Shown: positions 1 to 64,000 of the stretch, in pieces
Numbering within the stretch: position 1 is the stretch's first letter
Layout: each line of letters starts with the position of its first letter
NCBI GenBank assembly: GCA_036172245.1
Contig: JAYWIR010000029.1
Span: 1,736,001 to 1,800,000, forward strand
Reading direction: 5' to 3'
DNA from: Raillietiella orientalis
Lineage: Eukaryota
DNA length: 64,000 bases
Translations under genes and position numbers: made by a program
The notes under the pieces: model-generated
The model's database searches: none
What the model was told of the DNA's origin: nothing
The model's input: only the letters and a program-made list of their open reading frames with translations

Positions 1-79
1 CGTGCAGCAAACTTTGAGTAACCAGGTGCAAGGTGCAGGCGATTCAGGGATGCAACAAGATGCACGGTTCTGAATGGTG
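1..79 (+). repeat. Exact copy of 14958-15036 (end of a duplicated block that probably extends upstream of the window)
   Basis: cgtgcagcaaactttgag...cggttctgaatggtg is identical at both sites. Looser similarity continues about 100 nt further, to ccttggaaa. Confidence 0.95.
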
Positions 80-1506
80 CACTTTTGCTATGTGGTGAAG
101 AGAAAATTCTGAGCTTGTACTGGTCTCGTGCTAAAGTAAGCTATTGAAGCACAATGGACCTTGGAAACGTGTTTTCTACAAAAATATTGTTTTGATATGA
201 ACAAATATTAGGATGTCGACTGAAGTTTCCTTAGAGTCTTCGTTTCTAAAAATTCTTGTGTGCCTATATATTTGAGAAGTACATATACATGGATAAGATA
301 ATAAATGTTATCCATGTTTATAAATTTCATATTCATAGGAGTTATACATTGTATGCAACTTTGATAAATACAGTGCTTTGTATATCTGGGAACATCGTTA
401 AATGTAGTAATGTTTGCAGTCTATTATTGAATTTGTGTCTTGTTGTATGTCTCAACCGAATTATTTGGTGCACACTTTAGTCTTTTATTGTGTCGTCTAA
501 TGGTATTTCTCTAATCATTGCAATTATGCATGTGAAACTGAAATTCGTATTTAAACAAGGTAATATATGAAATACAGTTTTCTCCAAACTGTATTACATA
601 CATACTGTGGGAGATCATTTCAATAGAGTATTGTGAAAATCTTTGTTTTTCTGAAATCCATTATTTCATTGGCAGTTACCTGTTTTTGAATTCTGAAGAT
701 CATTTTCAAAGATCAGATGTGTACATTCAGGTAATTAACAGGTGTGGGGGGAAAGAGTAACGTAGATGAGCTGAAATGAAAAGTAATAAACATTTATTTG
801 TTCTGACTAAATATCTACTTTCCTTCCAGTATATAATCTGATCTGATCTGATTGAATCTGATCTTTCCAGTATATTCAGTTCAGAAGGTATTCAACTTCA
901 AATTGTTCAAAATGTATCTGCAGCAGTTGCTTAATTTTAAATATATTCATTTATATAATTCTATATTCCTCAATTTTCCATTATATGATTTTATTATACA
1001 ATTTCACTGTAGGGTAAAGGTTTTGACTAATAGCTGGTTTGCAGTCGACGTAAGAAGCAGCGGTCACTTGTTCTATTTTTTGTAGTTTCATTTCCAAACT
1101 CAAAAAAGTGTCCATGTAGTTTACATAAATGTTGCGCATAAACCAAATACGATCGTATTTTGAAACTTATCTGTCAATAAGCGTACTAATTTTAGCTTAT
1201 AATGCGTAGATTTGCTCAGCCTTGAGAGATGGCGACTTAAAAGGAACAATGACTATTATATTTTACCTTCTCATACGAACAAATGGAAACAAATGAAAAT
1301 AATGGATACGAAAGTTTACTAATTTTTTCACTGACTTATAGTTTTTACGATATTCAGAAGATATACTTGATAATAAAAACTTTTCAAGCATGTTTCATTA
1401 TAAGTTTGTTTTGGTATTCATTTAATGGAGTGGAGTTTGGTATTTCTGTTTAAGGAAAACACTGCATGTTGTTTACAAAGGTGTTTGGACGGAAAATTGT
1501 ATCAAA

Positions 1507-3393
1507 ATGCCTTTAAACGTAGAAGGTTCGCCCAATTCTGCGCAGAATTTGAATTTTCCTAGCCCGATTATCACGAGACGAACGAGAACTCTATCTACGT
1601 AAGTATTTACGTGTGCCTGGCCAAAACATCAGATATGCAATACAGCCCATAAAGCATGTTGAAGGCATTTTCAAAACTTTAAACATAAGTACATGACTCT
1701 GTAGAATGATTGAACCCTCCGTAACCTAAAGCTGTGAAATGCCATTCTCTTGCTGATGATTTTGAAAAGCATAAGGCATTGTTGTAAACATTATTTCTGT
1801 ACAAGTTCATTATGAAAGTGTAACACAATAGGTACTCAATTAAAAGGCATAGCAAGGGTAGGTGTTAATAGTTCATCAGCAATCGACCACTTTCGAAACC
1901 GTTAGTATGTTATTTTTCCAGCATTTGTTGTTTTCTGTTTATAAAGGTAAAGTTCTCTTTCTAATTAGTGCTTTGCAGACTACTTGTTTAGGGTAATGTT
2001 TATCTGGGGTTGAATATTCATTTTGCACATACTTGCTGCATTTGTCCCTTTGTTAACCAAAACATCGTTCCTTATGTTAACAAAGTTCAATGGAAATAAA
2101 AATAAGATATCTATTTTGCTTTGATTAATATTTGAATGAAATTTATTCTAAAGTACATTTATTCAGACTTATTGATCTTCTTTCATAAAATATGCATATC
2201 ATGCATTTGCTCCTGCTCATCCAAGTGTATATATGCATATCTGTTATTAAACATAAGATTAATTATGATTCAATGATCAATACAGTACAAATTTGAAGAT
2301 TTTATGTTTCATGTAGTGTTGCACATTTGGTATTTAATCTATGTAAAATCAGAAAAAACGTAAGTGATGTTCGTGTACATGCAGTGAATGTACATATGTG
2401 GAACTTTAATGAGTATAAGCAAGTGTTAAAATAGATGAATGTCAGTTTAAAGGTAGAACTTGCTTCAGTGTTGCATTTCTGTATGTATTGCGCCCTTATT
2501 TAAGGGAACCATAGTTCTTTGTTTTCTCATATTGCATATTACCATAGCTCATTTAAAGTTTCGGTGTGCCTTGTAGAGTTCAGTTTTGTAAAATGGAATC
2601 ATTTGAAAGTTATGCAATTTGGAGCATTCCCAATTTAGTACAAAGTAGGTAAAAAAAATTCCATATAAATCTGAAGATTCAGTGAGAGATTTGTAAGATT
2701 CAGAGATTTCACTAGCATATCTCTGCTTCATAAAATCAGTTTTGTCATTAAGGAAAATCTTGATTTAGCATGTGTAAAATGGTGAATCAGTAATTATTGG
2801 TGAAAAGGAGTTATATATTGAATTTTGAAATTTACATTAATAAGAATTATTCTTGAAACTATGGCCAGACGTGATTACTTTTTGTTGATGAGGGTGTACA
2901 GCACTGGTGGTGTACTGTATTATGTTTAGATGTTTATGCCATATATTTGAAAATATAATGGTTTGTCTGATAAAGCTTAAATTACTTTGCACTAGACTGC
3001 ACACCATTAAAAAGTTAAAGATAACTAAATATGAATATGATTAAATTCGTGCTATCTTGTTTTAGCAATATGAAAGCTCTAAACAATCCTGTAGAGCAAG
3101 GAACAGTCAAGTTTTTTTGCCGTAACAAAGGCCATGGTTTTATTACTCCTAATTCAGGTGGTGAAGAAATTTTTGTGCACATTTCTGAGTAAGTATACCA
3201 TTTAAGAATGAGAAATTCATTGAGGTATAGCATTGAAGGAGAATTTGTTCCATGTGAAGGTGACATAGTTACATTTCGGCGTTGCCCAATGCCCCCCAAG
3301 TGTGAAAAAGATCAAGCAGTTCATGTTGAAATTGTAAACTTCACCCCCACCATTCACATTCCTTGGAACTCACATGAAGGATCTGGTCATTGA
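1507..3393 (+). CDS. CARHSP1: Cold-shock-domain protein, CARHSP1/CSDC2 family; exons 1507-1598, 3066-3188, 3231-3393
   Basis: Spliced translation MPLNVEGSPNSAQNLNFPSPIITRRTRTLST NMKALNNPVEQGTVKFFCRNKGHGFITPNSGGEEIFVHISD IEGEFVPCEGDIVTFRRCPMPPKCEKDQAVHVEI. It has the RRTRTxS motif and the RNP1/RNP2 CSD motifs. GT-AG introns of 1467 and 42 nt keep the frame. Confidence 0.93.
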
Positions 3394-3422
3394 AAGAAAT
3401 ACATGGGAAAATGGGTACAACA

Positions 3423-3835
3423 CTAGTTGCACTTCCACACACAGATGGCAAGATTGCCACCAAAGAACATGTACAGAAGATGATGAACCTGATGAGATAC
3501 TTCAAAACCAAAGCTTTCACCCACTACCACATGCCATGGTCCGCCAAATCGAATATCCATGCTTTCTTTGATTAATTTGGCTGCCATCTGATTTCCAAAA
3601 TTAAATGTGACAGCATGTGATAGCATGTACTTCACCTCATTATTAGTGGGGTGTTTCTCGCATGCTGTAACGCATAGTTCACTGCATTCTAATTGTGTGT
3701 CTTCTGCCATATCTGTGTGCTATCCAAGAAGTTCTTTGTTTCATAGATCCCCTCCCAACTTACCCGGATTAATGGATATGTGTGTACAACCTTTTTGCTG
3801 CTATCTTCTTTTTTTTCTAGACTTACGTCAACCAT
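3423..3835 (-). CDS. DNAL4: Dynein axonemal light chain 4; exons 3835-3764, 3719-3636, 3587-3423 (106 aa)
   Basis: MVDVSLEKKEDSSKKVVHTYPLIR HTDMAEDTQLECSELCVTACEKHPTNNE MAAKLIKESMDIRFGGPWHVVVGESFGFEVSHQVHHLLYMFFGGNLAICVWKCN matches DNAL4 along its length. GT-AG introns of 44 and 48 nt. Confidence 0.94.
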
Positions 3836-3911
3836 GATCAACCTACAACACTAATTGTTAATGCCTAAAAAAGTGCACTGCACCCCTTTAATCCCTTGAA
3901 ACAAACAGGAT

Positions 3912-5037
3912 TTATTTGCTATGGCAAATAGTTGTCTTAGGCTTTCCATGATTCAGGGTGGCTAGCAGCTGACATGCTTTGCAACAAGGTTGACTACTTA
4001 AACAGCCACACTGGTTGCACTGTTGTTGTATAGGATGACGGATACTTTCAGATGCCCTGAGCATGCTCCCTAGATCAGAGCTGTCCATTCTGGATAGAGG
4101 ATGTCTATTCCTACCTGACTGGATGATGTCCAGCACACCTGAAGGCCGTAACTGAGTCAACTGAGTAATCAGATTACGTGCATGACCTCGGAATGCATTG
4201 GTGCTGTATGTACATTCAGTAGAAAAATAATTTAGGCGCTGAAAGTAAGCATATAGCACAATTTCTCGTTCTAAAGCTTGGTGAAGTGGTTTAGCACGTG
4301 GAATGCCTTCAGCACCAGTCTGAAAAAACTTCAAATTACAAAAGATCTTTCATGCCACACTTACAGTGAGCATACCAGTACAGCGCTGCAAACGTTGCAC
4401 ATCACCACGCAACACATTCATGATAACTGTTTCAGCCACATCATCAGCATTGTGACCTGTCACAATACAATCCACTCCCAAGTATGCTGCTCCCTTATCA
4501 AGAGCTTGACGGCGAAAAACTCCACAAAAGGAGCAATTATGCCGCTGACCTACTTGATCCACAATCTCATCCATAGTCCATCCATATAACTGCTTATATG
4601 ATAATATGTGCAATGGCACTCCATATGTTTGGGAGTTCTGTTGCACAGTGATTAGAGAATCATCCCGATATCCTAGGATGTAAATAAAAATTTAGCAAAC
4701 TGTCTTGAACATACCAGATATGCCTTCATCTATGGACAATAAAACCAGCTTTAACTGATAATTGTAACGTTCATTTAGCAGATGCAGGACATGAAGCAAC
4801 ACAGTTGAATCTTTACCACCGGATGCACCTATAGCAATATATTTGTATTTTTGAAATAATTCATTAGATACAATGGTATCATGAACTTCCTTTTCAAATA
4901 CTTCCAGGAAACACGTTTTACATAAGATGTGGCCAGTTTTTGGTCTCTATGAGCACAGTGCAGTGTATTGCATGGATGTTTTAAATGCATACCTTCATGT
5001 TTGCTCGTGCTTCACACTTGCTACACTTTGCAGGCAT
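3912..5037 (-). CDS. CTU1: Cytoplasmic tRNA 2-thiolation protein 1; exons 5037-4993, 4946-4715, 4672-4365, 4319-3912 (330 aa)
   Basis: N-terminal CxxC...RPKTG...CxxC, PP-loop [53 protein letters not shown]...FRGHAR and C-terminal CxxCG...CKAC. GT-AG introns of 46, 42 and 45 nt. Confidence 0.96.
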
Positions 5038-6599
5038 TGTTAGAGCACCCTCAAAATTGTTACATTACACATATCACACAGTATATCTGTGGAAATGTAC
5101 ACAATGCATGATGCATAATAACGTGAATCAACACCTGCACAAGTAAAATTGCTTATTTATTCAAAGTTTTCGGGCACAATTTTCACTCGATGTAACCGGA
5201 AATAATTCGTACATTCATACATAACGACACAATGTTCATTTGTACAGGTGCCACCTTTTCAATTATTGATTGAAGGAGTTTGCCGTTTTGCTAAAGTACC
5301 TTTTGAAAATCAGTGAATGTAAGTCATTTGCTAAGGAAACAGAAAAATACTGTACATTTTTGGTGAAATCGCCATTGATTAAACAATGGATCTCTTAGTA
5401 AACTCGAAAGATTGTTACAACAAATACGGCACACAAATAGGAAATGCTCAAAGGTCTTAAGCATACATTAAGCAATTCTTTCAAATGAACAATTCAATGA
5501 ATGCCATTATCGTCCTTACACTTCTATCCCGAGAATATTATCGAAAGAAGTGTACTCATTCATTCGAAAGTTTTCTGCTAAATGCAGTTTTCCGACTACG
5601 CTCGTTCTTTAACTTCGTTGATATTCGGCTTTCTCATTACTCTGAGAACTCTTCTTAGCTATACAATCCATAATTCACCAGTATTCAACAACCAAGCAAT
5701 TTTAACAACTACATGTGTTCAACTCTTCGATGGTGGTCTCATGCATTACACATGCGTTACCATCTCAATTAACCTATTCTCAAGGAAAAACATGATTGTT
5801 TTACCAAGATTGCTTTATGGTTCATAGTTTTATAAAAATAACAGTTTTATAATTCATGACATTATCAACTTCCCAGTTTCTGTGTATCCATCTACTCATA
5901 CAATTCGTGCGTAGAATGATTTTGGTTTTTACAATGGAAAGCAGGGTGCGCAGTCATATCTTATGCTTTAATATTCCAATTAGCAGCTTCATGTGATTTA
6001 GGTCAATGCAGCTGTGTTCAAAGTCTCAAGTATCTACTTGTGCACTGAATTAGTAGGCGATTTTCGTAATAAAAGTAACATTGTCCTCAGGGAAACTACA
6101 GGAGTTTAATGTGTATATATTCAACGATTCATTGACGACTGCGCATAGCAATATGATCAAGCAACAAGTAGTTTCACTAAGAACGTGAGTTTAAACGTCT
6201 TGCACTAAGGCATTTTACGAAATCGATACACATTTGGATTATTTGGTGACAATGATTGCTATTTATAATTGCACCTACTATTCTGGTTGGTTGGAGAAAT
6301 ATGAATTTTTTTTTCACACTTTTACTTTGGATATTCATGTAATTTTTGAAAAACATCCATTGTGAGACTTTAATAAAGGATACACGGTCAGAACGCTTTC
6401 ATGATGTAAAAAAAATATGAAGTAAGCACAAAAACTACCTTAACTAAATCTGTAAATCTGTTAGAGGTCAATTAACTATTTGAGAATTATCTTGATTGCT
6501 TTAATCGCAGAAAGTGAAATTAAAATCACATAAAATGGCATCCAATAGAATGCATCATATTAGTCTTAAGCGACAATGTTAACACAGAATGTGTATGTT

Positions 6600-9500
6600 G
6601 AATTGAAAGACCTTGAACGAATGTGTCAGATGAATTGAATGCTGCTGTGGAAACGGTTGGAGGGAAAGAGAGGAAAACCGTTTAAAGGAGAGATCTGAAA
6701 ACCAATAACAAAAAAACAGAAAAGAAACAGAAAAAAAAGGTATTATAAGGACATGGATCAAGAATAGAAGGCATCCATTATTAATTAATGATATAACCCC
6801 AGAGTGATGCTTGATAATGGAGGGAAATGATGAGAAATCAGTATGACTCCTAAACTGATAAACCCAGGGCAAAGCAGATAATAATTATATTCATCGCTTG
6901 CATTTATAGTTTTATTTATGTCTGAAATCTGTAGCCTATTAGAATCTTCAAGAGTATTTTTCTTGAGTTTTCTTGAATTGAATTTTCATTTAGGAACTTT
7001 AATCAGACAATGGCACCTCTTTCTTTTGAAGTCATCCTTTTCGAATTTAAGTTTAACTTTTTATTCTATTCCGGATAGATGTCAAAATATCTGATTTTTA
7101 GAATATTGAGTCTTAGCCAAAATCCATCCACAACTTTGCTTCTGTGACTCACAACTGTAGTCACACAAACTTTGACATCAGAAACTAAACATACTCTTCA
7201 ACACATTGCAAGATATGGCCCGAAGAATGACTTAAAGTGGAATCATCAGAGAGAGCTGAATTTCAATAGTCAAGCATTCAAGATTTTTTTTTTCTTTTTG
7301 AAAAAAAAGTCAATTCCTTGATTATTATTTGATACAAATAGACAACTTCAAGGTATAACGATTAGTGCCTTTGAAAGATCTTGTATTACTTTAGTATATG
7401 CTTTCAACATCAGGGTTGCTTATGTTTTTCACAAAAATAGAACCTTATAGAAATGTTACTATAATTCTACACAGCATTCTGCTACAGAGAACGAGAAAAC
7501 ACATTACTTTTAATACTTTATAAGTACATACCTGTCTTTGAGTTTGTCAGAATAATGCTGGTTTACATTTGGACAATGTATTAAATAAAACTGAGTTTGC
7601 AACTCAATGTACGGATACTTTTGACGTTTCTAATATATGCTGAAGTAATCAATGAGGTTTCGTTACTGGGAGCGTGAATAAACTACTTTTAAAAATTCCA
7701 TTCATTATGGAAATATCAATTTCCTTGTTTCTGCAAGAAATTCAGTTTCTTGTTTCTTACACATTGCAAATATTTGCATATGGTATGCACACACTCATAA
7801 GCATGTTATTTATGCTCTGTGTCTTTGGTAGTTTTGTAGTTTTTAGTGCATTCGGTGTGACTTACAATTAATTTGAATATGATAACAGATGTAGCAATTG
7901 AGATCTAGGAACACATAGGTGAAGCCGATACACATGCTCAATGTGAAGATGACGTAAGGAATGGAGTGGAGAAATGAATCCACAGAAAAATCAGCAATTC
8001 CAACTCCAATCGAAAAGATGAAAAAAACGATGACGGTAAAAACAACAACACAGAGACAAGAAAGACACGCTCCTGGAGAATAGAAAATTTCCACAATGTG
8101 TGAAAGTCATGAGCTTGCATTTTTAGTCAATTTTCATAACACTGAAGAGTACTTCACTAAGTGGAATGCAATGTCAGTGCATCTTGCTGCAAACTGCTAA
8201 TGATCACAGTGAATGACTTGGAGGCAGTGTCTGTCAGAAAAGAGCTGCTAAATCAGCAATCCACGAAGCCGATGTGTAGGTGTTCCGATTTCTATGATTA
8301 CCAAATTTGCTGTCAAATACCATCACTGAGCGTTAGCTCAGCATCTTTGCAACACCTACACCGATGAAGCATGGGAGCATCAGATGCAAATGACTTTCAC
8401 ACTATGTACCTGTATGCAGCTATTCTCCGAATTATCCTCAGTGCAGTGAACTGACACAAATATAAGGGTTTTCATCTGTAGAGATTGTAAGCGCTCACAG
8501 AGATAGTAAAGGATCCGACCTGCAACGGTATCTTTGCAATTGGAATGTGCGATGACTAGGTGTCAAGGCAATTCAGTCTTGGAAATGGGATAAACTGTGG
8601 TTCGTAGCGGGATACGGCGAAGCTCTTTAAACTCGAGGAATTCGTTATTCACTCCGGAGTTCAATAGTCGGCAGCAATCGACTGTTTCATCTCCTGCACA
8701 CATACAAAAATACGTTTATGTCTTTTTTTCCCACTGCAAGCTCGAGTGCTCTAGGGATATGCTATATGAAGGCGAACACTGAGCACAGCAAGAACAGGTG
8801 TGTCCACACTTCTGATTCTACAAGCATCAATCCCTTAGAGCGAAAAAGTTGGTTGGGCCCCATGTTTTTCTTTCATCCCTTGTTGTTCATCCATTACGAC
8901 AAGAGAAAGCTCCCAGCACATGGACAAGGAGTGTGCTACCACCCAGCTGAAAGTAAAGTTTCACAGTGGTAAGGTTACTGGGTTAGCACAGTGGAAGAGA
9001 ATGACGCGCCTGGTTCTTGTGTGGTAAAACGGATCTTGAAAATCGAGCCGAGAGCATTCCACAAGAAAGTTGACCCTGCTCCTGCGGTCTTTTTCGGAAA
9101 TTCTGTGGGCAGTGCAGCAGCATTATCGAGGTGAGTTGATGACCACACAGAAACAGTAGAACCTGCAGGCTGAGTCTCAAAGGGACAGAACGTCTCAATA
9201 TTTGTTTGGGGAGAGAACCGATGTACTTCCCAAAATAGTCAAAGTTGGTGCTAAATGAGAGCAACTTCGATGATTCTCAAAATAAATAATGAAAATGATT
9301 TCTTTGATACTGTTAACATAATGTAATCGAATTCTATAGAAGGATGCTTTACAAGTCGTTCCCAAAGCTGAAAACAGGATAAGCACTGTTAAAATCAAGG
9401 CTTTAATAGCTGGAGGTGAAATCATTAGGATCAGTAAGAGCAATCGATGCAACATCGGGACACCAAGAATGGGGTGGACATTTGGAGTACTCATTTGCAT

Positions 9501-10110
9501 AATGTGGAAAACACGAAAGGAAAACACGCTAAAGTTCGAAAATGAACCACGGAACACCACTCAAGCTTATCATTTTCCTCATATGGACCAACAAAAGAAG
9601 ACGGGAACAACTGTCAAATTCAGCTGAACAAATGCAATGAATCCATGATGATTTTTATCAATAACAAAAGCTAAAAATTACTTAGGAGGCAGAAGGTAAT
9701 TCTTATGTTTTGTTAATGGTAAAAGTCATTACTTCTGGTAAAAAATTACCTTTTGCAAGATCTATCTGATGGATGTCCCTGAAATAAATTCTCAATGAAA
9801 TACTTTTGTTAAAGGCGGATGATTTTTTCTCTTCCCTACTGACTGATTTTTCGATTCTCAGGATTAAAGAGATGGATGCCAAAAGTACAACTAGACCAGT
9901 AACCAATCGATTCATTTATTCTGATTTTATTGTGCCCGTGGCAGAGGGGTACAGTAATTTCTGAATCCGTCTTCGTAGACTTGCAGAAGAGCGGGATCAC
10001 CCACATGCAAGCATCAACTGTGATTCATCAAATGAGATCTGAGTCATATAAGGCACAGATCACCTCTTTCCGATTTCAAGGATGCGCGCTGCTTTGATCT
10101 GAAGAGCACA
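6600..10110 (+). mobile_element. Degenerate Maverick/Polinton relic A (pPolB, small conserved ORF, chromodomain integrase, minor capsid)
   Basis: Motif remnants in order: EVILFEF (~7030, ExoI-like), IYAEVINEVSLLG (~7635, pPolB motif-B-like), RKELLNQ...QIPSL...LQHLHR (ORF 8161-8367), TERLNICL (~9185), GEIIRISK and GWTFGVL (~9415-9490, like GDxVRISK and NWTxE), FIYSDFIVPVAEG..IRLR (~9910, like minor capsid YxD..P..VG...LLR). Many stops and frameshifts. Confidence 0.6.
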
Positions 10111-10129
10111 ACTGCTGTGTGCTTTTCTT

Positions 10130-11900
10130 CGGAGCTCTTGGAGGACTTGTGAGGGTTTTGAAGGAAGCCGGTTAGTAGCTTGCCGGATAAGGCATCTCTA
10201 CTACAGCGATAAGGGAGCAATTATTCATCAGTCTCGATGACAAATGACAGCAGAGGGATGTGCCATCTCGGTTTCTCAGATTCGATGCATCTATGAACAC
10301 GGAGATTCCGTTCCAAGAAACTCATTAAATGTCCATCCAGGTGCTCTGTCGAAGGTATTCGTGTACCGATACCACAGTAGCACCTGCAAAGGAAATGCTG
10401 AATGACCAATTCAAGAGGCTGAACTTCAAGAGCATTTCACGATATGTCCGCGCTTATTTGTCAGTAAGCTCCAGGAGCGATGTGAAGTATTTTCTCCAAA
10501 GTGATTCTTCTCCATTCTTGCAATCTGTTCCATCAGTCATGCTCATGAAGCTTTCAGAGCATTGCAACTGCTACCATGTATGGCGCTTCTGGAGTAAGGC
10601 TTTCTATTATTTTAATACAGAGAAGTCTGCAGCGACAACAACAGGTGCTACTTATTGCAGCATCTGTTGTTGTCGCTGCAGACTTCGTCTAGCTGCTTCA
10701 TCTGGCCGTTGACCCGAAATGCATGTCCAATACATGTGTTAGCTACATCACATATTAGAATACACCACTGTGCGCTTCATATGGACTGTGCACATGCGAG
10801 ATATCTCGAGCACCCGTAGGATTCCATCGTTTTTCGGATCTCAGGATCTCAGGGAGTCTGCCACTAGCTCTCGGGCGATGCCAGCACCCAGAAGTCAAAG
10901 AGGAGAGTCATTTTCTCTATCGTGCCTTCTCCAACCCTGTAATGGAGTTTTCGAAAGGACAGAAAAGATCTAGGATGATGACTCGATTCTTTCTCTCAAG
11001 TACCAGGCACTGGCCTAAGCTTTGAGAAGACTTTCAAGGTTGTTTGGTTGAGGATCATCAGCTTACAGATGATTTTTCTGCCCACCTGCCATTGAACAAT
11101 GCTCCCATTCTGATGACAGAGAAGAAGAACGACTTTTATGAGTCCAGTACCAGTAGTTTAGTTAGTTTAGTTTAGCTGAGGAGCAGCAAAGACACCCGAT
11201 GAAGCTCAAATGCAAGAAGTGTTTCGTTTTTCGTGCTGAAGACGAAACTGATGGGAGAAAGAAGGCAAAAAAGTGAAAATAAAACAATGCAATGCTGATG
11301 CGTCTCTTCTATAGATGTCCAGAGATGTCCACACTGTTTTTTTTGAAAAATGCCAGGAAATTCTGGTTTTGAGACTCAAGTATTCAGTGTATGCTTGATT
11401 CATTGAAGGATGCAGCAAGTGCGCAAGTCACTGCATGGTAACGCATGGCTGCAAAGCCTCGGAAGTCCCATTTTTGGCAAATCTGGATTCTGGATTGCTG
11501 GAATTTCTATTCCAATAGGAATGACGAGCAGCTAACGAGTCTGCGATCTAGACCTCCTCGATGCGAGATTAATCCATGCAGGTAATGGCATTAAGGTTTG
11601 CAGAGCCATTTCATAAGCTGTCGTGTAGCGGCAAAAGGATCCTTCCCGAACCTGGCTTCTCTTCTTGGATGCTCATTACATGGCTCTTTCCATTTTTCGA
11701 CTCAAAGCTCCCCAGTCTGCACGTTCAGTTCCTTGGTGTCAGTTTGGCAGCCATCAAGGTGCGTGGTGCAAAGCTTGCAGCTGGACCTTTCTTGTTGAGG
11801 TTTGCTAGACACAACCTTTGGGGTTGGACACGCCAGCAAGCCACTGGAGAGCAACTACAGTTATGACTCCCTGGGAAACCGGCTAGAAGGCTGGCGAAGG
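10130..11900 (-). mobile_element. Degenerate RTE-like LINE (endonuclease to start of RT)
   Basis: Remnants IEIPAIQ/SRFAKNG (like IDIAALQETRF), WRKYFTSLL and RAPGWTFNEFL (like KAPGxDG). Confidence 0.5.
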
Positions 11901-12049
11901 GAAAAGCCACATGCTGCATGATCACTGACTGATCAAACGGAAATTGCGTTCATACCCAGGTCTTTTGACGCGCAGCGCGGCAGTGAGGTGAGGGAGGGAG
12001 AATGCTTTTAAAGAGAGAATTGCAGTTCTTCTCCGTGATTTTTGCCAAA

Positions 12050-12700
12050 ATTTTTATCTCTCTTGAGTGTAGGAGGTCTGGTCACCAAGACAAACTCCAA
12101 ACAACGGAAAACATGGGTGGTGCTTGTGGCTGTATCGAGAGGCCATCTATGTTTGTCAATTTCTGCTCCACTTTAGCGAAAATGCTGGAGCAAGAAATGT
12201 CTCAAGGATTTCGAGTATTCATACATTTAAATAACTGAATCGTAGCGTAGGGTGAATGCAAATTTAGTCGGTACATACTCCAGTGATCTATGCGAAACCG
12301 AAAATACCTAAAATTGGTAAACAGAAGCGAACCAAGAAGAGAGCAGTGGTGCATTCTAGGACCTGAATCTGCATTCGACACATAAAAAGACTTTTGTGAA
12401 AACTTTGGCCTCAATGCTTCTGATAACAGGATAAATAAATACAAGTACTGATGTACGAATCGCCCGAACTGTTCCACGGAATACATTTTTGCAATCCAAA
12501 CATCCATTCTGAGAAAAGTTCATCTAATTCGGAACGGATATTGGAGATGAAACACGTGGAATTTCTCGTCAGTTAATCATGAAGCACACACCAGTTGCAA
12601 ATTCTCTTCGAACCGCAAAACTCGAAAACTCCAATAAATTTCTTCTTTGTTTAGTCACGATTTCTGCAACGAGAATTTATAGCATTTTTTTTTCTTTTTG
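12050..12700 (-). mobile_element. Degenerate CR1/L2-type LINE RT fragment
   Basis: ORF 12202-12507 contains GPRMHHCSLLGSLLF, resembling GVPQGSxLGPLLF, followed by a YADD-like remnant. Confidence 0.45.
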
Positions 12701-13249
12701 CTTATTTACATGAGACTGCAGGGTTTTCGTCAGGAAAAGCACACAACGGCGGTCTATGAACCTTGTTTTTAGCAAACGTGCCGTTTCCTCTGAAATTCTG
12801 TTACCTCACTCAAGAGATCCAGAACTTTCACGTCGATATGTACGAATCTCGTGCAAACCTAGGCGAATTCCAGGCCGTACAATAAACCAAGGAAACGTCA
12901 CTTAGCATCCTACACATCATGAAACGGCAGGTTCGGCGGCGATGTTTCCCTGCAAGCGGATGGAAGGGCAAAGCGGCAGAGGGCGGTGCCGCCTGCCCGC
13001 TGTGCCGTGCGGCCGCTTTCCCAACGGGTGCAACGTGGGGAGGCTTCCTTCCCTCGTAGAGCCCGGACCCAAAGGGCAGCGAGCGATGGTTTCGCTGCTG
13101 GTTTCCTGCGGCGGCGTCCATCTTTCCACCGCTCTTCCATCTCGCCTCGTGAGCCAGGTCGCGTTCGGATGCTGAGGTGCTGCGTGCCTCAGTGACTCCA
13201 TCCCAACGTCGTTTGTCGTTCGCACCCCTTTTAATAAACTCCCGCCCAC

Positions 13250-14150
13250 GATCGTGATTATCAGCAGTATCGGCAGTGTTCTGATTACACGCCAGCGTAA
13301 TGGGAATGGTCACGGACTGTTTTCGCTGCGATTCTGCTCTACTCGTTGTCGACCGGAAGCCGGGCGTCGTCGTCCGGCTCACCGATCGTCCGCCGTTCCC
13401 TCTTTGCAAGAACGCGCTCGACCACGGTCGGTCGGCGGTCTACCCGCGCGGGGAAGAGGAAGTTTCGGGACTCGTGGCACGGGTGCCTGCTGCACTTTGG
13501 CGTGGGTGCTGTTGCAGACAAGGCGTGCGGAAGGAAAGCAAGAAACCTGACGTCTGACGTCCGTGTCCCTCCTTGCTCAGGTGCGAAGTCTGAGCTCAGC
13601 TGGCGCTTCTTCCGAGGTTCTTTCTTTGGCAGGAGGTATCTGTCGGACGTGCCACCTACGTTCGCGCGCGCAACATTCGAAAGCTGGCGCTTTGCGGTCT
13701 CTTCTCTGGTGCGTCCGGCTCGCCACAAAGCAAGACGAGCAGCGACGTGCCTTCCGACTTGTCCAGAAAGGACCGTTGTGTCCAGCGAACGCGAAGGCTT
13801 TCATCGAAGCGACTCGTGGCGTTCGATCCGTCTGCAGGCATCCTCGTCCTCCCTGTCCACTCTCACCTGGAAACGAGGGTGGCGCTTGGGATCTGCGTTA
13901 CGGACTGTTGGAGCTGCGAGCAGATGTGCAGCTGCGAGGCGCTGCGAGAGAGCGGTTTCGTCTGCTGGGTTGTCGCAGGCTCTCGGTTGCGTGTCTCCCC
14001 TTCTCTCCGCTGCGCGGAGTCTTTTGTGTTCCGGGTTTTCCTTGGACCGGATGTCTCGCTGCGACTATCGGATGCAGTTGGCAGCAGCACGCGTCGCTTT
14101 TCTTCTCGCCTCTTGCCGTGTTGTTTTGTTTTGCTTTCGCTTGCCATGCT
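13250..14150 (+). mobile_element. Degenerate RTE-like RT fragment within the GC-rich block
   Basis: FPLCKNALDHG (like F.V..GL.QG), EVLSLAGG..RTCH (like ELLFADD..AH) and RLGSAL (like YLGS) occur in the expected order. Confidence 0.35.
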
Positions 14151-14599
14151 TCTTTGCCCGCTCACCCCCTTTCCACGATTCCTCCCTGACGCGCCTAGCA
14201 ACTGACAGTCGCGGAGGAATTTCGCAGCCACTGATCCGAGGTTCCCGTGAGCGCAGAGAGGGAGGTGAAAGTTGCGCTGAGGGGGGGAGGTGAACGTTCG
14301 ATTGCAGCATCGTCCAAGACAAACTTCTGTGCCTCGGAATGCGATTGTCGCGCGGGGCCGAGATGCTGGGCGATGCCGATGGATGCGTTCGGCGCCTGAT
14401 TCCATGGACGCGAAAGTGTTGTGCTTTGGATGGGATGCATGGGTCGGTGTTTGCGTTGCGGACCTGCTGGCACGAAAACGACGGAGCGCATCTGGCACGG
14501 AGGCTGTGCGGCACGCAAGCAAGCGAGGGTGGATGGGCGCGTCTGCAACGGTGTTCTTCGAGGAGACCTGACCGAAACGGGAGCAACAGCTGACCTCGG

Positions 14600-17500
14600 A
14601 AGAAAGCAGAAGCTTCGGGCTGCGTGTGAAAATCGGTGGTAGCTCGCGAACGTGCGGGATGTTTTCTCGACGGAGCCGCGAAGTTGGATTTTGAAGGAAG
14701 ATGGCGATTGCAAGCCCGACTGGGGGATGTAATTTCGAATAAGGGGATGCGAACGGCTGGCCCCTTGATACATGGATGTTGAGTCGCGGGAAGGAACCTG
14801 GTGATCGCAGTTTCTCCCCGAGGGCGTCGGAGGACTCGGGAATGTGGGCGTTCGCGTTTTCTAGGTGTGCGGGAAGAAGGGGTGGCATCGATCCAAGTGC
14901 AGGCGGCGCTTGGGATGTTCTTTCGAAGTTTCTTTGAGACGATGGGATACGAACGGGCGTGCAGCAAACTTTGAGTAACCAGGTGCAAGGTGCAGGCGAT
15001 TCAGGGATGCAACAAGATGCACGGTTCTGAATGGTGAGCTTCGTCCTACACCGTGGGGAAAGAGAAATATTGTGACCCTTTACATTTTGGTCTTCGTGTA
15101 GGAATGTAGGTGCTTTTCCTTGGAAAATTCAAAGGAAGATCTCTGAGGTATATCAATGTCTACTGACTGATTTGTGTGACCAATTTTAATTGATAGCGGG
15201 CTTGTGATAAGTGTAGGCACGTTCCTGGTAGTCCTGAGAACCTTGGGTTACGGGAAAGAAGAAAGTTTCCAACCCACTTCCGGTCCGGTGGCGATGGAAT
15301 CGAAACATCTTGAGGCGGTTTCTAAATATGCAGGAATGGTATCTTCCGCTGAATGGGAATTAGGGAGTGAAAGAGTGGGTCCTCAAAGAATCGAAATATG
15401 CCGGTGGCCATCTGGTCTTGTTATCACCACTTCTAGGAACATCTCCATGCCGTAAGCCAGATTCACATTCTATCCACTCTCGGGAAACTTTTTCAGAGAT
15501 GCGATAGTGATGCCCTTGAATTCAAAACAGTCATCCCTGCGTTCTTTTCCAGTACTGCTGCTTCTTGTCACTTTTCATCAAGATTTCCACTGAATAGAAA
15601 GTGAGGAAGATTCCATGCCGCAGGTGCAGGAAAGATGCTTCAGTTGAAAGACAGGAACGAAAGACACTGTGATCTTGCACTGAAGATTGTTGCAGATCGG
15701 GTTGTAGCAGTGGAATCCATGCCTGGATTGTGCCGTACCTTCCTTACAGGGAAAGTAAATTTGTGTGAAGTACGCAAAGAGGCTGCTGTACTGTTTTTCC
15801 GGAAGTTCAGCAAAGCTGTGAGTCTCCGCCGTGGCTACACTACGACAAGAATGCCAACGAATCTTCAGAGATTCAGCACTCTCTGTCCCTTCTTGCTTGC
15901 AGTTTTTCTGGAGACGGGATCGCGAACGCGGATGGTCATTTGCAATTTCGGGTTCCCACCAGTAGTTCTAAATCCTCATACGGCTTCTAGGAGTAGGCCA
16001 GATTCTGGTTTCTCAATTGCCTTGGTAGCTCACTGCCTACGCGATGCATCCACTACATCTGTGATTTTTCAACGTTCCACGTGTTCTGTCGAGAGCCGAT
16101 TCTCGATGTGCGTTCTCTGCCATGTGTTCGGAAGGTTCTCGCAATCCGTGTACTGTTCTGACTCTTGCCTGATCTGAATTTTCGAGGAGCGTTTACGGGA
16201 CGTAGTCGTCTGCACTTCTCAAACCCGCACAGCCATCATAGGTGCAAAGGCTCTTTTTACTGCAGCAGGCCTCTCCCAATGAGGATTTGCAACGGTCATA
16301 ACTCTGTCTTCCACATGAACGTGTCGATTCTTCGAAACATTCGCCAACCTGGACAGCAGAAATTCAGCTGCCTGAGGGATCGGAAGAGCGAAGAAATTGA
16401 AGAATTCCGGGCACTCCAGGGTCTTCTTCTGCTATAGCAGGTTGCTCTCGTGTGTGGACGCTGAGAGGTCTGGCATGGTACTTTGTATGGAGGTTTTTTA
16501 CGGAACGCGGAGGAATTTCACTCACAAAATCCCAGAGCCCGAGTTTCCCATTCCTCCACTGTGCATATGAGGAGATTTTTGTTTTTTTATATTCGGAAAA
16601 ATGGAAGAGCTCTGCGTTTTGGGGCACTATTTCTCTGCTGCACCGTGGAGGACCAGGGTGTGCACTTCGTCGAGAGATACTTGCATATCGCAGCATATGG
16701 ACAGTAGGTTGTCAAGCATCTGGACGCATGCAAGCGAGCCGGACCTTTGAAGAGCCACAAGAACAAGGAGCTCCCCTTTGGTCGGCGTTCGAGGAGCCAT
16801 CTTGCCTCCATCATGCGCAAATTGGGGAGCAGGGAGACATTTACTAGTTCAGAAGCATTTGGACCGGGAAAAGGTCGTGTCTTGCGGTGGATAGCATCTG
16901 TACGCAGAGTCATTCCTTGGGACCGTCTGAGATCTTCCGACCACCGCTGCATACGTGCTGTCCTCCTGAACTTACTGCCCGTGAGAGAGACGCCAGCGTG
17001 CTGTGGTGCGAATCGCATATATGCGAGAAGCTCGGCATTTGCAGGGTCATTAGCGCTCTTCCTCCATTTCTATGTGTTTCACACTCATCACCAAGAAGCA
17101 GGACCATCAGGTCAACTGAATCAAAGAAGAGATGGGGGACTGGTGGCCTCCAAGCAGCAGCCAATACCTGAGGTGCGCCACATGACTTCTTCCAAACTTG
17201 GTGTTCACAACAAACATCCGATCACCGCAGTCGGCGTTGTCCGACCGTAAGAAATCTAAGCAGCGGGATGGAAGGAGAAAATGCCGGGAGCTCTTTCTCT
17301 GCTTTGCGCTGCTAGACAAGTGCCGGCTTCGGCGCGAACAGCAGTGGGATGGAGCCTGGGACACGGCCTGACGACAGTGTGTCCTCATGACTACGAGATC
17401 CCCCGTTCAGAGGCGGAAAGAAGTTGAGGCGCATGAGGTGAGTGCGCGCCAGCACGCCGTCTGGGTCACCAGCGTGAGAAGAAGACAGGAAAAGGAAGAA

Positions 17501-18100
17501 GGGAAGTCTTCCCACTGGCTCCCCATTCCGCTTCCGGAGTGGTGCCTGGGTGTCAGGACGATGCTCTGGTGGTGCTGGATGTGGGGGACTCAGAAAGTGA
17601 CAAGGTCACGAGGGAACTCGGCATCACAGGGAGGGAGGGATCTGAATAAGTGAGAAAGTGGGAGATGAATAGGAATGTCGTGCACTCCGGGGAGACCTAC
17701 CAGGAACACCGAACGGGCTACTGCCAGCGATTGTGCATCTGAGCGGCTTGGCACCCATGGGGAGAAAATGGAAAAGCATGCAGAGAATGCGGGGTGTTCC
17801 CACTCCTGCATTTTTTTTTTTTCGCACCCCGACCCGGAGCGCTTCCCCTCCCCCTCTCGTGTGCCCTTCTAAGCCCAATAAAAGAATTCCGACTGGATGG
17901 TGAAGGAAATCTCGAACAACTCGCTCCAGGCTGTTTAAGGGCGCAAGCAGTAGCATCTCTAGAGGATGTCAACACCGCTTCGTAGGCAGCCTCGCGTCCC
18001 ATTTCCATGAGCTGCTCGCCGTCCATCTGACTGCTGAAAGGCAAAGCTCTGACCTCTGGGTCCTCATCGTCAATGCATCTACATCTGGTGTGACACCCGG
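14600..18100 (-). mobile_element. Near full-length, heavily decayed RTE-type LINE
   Basis: Endonuclease remnants LTTYCPYA (~16700) and RIDH (~16330), RT remnant CESGLRHGDV...LEVVITRPDG...SAED (~15350-15480), and C-terminal LVTQSLLHA...SRVLRR...TQHPCIKGPAVRIP (like QLRWxGHVxRM) in ORF 14065-14988. Confidence 0.6.
14958..15036 (+). repeat. Exact copy of window positions 1-79
   Basis: 79/79 identity read directly. Confidence 0.95.
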
Positions 18101-18319
18101 TTGCGCCGGGGCGTTTATTTATAAAAAAAATAAACACATAGGTCAGTGGCAGGACGCTTGATCCTGCCACGTTATAAGTATACTAAAAAAGAGAGCCTGC
18201 CTCAGGCCAGCGAGGTTCGCCTCGGAAGCCGAGGGGGAGGGGAAACAACAAAAAAGAAGAATGAAACCAAAAAAAAATAAATATACAAAAAAATGAGAGG
18301 GTTGTCTATATCTGGTTGG

Positions 18320-18900
18320 CATGACTTGTGCACCTGTCTGTCTTCGACATAGGTCAGAGGGCAAGGACTTCAAACTGCCATTAGAATGCCTGCACTTTGC
18401 AAACAATTTCTTTAGCTTCGTGCCTGCGCGGTTTCCTCGAGGGAAGGAGAAGAGCGCAGGAACAGCACACCACTGCCTGCTACGTAATGATGCATTCCAC
18501 AAACGCGTGACCTCATCATCTGAATGTGTGCCGTATTGGATTCGAAACCGACCACACACACGTTCTCAGAAGTCCAGACAATTCACCATCATGAAGGTTT
18601 CGGTGATGATTACATGCTCAGTGCGCGGCGAGCACCACCCGCTCACTAGATGAGTAGTTTCAGGAGGCTCAAGAAAAGATGAGAACAAAATCAGAAGAGG
18701 AAACGACTAAGATGTTTTCTTTGAGGAGATGGCCACCAAAGGGGAGGCGCCCTTTACTTCTGATCAAACTCCGAGGTAGATTTCCAGAAAGTGATAGACG
18801 TGAAGATTTACCCGTGCCTCAAACAGTTTGCAGTGGTACATCATTATTCCGTGATTTCGCTTTCATCAAAAAGAAGCATATATAATGATTCTCTTACATA
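18320..18900 (+). mobile_element. Penelope-like RT remnant
   Basis: LECLHFANNFFSF (like LCL..NxFxF), VPYWIRN (like P..WxRYxDD) and FFEEMATKGEAPFTSD (like FTxExExNGxLPFLD). Confidence 0.45.
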
Positions 18901-19449
18901 CAATATGCTAAGCCTTTGCAGGGTACTAAATATCAATGTGGACTACTTGTGTTATAATGGTACATAGAGATGAATTCAATTGTTTGTGCATTTCGGAAAC
19001 CAAAGGCAACCCGTCAGCCACCGCATGCTTGAGTTTCTATGGGCGCAGGTATTGCCTTTTATTATGTGATGCATGAGTAATAATGGTATGTAATTGATAG
19101 CCTTTTCGTCTCTGGAGGATGACGATTCTGAAGGAGTAAATCTTATCAGAGAAAAACAACATCGGCAGGGTGTTCAACTATTTTCCTTCTAGACTCAAAA
19201 TTACCTTAAAGAGATAACTCAGACTTTCGGAGAAGAGCTAAAATTTAAAAAAGATTCTATTCCGAAATGGCATGAGATGTTAAAGGAATATTTTCACACA
19301 ATTGAAGGATATCTTTTGAAAGCATTGGGAGCAGATCCCCATGGAAACACACATGTAAGAGAGGACTTAAAGTAATTGAAAGCACAGCTGCCACATCGCT
19401 TTCGTCTGCCTTCCGTTCGACCACAATCCATCCAGTGAAATATTCCAAA

Positions 19450-20330
19450 GCATAATGTCAGAAATTATTGAGAGAGGGGAAAATGTGTGTACCAATCCTT
19501 GATAGCAGCCATTTTCTCTGCTTTGTTCTCTTAGAATTTTTAATCATTCTGCTGAGAACCATTCACGAAATACTTTACTCTCGATTGCTGGAACACACGC
19601 AACTCGGCTGAGAAGACATTCTGAGAAGACTTAGGAAGTGTCATGTCAGAACTTATACATAGATTACGGCATAGATGGATTTTGCTTGAGACCAAATCAG
19701 GAAAAATTCTCATTTTAAGATATTTTTCCTGCTACTAGTTCTGGACGATTGCTAACAGCCCCCTGCAATGACCTCATGAGAGTTTGCTGGTGCTGAGAGC
19801 TAGCGAGGATCTGTTGTCTTTGGGAATTAATATAATACACAATTTGTCCATTTTTTGTTAATTTAGGTCAGCATCTCGTCGCAGAATGCTATGAAATCAC
19901 TGCGGCATTGCAGCATTCGTTGTCAACAGCAAGCGCCAAATTCTTCATTTCTCAGAAACATGTTAGATATTTTTTGGAGATGTTGGACTGTTTTGGAGAT
20001 GCAGTCAGACTGGAAAGCACTTCTAAGGAGCATAGAAAGAAGTCTTCTCAAGAAAGCGACGCTGAATGGCTCAATGCGTCATTTTTCTAATGCAACATTG
20101 ATTGTATATCCTGATTCCCCCCCCCCCCAAAAAAAAAAAAAAAAAAAACAGTATCTACTATATGATGGAGAAGGCGATATAGGTATCTTCCCCTTAAGAG
20201 GTGGTAGAATCCACCAAGCTCTAGCATATTGCATTTCCGCTGGCATTCTCGTGGACTGTGCGTCAAAAGAACGCAAAATCACACGTGCAGGAAATTAATT
20301 TCAATTGGGCTTGTAATACCAGAGAGAGAG
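19450..20330 (+). mobile_element. R2/NeSL-like non-LTR RT remnant
   Basis: LLRTIHEILYSRLLEHTQL resembles R.FH.IL..RL of site-specific non-LTR RTs. A weak LAxADD/GLxxN-like trace lies near 20220-20320. Confidence 0.35.
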
Positions 20331-21749
20331 ATTCCGGGAATTCGTTTTCCGGAATTCCGAAAGGAGCTGACTCTTGAATGTTCATCAGATGCAACGATGA
20401 TCATTCACATCCTTGATCTACGTGGAAGATCATTCTAGTAGTCTACCTTCTAGAGAAATACTTGGTAGCATTTTTCTTGGTAAAGGCCGCGCTTATCGAT
20501 CCCGATGTCTTCTTCGCTAAGCTCAAAGCGAACGGAAGCCCAGAGCCAACCTGGATAACGTGCTGAAGTCGCTGGAGGAGGAAGGGGGGGGGGGGGATGA
20601 AGACAGATGCATGTGAAATCTTTTTTCCTGAGTACATTTTCATGCTCTCTTTAGGAGTCACTTCAGTGCAGCATCTCCTGGTCTGCCTTTGGTAGCATTA
20701 TACTCTCTTCCTTAGAAATTCTACTTCTGAGCTTTTACCCTTCCTGCTTGGCTCAGAGAAATCCCAGCCATCTAGAATCATCATCAAGGGAAATTCACTT
20801 CCTCCTTAATCTCTGCATTCATCACAATCATCATTGGTCCCTATTTCAGACTCACCCAATCTGCAGAATACTCTTAACCTTAAAACCATAGTGAAATACT
20901 AGAGCAGTCGGGAATCTTCCCAACTGATCTTGTTATTATGCCAACTGCCGCGCGCGCAGCTCAATACTGGGCTCAACTTCTGCATGGAGTTGCAAAGAAG
21001 GCTCTGCTTGACCATCCACGATCCGTTTCTTCGCTAAAAACCTGCCGATGAAGACGATGAACCCGACCTGATGTAACTCTGGTTTCAGAAAAGCATCAGC
21101 GTCAACGACATCCACCGGCTCTTCCGCAAATCATCGGGAAAGGAAGTTGCTGAGTCAGGTAAAGAAGGAATGGATGGAGTAATTAGAAGCTGGAGAACGG
21201 AGCAGCCTGAGCACCACTGAGCAGCCTGCCATTGACCTCAAGAGCGGAGGGGCATCGAAGGCAACGTGGGAGCTCGTGAAATTTTAATGTTGAATCCGGG
21301 GATATTTTTCTACATCGCTGCCGAGAACTGACCTTGGATGTGGTGCCACTGAAACTGTCAAATGGTGAGTGGGGAGCGCTCTGCACAGAAACGAGAGGTC
21401 ACTACAGCAGTGGGAGCAGGCTGGTGAGGAAACTGGAAAGAAATGTGGGAACAGGAAAACCGATGAGGTTGCTCTCTAATTCCAAAAACAGAAAATCGAG
21501 GGAGGAAAAAAGAGGGGAAGGAACCCCTAGGATCGATTACACCCTCTCTTGCGAAAGAAGCACGAAAATAATGGAACGGTTCTTTGGAACGCAGGGATCA
21601 TAGTACTGCTCGGTCCTTCGAGCTCACTCAACAAAAAGATCTGTGTTATTGGACACTGAAGAATTCTGGAATCATCTTTCAGACGGGAAAAATGAGGCTG
21701 CTACCTGGAAGCACCTAAACCATAGCATACTACCTGCGGGTGCATCTTT

Positions 21750-22450
21750 GTAATGAATCATGCGCTTCAGATGCTGATCGACATTTTCTTGTTAACAGAA
21801 GGCAAGAGATACTCAAGAAACACTACCCTGCTTCCAGAACTGAATCTCTCCGTTCTTACTGCATTATCGATTGTTTCATCCTTCGTTTACAGTCCTAAAC
21901 ATCTTCCAGTATTTTCCGTTCTTCTCTTTTCACGTTTTGTTCTCTCACGAAGGAAACAAAGGGTGCATCTGCTGAACGCTCTTGTTTTCATTCCAAGATT
22001 TTATCCCGAAGAGATCTTATTTCGTCGAAAGATCATGTCCCAGAGATCAGAATCTGCTCCGCTGGACGAGTTCTTAATAGGACAACGAAGCGCATCCTAT
22101 CAGAACGGTTCACTCTTCATGCAGTATTGCCAGAATATAATACAGAATTTGCGGCGCTTCACATTTTCCGAGGGATCGATTTATCCTCAGTTGACCACGG
22201 TTTACTTGACCAAGTCTTTCCTCTACCAGGTATTTTTGGCATCTTTGTATCGTGCCAAACGGTATGTAGGAACCAATTTGTCCTGTAATTTTTGCTTGAC
22301 CTTGATATTTCCATTTAGATAACTAGTATCTCTGTCCTATCGTTTGGCACCTGCAAGATGAATCACATGATCATGCCATCTTCAGCAGCATGTTTTCATA
22401 CTTAAGCGGACACTTGATCCGTCAGCAGCAATCGTGAAACGGAGTCGGAA
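21750..22450 (-). mobile_element. LINE APE-endonuclease remnant
   Basis: QILYYIL and SGADSDL resemble IDYIL...GADxxSDH. Confidence 0.35.
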
Positions 22451-24759
22451 ATGTATGGTTTTTGTTTGATGATACCGCATCGATGATTATGCAGTTTCCT
22501 CTTGATTTATTGTTTTGGATGTCAATTCAAAGATGATGTGTCCCTCGAGTGGAGCATTTCTTTGACTCCGAGCCTGTCCTCACCTTCAGGGAAAGCTCTT
22601 GGCAGCGACACGCTGGCAGGGTAGAACGTTGCCTGCAGCATCGCAGGGAAAGCGAAACCTTTTGCTGGATGGTCCACACGGGATCTGTCGGGCAGTTCTG
22701 CGACCTAGAGTATCCCACCCATAGGACTGCTTTGCTGGGCATACCTCCTGAAGATTCCCTCAGAAGATCTGGTGCTGCCAGCGGCTTTGGCGGACAGGTC
22801 TGAACTGTGACAGGTGCGGGAAAGTCAAGCCTTTTCCGAAATCGTTTGCCGACCATTTTGCCCTCCGGCCCGCCTGGAATCGTTTTGTTATGACCCTCCG
22901 GGAGAGTCCATCATGACGGAAGTGCTGTCCACTTCGCTGTTTGCTTCTCGCGAATCTCAACAAGATGGCTCCTGTCTGGGAAACACGCGGATGGAACTTG
23001 CTGTCCTCTTCCAGAGGATGCAGAGTGCTCCCGCAACAGACAGTAATTCCTTCCCCAACCCTCTCTTCTCCTCAAAAATTCTATATTTATGTATTTATGT
23101 ATTTTCATTTCATTGTTTTCTCAGTGTTTGCTTCCTTTCCCTCTGTTGTGGGAAGAGTCCTCGTCTGTCTGCGTACCGCTGTCTCGGTGTGTTCCCGGGT
23201 GAATGCGAACGTGGTAGAACTTACAGCCCTTCAACTAATTTTTGTGTTTATCGTTGCCAGGAAACGTCTCCGGCCCGACCGAACGATAAGACTGCATCTT
23301 TACAAGTGTTCTTGGTGTAAATGTGGAACCAGAGTTCAGGAAACACAGAGAATCCGCTCATCAGCCGAGATGACCTGAAGTTGGCTGCGAAATTCGATCG
23401 CCGCCAGTTAGTTGCGCTAGATCTTTCCCATGCACGACAGACTCGAGGATGATCTCGCCTGACGGTGCCCATGGAAACACAACCTCCTCGAATCGGGAGG
23501 GGAGTGATCATGGAATTCACTTCATTTCCGTCTATATGTAACTGAGAATCTTTCGGCAAAGAGGCTCAACGTGGTGACAGATTCCGATTCTGCTAACTGA
23601 AAAAAAAAAAAAAAAAAAAAAAGAGCGAGCAACATGGCACCCCCAAGCGAAAGAACGCTCTTCTACATAACTCGATGCTCAAGAGCAAGTAATGCTACTG
23701 TAACACAGATTTTCTCCTCCAAACGCTTTTTTCTTCACACTTTGGATGGTGAAACAGGAGCCTCATGAGGACTCTATCCGGTCTTTGGTTGGTAGGACGC
23801 TACATTCCATCACTGAGTCGCTGAGCATACTCTGATCTATATGAAGTCACCATGACAGGTAGTAGAATTGGATAGATGAGCCACAGGACGAAAGTGGGGA
23901 CATCTTACTCGACTGGGAGATCCTTGTCTCCATCCATAAACTAGAAAGGAAAGAAACTGAGGGGCCATACGTGAAAAACGCTGAAACTTCTTTCGAAACT
24001 GCCCAAACTGTCCAATAAAATGTATACAAGCAGTCAAGGTCAGGGCAAGAAGAAGAAGAGGAAGAAAAAAAAAACTCCGAACATTTTGTCAAACACGATG
24101 GAATCTTCGTTCCTCAAAGACTGTGTCTAATGGTGTAAGTTTCCTGTTGAAGTCAAGTAATGATGCACTTCTGTACATGGAAAGACCAATCACGGAAGTG
24201 TGATGAACAGTGATAAACATTATAGTTACGTTTCTAAGACATTGAAGTAGCTCCTCCTGAAGTTCTTCATTTCCCAGAACAGTTTCCCAGCCGATTCCCA
24301 TTGTTTCATCTCGTGAATTCTCGTCGCATATTTGTGTACATGTTCGAAAAGTTCTATGTCCTCATAGCAAGTGTGCCATTCATTTACGGGTAACAACTTC
24401 TTTGAGGAGCAATCATCAATCAAGCGTACACGAATCCGTATGTGATAAATGCGCATATAAGATGTGTGTAAGTACGCAGACACACAACATAACATTTGTT
24501 TCCGTTTATTTCACATGAATAGTGTGTACGCTCAACTTGTGTGCGTATGTATATAAGATGGCTGACAGCAGAAGATCGGTTCCCGTCTGGAGAACGAGAT
24601 CGATAGAGCCAAGGGAGATGAAACTAGTAGGTGAGTGTAGAGTTAGTCGTTTACACGCTAATACATTGAGTATCTAATGAGAGCTCCATTATGCTTTTTT
24701 TTTCTTTTTAAATAGCACCAACACTGATTTGATGAAAACGGCTGGTTTTCCTACCTTCA

Positions 24760-25130
24760 GATGTTTAATTTACCCAGCGTTTTTTGATCACAGATACCCT
24801 TGGGGTCTTGGTCGGACTCGTATCTTTTGGCTGCGAAACTCGTTTCTCAGTGCGATGGATTTTCGAGTACCTTAATGAGTTTGCCACCCACCAATCACAT
24901 TCGCCACAACGATCCACCGGAATGGGTGGATTATCGGGAGGAGTGCACCTCAGCTTTTCTGGTTTCATTTTTTGGAACAGATCCAGACAACATTTGGCAT
25001 CCTCTGTGACCACCTGCGCAAACCTTGCAAAAACGACAAAGGATAGAAATCATCGTGAGGACGTGCTATGAGTTTTGTCTACGTTTTGCAGAAAGTGTTC
25101 AAAACAGCTGAGTTCATGAACAGCTTACGA
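24760..25130 (+). mobile_element. Possible Maverick/Polinton packaging ATPase remnant
   Basis: MFNLPSVF*SQIPLGS (like FxHPxT...GPxGSGK), then RNHR and FVYVLQKVF (like SHH..SV..xQNLF). Walker motifs are degraded. Confidence 0.3.
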
Positions 25131-25139
25131 GGGTGGCAT

Positions 25140-26500
25140 CAAGGGCCAAGGAGTGCGCCCTAGGTGAAAGAGCTCAGAAGAAGGCAGTGGCTCTAATTAT
25201 CTTCGAGATGACCCTGAAAGTGTGATGAGCATAATAGGACTTCCCGTAGTTCAAGGTGGCAAGGGTGGCGGCTTGCACACGCGAGCCCCAAAGTTTTTCT
25301 CGTTTTTTATGCGCCAAACTTTGCTTATCCACAGTAACGGTACATTCGTGGGAAAAATCTATTGACGATGAGCGATCGATTGTAGCTGCTGAGCTAGAAA
25401 AAGGGAACTTGAGCAGTCTCATTTGCAAACAAAAAAAAAAACAGAAGCACGGTGATCGATTTCTATCAGCTGAGTTTGCCACGAACTCATTTTAGTTTAC
25501 AAATTTTCTACTGTAGAACACCGGAGGAGATTCTCAACTCTCCATCTTGTTTCACACAGGGTCACTTTGCCTCCATTACCATCCGTGAGCAAGAACGGAT
25601 TTGAAAGTTATTCTCTGACATCTTCCAATTCTTCCCAGGCGAGTGGAAATTTGTCGACTAGTACTTTCCTGTAGCCATCAGGAGCTTCCCAGTCCTCTGA
25701 TTTGATCAGTCCTTTCTTGTTTTCTTCGGATGAGCTGGTGCCAGAGAAGGTACTGCACCAGAGTACACGTATGTATATAAGATGACCTTCTTCTGCTCCT
25801 CTTTTGCCGGAGAGAGCAGTGCATTCCAGAATCATACAGGGCGTTTTTAGAATCCGAAAAGGGAATTCCAAAATGCCCTTTCCAATGCTCTTGTTCATCT
25901 AACGACGTTCCAGTCTGAAGAAAAGAAACTTGCGGCCCGCGTTGGCAGCCGCAAGTTTCTTTTCTTCTGTCTAGAACGGGTTGGATGACCACGGTCTTTT
26001 CTTGGGTCTCCGCGCTTGGTACCAAGCATTGCCGGCTCGAATCTCCACGTGGAAAGTCGACGCCGAGAAATGGGCGCATGGCAGGATGCTGGTTGGCTCT
26101 CTAAGGCTTGGGATGCGGCACTGATGGAATCCGGAAACCGGATACCCCTTTCGACTGGAATTTGAATTGGAAGCTGACCCTCCATGATCCTCCAAGGAGT
26201 CCTTCGAGGTTCCCCTTCGGTTATGAAGCTGGAGCCGTCCCTCCCCCTTGGGGAGAAATCCTCCATCGAGTACCGTAGAGCTGGTGGACTGATACCTCTT
26301 CAAAGCGTGAAGAAGCGCTCTGCCCCTTTAAGGAGCGCCCTTCAGAGAAAATTTGGAAGCCTTCCCTCGGGGTTCTCTTCAAAGGGGAAAACAGAGAGCG
26401 GCTCCCTTCGAGTTCCCTCCGGAGAAGAAATTCCAAGAGAGGATCCATTCCGGATTCCCTTCGGAAAAGAAATAACGGCGTGGCTCTCCTCTGAGAGGTC
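25140..26500 (-). mobile_element. Ty3/Gypsy RT-RNase H remnant
   Basis: YRKVLVDKFPLAWEELEDV (like DYRxLN..xDKFPLP.IxEL) and QAATLATLNYGKSY (like APxLAxPDxxKPF). Confidence 0.5.
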
Positions 26501-27149
26501 CCTCTTGTGAAGAAGAGGTTCCCTTCGAGGCTACCTCCCCAACGAGAGAGAGGAAAAAACTCCTTCCTCCGGAGCATTTCTGGATTCCTACCCTGGTCCT
26601 ACCCCCCCCTCTTCCCTAACTTGAGAAGTAATACGCACCCTCGGGTGGCGTGGACAGTGCTGAAGAGCTCTGTGAGCCCCTAGGCGAACGGTTCGGGAGC
26701 ACTTGGCGACCCAGACCATTGGCAACCTTCCGCATCGCAACTAAAGCCGTTGCGTTATGCTGATCAGGATACAAGTGTACCTGTCTCCTAGCGAACAAGG
26801 ACTGTTCCTGAGACTACTTTGAAAATTCGTTGAAAAGGAAGGTCTTCCAAGAGTTTCCGTCGCCTCCGAAAGCTTATCGATCGGCTTCTAAGCTATACGC
26901 AAACTCCTTTTGGTCGTCGCATTTCGTTTTTTTTTCTTTTCGGAACCCATGGGCGTGGGCTCTTTGCATTCCTTTGTCTGTTTCGAGTCTCCGTTCCGTG
27001 ATAGTGCCGTTCGCTTCACTGTTCAACTAAAGACATCATGCACCGGTGGCGTATCCTTACAGCATCCAGGCAAATTCAGCGTTTGGTGGGCGTACTGGTT
27101 AGGAAAATTAGGAGAGCAATCACAGTGGATAGCGTTCAAGCAAGAGCCA

Positions 27150-27800
27150 TTGTAAATAGGAGGGGAGTGGGAAATAAGATTGTCATTATTTTTCTAATGA
27201 AGATGCGGATGTGGATCGTCTGGCTGCAATCACTTAGGAAAGGGGAATGCTTACGGTCTGCAAGGGCATCATGCTGTTGCCAACCACGTTGCTGCATACC
27301 TATTGCTCCCTTCTCATGCTCCTTGAACTGCTTTCCTTTGGGTCGCGAGTGTTTCATGCAAGAACAGAACGGGGGGAACTGAAGAACCAATGCTGGCTCT
27401 CATGGGACTCGATCATCGAAGTCAAATCAATCCTTTGCTGCAACAGCAGTGCGATGCACATATGCGGAAGTCGAGAACTTCTTCAGTGATGCCCAGTCAA
27501 CAAGTAACTTGATAACTGCCCAACTTCAATGAGCCCAGTTGGAACTGGTCCACTAGCCAACGTCAGCCTTGAAGCATATCATTACATTCAATTACAGGGT
27601 AGAATGGGAGATGCGATTTTCCGTGTTCCCGCTATCGGTGGAGCACCTCTTTGGCAGTTCTGCATAATCTGTTGCACTCTGAAAGAGACATATTCGACAA
27701 TATCCAGATTCCTGAGTACCGTTCCACTCCAAATTTATCGACTCTCATTGACAACGCTCCGTGATTTTACCTGGAGCTCTCGGCGACGATTCATTTTTGG
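27150..27800 (-). mobile_element. Ty3/Gypsy integrase remnant
   Basis: DIVEYV...QNCQR (zinc-finger CxxC region) and SGPVP...YLLT (like DxxGPLP...YLLT). Confidence 0.45.
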
Positions 27801-27989
27801 AATCTGCCCCTATTCGATCACGCTGGTTTCTGCCACTGCTCATATTGCTCATGTCCATTGCTGTATCGTCGTCTTCTCGTCGTTCTTCTGGATAGTGCAG
27901 TTAGTGACACTACCCAAAAAGATTTTTTCTGGTCCACAGTGAGAGCATTAATCGGTAGTCACACCTTTGCAGTTCTGAACTGAGCAGCT

Positions 27990-28890
27990 ATAAATGCAGT
28001 CAATCACTTTTGAGGTATCAATTAGGACTCTGGACCCTATCACTTCATGCTGATGCACATCTTTCACGGACGATCTTCGAAATGCTCATGCCCAGTCCGT
28101 TTTCTGTTAACAAATGCTAAAGCAGGTCGAATTTGTGAGTTACGAAAGCAAGTTATTTTAATGAGTTGTAGAATGATGGCATATGTGAGGTTCCTGAAGA
28201 GCGATTGGGAGGTTCTGGGATCAAAGTACCACTTTGTATAAAAGGTTTTTCTACCATGATGTTTGCCACGAACGACTTGTTTCCCAAGATATTCATCATT
28301 TTATTTCACTGCCGTAAAAGGAAAACTATGTTGTGATGATGCCAAATCACATTCCAGAAGCAATCAAACAACTCTTCATCATGTTATGAAACATCTGCTG
28401 TATGCTGTTGCACCAATTTTACCCCATTTGGCAAAAGAAGTGTATCGGTGCAAACTAGTGGACCGTGTTGGGTTAGCTGGAACTAAGTCATGCAAATTGT
28501 AGGAGACTATTCAAAGTACAGGGGGATGTATTTAGAAACAAACTTCCAGTTACAACTGAGTGTTGGAATCCTGACTATACGAATGTACCAATCCATGCCA
28601 TCTTTGATTTTAGGGATGAAGTCAAGGTGTGTTGAGGCCATTCACTAGTGCACTGGCACTGGTCAAATTCCCAATACTCTCAAAAGTGTTTTAAGCAGCA
28701 TGAAGAGCGATGTTGAATCTCTTCACTGATTGAAACCATACAGACACCATTGATGGTCTGGGCAGTGATCACTGCACTCAATTTTGCACTTAGAAATGTG
28801 AAACTCAGCAATAATGCCTGCAAGAGGTCAGACTATCACATGTCCATTCACTGCAACTCTCTTATTTCAGAATCCAATACGGTGTTCTTT
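27990..28890 (+). pseudogene. IARS2: Fragmentary pseudogene of mitochondrial-type isoleucyl-tRNA synthetase (anticodon-binding and C-terminal region)
   Basis: SSFYFTAVKGKLCCDDAKSHSRSNQTTLHHVMKHLLYAVAPILPHLAKEVY matches IleRS LSxFYF..KDRLY...RRSxQT.L...APILPHLAEEV. Flanking frameshifted remnants include TLRYQLG, FATNDL and SIMPARGQ..CP. Confidence 0.75.
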
Positions 28891-29599
28891 TGGTAATAAT
28901 TGAGTCGTATTGTGAGCAGCCAGAGTGTAGAAATAGAAAAACGATTTCAGTATCCTTCAGTGACATGTGGACATCGCCAAGCTTATTAGGATCCGATGTT
29001 CCTCTACATGGTCTCTTCTACCTATGTGCTTCGCAAACCTTTCTCGGAGCTAAAATGCGACTCGTGCTAAAGGCTAAGCATTCTTTCAAGAACCACCCTT
29101 TTGCGAGTGTTTCCCAATTAATTCAGCAGCGAAGTAAATTGTATCTCATAGAATCTGCTTTTCAGACGATCTTCCGTACATAACTCTTTTGAAAATTTTT
29201 CAGCCCTTCCATTCGCCAGCGGAAAGCTGTTGATTTTTGATGCGTTGCGAATGAGAACTGGTGATCGACTTTTGCTTTACCTCAACTGAATTCGAACTAC
29301 AAGGGCTCTGGGCTCGACATAACTCTCTTGTGAATGTGGGCGAACAAAAACCACAGGTCTATGCGTCGCTGAAAAAGTAGACATCCAGAACCCAGCTACC
29401 TTCCTTCCCTTCCTCTTTCCTAAGAGAATCAGCTAACAAAAATGTCTCAAGGTTCCATTCTCCTGGGGCGGATGTCCAAATCCATCTCTGAATAAGAACG
29501 AAAAGGTGCATCTCGTGACAAGAAGATCCAGAGGAAGTCACTGTAGGTGGGGACAGAAACTGACCGTGGACCTTGCCACATCGGGAACTTTGGAATAGT

Positions 29600-30900
29600 C
29601 CTTAAGCAATGTGCATGCAGCGAACACTCTAATCGGCAAGGGTTATCGCTGACTCAGAAGGAACTTCGTCATGAAGATGGCTATAACTACCTATGAAGAT
29701 GGAAGTTCGCTCATCTTCATAGGTGAGCCTAACGAATTCGGGGAAAGCCACTCCGTGCTTTTGCTGGATTTGAGGTGGACAACAGTCTGCAGAAGTCACC
29801 TGCCAACTTCTCTGTAGACTTGATCAAACCTATTAACCGCAACTGGATCTGAGCTCGGCACCTGGCACCCATGCTCTGACGATCAGCCATTCGAGCAAGT
29901 GCATTCAATCCAAAGTCCTCTTCCGCTAACCCGAGTAGAAGAAGACTCAGTTTCTGCTTTCCGTCCTTCTAGAAAGTTCGACGTGTCTGCTACCCTAGCA
30001 GTGGATACGGCTAAAGTCAGCTCTAGAGTAATATGCTACATCAATCCTAGAATTTGCTACAGAGGAGCTAGCTGTTTCCCGCAGTCTGCGCTAACAGAGA
30101 TGCCTTGAGAAAAGTCAGCAGAAAATTACGAGAGAAATTTTGGATACGGAGGTCCTGTTTGTTTTGCAGTGCCACCAGAAATGAGAGCAAACGCTTGAGA
30201 ATTCAAGTAAGAGAAAGGTTCGCTGTTGCTGGTGATTGGGATGACGCGAGCCATCACCTGTTTTACTAACCACTCCCTGCTTGCGCTGATATCCTGCAGC
30301 GCACGAGAGAAGCGCAGGCGTGTTGGAAGGAGATGCCATCTTGAGTGGATATCGTCTGAGCAGAACAGAAGGCCAACACGTCTGCCATCGGGAGGCAGAA
30401 ACAGGTCTCTCAAGCACGTCTGCCGGGTTTTGCAAGAAAGGACCTTCTTGGAGGCCAAGGGAACTCGGGGATAAGATCCATATCTCCAGAGAAAGGGGAC
30501 CATGCGTTCTACAACGGCCCTCATTAGAAGGATAGCAAGGGAAACTTTTCTCCCCCCGTTTCCTGGACTCAAATGGATGATGCTACCAAAGAGAGATCCA
30601 GTCATCGGCTCCATAAAAGTCGAACACTTATCAAGGATCCACTGTCAAGTGGAAGGAAATCGTGTTATCCTCCTCTACTAGTGGATCTTTGTCCTCAAGA
30701 GGGGTACAAGGAAGTCTGAGAGGTCTTTACTTCTGGCCGATCCTCTCTATGCTTTTGAGGTCGGGCGGATTCCGCCGTCTCATGAGTCGCTTTGTCTGTA
30801 GGCTCTGGATGGGAGGAGGGTCTTCCCGTTCCCTCATGAAAACGAATTGAGCAGCCATTAATCAGCTCTGATCTTCAAGAAAAACACGACACGTACCTTT
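29600..30900 (-). mobile_element. Ty1/Copia protease-to-integrase remnant
   Basis: WILDKCSTFM (like WxLDSGASxHM), GNG, PRVPLASKKVLS (like LYVPxLxxNLLS) and RWH (pre-integrase), in Copia order. Confidence 0.5.
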
Positions 30901-31049
30901 CAGTGGCTCCTGAGCCATTGGTCTGTGACGGCCAAAACGATCGTGCGGTGACGGCGAATGTCAGCCCTTGTCATATCCTATAGACGATCCCATTGCCACA
31001 CCGCTTCACGTGTAGGATCAGAGATGCTCAAAGATCGGAACCGTTAGCA

Positions 31050-33450
31050 TCTTTTTCCAAGAGAGCGCAGGAGTCAGAAAATCATGCCTCTTTGCGGGAA
31101 TGAGGTCCCCGGAGGTCCATCATCCGTTGGAGCCGTTGGGTGAGAAGCGATTTGCTGAGTGGCTGAGAAGAGGACGTGCTTCCGTGGCCACGGAAGCGAT
31201 CTCCTCCGGTGAGGCGTAGCCTCTGAGCATCCCGAACCGTGAACCCGGTTCGAATGGACAGCTCGTGGATTGCCTCCGTGCAGCCCTGGTGCTCATGAGT
31301 CATGCAATCGACGAGGACAGTAACCCGTTTGGGACGATGCCAGCGGTCAGGTCAAGTCGTTTGTTACACGTGAGTAACTCTTATAGCTCCTCAGACAGTC
31401 GGTCTCTCCGAAGGTAATAACCAAGATGGAAAGGAGTGGGCCAATAATATCGATCTGCTGCTGAATCCAGACAAGTGCGCGTCCCTCGCTCGCAAATACC
31501 GGAGTGCAGGCATTCTAAGGAAGCCGCGCACAGCCGTTGCATCCATCTTTGTCGATGCCGAAAGATGTACTCATCAAGTGCGTCCCACAAACTGGAAGAA
31601 GTTGCTTTTTGTGTGTGCCTTTTCCTCTCAAATAACCCTTTCTTTCTTTCTCTCTTTTTTCCAAAACACTTGCTGCTGCTGGGAGGATCTAGCTTCCAGT
31701 TGCTCGAAGCCTAGAAAGATGCTTCAATTACAAGAGCACATCTTCCTCGAATTTCGTCTGATTCCCTTGTGCTTTTTTCCAGGGTCCTGCTCATGAGAAA
31801 GACGTTTCCTCGACGATGATGCAAGCCCTTCCCTCGCTCTTCCCTAGGAAGATGCCGTCCGCCACTGGAGCCACTTCGGGATAAAAGGGAATTCTGCACT
31901 GGGTACGTCCTGAACTCTGGTGCCCCTAGGGGAAAGAAATCAGACCACAGTTCCTGAAACCGCCCCGCCTTTCTTTGCGAGTTAAAGATACCGCCCGTCT
32001 GCGACGCCTCTAAGGGAGGCTCCCTGCATATCAACTTGTTCGTTTTCGGGTCTTTCGCTTCGGTCTCCTTCTAAGAAATCTCATAGCATCTTCCGCCTCG
32101 GGCGGGCGAAAAGGCAAGTAACGGAGGCAACGAAGCTCTTGTACAGCTGTCCATCTAGGCCCACGCTTCAGCCAACGAGAAGGGATCGACTCGTTTTTCT
32201 TTGCGGATGAAATTGGGGATTGGAGGGTCTGGTTTCCTGAGCACTTCTTCACGAGACAGCTGCTTTCCAGGTATAGGTTAAATGTCATCCTGCATTCTGT
32301 AGAGGATCAGAATGCATTGCATTTTTCGACGAAGAGGATGCGCCCAGTTTTCTCGAAGGTCAGTCTTCTAATCCGACCTCCGATCCAACGTCGACAGAAT
32401 CGTTGAACTCAAGACCCGGAACAAGCCACGGAGGAACTCATTCGAACAGTGATACCAGAAGTGCATAAAGGGAGGAGCGTAGGCAAAGGTGCATGAAATG
32501 TAGGATGTGAAAGGTGCTCTTATTTTCAGTTCAGCAACTTTCCAGAATGGTGGACTCGTGTGCGAAGGGACGCTTTCCCCAGCTGCAAGTGGAACTCACA
32601 AAGGGTGAAGCGAATCACGCGATTGGAGGCTGAACATCCGAATACTTCCTCTCTTGCTTTCGTTTCCCCGACTTTTATGGATGGCCCCATTTCCGACGAG
32701 GTGTGGCAGCGAGGTACGCTGGTTCGATTGAAAACCACAGCCGCTTAATTTCAGTAGGAGTTTCAGGCAAGTTCTTGTTTTCGGAACAGGAAAACAAGCA
32801 AACTATTAGCCCGTAAAGGCAATGAGCACACAGAGTTTCTCCACCCTCGCCATTCAGTGCGATTGGTTTTTTTGTTTTTGTTCTGATCCACGGTTCTCGA
32901 AAGGTGCACCCCATCTCGAGGGATTCACGTCGAAGGGACGGCAAATGCGCTGTCACTTCTCCATTCCTCGAAGATGTCCAGTCTCCTGTCGGAACGACGT
33001 GGCGCTTTGTCAGACGAAGCACGCGAATCCGCGATCGTGGACACGCTGGAAGATCGCGCACGGCGTGTGGCAAAAACACGCGATGGCGCCCCCCAGGTCT
33101 GCAGAGACGAAACTTACCCAAGCGAGGCGCTCGTGGCCCGCTTCTTGTCCTTTTCCCGCCTGAGCGATTCCTCACTCCGTGTTTGAGGATTCTCGACAAA
33201 CCGGGAGGTGCTTTTTGCCGTCTGGCGAGCGACCTTTGAGAGTTCCAGGGCTTGTTCCGTTCCTCCGCAGACCCCCTGCGGCTCAAGGGCTGGATCACCG
33301 AGAATCTTGCTCCTCCCTTGGCCAGCACGGGGTCGCGCTCGAAAGATTCTTCAGGTGCCAGCTCAGCCGCTGGAAATGCGGAAGAATTGGCTGGGAAAGG
33401 GTGGAAAGTTCTTTCTTGGGCCAGTGGACCCAAGGAACGTGGTACACGTT
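31050..33450 (-). mobile_element. Decayed Ty3/Gypsy pol (RT, RNase H, integrase)
   Basis: KKC...PISS...ELRCLRY (RT C-terminus), LECLHSG...T...RYYWP (integrase zinc-finger region), SRFGM and an HPxSNG-like trace. Confidence 0.55.
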
Positions 33451-34372
33451 ATGTTGGAAGTACGACGGGATTAATCTCAAGACACGTCAGTCAGCTACAA
33501 GCAAGCCATGTCTCCTTTAGTCCCGGTTCTCAGAAAACGATAAACAGATCGCCTTTAACCAGAATGAACATCCTAACAAGGATACACTATAGGAAACAAG
33601 AAAGTCTGGAATGGATTGCTCAATGTAACATGAAGCTGAAAGATTTTTGAATGTTTTGAACAATGACGTTTCATTCTTCACCCAGATCATTTCGAAAGTT
33701 CTTCGTCCACTCTAAGAATTCCAATCATTCCGTTTAGTGATTCCTTTGTGTTCAGTGAACACGCTGCAAAGTGATTGCGGCAGAACACACCAGAAATACA
33801 AATAAAAAACCTCAGAAACAACACGAAGAATGGTTTCATCATCCACATCAAGTAGTCCGCTACGCTCTCAACGAGAAGATGGGTTAGCTGCGAGCACACG
33901 CTTGCTTGTGAGCTGAATTTAATGAAAGAGGCTCCTGTATCTCAGCTGAAATGCCTGCTGATACTTTCAAAAAGGGAGATCCGCCTGCTTCACCTTACAA
34001 TCGACTTCCTTAAGCTTCGAAGGGATAAAATCAAAATGGGATGCTCAGTTCGGACCGGCACGAGTTTTGGGATCACGGACTCGTTAGACGTCGACTGTTT
34101 CTCTCTTAAGTGGATTGTGCTGAAATCTGTTATTATTGTTTTTCAGTTATCCACGCTCATGAAGTCATCAGAGAAGCCACTTACATACTACGCATCGACT
34201 ATTCACTGTCATCATATTATCAGCAATATCATTCATCTATAGGCTGCAGTTTGTGTGCCCAAGAGTGCTCCCGTGAGATTCAAAGAGATTATCAAAGGAG
34301 CACGTGATAGTAAGCAGACCACCTTTTTTTTTTTTTTTTTTCCCTTCTAATAGAATGCATCACCTACTTTGG

Positions 34373-34900
34373 TCATACTAATGAGGAAGAATCATTTATG
34401 GGTGCGTCATTTTCTCGAGATAAAATAACCAGTTGGGTTCGCTCTGGTGTGAAACCATCCGATGCTTCACTGTGTGCCCCGTCGAAGAGCAGGTCTCGAA
34501 TCTTGCCTTGAAGCAACTGGAAATCCTGTATGTAATCGATGGTTATGGGACGAGCCCCTCTGACGTCAGTGTGCACTGCCTCCCGACTGCACGGGAGAGC
34601 GACTGACAAAAATCAAACGCCCCGCGCATGAGCGAAGGCTCCTCGCATTCCACTTGAAAATTGGTGCTGCGTGACGGAAGCTGAAGGCATCGCGTTCTGG
34701 TGGATGCAAAATGTGGAATCAAATGCGGGCTGTCACGGAAGAGCATGTTCCACGCAACACATCCTTCGCCAGAATTTTCACAACCGGAATTCAAAGATTG
34801 CACACGGAAATCCCCAGTCTGCTCCGACTTCGAGCGGGTGGATTTTCCTCCATGCGGATGAGGATTCAGCTCGTCTTTTCAGGAGCTGAGTAGCCGTTCG
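34373..34900 (-). mobile_element. R2-like non-LTR RT remnant
   Basis: WNMLF...FASTRT and GARPITI...DGFT match the R2-type RT N-terminal motifs. Confidence 0.45.
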
Positions 34901-35449
34901 AGTTTCCTTGTAGACCCACAGTAGTCGGGCAGAGGGTTCTTACACATGTCCGGCTGCAAGTGGCTTGGCCATTTTCATCGTTTATTTCCTTCCCTTTTTC
35001 GAAATAGTTTTTGTCTTCCGCCGTGACCTTGATTTTTCTGGAGTGGCTCAGAACTCAAAAAGGAGAGCCGGAAAGAGAGAGAGAGAGAGCGAAAGAATAA
35101 CAGTAAGAAGACAGCCGAAATGTAAAGTGCGAGCTATCTTTCCTCAGCTTTCTGTAAAGTATCGCAATTTCAAATTTCTTCGCTTAATCTGTCAAGCCCA
35201 CTGTTTTTTTCATTCGATCGGATGTTAAACTGCGTGTGTTTGCGTCTTTCCAGAACCTAGTTTGCTGCTCCCACATAGCACCAATCCTAGGGCAGTTTGA
35301 GGAAAACCTGCTATTCCTCAACAGCAACAAAAAAAGAGCAGCTAGTTAGACCCTGTATCGGTTCAGGAATCAAGATTCCTTGTTTTCCTCAGATCGAATT
35401 CCGAGGTCCTTGAACTTTTATACAAAAAGAAATGAATAAAATTTCCTTT

Positions 35450-35950
35450 GGGACACGTTCTTATCAGCTCAAGGGTATTTCTGCATCATGTTTTACAATG
35501 AAGACGGTCATGAGACGACGCTCAAAACTTCTCGTAGCAAAGGACCTGCTCTCCTAGTAATTCCTTTACGGCCAAGCAAGAGCTGAAAGTGGTCTAAAGA
35601 TGATTCGGAAGCGGCATTCTCAGAATCATCCTTATCACTCAGGAAAATGATTCCAAAGCTTCCGGAGGAGGGAAAACGGGCGTAGGTCGCAACGCGAAAG
35701 GAGTGGGACCAGTTGTACTGTTCCTATTGATCATCTGATTCAAATCTGTCCATCATTTTTTGACGCAAGAAAGGCGCTTGGCGAGTGTCACTCTTGAAGA
35801 ACGTAGTCCATTTTCGGCTATAATCAGCTTCTTAGAGAGCGTTCTTTTCAAACAAAACCGGCGATGAATGAACCGATGAATCCCCCCCGAACAGCGGCTT
35901 GGTCAGGTAATTCAATCTCGTCCCTTCCTGGATACTCCAGTAGTTTCTTT
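35450..35950 (-). mobile_element. Possible additional Maverick-type integrase fragment
   Basis: Weak remnants resembling YY..P..FGG and FS..W..PLKxK. Confidence 0.25.
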
Positions 35951-36199
35951 GAGCACATCAATTGTGCTTCCCATTAGAGTCATTCTTGACTCTTCCCTGA
36001 AGGAAACAAGGTGTGTGCAAACAAGGGGTGTGTGTGTGTGTGTGGAAGGGACATCTGCATCTATGGGTGGCCATCCTGATTACATCTGAACGCCATTTTT
36101 CATCCGGTTGCACATCAGCGGCATTCGCTCATCTATCCATTTGAGACACATTTCTCAAGTCCGAATCTGGCTCAGTTTCCGGGAGGATTTTCCGATTTG

Positions 36200-36900
36200 G
36201 ACTGAGCAGGGAAAAGTCGTACGAAACCAGACTACGAGGGAGCATGGAAAGAGACAACTGGGCGACTCCGAGATTTCCAGTTAAAGCCTCTGTAATCGAT
36301 TTTTGGGAGGATCTTTCTGACCCCCAGAAAGCAGCACTGTGTTGATCTTACCGGAACACCTAACACCACTTTCGAAGTCCGATCTCGAGAAGGTTTCCAC
36401 TGTCTGGAACCTGCCATGTCGTTTATCCTATGCTCTGGACATCCGGATGCACTCCTTCTGCGGGCACATCTGTCTAGAATTCAATTTCGAGATTCACTGT
36501 TGCATCTTCAATGAGGCGAGCTGGAAACTATCTGCCTCGGGAAATTCCCGCACATGCATGTTTCACTCAAGCATTCAACACCTTAAGCTGGAAATACATG
36601 ATCGATGTAGCATTTGGAGCTTCCTGTTCCCTGATGGTGATGATGCTCATCAAGGAACCTTGCAGTTGGTTGTTACGAGACCTGATGGGAGAGACTCAAG
36701 AGAATATGGAATTCATCAGCCTGGTATATCTTTCGGATCCAAAACTACGCAAACTGATATAACTGAGAGCAAATACGATGCAAGGTTTCCTATATGGCTG
36801 GTTGTTGCCAAGGAAAACAGCAGCCATTTTCTTGTTTCCTAACAGACAAGCCCTCCCAGAGATCTAGACCGCATCGGAAAAAGCACTGGGGTTCTGAAAG
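36200..36900 (+). mobile_element. RTE-type RT remnant, related to the 14.6-18.1 kb element
   Basis: LQLVVTRPDG resembles LEVVITRPDG at ~15420. It is followed by ITESKYDA (YADD position) and preceded by a CxNYRG-like trace. Confidence 0.5.
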
Positions 36901-37049
36901 GTTGTTCCTGGTGAAGATTAGCATCCTCATCTTCCTGGAAAGGCTTTCAAATAAGCCGCTTTTGCTTTTACGCAACGAATGAATCAGATCAGACTGATCG
37001 CCCGTTGACTTCAGTCTTCTCAAAGCTTGCCATTGCATCATCTGATACA

Positions 37050-39400
37050 AAATCCTATACAAAGCGAACGAATGGTTTCTGTCGACTGAATTCCCGGAAT
37101 CGATGAAACAGTGAGTAGCAGGAGACAAAAGGAAACGCATATTTTACGTAATCAGCACGGTCGAGGCAATTTGCCTGTTTTCGTTCACAGTTTGGATGCA
37201 CATTGAGACGGCGTTCCAGTTTCCATGGTGTCTCGATTACTTCGGGAGATGGTCCCCCTCCTAGTCAGTACTTTCCAGACTGGGATTTAAGATGGCTATC
37301 AAAAATCACGTAAAAGTTCTCGCCTTCTTCCTGACGTCTTGAGGATTCAGAGTTTAGGAAAAGAAGGATCGTTCAGGATCTCCCACCACGTGGACTAAAC
37401 CGGAGAACAAACGGGTGTTCCTGTTGCCTCTATAAAAGAAGATGTGACGGGACGTCTGGCTTATTCTACCTGAATCTCTATCACTTGTCGATGAAACCGA
37501 TCTCTTTCCGTATCGCAAATTTTCCAAAGGCAAAGTCCACCCGCGGTAAAGGACCATCATTACAATACGCTCCTATACAATGGAAGCATTTGATTATGGT
37601 AATCCATGATGACAAAACTGCATTATTCATGAGAACTTCTCACCGTACTTCCTGAATTCCGTGTCCACAGGAACAGTACTCAGCCGTCAACTTCTGGGCG
37701 TGTTTGCATCGTTGCATAATCCCATACACGATTTTCCTTTTTAATCTTTGAATGGTTCCACGATCGCCTATGCGTAAAAGCATGCAGCGGTGAAGCTCTA
37801 CACGTTCTTGAAATTCGAAAAACATTCTACAAGGGGAACCTTTCCCATGCCTTCTATGCGAAATGGAGGTTCTTTCAGTGCAAGGAGAGTTGGGCATGCC
37901 TGGTTTACGTCATCTTGAACTTTCGGATGCCACCATGTGTTCCGTTTACAGGTATGTTAATCGGACGAATTACACGTTATTCTTTGCAATTATTCCGTTA
38001 ATCTAGATACGCCATTAGGTATGACCACGAAAGAGGTTATGACCTCTTTCGTGAAGAACCGATCAAGCACTGTTTCCGATACTTCGTTGGTAGCTTTCAT
38101 CGATTGCTCGATTGCAGTTGCAGAGTGAAGAAGCGATTTAGGTAATGATGCGATAGAATATTGAATCAGCGAGGATATATTAAGGTCTTCAAGGTCAGGT
38201 CTCGAAGAGGAATCCGACTTTGTACCCATTTCCGAAAAGAAACCGCTTTCAGCTGATCGATGTGAGGACGATGTGCATGCAGACTTCAAACTGAGATCTC
38301 CGTCTCATTTCCCCGTTTCAGCACTTTTGTTCCGTTGGCCTTTCCTCTGACATCATACCATCTTCGGATTCTATTTAATCCTTCTGGTGAATTTGGAGAG
38401 TGCGCATGGACCAACGGGGTTTACTTCTTGCTCGGGGAACCATGACTTGTGCACCGAGATCACGGAGTTGACGGGGAGGAAGGACCACTTTTGGTAAGCA
38501 TATAGTAGTCTTCTGGCATGCCCAGATAAGAGTGTGCTGTCCACGTCTGATGGAAAGGAAAATCCCGCATGCATTTCCAGCAGCTTGCTGCATCTCCTCG
38601 ATGGATTCTGGCGTCGAAGTTCCCTGTTTCGTTCGAGGAGCACCTCGCGTGTTACGTACTTATCTGTAGCCGTCTGCAAGACAATACCCCGAAAATTCGC
38701 ATGCAACGCGGTCTCCCCTGAGAAGTCAAGAGCTGCCACTCGATTCATGTGGTACAGCTCTCTTCTGTACCACACGAAGACCATCTTCTGCCATGTTCAT
38801 TTTCCAGTTTACGAGGTAACGAATGATTCCTAGTTCCTTTTGACGGATGAAGTTGATTCGTCGAAAAATACTCTGTAGGCGGAAATCTTGTAACCCAGCA
38901 GCTGCAGAGTGGACCAGCGACTTCAGAGTGCTTGGTTCAGAAGGAGGGGTTCTTCCTCGACCAACTCTTCCATAGTCTATTTGATCTGGGAAGGGGAGGT
39001 TTACAACTCGGAGGCTCTCGACGGAATCCGTCGAGAACTTTCGATCAGCTTTGCGCATCGGTGGCCTTCGAGGCGGAGAAACGGCGCGGATGAAATTCGT
39101 GGAGTTTGTCCGTGCGTCGGCCGCTTTTCCACCCGAACGCCGTAACCCGATGAGACGTTCCAAACCTCACCTGGGAGATCTCTCAGAATCACTCACGCGG
39201 GGATGCTCTCTCCTGCAGCCGAGGCGGTGACCGATGTTGCAAAATCAAGAGTGAATGGTGGCTTTCGTTCCCTGTTACATTTCGGTTCCGCACGGCAGCA
39301 CGTTATGCCTGCTTATGTTTTAAGCGACCATGCACACATTACCACCAGCTCCAGCAAATTCCATCTCAAAGCTGCGCCATGGGACCTGCGAGTCTGCAGA
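37050..39400 (-). mobile_element. Degenerate Maverick/Polinton relic B (pPolB C-terminus, two small ORFs, chromodomain integrase)
   Basis: TNFIRAVS...FSTDSV (like TNVxIAA...DTDS), ETALHANFRGIVL...LRRQ...EMHAGF (like E.A.N.L.G.V.L...LR...Q.GGF), LNISSLIQY, FYA*AIVEPFKD*KG, DTEF, NASIV*ER, GRIS...FYRG and YVKY (chromodomain-like). Confidence 0.65.
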
Positions 39401-39749
39401 GAATCTGCCCGAGGAAGATAATAGCTCGAAAACAAAGCAGAAAGAGGACGTGGATTTCCTGATGGATTGAAATGCTTTCCTTTGCGTGACTCGGCTTCAG
39501 AGAAAGAAGAACTGGTAAAGGAAACGCGCTGCATGAATGCAGAAAAGCAAAAAAGAGGAGGAAGAGAACGAGCATCTGCACTTTGTTCTACCCTTGCCTC
39601 CATGAGCGCGCGCGCGCGCGTGTGTGTTTTCTTCTTTCTTTCTTTCCTTTTTTTTTTGCCGTAGGAGAGAGCATGCTTTTCTCAGGCGTTGGACGCACAC
39701 AATCGAAACGCAATCATCCCGACAGTCCTTACAGAAATGCAGGAAGTCT

Positions 39750-40660
39750 GTCATTGCATCACGAGTCTTTTCTTCCAGAGATCATTACAACCGATGGGTA
39801 TTATATTACAGTCGGCAAGCATTATTCCGATCTAGTAGTATTACGATTCCCATTACGACTCCAGTCGGCCCACAAGCACGATTTCAATCGTTGACATTAT
39901 TAAGACCGGTGGGTAGCGACCCACGAATCCTATCGTGGTCGAAGAGCGGTATTGGAATTCAACGCATCCAAAGTTGCGGGGATGAGGATCTGTCTCGGAC
40001 CGAGACAGGGAATTTTCTGAGCAGCACGAATGATGCAACCCCTACAACAGAGACCCAAGCACGTCTCGATCTGCCCTACGCGACGCGTGTTTCATGGGGA
40101 CGAGATTCGTCGGTTCTCTGATGTCGCTTAATTACGGCTGCGTGCGAGTACCTGCATTTGTGTGTACACATGCAATGACATCCGCAGCCGTCAGAGAGCA
40201 GCGAGTTCTTGCGTTCCTTGATCCATTTTGGGGATTCAGTTTTTACTTCATGGAAAATCGTGGTTTCGAGAGTCACCCATGAGCGACCGAAAGAACACCA
40301 TTTAGGAACATCCCAGTAGGTGTACTCTACATTCACTGCTTGTGCTCTGTTCTTTCTGCTTTCGGAGCATCAGAAATCTTCCGTACGATGTCTATGCCTA
40401 TCCAGGAATGCCCAATTCTCCAATCCTTCTAAAGACAGAAAATACTTTCTTATAATGGAAAAAATATAAAGAAGCGCTACATAACGAAGACATCCGAGCA
40501 TCTTCTTCGTCAGAAACCAGCAATCCATAACAGTTTTGCAACAGAAAGATGTATTTGCATCACTAAAATATAAATCCAGATTGATAAAGCCAATGCATAT
40601 ACATATATTTTCTTCTAGAGGATGCTTTGCCTAGAAAATGGCTCTGCCTGAGATTCTGTT
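39750..40660 (+). mobile_element. Oppositely oriented Maverick fragment (pPolB middle plus integrase C-terminus)
   Basis: HDFN (motif-A-like), MGTRFVGSLMSLNYG (like GTW...EL..A..GY), then PVGVLYI...ASEIF...NGKNI (like VGDxVRI...EIF...GExI). Confidence 0.4.
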
Positions 40661-41099
40661 GCTAGTTTACAGTCTTTAACTCACACTGTAAAACAGCAAC
40701 TCGACGCTCATTCTGATACACCAAACCGTCTTGGGTATCGTACACTTCTTAGTTATCTTCTGGGTACATCTGGGTACATCATCGAATCCTCCAAATATGC
40801 ACAAAAAAAGGTGCTTTTCACCGCAGCATTATTCAGAGTGCACCGTTTCGTCCAAACGTGAATGTGCTCTTTTTTTGCAAGCACAAGAGTCGCCTTCTAC
40901 CCTTTGCTTTCCATCTGAAATTCTGCATTCATCAATCCTTGGACGAAGAAAGGAATGTCTCGTCTTTTTTTTTTTTTTTTTTTCATTTGTACTGGTTTCC
41001 CTCCTATGTAGGGAATCATTTTTGAATCTTTCCGAAGCTGTTTGTGGCCCATCAAACGGCAATTCAAGAGAAACCGCTGCTGCAGCAGACTTAAGCTTC

Positions 41100-44000
41100 A
41101 TTAGTTTGCTCTTCATTTTGGTGAATTTCACAGTGGTTCTGGCACCGTTCGAGGTTCCATCTTGGACCCCTTGGTGGATTTCAATGAGCATTAAATCTCG
41201 GAGTTTCAAATATGCAGCGAGGATGCTGAACGTTTCTCGCTGGACCCTCTGAGAAAGGATCGGTAACTCTGGCGACACCCACCAAGTTTTCGAATCCATC
41301 CGCAAGCATTTGCGTTGCGAAGCTGCTACTCTCTAATAAACCAGCGGCAAAATCCATTCTGTTTCCCGGTGCAGATTATCCGGGCACATCTTCAGCACTT
41401 ATTGTAATCTGTGAATGGAAGAGCCGGGTTTGCGAATCTTTGTTGAACTTGAATGAGGTAGATAAGTGAAAGATTCCCGTATATGCTGGGGTCGTTATAT
41501 CAGTGATGGTGATTCGGATAGGAGATATCTTGAGGACTGTGGTATCCAATCAGAAGCTGATGCATGGTCCGTGCCACAGCATTTTCAGCACTGTCTACCC
41601 GTTTGCGCTTACACATCTGCCAATGCAACTTAATAGGATTCGGCCTCAGAGGAGACACACGGTTCCAAGATCTTCCGGAAATGCAAACAATGTCCTCAGC
41701 AGTTGAGAAAGAGCTACGGAAATGGAGCAGATGAAAGCACGTCAGTGGAGTTGAAATTTATGCACAAGATCTTGTCTACCACTGGTCTCTTCCGCTGGTT
41801 CACACAGAATCTATGCGCTCTGTGCTCCTCTTCGCAGTTACCAGGGCGATTCATCCGATGTTTTTCAAAGATACTCGCTTTGGAGGATAGATGGGATCTT
41901 CCTTACCCACAGCACTACTCACCCATCCACTTAACGATATAATCTTCAGATAATCATACGATTTTCATTTGTATACACTCTTTCGCGTTCCATGTCTGCG
42001 TTCCCATGTTCTCAGAGAACTTTCATATTTCCGCAGCATTACGTTGGCGGGATGATTTATCTCTGCATCAGGTTGCTTGGTATTCATAGGCCTCTTTCCA
42101 TTATTTGCATATATTGTCTTGTTATCTGTAGAGAATTTTATGAGCTATAGTCACATTTTCGTGGCATACTGTCCGATTTTTTGTACTGCAATTTCTGAAA
42201 CGCCTGAGAAGTTTCTGTGATACACGGAGATGAAACAAAACTAGAAACAATAACTTTTCGATTGGATTTGATCACGTATGTGCATACATATTTGCCTCAG
42301 TTAATAACGGCAACCATGCAGGGGTTTCTACGCTGTGTCCTCGAGTAGGTTGGAATCCAGGGAAACGGACTTCCATACGTGAGGCGTTTGGGAATGTGTT
42401 AAGACGAAGCTAAGAACTTCAAGCAGCCTGTGAGCAGCTCCTAAGCAACCAAAAGAATACAATTTGACATCCCAGTAGGTGTACTCCGCATTCACTGTGA
42501 CCGCATAGCTCACAGAATTCTCTACAGATAACAAGTCACTTAAGCTTCGATTTTACAAGGATTGCAAATCCAACCGGCCTAATTTTCAGCAGGAAAGGTC
42601 AGTGGGGTCAAATGTAAGTTCCTGGAAGAAATTGTCTTTCTCCAAGAACTAGCGAGCTCTTCCAGCTTTTCGAATTTGGAACGCCCGGATCTGTTTCATC
42701 TCATACTCTATTTGCACGATGCGAAAACTTGCTGTTCTTTTATCAGGCAGGATGCTGGAAATAATAGTAATAAATCGCACAATCCTTTCGATTCAACTCG
42801 TGAGCTCTTGCCAATTGCAGCCCAGACGACAGTCCCAAATGATTTCTCCATCCGTAAAGATCTTCGAGCATCAGAACATTGTGGAATCTCGTTCTTTATG
42901 TAAGAGAATTGGACCCTTTTTCCTACTCCAACTTTATCCTTAGTAGCACTGCCATCAATGTATTTCTTCATGGTAACCGATTTCCCACACCCCGTACTGG
43001 TGCACCACCGTGGGGACATTTGGTGGTATTCCGGGTATTTGCTGCTGGTAAGCTCGACACCACGTCAACCTTTCTGTGTGCGAGATGCTGCTGCGTTGTC
43101 GTCGGCATGAAATCCAATGAGGCACGAATCCCGACGGAGTAAATCTGTGGGGCTTCGGGCTTCGGGAGTAATTAATGTTGAAAGTCTAAGAAAAGGTTAG
43201 CGGTTGAGATCATGATCTGAAGTTTAGAACGTAAAGAGGAAGAATGTGCGATTACTAACGTCCTAATTTCATCCCCAGAAGCAGCAAAACAAAAAAGACC
43301 CTGGCTTTTTTCTGAGACAACAGCGTGCCGCAATCGGGTTCTCCGGAAGATCATCCTTGTTCCTTACACCAAGGATGATTATGACAGCCTTGAACATCAG
43401 TGTGCATCATTAAATGAGAGGAATGAGAGTTTCGTTGAGAACAGATTTATCCACCAGGTTCTTGACACCGCTTCATCCCGTAACTCTTCGTTTCCCACGT
43501 GCACCTTTTAAGAGAGGTTTGTGGGAAGTTACCAAGCCAAGCGAAGATGGATTGATTGCCGGTGTTCGTACACGACCGGTAACAGCAGCATGGCTCCAGA
43601 CGATCGATTGCCATTCGGCCAGATGGAACAAGCTGTCGTCGACAAGCATGACTGAAGTGGCAGCGAGTCGCACGGATAACGAGATCAATGCAGCAGCGCC
43701 AGCCACGAGATGGGAGGCTGGGTCTCAGGAAAAATTCCTCCTTCCGCGAATTTTCACGAAAGGAGTCCTGGAATGCATAAATCCCTGGAGCCCTCTCCGA
43801 TGATGCCGGGAAGAAAGACTCGTGCCCCCCCCCTCCTCCTCCCAGGGAAGGATCACAGGTCGAAATATTTATCCCTTGCAGCGATGCAGGAACTGCCTAA
43901 TTAGAAAGCAGCTGTTTCTCCCGAGCTCATTAGAATGTTCCTGACGATCTAAATCTCCCACGGAAGCGCGGTTCGGTCGTTCCGTGAGCCGATCTCTGCG

Positions 44001-44680
44001 TTGCATCTTCACAAGAGTTACATTGCATCCCGCACGTTCCCGTCGCGAAAGTTTCTCAGGAAAGGGAAGCCGAAAGCCAGCTCGCTCGCATACGCTTGTC
44101 TGCAGCTATCTTCGTAGAGGGCGTTGGGCATTCAAGGAGCGCGCACAGGGCACGTTTCCTCCGCCACTATGGCCTGAGATGCAGACGGGAGGCGCGCATA
44201 CCCTTCAGGTTCGCCGGAGGCTCTTTTTGGGTCAGGTTCTCCTTCTGCTTGCTCGGGAAGCGCAGTTTCCCGTGTGGTGACGGTCGGCGCTGCGCTCGCG
44301 AGTGCAGCACATTCGAGCAAGGGGTTGCGCGTGTTCCTTTAGAGACGACGGCATCTTGCGGCTTCCGCATGAGGTCAAGCGGTTGGAAGTGAACTCGTCT
44401 TTCGGGGTTTGGCTTGTGTGACCTCTCTGAGAGTGTGCACAGACGCGTCACTTCTTCAATAGTATTCATCCTGACCACTCTTTTTCTTCCTTTGTCTTAA
44501 AAGCACACACACACAACAGGACTGTCGCATGAATGCGCGATCCCCATTTCAAGTGCGACAAGGAAAACGTTCCGATTCCTGGAAGCATCATCCTTGCGAT
44601 ATGCGGGGTCTCCCGGGAAAATTTTTCCAGAGTCCATTCTACGGCGTTGTGGAATCGGGAGCAGTTTCCTAGCAATGCGG
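41100..44680 (-). mobile_element. Degenerate Maverick/Polinton relic C (pPolB C-terminus, small ORFs, chromodomain integrase, minor capsid)
   Basis: PHIARMML...WG (motif B), VCERAGFRL, AAVTGRV...SHKPLLK (ORF 43473-43706), the integrase N-terminus in ORF 42708-43019 (VQFSY...RR...WAA...KG..LL), IVKWMG (chromodomain, ~41930), SY*VALADV, and NLVG..LPIL...LIEI...TTVKF (minor capsid N- and C-termini). Confidence 0.65.
42118..42535. repeat. Imperfect inverted repeat, arms 42118-42155 and 42496-42535
   Basis: cttgttatctgtagagaattttatgagctatagtcaca is nearly the reverse complement of tgtgaccgcatagctcacagaattctctacagataacaag. Confidence 0.85.
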
Positions 44681-45249
44681 TGCTGACGAGGAGAGGCGAA
44701 AACAGTTCTTGACAGACTCAGACGTGCTCAGACTGCGTCACGGACAGTCTTGACACTGGAAGGGGGGGGGGGGGTCATCAGGAGATTGCCGCGACGAAGG
44801 CCGAACAAATTTTTACGAATCCGGCGGAACAGAAAGCGAGCGAAACCTCCGGTCACGTCGTTCGCCGGTGTACGAGAAGCCCTCGGCGTTGCTGATTCCG
44901 TGGTGCACCCCTGTCGGCCAGACCGCGCACCGGCTGGGTCGACCGAAACGTCCTGCGTTCTCTGTTCTCGCCAGAGGGGTAGGGGATGCGTGAGTTCGGC
45001 GGAGCGAACTCTCCTCAAGGTGCTTCTTCCCTCCCCCCCCCTCCCACCTCCTGAAAGTCGGAGGAACGCCTTTGAGTCTGGAAAGACTGCCGCTCTCCCA
45101 GATTTCGAAGTTTTCCGGTTAGAGAGCTCGCCGAGAAGAGGGGAACGCAGCTCCCTCTCAGGAGAGCCCCGGTGCTTGCAACCCCGGATCCTCCCGACTC
45201 CGGCAGGGCACGCCCGACAGTGGAAACAGGAATCCGGCAGGGGTCGGCA

Positions 45250-46250
45250 TCACCGCCTCTTCGGAATTCATGTGACTCTGGATGGCAGCCGCTCGCATTA
45301 GCGTCATTGAAATGTCCGGAGGTGTGAGAGGGGAAGCCGCCGTACGTATCCTCCCGACATCACAAGGTTCCCGCAAAGCAGCTGGGCAGCCGGCGCTAAT
45401 CCGGAGCGAGGAGGAGCTTGGCATGCACAACCCTGCATGACCACGAAATGGGGCACTTGGGCAGTGAGAAGGACGTGCCCCAGTACCGAACCGATCCATT
45501 TGCCCGGATGACGAATCGAGTGTCGCGATAAAAAAAGGAAAGGGGAGCGACGGAAAAGATCTACCCACAGTGCCCTCAGCTCGCGGAAGCAAACACAATG
45601 ACGTCAAGACACATCGGATAGCCTGAGGGGCATAGGATAGCCTTCCAAAAAGTACCATCCGCTGGGTGCGTGGAAGGTTTGAAGGCTGCGAAGCAGTAGT
45701 CTTTGAGGATCTCTTCCGTCTGGAACGCGACTGAGCTTCTCAGCTGCATTGTTCCAAGTCCTGACGTCACCAAAATTTTCGACACCGCACCGACGTGCGC
45801 TAACTCTCCCCTGTTACTACTCGTAGTCAAGGCCTCTTTCAGTGGACGCAGTGGGGAAGGTTGCTGCTGACGATCGTCGATCACGAGAGGCGGGACTCCC
45901 CAACTGTGGACAGCAGCACATCGAAAGAGAGAGAAAGAAATGAAGCGCCGTCTTAAAGTTCCTGCTCTCTCCTCTTCCATGTAGTTCAGCTCGCAGAAGA
46001 GCAGGGGCTTCTGCTTCGGATTTCCCTATTCCTGGCATGAAAGCGGCTTGCTCATCTTCAAACTAGGGATCGTCTATCGTTTCCCTACGAGTTGTGCCGC
46101 TGGTCCCTGGCATCATGACTATCATAACCATCCATCCAGAGCCACGTGCCGCTCGCTGCGAACGGGAAGGGTGCAAGAGCAACGTGCAACAGACTTGCCC
46201 AAATTGAAACCCTACGGCAGGGACCTGAAAGAGCCCGCCTGACAGAGGCT
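45250..46250 (-). mobile_element. RTE-like LINE endonuclease remnant
   Basis: ORF 45576-45980 follows the APE-endonuclease layout (F..F...GV...I...L...EE.K..F). Confidence 0.35.
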
Positions 46251-49200
46251 CTCACCTCTAATTTAGTCTGTGGTGCTGGATGACGTTGGCAGTGTCGCTG
46301 GGACTGTCCTTCCGTTCCGGAGGATTGGTTACCCGTTCAAGGAGAACCCAACCTTTTCCTAGAAGTGCTCACCGAAACTTTGAGGAGATCAGCATCACCT
46401 CTCCTCTTCACCACCGAACTTCACCGGACTTTCCGGTTCCTCCAACCAGGACTCCCTGAAACTTACCCGAGCTCTTACTGGATAGAGATTGTTCCAGTAA
46501 GAGCTTGGCTCCAGCAGTGCACCCATACAGGGGTCACAGAGCTGCTCTCGGCTTGTGGACGGATAGGCACCTCAGCATCCCATTTGTTCCTGTTATTTCC
46601 AGAAAGAACGAGTCTTTTTCCCTTCCGAGGATTTTGCTCCAGAGCGCTCTCAGTTAGCTGCCTCGGACGAGAGTCGAGGTGATGGCAGTGGTTGAGAGAT
46701 CGGTCAGATGAGCGAGGTCCCTTCCGTGTTGGAGCTCAGAACATGTTTGCCTGTTACCACAAGCTCTCGTCTTAGTGTTATCCGTGCCACCTCGACAGTG
46801 CATTTTCCGTACACTTGCACCACTGCTCTCCCTATGAAATTTTACCCTTGCACCTGCTTTCTCTGCAACAAGCTCTTCCACACCCAAAGTGGGTTATGAT
46901 GCACAGCTGCCGTTTCATAAACAAAAGACATTTCCGTGGATCCCAGAAGGCCTCTTCTTTCTCTTTGGAGCTTCAAAAGTGAATATGACGAGCCGTTGAA
47001 AACATCGCATCTTCCCTTTCTGTGACGTCATGTCTCTCGCCTCCTGCGATACAACCATTGCGATGAATGCAGGCACGTGGTTCATCCCGCGCTGGTGCTG
47101 TTTGTTTTTCACGTAGCACCGCATCGACCCACCTGTGCAAAGGGAAGGGTGAAATGAGATGTCTGCAGCTTCCTATAGTACAGTCTGCCACTGCTCTTTT
47201 TGCGAGCCTTTGATGCCGCCGGACAGCGCGACTTCCGCGGCTTGAGGAAGCATCGTGGGAAGAACTTTGGATCAGCCAATCCTCCTTGAGAGAATCCCAA
47301 GTCAACCTGGTGAAGTAGTCCATCGTCTAAGAGCTTCTCTGTTCCAGGATTGCGTCTAAACTCCCACCGAAAGGATGCTTGCAGGGCACACGCGTAGTTC
47401 CTGGAGCTGTGACAGCCGCGAAGACCTTTAGGTATAAATCTAAGTGCCAACACTGAGATTTATTCCTGACATGAGATTTGCCTACCCGGTATCCCTTTCC
47501 AGGGATAGCGAATACTAACATTCCTCAGGAAGATTTGAAGACCGAGGTGCTGCAAGGATGCTGTTCCTTGCCCTCTCTCTGGTTCCGTTCTGGGAATGAG
47601 CCTGGGGAACTTTGGGATCCGACAGGGTGAAAGGGAAGTGGATGTGCCCTGAATACAGGAAGGGCTTTCGGGGATTCTCGCGTGGTTTCCTTCCTGTTTT
47701 CGAGTCGCTCCCTGGAATGAAGGCGAAACCTCATGCATACCTTGCTGGAGGTGGTGGAGGAAACGCGCGTGCAAGTTTTCTTGGAAATAGACTTGTTCTT
47801 CTTAGTCTCTGGAAATACCAGAGCGGCGGAGTACGGTGCGGTTTGCCTCCCATACTTCCTGCAAGAGCTCAGCAAGGGTCATCAAGAGTTGGCAAAGTAT
47901 CCAAGAACAAAGGGCAGGCCAGCAAAGCCCATGATGGAAGCTACCAGGAACGACAGCGGTGGCGACGATAGCGTCAGCAGCAGCAGAGACATCAGATGCT
48001 CCGTGGATTCAGAGATGGTGAAGAGGAAGGGCGAGGATGGGTGGGATAGAAGAAACCATCAAGGAGATGGGAGCGACGTTGATGCTGAGTATCCCTCTGG
48101 CAATGGGATGGCGAACTTGGTGGTGCAACAGAAAGGAAAGAAAGCCCGATCAGCGGTCAGGATTCTACGGCGACCTGGGAGGACGAGATGGAGGAAGAGG
48201 GAGACTGAGAAGCAAGGGGCAGTGGGATGACCGGCGACAACTCGGATCGCGTCTTCCAAGATCCTCCTGCCGAACAGGCGGGCGGCCGACACTTGGATGA
48301 GAGTAAGGCCTCCGGCGACTGGTTCTCTACAGCCGCCGGAGGGGCTACTCGCTGCCCCAAATGAGAGGCAGGAGCCGTCTTTGGGGGTGCGAGGGGTAAA
48401 GGAGACGATCACGTCTGCGGGCGCGCCGGCCTCCGGAACCTCGGAAACTCATGGTGCAGCCACTTCCTGCTCCTCCTGGATGTTCGCCCTGGGGTTTTTC
48501 TTGGTCACGTAATCCCGAAGGTTTCCCTCTTCCTCTTCCTCCTCCTTCCTTCCCCCATCTCTCGAATGGAGGGCGAGCGACTGGCTCTTGCTGGGTCTTT
48601 GGGCCGCCACTCAGCCAGGGAGTCGGCGCGCGACGCCCGGTTGGTCCCGTCTGCCTCCCGTCCCGTGGTCCGCAAGTTGGTGGAAGCGGAAAGACGATTC
48701 GATCCTTCCCTTTTCTGGAGAGATGAAGAGGTCCGAGAGGTCCAGGACGTCCCCTCACTTGCCTCTGAGGTTCGCTCTCGCTCCTGCCCCTACTGCGTCT
48801 CTGTCCCCTGGAAGAGATCCTGCCCTGCTTTCGCTGCCGAACACCACTCCCAAGGGAAGCGCTCGCTCCAGCTCCCTCATACAGGAAGATGCTCCCGCCG
48901 GCCCGAAGAGGGTGATTGCTCCCCAGCCTCCATTCTCCCACCCTCCTTGAGAGCGGGATTTCGAGAAAATCCAGACGTTCCCGGAGATTGGCCCTAGCTG
49001 AGAGACTTCCTTGGATACGTGGGCAAGAACCACTAGGGGTTCTTTCGGCTCTCGCCGAGGGCCCGCTCCCTCATACGGAGGGGACCCCTTCTCCACCTCT
49101 CGGAGGTGGATCGCTGCTGAAAGAGGCACCAACAAAGATGAGCAGAAAGGGGGTTCCCGGATGCGCCCGGGGGTCCCGGACCTCTCGCTCCAGGAGAAGC
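46250..49200 (-). mobile_element. Decayed Ty3/Gypsy element (RT, RNase H, integrase)
   Basis: PKDGS and ADRAFFPF...LPEG (RT), VSIRYPWKG (like FxIxYxPGK), SHDASS.RG..VRR (integrase HH region) and KWDAEVP. Confidence 0.5.
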
Positions 49201-50347
49201 CATGAGGCCCTAGTCTCCCCCTCCCTCCCTTCCTCCTTGTTTCTCCCCTTTCATAAGCGAAGAAACAGAGGATGAGATCCCTTCACCGTGCCGGCATCGC
49301 GAATTTCTCGAGGGGTGAGGCGGGGTCGGGGAAGTGACATGTTCTCCTCCCGGAGTCTCCCTGTGCCTGCTTGTCCTGGCCCTCCGATTCTCGCCCTCTG
49401 GTGTCATGACAACCAAGGCTCGAGCTTCGGTTGGGGAGGCTGCGTCTGTGCCACCCCTTTTCCAAGTCCCTGTCTCACTCGCGCCGTCTCGTCGCGAGGG
49501 GAATCGCGGGAAGCCCTGCTGCTCGCCGCCGACCCCGCCGGGTTCCCAGTAGATAAGGATCTCCGGGAGGTTCCAGGACCTCTTTCGAACGGAACCGCAG
49601 AAGCATCCACCGCCTTTTCGAGGGTCGGTGAGACCGCGAGGAAGAGCTCACCGGACGATCCCCCGGGCCTCAGGGGTGGATGAGGAGAGAAGGCACAGCT
49701 CTCGCCCCCCCCGAGGTCACCTTTTGACCCCTTCCAGAATCTCAGAATCCCCGCCACCTTCCCGTGCCAGGGAAAAGGATAGTGGACGGGGAGGTGAACA
49801 GCGAGAGATCACCTCCTCTCCCCTCTGGTCTTCCGCCCCAGAGGCTTCCCCTAGAAGGACCGCTGCCATCCCCGGAAGACTGCCCGCGCGTCACGAGGCG
49901 AGGAGTGTCCCCTTCGTGCTCGGGAGCGGGCGGTGGGGTGACGGCGGCCGAGAGTGGTGGTCGGAGCGCCTCCAGGAAAGAGGGGCGGGGCAAGGGTTGC
50001 TCACCCTTGTCGAGTGCGTGCCTCAGAGGGGGGGCTTCTCGCCGTCGGGTGGAGGCGGGAGCGGCGGCGGTGGCGGCGCGCGTGACTTTTCCGGTTTCCC
50101 TGACAGCGAGCGCGCTCACGCATGCGTGAAAGACGACGGCTGCGTGCTCTCCCCCTCCCCCCCCCCTTCCTCCTCCTCCCCCTTCCCGAAGAGAATCGAC
50201 CGGCCGTCCGCAGGGAGGAATCGCGGCGGCGGCGGCAGCGGGGGAGGAGGAGGAACAAGAAAAGGGGAGGGGGAGCGGCCCTTCGTTGTTCCTCCCGTTC
50301 TCTCCCTTCCTGGGAGAAGGAAGGAGGGACTCGCCCGTTCCCCTTCC

Positions 50348-50416
50348 CCCTCCTCCTCCTCCTCCTCCTCCTCCTTGCCGCCGCCGTCTTCCCTGCTTGG
50401 CCGCCGCCGCCGCCGC
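50348..50416 (+). repeat. (CCT)n and (GCC)n microsatellites upstream of the futsch ATG
   Basis: Read directly. Confidence 0.85.
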
Positions 50417-50510
50417 TCAGGGTCAGCGCGCGCCGGGCAGGCGCGGCGGCGTGCCGAGAGCGGTGCCCGTCGGAGCTGCCGCCGCATTCGCGCAGGAGGT
50501 GCCGCCGCTC

Positions 50511-53500
50511 ATGGAGCCGCCGCGCGACGCCCCACTGCCGGCACCCGCCGACGGCGCTGCCGCCGCGTCAACGCTGACCGGCGCCTACGTCCTCATCGTT
50601 GCCAGCAAGCCCAGGGAGGAGAGTCACCGCGCCGCCGTTCTGCAGCAGATCAAGGAAGGTGAGGGGACCGGGGAACCCCACCTCCTGGAAGATTGAGGCG
50701 GGACGGGAGGGAGGAAAGCCATGCCACGTCCGGGAGAGGAGGGGCTGCCGGGAGGGCGCTTGGCTCGCTCGGTCCCTTCGCCTTTTCCCCCCCCTCCCTT
50801 CCCTTCCCCCTGCCCAACGTGTGGGAAGAGGCCGATCAGCGGTATCGGGCCGCGCTCAGACTCGAGCGGAGGGAGGAGAGACGGGGGGCGCGCGCCACGT
50901 CCGCCCTCGCCCCTCCGCCGGCATGGACGCGCGCGCGCGCGCGGCGGCGGCGGCGGCGGCGTTCGATCGCCCGTCCGCGCTTCGAGCGGGGAAGAAGCTG
51001 CCGCGGTAGGGCATCGATCCCGTTGCCATGCAACAGGAGAAGAAGGAGAGGAGGGAGAGACGGTGCGCATCTTGCTTTGCTTCTTCCCTCCCCCCCCCTT
51101 GCCCTCCCCTACCCTCCGCCCTTCCCCGCATCTGCCGTAGCTGGCGGGGGAGGGACTCGGCTGTCGCTCCTCCCACCCCCGCCCCTGCGGGAGGGAACGG
51201 CTCTCTTTTGGATCCCGGGAGAATCCGCGGGGGGGGGAGGCAGCTGCCGAGGCGGAGGAGTCCGGCCATCGATCGGTCGCAGTGCGGCGCCGCCGCCGGT
51301 TTAGAGCGCTGGAGGGCTCTCCCGGGCAGGCGGGAGGAAGGAGGGGAGGAGGGGGAGGAGAAGAAAAAGAGGGAGCAGCAGCTCCTCCCTTCGGGCTGCT
51401 TTCCCCCGGTGGGATGGGGAAGGGCGCGCGACAGGGCCGCAGCAACCGGGAAAACGCACCTTGTTCTCCTCCCTCCCCAGCCCCTTTCCACTCCTTCGGG
51501 GGCTTCCGATGTCGCCGGACAGGAAGGGGAAATGGAGGGAGAGTAGAGAGGAGGAGGAGGAGGAGGAGGAGGAGGAAGGACCTGTTCGTTCCCCTCCCTC
51601 GTTCCCAGCCTTCCTCCTCGGCCCTCCTCGTTCCGTTCGCCTAGAAAGTCCCCAGCAGCTACGCCTGCGTCGGGCCAGGCGCGCGCGATTGCTCCGCGCG
51701 ACGGCCGGCCTTCGATCTCGTGGGTGAGTCATCCCGGGTGGAGGCGGCAAGCCGGGAGAGAAGGAGGCAGCCGCGCGTGGCGGTCCCACCCACTCCCCTT
51801 CGATCCCCGCTGAGACGGGGAACGTCCCCCCACCCTCGGACCCCTAGCCAGGACTCCGTGCTGCTTCCAGGAACTCTCTGGTCTGGAAGGAGGCCCCTTT
51901 CCGCCCCAAGGATTCGAGGGCAGTGGGAGGAGAGCGTTTCCGGGACCAAGCGTTCCATTCCCCTCAGAGGGTGGGGAGGGGCCCGCGGCGGAAGAAGGGT
52001 GAAGGGGTGAAGGCTTCTGGGTGAAGGGGGCAGGCGCGCCGTTCCTGGGTTTCCCGGGAGGAGGAAGAGACCCGGCATGCCCCCTCCTTTCCCTCCCCTT
52101 TCGGGATGACAGGACTCAGGAACGCCGCCAGCTGGATATCCCGTAGTAGGTGGGAGGGAAGATGAGAGCGGGGCCCCCAGTCCGTCGCTACCCTTCCTGC
52201 TTCGGGTACACCGTCCGGAGGGGGCCGTCTGGCGAGGGACGGGGTCTTGCCCAGGAAGCTTCCTGAGGAAGGGCGCAGGGAGGTTTCGGGACACCCCCGT
52301 TCCCTTCTCCACGGAAAGCTCGACTCTTCCCACGGGTTGCGAGGGAGGAGGCGGGAGGTGGGGAGGAGGGGACGAGGCCATCGATCAGCGGACCTGGCAC
52401 TCTTGCGCGAGCTGCGCTCCGAGTCCGCCCTTGGCTTTTCGAGGCTCCGGGGTTGCCTAGCAACCTCGGCAGCGGCGTTGTCGAGTTGGCTGCGGAGCGG
52501 GACTTGGGCAAGGCATCTCCCGGTACGGGGTTCAGGGAGGGCCGGCGCACGCGCGCACGTGCCTAGAAGTGCAGCCAGGGGAAAGAGAAGGGGCTTCGTC
52601 ACATGGAACCTTCCCGGTAGGACGGAGAGGAAGGGGTTGGGATGGGAGAGCGACGTTACTCCCACCCCCTTTCCCCACCTGCCGACCGACAGAGTGACCG
52701 ATCTGTACTCGAGCAGGTCGGTCGGCCACACCAGAAGGGTCCTGGAACCTAGAGAGGGACATCTCGTGGGGACCGGAGGACCATGTCGTTCCATCTATCC
52801 TCCTGACCCCCGGAGGGTGAAACAAGAGGAAGCTCCACAGGGTAGGAAAGCCGAAAGTCTCGGGAAGGAGAGGAGAGAGGGGGAGAGGACGACGCGTTTC
52901 AAACCGAAGCGTCCCCGAGGGTACGGTGAGTCCAAGCGTGGCGGGCGGTCCCACCTTCCCACCGCGGATTTCCGGAAATAGCCGCCGTCTTACTCATAGG
53001 AGGCGCAAGAAGGGGCGGGGAGAGATGAGGGTCCTCGCTGAACCGGAAACGGCACTCGGGGCAACCGGACAGCCCGGGGACAGCGACCGACGCGGGAGGG
53101 GCCGCCACCGCCCTCCGACGCCAAGACGCTTCTGCTGCCACATCGCGGCTACATCCCAGTCTTCCGTTCCCATTCTCTCCAGATGGCCTCTCCTCTGCGC
53201 TCTTCCCTCGGTCCTCTTCAAGGTGCTACGGTCACATGGCAACGCAGGCTACAGCGCTACCTGGCCTTTCGGAGTCCTCGGCCAGGAAGCCCAGACCAGG
53301 AAGGGAGGAGAAGGGTCGGGGGAAGTTGCCCCCCGCAGACCTTCCGGAAGGTGCGAGGAGACACCTTGGGTTGCCTGAGGGCTCGACTGCTCAACCCTTG
53401 GGGGAATCCCGCCTGAGGCCTTCATCAGCGAAACGTCAGGAATGAACCATCCGCGATGGGACGGCGACTGCGCGACAGGGGCGGAACGCCAGGTCTCTCT

Positions 53501-56500
53501 GGCGACCCCTCCGACCCGCTTTTTCTACCTCCGAGGGGGAGAAGAGGGTGACCAGTTCCTCCCGCGGGGGGTTTCTCACCCTGCTGCTCCCGGGAGACCC
53601 TCTCGGTCAACTCCCCTTCTCCTCCTTGGACAGCTGGGCTACTTGCGGCATCGCATCTGGGTTGACCAAGCCCCGAGGGTGGGTCACCAGGGACCCTCCG
53701 TCCGCAGCGTTCCAGCAAAGGACAGACGGCCGCACAGCCGTCACCTCCCTCGAGGCGCTCGCCGGGGCCTCAACATAGGAGAAGCAGTGAGGGAGGACTG
53801 CAGGGCGTTACTCAGGAAACGGTTCCTTCCAGGTCTGATGTCCTGGGACGAGGCCAAGTTCTGCCCCATCGCTCTGGAGCTCGGCCGGATGTCCAAGGAG
53901 TGCCCCAAAGGGGAAGACGACAGGAACGGTGAGTCCGGAACGGGGTCTCCTCCTTGGCAGTTTTGGGAACAGCCACGGGGAGTGTCTACCCTCCCACCTC
54001 CATTCTTCACGCTCACTCTTTCTCTCATCTCACATTCAGTTGTCGTGCGCCCCCTCCTTCCCTACTGCTCGGAAGAGAAAGAAGGGAAAGGGGGGTCTCC
54101 ACCCCCGCTCTCCAGGAGGGAATCCGATCTACCCCCCTCCCAGAGCCGAGGGTCTCCGGAGCACGCTCGTCTCGCTCGTGCATGACCCTCTTTCCCCACC
54201 CTTCCCCTTCTTTCCTTCCGGGACATCCGTGGGTTGCTTTCCCCAGCCCTCCTTTCCCCCCGTCGTCCCCTCTTCGTGCAGCCAGTTCCGCTCCGTCGGG
54301 GTGCCTGATCGGACTGGAGCTGGCAGCACCGCCCCGTGGAAAAGACGGGAAGCAAACAGACAAAGGTCGCCTCAGGAGCCGGGGACCCGTCGCCCTCTCT
54401 CCCGCTCGCGAGCGCCGGCCGGGAGGAGGAGAACCGGGATTCTTGCCTGTGTCCGCTCCGGAAGACGCGCCGCCGCTGCCCTCTTCCGAAGGACCAAGCA
54501 AGGGCGGACACAGCAGAAGAGAGCCAAGGGAGGACCTCCTCCTCCTCCTCCTTCCGCTGCCCCGGTGCCCAACGCGGCGGCAGGGCGGGACGGGGCCACT
54601 GGAAGGGACGGTCGCCAAAAAAAAATAAAAAAGGTGGTGCCTTTCCTTTCGCCGGCTCCTCCCCTTCTCCACCGCTGCCTGAAGGGGGAGGAGACTATGC
54701 GTGGGGTGTGTATGACGGAACTCGGACCCTTGTCATCACGGAAGTCGCCGCTAAGCCGGAAGCTCTGCCGTTCGCTGCCTCGGACCAACACGGTCGCTCC
54801 CGGAAGGCGGCGGCGGAAGAGGCGGCGCGTCCTGGAAGAGACGGGAAGCAAACAGACAAAGGGCTCCGGGTCGTCGGGGACCCGTCTCCGTCTCCGCCAG
54901 ATCCGGAGAATTCCCGAGCCTGGAAGGCAGTGGGCGAGCTCAGAGGACGTCTTCTCTCAGCCCTCCTCGGGGAGCTGAGATCACAGTCGACGCAGGTCGC
55001 GGCCCTCCACCCTCTGCCCTCAGGAGTCCGGACCAGGAAGAGAGGAGAAGGGTCAGGGGAATTTCTGTCCCTTCGGCAAAGGACACCGGGCTTCGTGTGC
55101 CAAGCTAGGCCTCTCCTCTCCCCCTTTCTTCCCGCCATCTAGCGGGAACGGCTGCGAGCAAGTCGCCAGCCAACGGGATGTGGATCGGGATTTTCGGGTT
55201 GCGCCTCAACAGCACCTCTCGCGGCTCGACGGGGAACTCGAGGCGTGGAGACACGCAAGAAGACAGGAAGACGAAAAGTCCTCCTTCCTTATCTGCTTCC
55301 TCCATCTCCTCGCCCCCCTTTCCGGGATTTTTTGCATCCACGGTCCGAAAATCGGCGCATCTGTGCCCTCTGATCTCTCAGGGCATTCCAAGGCCGACAG
55401 CGAAACGTCTCCGCCGGCTGGGAAGGTCATCTTCCGCGAAGACGAGAGGGTCCTACTGCCCTCGAGCACGCTTACACATTGACACACCCTGGATCCTGAC
55501 TGCATCGCGTCCATGTCTCCTGGGATGCGGATCTTCTTCGTGAGGGTTGCCAGTGATCTCGGGTTTTCCCTGGACCAGCTTGCTACCGCGAGAGCAGCCA
55601 TCCCGGAGACTCGTTACTGCTTCACGGGTGGCTCCCGGGGAATGAACAAATGCCGCGGCACGAGGGATCGACCCTCTTTTTCCCTCCAGAACTCGAGACG
55701 TCCTTCCCTCTCCGGGAGGGCGCGCCACCGTGCCTCTTCGAAAGCGCGTGCGCGTGAGGAACGCGGCGCCATCTGTTCTCGTAGAGGCCCGCTCCATCCT
55801 CGCTCTTCCCTCGGAATCCTTTCTCCGGGTATGGACGGAGAAGGGGAAGGTAGCCGATCGCGGCCTCTACCATCTTTCGGTACTCCCTTCCTGCATCACA
55901 TCTTCCGCCTTCTACGCCTCCTGTTGCCGTGGTCGTGCGACGATCTCTTCCTCGCATGATTCTGGGTGCCGCTTCGCACCCTGCTGCCATCTCGCACCGC
56001 TTGGATCAGCCTCTCACCCCCGGCATCCGGCAGCCCGAGAATCGCCGTGCTGCTGCTTTTACTACGAGGTTCTCGTGCGCTTCCCGCAGCAGCGCAGATT
56101 CATCCTGGAGCCTCAAGACAACGCGGACGTTTCGCATAGCGCAAAGGGTCATCGTCGCGCAGGATCTTCCGGGATCTCTTGTCGACAGCAGCGACATTCC
56201 ACCGATCTAAATCAGACTTGGAAAGCTTCGCAGGCATCTCGGATCCTCCAGACTCAACCAGGGATAGCCGCCAGACGGTAGCGGAGCGGCGCTTCCCTCT
56301 TCGTCGTCAAGGATCAGCGAAGGTGGTACTGGAAGGAGAAAAACCAAGCTTAGCTAACCAGGAGAGCTTCCGCGTCCATCTATGCTTAGACGGGAACGAG
56401 AACGAATCCTCTAGAGGAGCGGCAGATAAACCGAGTTTCCGTGCAGAGCTCTGAGAACGGCAACTGCAAAGAGGCAGATTCAGCGCTCTTGACTGAGTCT

Positions 56501-59500
56501 CTTCGCGAGATCCGCTTCCTTGTGGGCAGTCGCCTCTGGTGCCTCGGGCTAGCGGCTGACTTTAGACATTCGCAAGCCACTCTGTTCCTTGGAGGAGCAT
56601 TTGGCTTTCCGGCCTTTTCCCATCGTAGCTCACGCTTTCGCTTTTCTCCGAATCGATTAGAACTAGAATCCCATCAGTGGAAACATCTCAGACCACACAC
56701 AAGCTCACGCTCACCCTCATGCATGCATGCATATGTAAGTAAAATAAGGTAACCTGTAACGTACTTCGATCTAACTGTAGTTCTGTGAGCTGCTAACAGA
56801 TGTCAGAGCCACCCGTTTGAATGCTGGTAGCACCAAAAGTTAGCGAGCGGTAATTGTAAGTCTCGAATAAATCACATCACAATTCAAGATGCCACTCTAC
56901 CTCTTGCAGTGGTGATCATTTTCTGGAGACATATGCATGGGAACACATTTAATTTTGTTTTGTTAACTTTGAAATCATCTTTGAAAGTTTTTCTGTGTTA
57001 TAATTGTTCTTCTTTGTATGCCAGGAGAAAAACTGATACAGTATGCTTCCGAAGACATTATTTTCGAAATCTTAATACATCCATGTGTAAACACTCTTCA
57101 GCAGTGTATTCGAAATTTGTTGTCGTCATGCACCAGATATAAGCATATAATCCATGCGGGCTACACATTCTTAGGAAGTGGATCCTGGTGTCTACAGGTA
57201 ACCGTCCTAATTATGTAATTTGATTTCTGGATCTTGAACCCTACATTCACCTGTTGCTTGCTCTGTTTGTGAACGCCGATATCCGATGCCTTCAAGATAC
57301 GGTTGCGAAACGTCAGAACGCACTTCGTAGGCTGAGATGCGTCTGCGTGTGCATTTTGCATTTTTTATTTGGGGTACAGACGATGGATGCAAAACGAACC
57401 CATCGAAGTCAGGTGCTGTTGCTCCGTGGATTTCCATTCTTTGCTCATGGGAACGTGCACCATGTCAAGGGTCAGTCCCTACGAGAATTTCTGCTCCAGA
57501 AGTTGTAGACTGCGCCGCAGCCTCCGTTGCTGACTGCACCGTCCTTTGCTCCGTTTGTGCGCACGCCCACGCTGCTCTCCCCCCGGTTCGGCAGAGCAGT
57601 CTCTTGAGCTGTTTCGTGTCCATAATGACGCGAAACCCTGGGATGAGCGCTTACACATGGACACCCTCTGTTTTCAGCAAACCCCCTCGCGCGGGGGTCC
57701 GCTGGCTGCAAGTCGCCGGGTATCCGTGCTTTGGGATGGAGCTCAGCCGTTTGTCGGCACACGTCAGACCATCATGGGTTCACCGTTCGCTTGCGAATCG
57801 ACTGCGGTCCATTCTCTCAGCCTTATGTCTTCGTGTTCCGTCGATGGGCGCGTTTCACGGTCGAGGTGTTTGCCGTGGTCCACCAGACTTCTCCGAGTCT
57901 TCACTTCCGGTTTCTCTAATCGGAACGAATGGATTCCGTGACCTAGCGGCGGCGAATAATGGCTTTGCGTCGGAAGAACAATTAATGACGTTTCATTCGT
58001 TTGCGCAAACGACGTGGTGACTCGGATTTTTCAGAGCTGCCTGGTTGATCAGCACCGTTGAGTTCCTAGAAAAAAAAAGAACAAGCAAAAGTCCTCCTGG
58101 AGAAAAGAAAGGGATGCGGGGAAGCCTTCGATCCGAGTTCAAGAGTGCCTGGGGGCTCCGACAGCGGGGTGTGCACTTCCGATGGAGAAAACCCTCCCTT
58201 TGAGACAGCGCAGTCGTTCGACTGTGGGTCAACTAGCACCACCCGTCAGCGGGTTTTCGCACATCGCGGTGGTCTCATCTGGGTGACCCGTCCGTCATGC
58301 CTGGACCGCGTCCTTATCACAACGCGCGCGGAATGCGTTCTTACGCGAACTCAGTCAGAAGTCGATGGAAGGCGCCTAGAAGGGTGCTTCGCCCGCTGAC
58401 CGATGGGTTTCTTTGCTTCCCTGCCGACGCCTCGACAGAGACAGATGACCAACAAGCGCCAACAGCACGGGAAAAAAAAAAAAAAAAAACGGCACATCCA
58501 TCTTGATGGAGCACGTGCTGGACGTCTCTGTCCAGGCGGTGATCTGAGACACTGTCTGGTGGAAAGCACAGCGAACGGAACCGAGATCTCGCTCATCGTC
58601 CAAGAGCGCGCAGGTTTTCTCCGTTTCCCCGCTAGACTTTCGACCGCCTGAGTCCTCTTGACGGTCGCCGAAGATAGTGGGTGTCTCCTCATCCGGATGA
58701 AATGCTCTTCCTCCTCTAATACGCGCACCCTCGCGACCCGGTACGGTGCTTGCCGAGAAGTGGCGGGTAGGTGTCTTCTGTAAAGCGTTTCTTGCTCGGG
58801 CTCACTGGATCACATCCCTGCTAGCGCGGCGGATTCTGCTCAGCACCTGGAACAGCCACCCCTCTGCGACGGATGTACTCTCTGTTCTCCCTGTTCTCTC
58901 CCTAAAACATTCTCTCCCCGCACGCTAAATGATTCTTTCGCACGCACCAGGATGGGATGCAGTTCTTTTCTTCCTTAGCTGACACGAAACTCTTTCTAAT
59001 CAGCGAAAGGTTGAGGCTTCTGTTTGCAAAGAATTATCCACGGTTCCGTGTGCTCGTCGTACTAGGTCTCCGATCCTCCTCCTCCATCTTGATGTTCCGC
59101 CGTGTGCCCTTTCGAACTTCTTTGCTTGACGACCGACAAACCAAAGTGATCGGTCGATCGAAGCAAAGCCGCTGCTTTCTTGTGCTGCGCTTCGCCGCAT
59201 CGCCGGACTTTTCGTGATCGACCCTCCGCAATCTGTTTCAGGACGGGACGTTTTCTTTCGAAGACTTCCTGGACATCTGTTCCGAGTCTGACGTCTTCCG
59301 TGTCTTGAAAGCATATGAGGATTCGATCCAGATCACCGTGCACTGCCTTCAGGAGAATCCCTGGAACACCGACTGTCTGGCAATGAGGAAATGGGAGACC
59401 GCCTGCAAGCTGATCGTGAATTTTCCGCAGGTCATTTCCTGCAGAACCGAGTTCGACGCCTTCATCCAGTACATAGAAAAATTCCTTCCTGTGGAACCTC

Positions 59501-62500
59501 TGGAGGTAAACTTGCATCTCATTGCTGGGTTGGTTCGCTCTTCCGCGACTGTCCTGTTTGTGGGAAAGCGCGAGATGCTCCGATCGCACTTGGGAACGCT
59601 GGAGCATCTCAGCCTTCCGCGTGCTCGAGTCCGCGCTTCCCTTCGAGGAGGAACGTTCCGTCCGGGAGTTCGCTCGTGCGCTGCGCTGCGTGCGCGACGC
59701 TAAGGCAGCGCAGTCGGTCTCACCATCGAATCAACGGTGAGCCAAGGGCGCGCCGAGCTAGGGAGATCCAGGCGTTCTTTGGGATCCAGGGGGATCGCAC
59801 GTTTCCATGGCGACGTAGGGCAGCTTCTCTGAGAGGGCTCGTCGATCATGCGAACGCAGTCCGCGGCGGGGTGCTGCGGTCTGTCGCGGCAGCAGCAGCA
59901 GCATGCAGAGGGAACACGCGACGAGGCAGGAAAACCTGAATCTTGGCATTCGTCCCGCGCCTGGTCACGTCCACTTCGTCCGCAACCACTCCGACTTCAG
60001 CCGGGGAGTGTTATTTTCCCACTTATCGTGTTCGAATGATGCCAGTGTTTTCAACTGAATGGACTTATAATGGGTACTCTTTCTTGACTGCCCTTTTCCA
60101 AACATAATTTATAAATGGCAATCTATGACGTCACGACCATCCATCACGAAAGAAATGGGAGTAAGAAGATCGTGACGGCAAACATTAGAGCCGCGGTGCG
60201 CGCCGTGCCGTTTTAGACACAGGCCGAAAGCGGCAATTTACCAAATGCGCAAAGAAAAAAACTAACAGTCGGCGTCGGAGCAGACAGCACGCGGAAAAGC
60301 GGATCCTTCCGAACGATGAGATTGATGGAGACAACCGAGATCCGAGATCGGATTGGAATCCGCTAGAATTTGGGACGCTGTGTCCGTCCAGCGACTTCCT
60401 CGTTTTCTGACCCGCGACTCGAAAACGCATCGGCGGCAATCAGAAGATGACTTCCCTGCATTGCCCCCGGCGCACCAGACGAATTAGGAAGTCCTCTGCA
60501 TCTCACCTCGAATGCGTCCCGTTCGGTCCATTGACGCTCCTGTCGTTCTCTCTGTTCCAGTGCATGCTGAAGTCGACGGAGATCATAGGAAGCGTCCGGT
60601 TCACTCGGCCGACCGTGTACATCTTTCCCGCAGGGCAAGGAGACTGCTCCCTCTTCGGGGTGAACGGGTTCAGCATGCTTGTGGACGCGGGATTCTCTCG
60701 CCGCTGCTGCTTCTGGGATTTCGTGCGCCACCTGGATCGCTTAGACTCGATACTTTTCTCGACGATCAGCTCTCACAACCTGGAAGGAATGGCGTCCTTC
60801 CTGGAGAGGAAGGTGATCTCCCAAGTGTATCCCCAAATCGGTCACTTCATGGGGAACGTCTGCGGCTGGAAGAGGGACGCCGATGGAGGAAATTCCAGGA
60901 ATCCGCTGATCACCGACATCAGGGGCGTCGTGGGGAAGATCGTGGAAAGTCTTTCCGCCGTCGGCCTCAAGCCGCAGCCTCTCTTCTGCAACGGTTCGGC
61001 GACGCCGGTAAACCTTTACAGGAAGGTCGGCTACGGCACTCTGAACATGTACGTGCTGAACCCGTGCGAAAGCAGCGAGGAGTTCGAAAAGTTCCTCTAC
61101 CTGTGGAAAGAGCAGTCCTCTGATCTGTCCTCCGAAACTGTAATGAGGAAGGTGCAAAACAGGGAGGCTCCCGTGTCGCTTCTCGACTGCATCTCCGCGT
61201 GCGTCGCGCTCATCTGGATCCCCGAGTCGATGGATGACAGGGTGACGAGGCTGCTGTTCACCGGTAGCTGTCCGGAGGACAGGATCTTGGACGCGCTGAA
61301 GAGGCTGCTGAGCGTGGAGGAATTCAGGTACCCGGCGTTCTTCGGCAAATCGGGGAGAGCCAAGGTGCCCGGTGCGGACCTGGAATGCAATATGAAGAAC
61401 GCCGAAGCCACCTCGCGGAAGAGAACGACGAAGCTGCTCGGCAGGCGGGACAGGCCGGCGCACTCTGCTCCCACGGAACTCAAGACCACCACCAACAGGG
61501 AAGCAGCGTCCCGGGTGTCTTCCAGCAAAGTCCAAGTCAAGGAGCGGAATGTACTGCGGGACGCCGCTGGGAAGCCAAAGCAGGGCGTGGCCGTCGGCGC
61601 GAAGAAGTCCGTCGAGAGGGACGGCCGGAGCATTCAGGAGAGTCCTCTGGCCGCGCGACCCGACAAGAAGACGCCCGGCAGGCCACTCGCCGCCGACCCG
61701 GCCAAAGAGAAAGCGCAAAAGTTCAGGAAAACCCCAGAGGCAAAATCGCGCGCTGGAGATGAGCAGAAGAGTGAGAACGGCACCCAGGTTCCTGCTCACA
61801 AGGCAGACAAGAAAAAGACCCTGAAGCAGCTGGAAAACGAGAACCTGCAGAAGAGCGGCGAGGAAAGAGCATCGTCCGGAAGGAAGCAGAATGCGGCGCT
61901 GAAAGAGAAGGGTTCGTCGAAGGCGGAGGAGAAGCTGGGTAAGGTGAAACCCAAAGCTGAGGTGAAGGGCATCCGGAAGATGTCCAAAGAAGCGCCGAGC
62001 AAGCCGGAAAAGGACGTCTTCCCTCCGGAGGAAACAGTGCTTCCAGCGGCTCCTCCTGCTGGCCACCTCGTCAGGTCGCCCACCTTGACAAGCCATTTCG
62101 CCCCTGAACAATTAGAAGATAGCCTCTCCGACGTGAGCAAGGTGAACGAAATCCTCCAGCATCCCAGTACAGGGGTCAGAACCGAGATGTCCCAGGACGA
62201 GATCAAGGTGGAGCTGACTGCGGTGTACGACACGAGTTTCTTCTCCCACGGAGACGAGCTGTCGAGGGATGAAATTATCTCGTCGGAAGCCGAACCACCC
62301 AGGGAGAGAGAGGATCTTGTGAATGGGGTGGAGGAGGAACAGGTCCACGAAGACGCCTCCAGGTCACAGCCCTTCCCTGACAGCAAGATTTCCGCCGAAG
62401 AGGAGAAAGAGATTTCTGCTGAAGAGGAGGAGCCCTGTGAGGTCAAAGAGCATCCCTTTCTGGAAGAGGCCAGTCCCGAATTCGGAACTGATTCCGGTCT

Positions 62501-64000
62501 TCTGCAGCTGGGATTCGAAGAGGGACCTCGGAAGGAAGTTCCCGTGGAGGTAGTGAAAACTCCGGACGAGGTCGCGGACCTCCCTGACAGCGAAGTGGCC
62601 ATCTCGCCGAAGGTTGTGTGCTCGAGTCCGGACATCGACGGGCAGAAGGACGGCATCTGCGAAGACAGCAGCGACAAAGATAAGGTCGAAAACGAGATGC
62701 CCGCCGAAGAAACTGTCTCTCCTGCCGAAGATCATTCGGGAATCGAGAGAATCGAGGAGGCGTACCAGGAAGGGCCTCCCCCGACTCAAGGTTGGGTGAG
62801 CAGCGATGGACTCACCTGGCAAGCTGCCGAGGAGCCCCAAAGCGCCGCAGGGGACGACAGAGAGGAAGTCGTTCCTGTAGCTTCTGGCGAGGAGGCACGC
62901 GAAGGCGACGGCGGCAGCAGCGCTCTGCGACTTGGAGAGGTGATCGTCGAGACTAAAGAAGAGCCGCTCCCACGCGAGCACCTGGATCCGCCCGGCCTGA
63001 CCCTGACGCCGGTCCCCTCGGAGGCCGACCTCCAGTCGGAATCCACTGCCAAATCTCCTAAGGACGTGGTGGAACTCAGTTTCGTGAGGGATGGAAGATC
63101 TGAGGGTCACGAAGGATCCTACTACGGAGGAGAGGCGGATCACGTCGCTCCGGAAGAACGGGAAGAGAAGGTGTTCCCGGAGGTCACGCCGCCAGAGGAG
63201 GACCTTCCTCCAGCTCTTCTTCCGGACGAGAAGCAGGGAGATCAGCAAGGTTTTCGTGACATCAACGGAGCGAGCGAAGAGGACCGCGAAAGGGCCTCGA
63301 CGAGTCCTTACAGAAGTCCCGAAGAAGAGGAGCATTCCGAACCGGGAGCCTTGCTCCTCAAAGAAGATGAACGCGGAGAGCTCGAGAAAGCCGACGGAGG
63401 ACTCCAAAATTCTCTTGAGCCCGCCACAGCGAAGGAGGCAGTCTTGGAGCAAACTCGCTCCCCGCCGGGTCATGTGGCAACCGCGGAGGAACAGCGCACA
63501 GAGCTCCCTCAGGGAGGCGAGGCCCCGCTTCCAAGCTCTGAAGGCGCCCCCAGAGGACTTGAAGCTCTCCGCGGGGATCCATCTTTTCCGGAGCTTCCTG
63601 TCTCGGCTTTCGAAAACGGGGAGACCCGGTTCCCCGCGGCGGGGATCAGCTACGAGAGGACATCGTCTTCAGGATCGGAGGATCACTTTGCCGAGGATCC
63701 GTGGACCTGCAGGAAGCTCGTCGAGAGCTGCGCGGTCCCCGATATGGGAAGAGAGGCACCAGAGGAAGGGACCGGAAAGGAGGCTCTGCGCTCCGAGGTA
63801 GCAGACCGGAGGTCCCCTTCCGAGATCTCCCCTGAGGCCATCAGGCTGCCCTCGGTCGCCGGAAAAGAAGACCGAAGGGATATCTCCCTACCCAGCCGTG
63901 GGGAGGGAGGTTCGATCGCCGAGGAGAGAGACAGGGACCCGAGCTTGGGAAAACCAGATAAGGATCGCCTTGTAGAACCGCATGGTGATGCGGAGCAGAT
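50511..64000 (+). CDS. futsch: Microtubule-associated protein futsch / MAP1 family, 3'-partial; exons 50511-50658, 53833-53928, 57025-57197, 59242-59505, 60561->64000
   Basis: Spliced: LTGAYVLIVASKPREESHRAAVLQQIKE GLMSWD...GEDDRN GEKLIQYASEDIIFEILIHP.VNTL.QCIRNLLSSCTRYKHIIHAGYTF.GSGSW.LQ DGTFSFEDF... VRFTRPTVYIFPAGQGD..LFGVNGF.MLVD.GF....FWDFVRHLDRLD...VYPQIGHF. A K-rich then E/S/P-rich region appears open to the window end. All GT-AG junctions keep the frame. The start ATG is the least certain part. Confidence 0.93.
50928..50960 (+). repeat. (CG)8 followed by a (CGG)n tract in futsch intron 1
   Basis: cgcgcgcgcgcgcgcg gcggcggcggcggcggc read directly. Confidence 0.9.
51548..51575 (+). repeat. 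(GAG)n microsatellite
   Basis: Read directly. Confidence 0.85.
54337..54886 (+). repeat. About 55-nt direct repeat pair (54337-54391 and 54833-54886) in futsch intron 2
   Basis: tggaa(a/g)agacgggaagcaaacagacaaagg...ggggacccgtc occurs twice, about 500 nt apart. Confidence 0.85.
57250..58400 (-). mobile_element. Decayed RNase H-bearing LINE (I/Ingi-like) in futsch intron 3
   Basis: VRTNGAKDGAVSNGGCG resembles the RNase H motif xYTDGS..AxxNGGxG. It is preceded by LLNSDRRL (like LG..LDxxL). Confidence 0.45.

Follow-up and report, generated by a model that had tools for sequence, protein, structure and literature searches.

A tight gene pair on the minus strand

Two complete genes lie head to tail on the minus strand of the window, by which we mean the whole 64,000-nucleotide stretch of DNA analyzed here, which spans positions 1736001-1800000 of contig C29 in a 210-Mb assembly of 491 contigs. 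The upstream gene encodes CTU1 and the downstream gene a DNAL4/LC10 dynein light chain, and both are single copy in the assembly. The junction of 76 nt reported in the initial annotation was confirmed: both reading frames are complete, the CTU1 stop codon lies at 3914-3912, and the gap between it and the DNAL4 ATG occupies 3911-3836. The genes and the region upstream of them are as follows:

5151..6200, no strand: stretch upstream of CTU1 in which CpG is retained, probably the promoter region of the unit
5135..5299, minus strand: possible 5'UTR intron of CTU1 (donor at 5299, 1.8 bits; acceptor at 5135, 3.2 bits)
3912..5037, minus strand: CTU1 (cytoplasmic tRNA 2-thiolation protein 1), upstream gene, 315 aa, five exons (5037-4993, 4946-4714, 4671-4364, 4318-4114, 4068-3912)
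3423..3835, minus strand: DNAL4/LC10-type dynein light chain, downstream gene, 106 aa, three exons (3835-3764, 3719-3636, 3587-3423)
1507..3393, plus strand: convergent cold-shock-domain gene, its stop 29 bases from the DNAL4 stop

The CTU1 frame has no internal stops and is 62.5% identical to bee CTU1 over 315 columns, and its product carries the Pfam PP-loop and zinc ribbon. The last exon of DNAL4 matches LC10 (E 1e-15) far better than cytoplasmic LC8 (about 1e-7). The convergent gene, which we take to be CARHSP1-like, ends so close to DNAL4 (window 3391-3425) that the 3' UTRs of the two must overlap each other's coding exons; DHFR and PDK (locus L004) are placed end to end in a similar way. 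Elsewhere in the window, a MAP1/futsch-like gene (50130-64000, plus strand) lies in GC-rich sequence (55-70%) and has an open exon of 1,196 codons or more, its best relatives being only 44-45% identical. The window also carries one copy of a GC-rich repeat of 2,066 bases (12892-14957), the other copy lying about 15 kb away (locus L002, 7935-10000) and being 99.95% identical; window positions 1-79 match 14958-15036, so the duplicate crosses the window edge.

The genome very probably belongs to a tongue worm

Matches of CTU1 and MAP1, being too conserved or too distant, did not place the lineage. The mitochondrial cox1 gene is intact, and its top four matches include three tongue worms (Armillifer, 77% and 76%; Linguatula, 75%), the other matches reaching 71-74%. 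In a cox1 tree of 21 rows, the query was sister to Armillifer and Linguatula in a clade supported at 100/100, although the tree comprised only the query and 20 of at least 120 matches, had insects and a single mite as outgroups, and contained long branches that were flagged. Because of these thin outgroups and long branches, we added two further checks. Rare cox1 residues gave the same answer: the query has 24 in common with the three tongue worms together, and no more than 11 with any other single row of 117. Mitochondrial gene order on a 9.2-kb contig agrees in part with that of Armillifer, in that trnD comes immediately after cox2 and trnK adjoins trnR; it differs in that trnK was called on the other strand and in the order of tRNAs around nad3 (PMC12856591, in part). 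Decayed cox1 copies on large contigs (94% and 84% identical) tie the mitochondrial gene to the nuclear genome. Across the assembly we counted 54 cox1-like pieces, indicating many nuclear copies of mitochondrial DNA.

Taken from these mitochondrial sequences, the genome very probably belongs to Pentastomida (tongue worms), which are crustaceans of the class Ichthyostraca. A nematode origin is ruled out by cox1. Searches of the genome with Col_cuticle_N and Rfam SL1 gave no match, and their controls were also blank, so that these searches are uninformative alone.

Splice and polyadenylation signals in the gap

The gap and its edges hold the following signals, in the order in which the minus strand is read:

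3911..3916, minus strand: AATAAA, candidate poly(A) signal over the CTU1 stop
3887..3892, minus strand: ATTAAA, second candidate poly(A) signal
3878..3883, minus strand: GTGCAG, weak GT donor (-1.4 bits), the best donor in the gap, which would give a 41-nt intron
3865..3872, minus strand: TTTTTTAG, a U-run plus AG, either a moderate acceptor (2.2 bits) or a U-rich element
3857..3861, minus strand: TTAAC, resembling a branch point, some 15 nt upstream of the main acceptor
3852-3851, minus strand: weak third AG (-2.3 bits)
3843..3847, minus strand: TGTAG, main acceptor (6.0 bits), 7 nt before the DNAL4 ATG (3835), predicted trans-splice site

The positions that the initial annotation had given for the two hexamers, TTTTTTAG and TGTAG all proved exact; TTAAC and the weak third AG were absent from its list. 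We scored donors and acceptors with weight matrices built from 48 introns of this genome, 36-59 nt long, which were curated by hand because automatic intron calls were noisy; candidates were searched at 34-80 nt only, so that long introns are missing from the set. On this scale, 47 of the 48 real acceptors score no higher than the main acceptor at 3843 (each being scored with itself left out), and 28 of 48 score no higher than the acceptor at 3865. When 75 of the 76 gap bases were shuffled 20,000 times, an acceptor as strong as TGTAG fell within 15 nt of the ATG in 0.095% of shuffles and any AATAAA or ATTAAA appeared in 3.3%, both figures being post hoc, since the site had been picked for these very features. 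Measured from its start to the end of the main acceptor, AATAAA is 74 nt away and ATTAAA 50 nt; to the end of the acceptor at 3865, ATTAAA has 28 nt. The sequence TTAAC at 3861-3857 may serve as a branch point. No ATG precedes that of DNAL4 within the gap.

The main acceptor could be used in cis if DNAL4 had its own promoter, in the last CTU1 exon or in the gap, with the acceptor closing a short 5'UTR intron that begins at the 3883 donor. This explanation, which we consider unlikely, corresponds to the alternative offered by the initial annotation. Its intron length stands, 41 nt being normal within the 36-59 nt range; its donor falls in the weakest tenth of real donors (4 of 48 are as low) and at background level, near the 75th percentile (-1.2 bits) of 6,093 background GTs. 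So weak a donor is rare yet real, and it also counts against reading the acceptor as unpaired in an operon. A main acceptor without a good local donor is the condition for trans-splicing (PMC1488885, in part).

Likely position of the promoter

CpG dinucleotides are retained upstream of CTU1 and lost across the two genes. Within 5151..6200, the ratio of observed to expected CpG was 0.8-1.5 in five of seven bins of 150 nt; from 5150 to 3201 it was 0.0-0.61 in all 13 bins, the depletion being unbroken. Gene-body methylation that spares promoters would leave such a pattern of CpG loss. For comparison, we sampled 18 LSM, 14 proteasome and 5 L7Ae genes, found by family searches blind to spacing, together with the local genes. 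The start codons of 47 genes were checked, of which 32 were kept and 15 dropped because the ATG was uncertain; for three more Sm/Lsm genes the ATG exon was not located. Over the 300 nt preceding the ATG, the 28 genes without a close upstream neighbor had a median CpG ratio of 0.80 (range 0.41-1.42), whereas DNAL4 had 0.07, the lowest of the 32, a value that partly reflects the body of the upstream gene, which the window of measurement covers. CNBP is an exception, with an upstream ratio of 0.79 although it is the downstream gene of a tight pair.

The CpG minimum before DNAL4, a proxy for the lack of a promoter, speaks against one of its own. A promoter restricted to one tissue, such as sperm, could nevertheless be very short and exempt from resisting germline CpG loss.

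The same CpG profile would fit a shared non-coding first exon upstream of CTU1, cis-spliced either to 5135 or, skipping CTU1 (about 1.45 kb), to 3843, in the manner of the cholinergic locus. The donor at 5299 and the acceptor at 5135 could take part in such splicing. The arrangement needs no leader gene to account for the strength of the acceptor or the lack of a promoter, and units of this type have been described (PMC2776167, in part). We regard it as distinctly unlikely, however, since splicing to DNAL4 would have to pass over five exons together with four short introns, as well as two poly(A) signals, and the same arrangement would have to recur at every tight pair.

Other tight gene pairs in the genome

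Five further tight same-strand pairs were found. Stop-to-acceptor distances (approximate) and particulars of the six junctions are as follows:

CTU1-DNAL4: 69 nt
PIG-Q-PHF5A: 79 nt; gap of 85 nt, 10 kb left of the window (L002, plus strand, 6873-6959), where two AG acceptors precede the ATG and a poly(A) hexamer is lacking
EB1-PSMB2: 143 nt; L053, plus strand, 1354-1497 (G000:C50); the frame of PSMB2 (proteasome beta-2) opens directly after the acceptor
SNU13-amino-acid transporter: 133 nt; L092, minus strand (G000:C9 near 1165000); genes 133 nt apart, the transporter ATG directly after the acceptor
REXO4-CNBP: 72 nt
SLC35C1-QARS1: 32 nt from stop to AG; AATAAA 22 nt before the acceptor

Pfam confirmed the families of PIG-Q, EB1, the proteasome subunit, SNU13, the transporter, REXO4 and QARS1; exact gene names, as well as PHF5A, CNBP and SLC35C1, were assigned by reading the translations. 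PIG-Q-PHF5A, EB1-PSMB2 and SNU13-transporter were met without selecting for an acceptor, and REXO4-CNBP and SLC35C1-QARS1 stand outside that set. Tight pairs are a minority of the sampled genes: among the 37 housekeeping genes sampled by family, with flanks of 1.5 kb, one was the downstream and one the upstream member of a tight pair, and the 10 local genes included two such pairs. Convergent genes are packed as tightly as same-strand pairs, as the DNAL4/CARHSP1-like stops illustrate.

Each of the six downstream genes is preceded by an AG, which lies 0-7 nt from the ATG or runs without interruption into the coding part. Within 15 nt of the start, an acceptor scoring 1.9 bits or more is present at four of the six, versus 3 of 31 others (Fisher p 0.007), and at all three downstream genes when only the unselected pairs are counted (p 0.003). 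These samples are small, the 31 others being the 28 genes without a close upstream neighbor, EB1 and two ubiquitin-conjugating retrogenes. Among the 28, a strong ATG-proximal acceptor was as frequent (1/28) as in background (26 of 476 windows). The exceptions run in both directions: the acceptors of CNBP (-0.3 bits) and QARS1 (-0.6 bits) are weak, and EB1 (3.4 bits), Lsm3 (3.3 bits) and the UBE2S retrogene (3.2 bits) show the same signal without being downstream genes.

The recurrence of unpaired acceptors at other pairs argues further against a separate DNAL4 promoter with a UTR intron, especially as one junction is too tight for any intron: the 32 nt between the SLC35C1 stop and the QARS1 acceptor are fewer than the shortest of the 48 curated introns (36 nt).

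The EB1-PSMB2 junction poses a problem of its own. The open frame of PSMB2 starts at what we take to be the residue following Met in its relatives, and the 143-nt gap contains no first exon of the form ATG-GT. The start codon of EB1 does not lie on a separate exon that could be shared, so a shared EB1 exon cannot supply the PSMB2 Met, which again tells against cis-splicing from a common first exon. The PSMB2 start may be explained by a one-base assembly error beside a minor-intron-like donor, by a weak donor together with an N-terminal extension, or by a start codon supplied by a leader.

Both genes might also be carried by one precursor that is never trans-spliced, either as a dicistronic mRNA read by reinitiation or through cleavage that leaves the downstream mRNA uncapped. 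Such loci exist in Drosophila, an arthropod that lacks trans-splicing (PMC2776167, in part), and the lack of an upstream ATG in the CTU1-DNAL4 gap would suit them. We nevertheless find this quite improbable, as it leaves unexplained both the enrichment of strong acceptors just before downstream ATGs and the need of PSMB2 for a splice to open its frame. That the acceptor serves a CTU1-DNAL4 fusion protein is hardly credible, for although a strong donor (4.6 bits) of CTU1 lies within 300 nt upstream, the join from 4114 to 3842 reaches a stop in the next codon, and none of the at least 120 CTU1 relatives listed contains a dynein light chain domain.

Several retrocopies and short introns were noted in the course of this survey. 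An old, intronless CNBP retrocopy (L085; G000:C22 near 3060300) is GC-shifted and has a partial internal duplicate on its 5' side, its 5' flank resembling a duplicate of its own coding part. Two intact, intronless ubiquitin-conjugating retrogenes (L110 and L111), which we take to be UBE2A-like and UBE2S-like, have acceptors shortly before each ATG; one of them stands some 290 nt downstream of a gene on the same strand, and the other is nested within a gene on the opposite strand. The alignment of the UBE2A retrogene to its parent begins only at the ATG. Genome searches for PLPBP and Ku80 gave no match. The first introns of Lsm8 and of both SmE copies (L043, L048, L049) open with what is presumably a minor-spliceosome-type donor, and those of SmF and Lsm2 (L035, L050) contain a short exon-like piece that ends in an in-frame stop, possibly a decay-triggering exon. 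For SmF, no good ATG-GT exon was found within 1.4 kb.

Search for a spliced-leader gene

The initial annotation had looked to SL RNA genes in the genome as a check. Six genome-wide searches and an examination of 5S, U1, U2 and mixed snRNA loci brought up no convincing leader gene, only one weak, single-copy candidate; a leader of other sequence could escape the motif, Sm-site and snRNA-flank searches alike. The amphipod leader core had one genome match, with no donor after it, and an SL2-like 22-mer had two matches at three mismatches, neither followed by a donor. Patterns combining a donor with an Sm site matched 64 times against 50 in the control, a second pattern 83 against 48; the only three-copy family among these matches proved to be a multi-kilobase duplication and was discarded. 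For the copepod leader motif there were 41 matches against 100 in the control, with no repeated family. The flanks of 6 of 43 5S, 8 of 42 U1 and 8 of 46 U2 matches contained no leader-like unit. A route through promoter motifs failed because LINEs disrupt the sequences upstream of snRNA genes. In one case a U2 gene is split by a retroelement, and after the same LINE end stands U3 in one contig but U4 in a second (L015 of G000:C389, L142 and L147).

The single candidate (contig C51, G000:C51 about 1006817-1006880; L142, plus strand, about 6817-6880) has a strong donor within a hairpin and an Sm-like site 20 nt on, inside an snRNA cluster of U3, U5 and U1 copies, and its fold z (-2.8) was the best among 47 examined of the 64 pattern matches. 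That value is near what the best of 47 gives by chance. The candidate is single copy, has an internal AUG that would be out of frame and is also the 3' flank of a decayed U3 copy; we consider it very improbable that it is a leader RNA gene.

A putative operon resolved by trans-splicing

Judged from the DNA, CTU1 and DNAL4 probably form an operon of two genes whose transcript is resolved by trans-splicing of a spliced leader. A single precursor through both genes would start from one promoter, located upstream of CTU1. The 3' end of the CTU1 mRNA would be made in the gap, via AATAAA or ATTAAA, and the short capped leader of a separate small RNA would be joined in trans at the unpaired 3843 acceptor, placing the DNAL4 5' end at 3842 and leaving the DNAL4 mRNA with a 7-nt UTR. 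Joint transcription, the place of cleavage, and the existence and addition of a leader are all predicted parts of this scheme. The dicistronic, leader-resolved transcript proposed by the initial annotation holds in one respect, as the DNA favors a single unit with an unpaired acceptor, and falls short in another, as a convincing leader gene was not found. The missing leader gene counts against the operon, as do the weak acceptors of CNBP and QARS1, the CpG kept upstream of CNBP, the presence of the same signal in first genes, the equally tight packing of convergent genes and the single tight downstream gene among the 37 sampled by family.

The operon would most resemble those of Ciona intestinalis and Oikopleura dioica and the SL1-type operons of Caenorhabditis elegans, which likewise join unrelated genes, mostly two per unit, across a very short gap, and likewise have an unpaired acceptor near the downstream ATG and a poly(A) site near the acceptor (PMC1488885, in part). 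In those systems leader and precursor are proven, whereas for CTU1-DNAL4 they are predicted. Spacing would fit a coincidence of poly(A) site and acceptor at 3865 (ATTAAA 28 nt before) and at QARS1 (AATAAA 22 nt before). The hexamers, 74 and 50 nt before the main acceptor end, likewise place the layout nearer to tunicate and SL1-type operons than to SL2-type ones. There are differences: most upstream genes of Ciona and Oikopleura lack AATAAA, and the C. elegans SL1-type has one hexamer, where the CTU1-DNAL4 junction has two; about half of Ciona genes are trans-spliced, whereas here an ATG-proximal acceptor was found in 3 of 31 genes outside the downstream positions of tight pairs (PMC1488885, in part). 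The initial annotation had ascribed intercistronic regions of about 100 nt with a poly(A) signal to both nematodes and tunicates. This is right for Caenorhabditis, but Ciona mostly has no intercistronic DNA and Oikopleura 23-30 nt (PMC1488885, in part).

SL2-type operons of C. elegans share the order of poly(A) signal, U-rich stretch and acceptor, but have about 100 nt from poly(A) site to acceptor (PMC7986045, in part); here the CTU1 stop is 69 nt from the acceptor, so the distance from cleavage to acceptor would be well under 100 nt. They differ also in having an SL2 gene, the like of which was not found here (two matches at three mismatches, without a donor). Chaetognath operons, likely of independent origin, are similar in holding housekeeping genes less than 250 bp apart, proteasome subunits included; 18% of chaetognath genes are in validated operons, and the share sampled here, from sequence, looks lower (1 of 37 genes; 2 pairs in 10 local genes) (PMC12460157, in part). 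Drosophila dicistronic loci and the cholinergic locus also place two genes under one promoter in an arthropod, but do so without trans-splicing and often with functionally related genes, which a tRNA thiolase and a dynein chain are not (PMC2776167, in part).

Implications for tongue worms

Leader trans-splicing is documented in copepods (PMC4664967, in part) and amphipods (PMC5111886, PMC5619915, in part), so the machinery has precedent in crustaceans, although the leader motifs of these groups were not found as genes here. According to a 2021 paper, operons were unreported in copepods and amphipods (PMC7986045, in part), and a 2025 paper on chaetognaths lists nematodes, tunicates and rotifers as the other operon lineages (PMC12460157, in part). 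A compact annelid genome has no operons (PMC7854359, in part), and compact genomes thus need not have them. The literature searched, which held few subscription papers and excluded supplements so that a passing report could be missed, gave no report of leader-resolved operons in arthropods; within the same scope, none was found linking Pentastomida to trans-splicing or a spliced leader, or CTU1 to an operon. The initial annotation had considered an operon notable if the host lineage was without known ones, and this applies to tongue worms, as identified by cox1, for which none is reported.

The evidence leaves about evenly balanced the broader proposition that tongue worms evolved operons resolved by a spliced leader, the first in any arthropod, with a leader that mainly frees downstream genes and seldom acts on single genes, and from which PSMB2, behind EB1, may take its start codon. 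If true, leader-resolved operons would be known from arthropods for the first time, and their new and probably independent origin would offer a test of whether operons follow leader splicing or drive it. That the acceptors seem confined to downstream genes bears directly on that order. At such junctions the gene models of this genome would have to be split, and a common leader would let the mRNA of the parasite be amplified selectively from host tissue.
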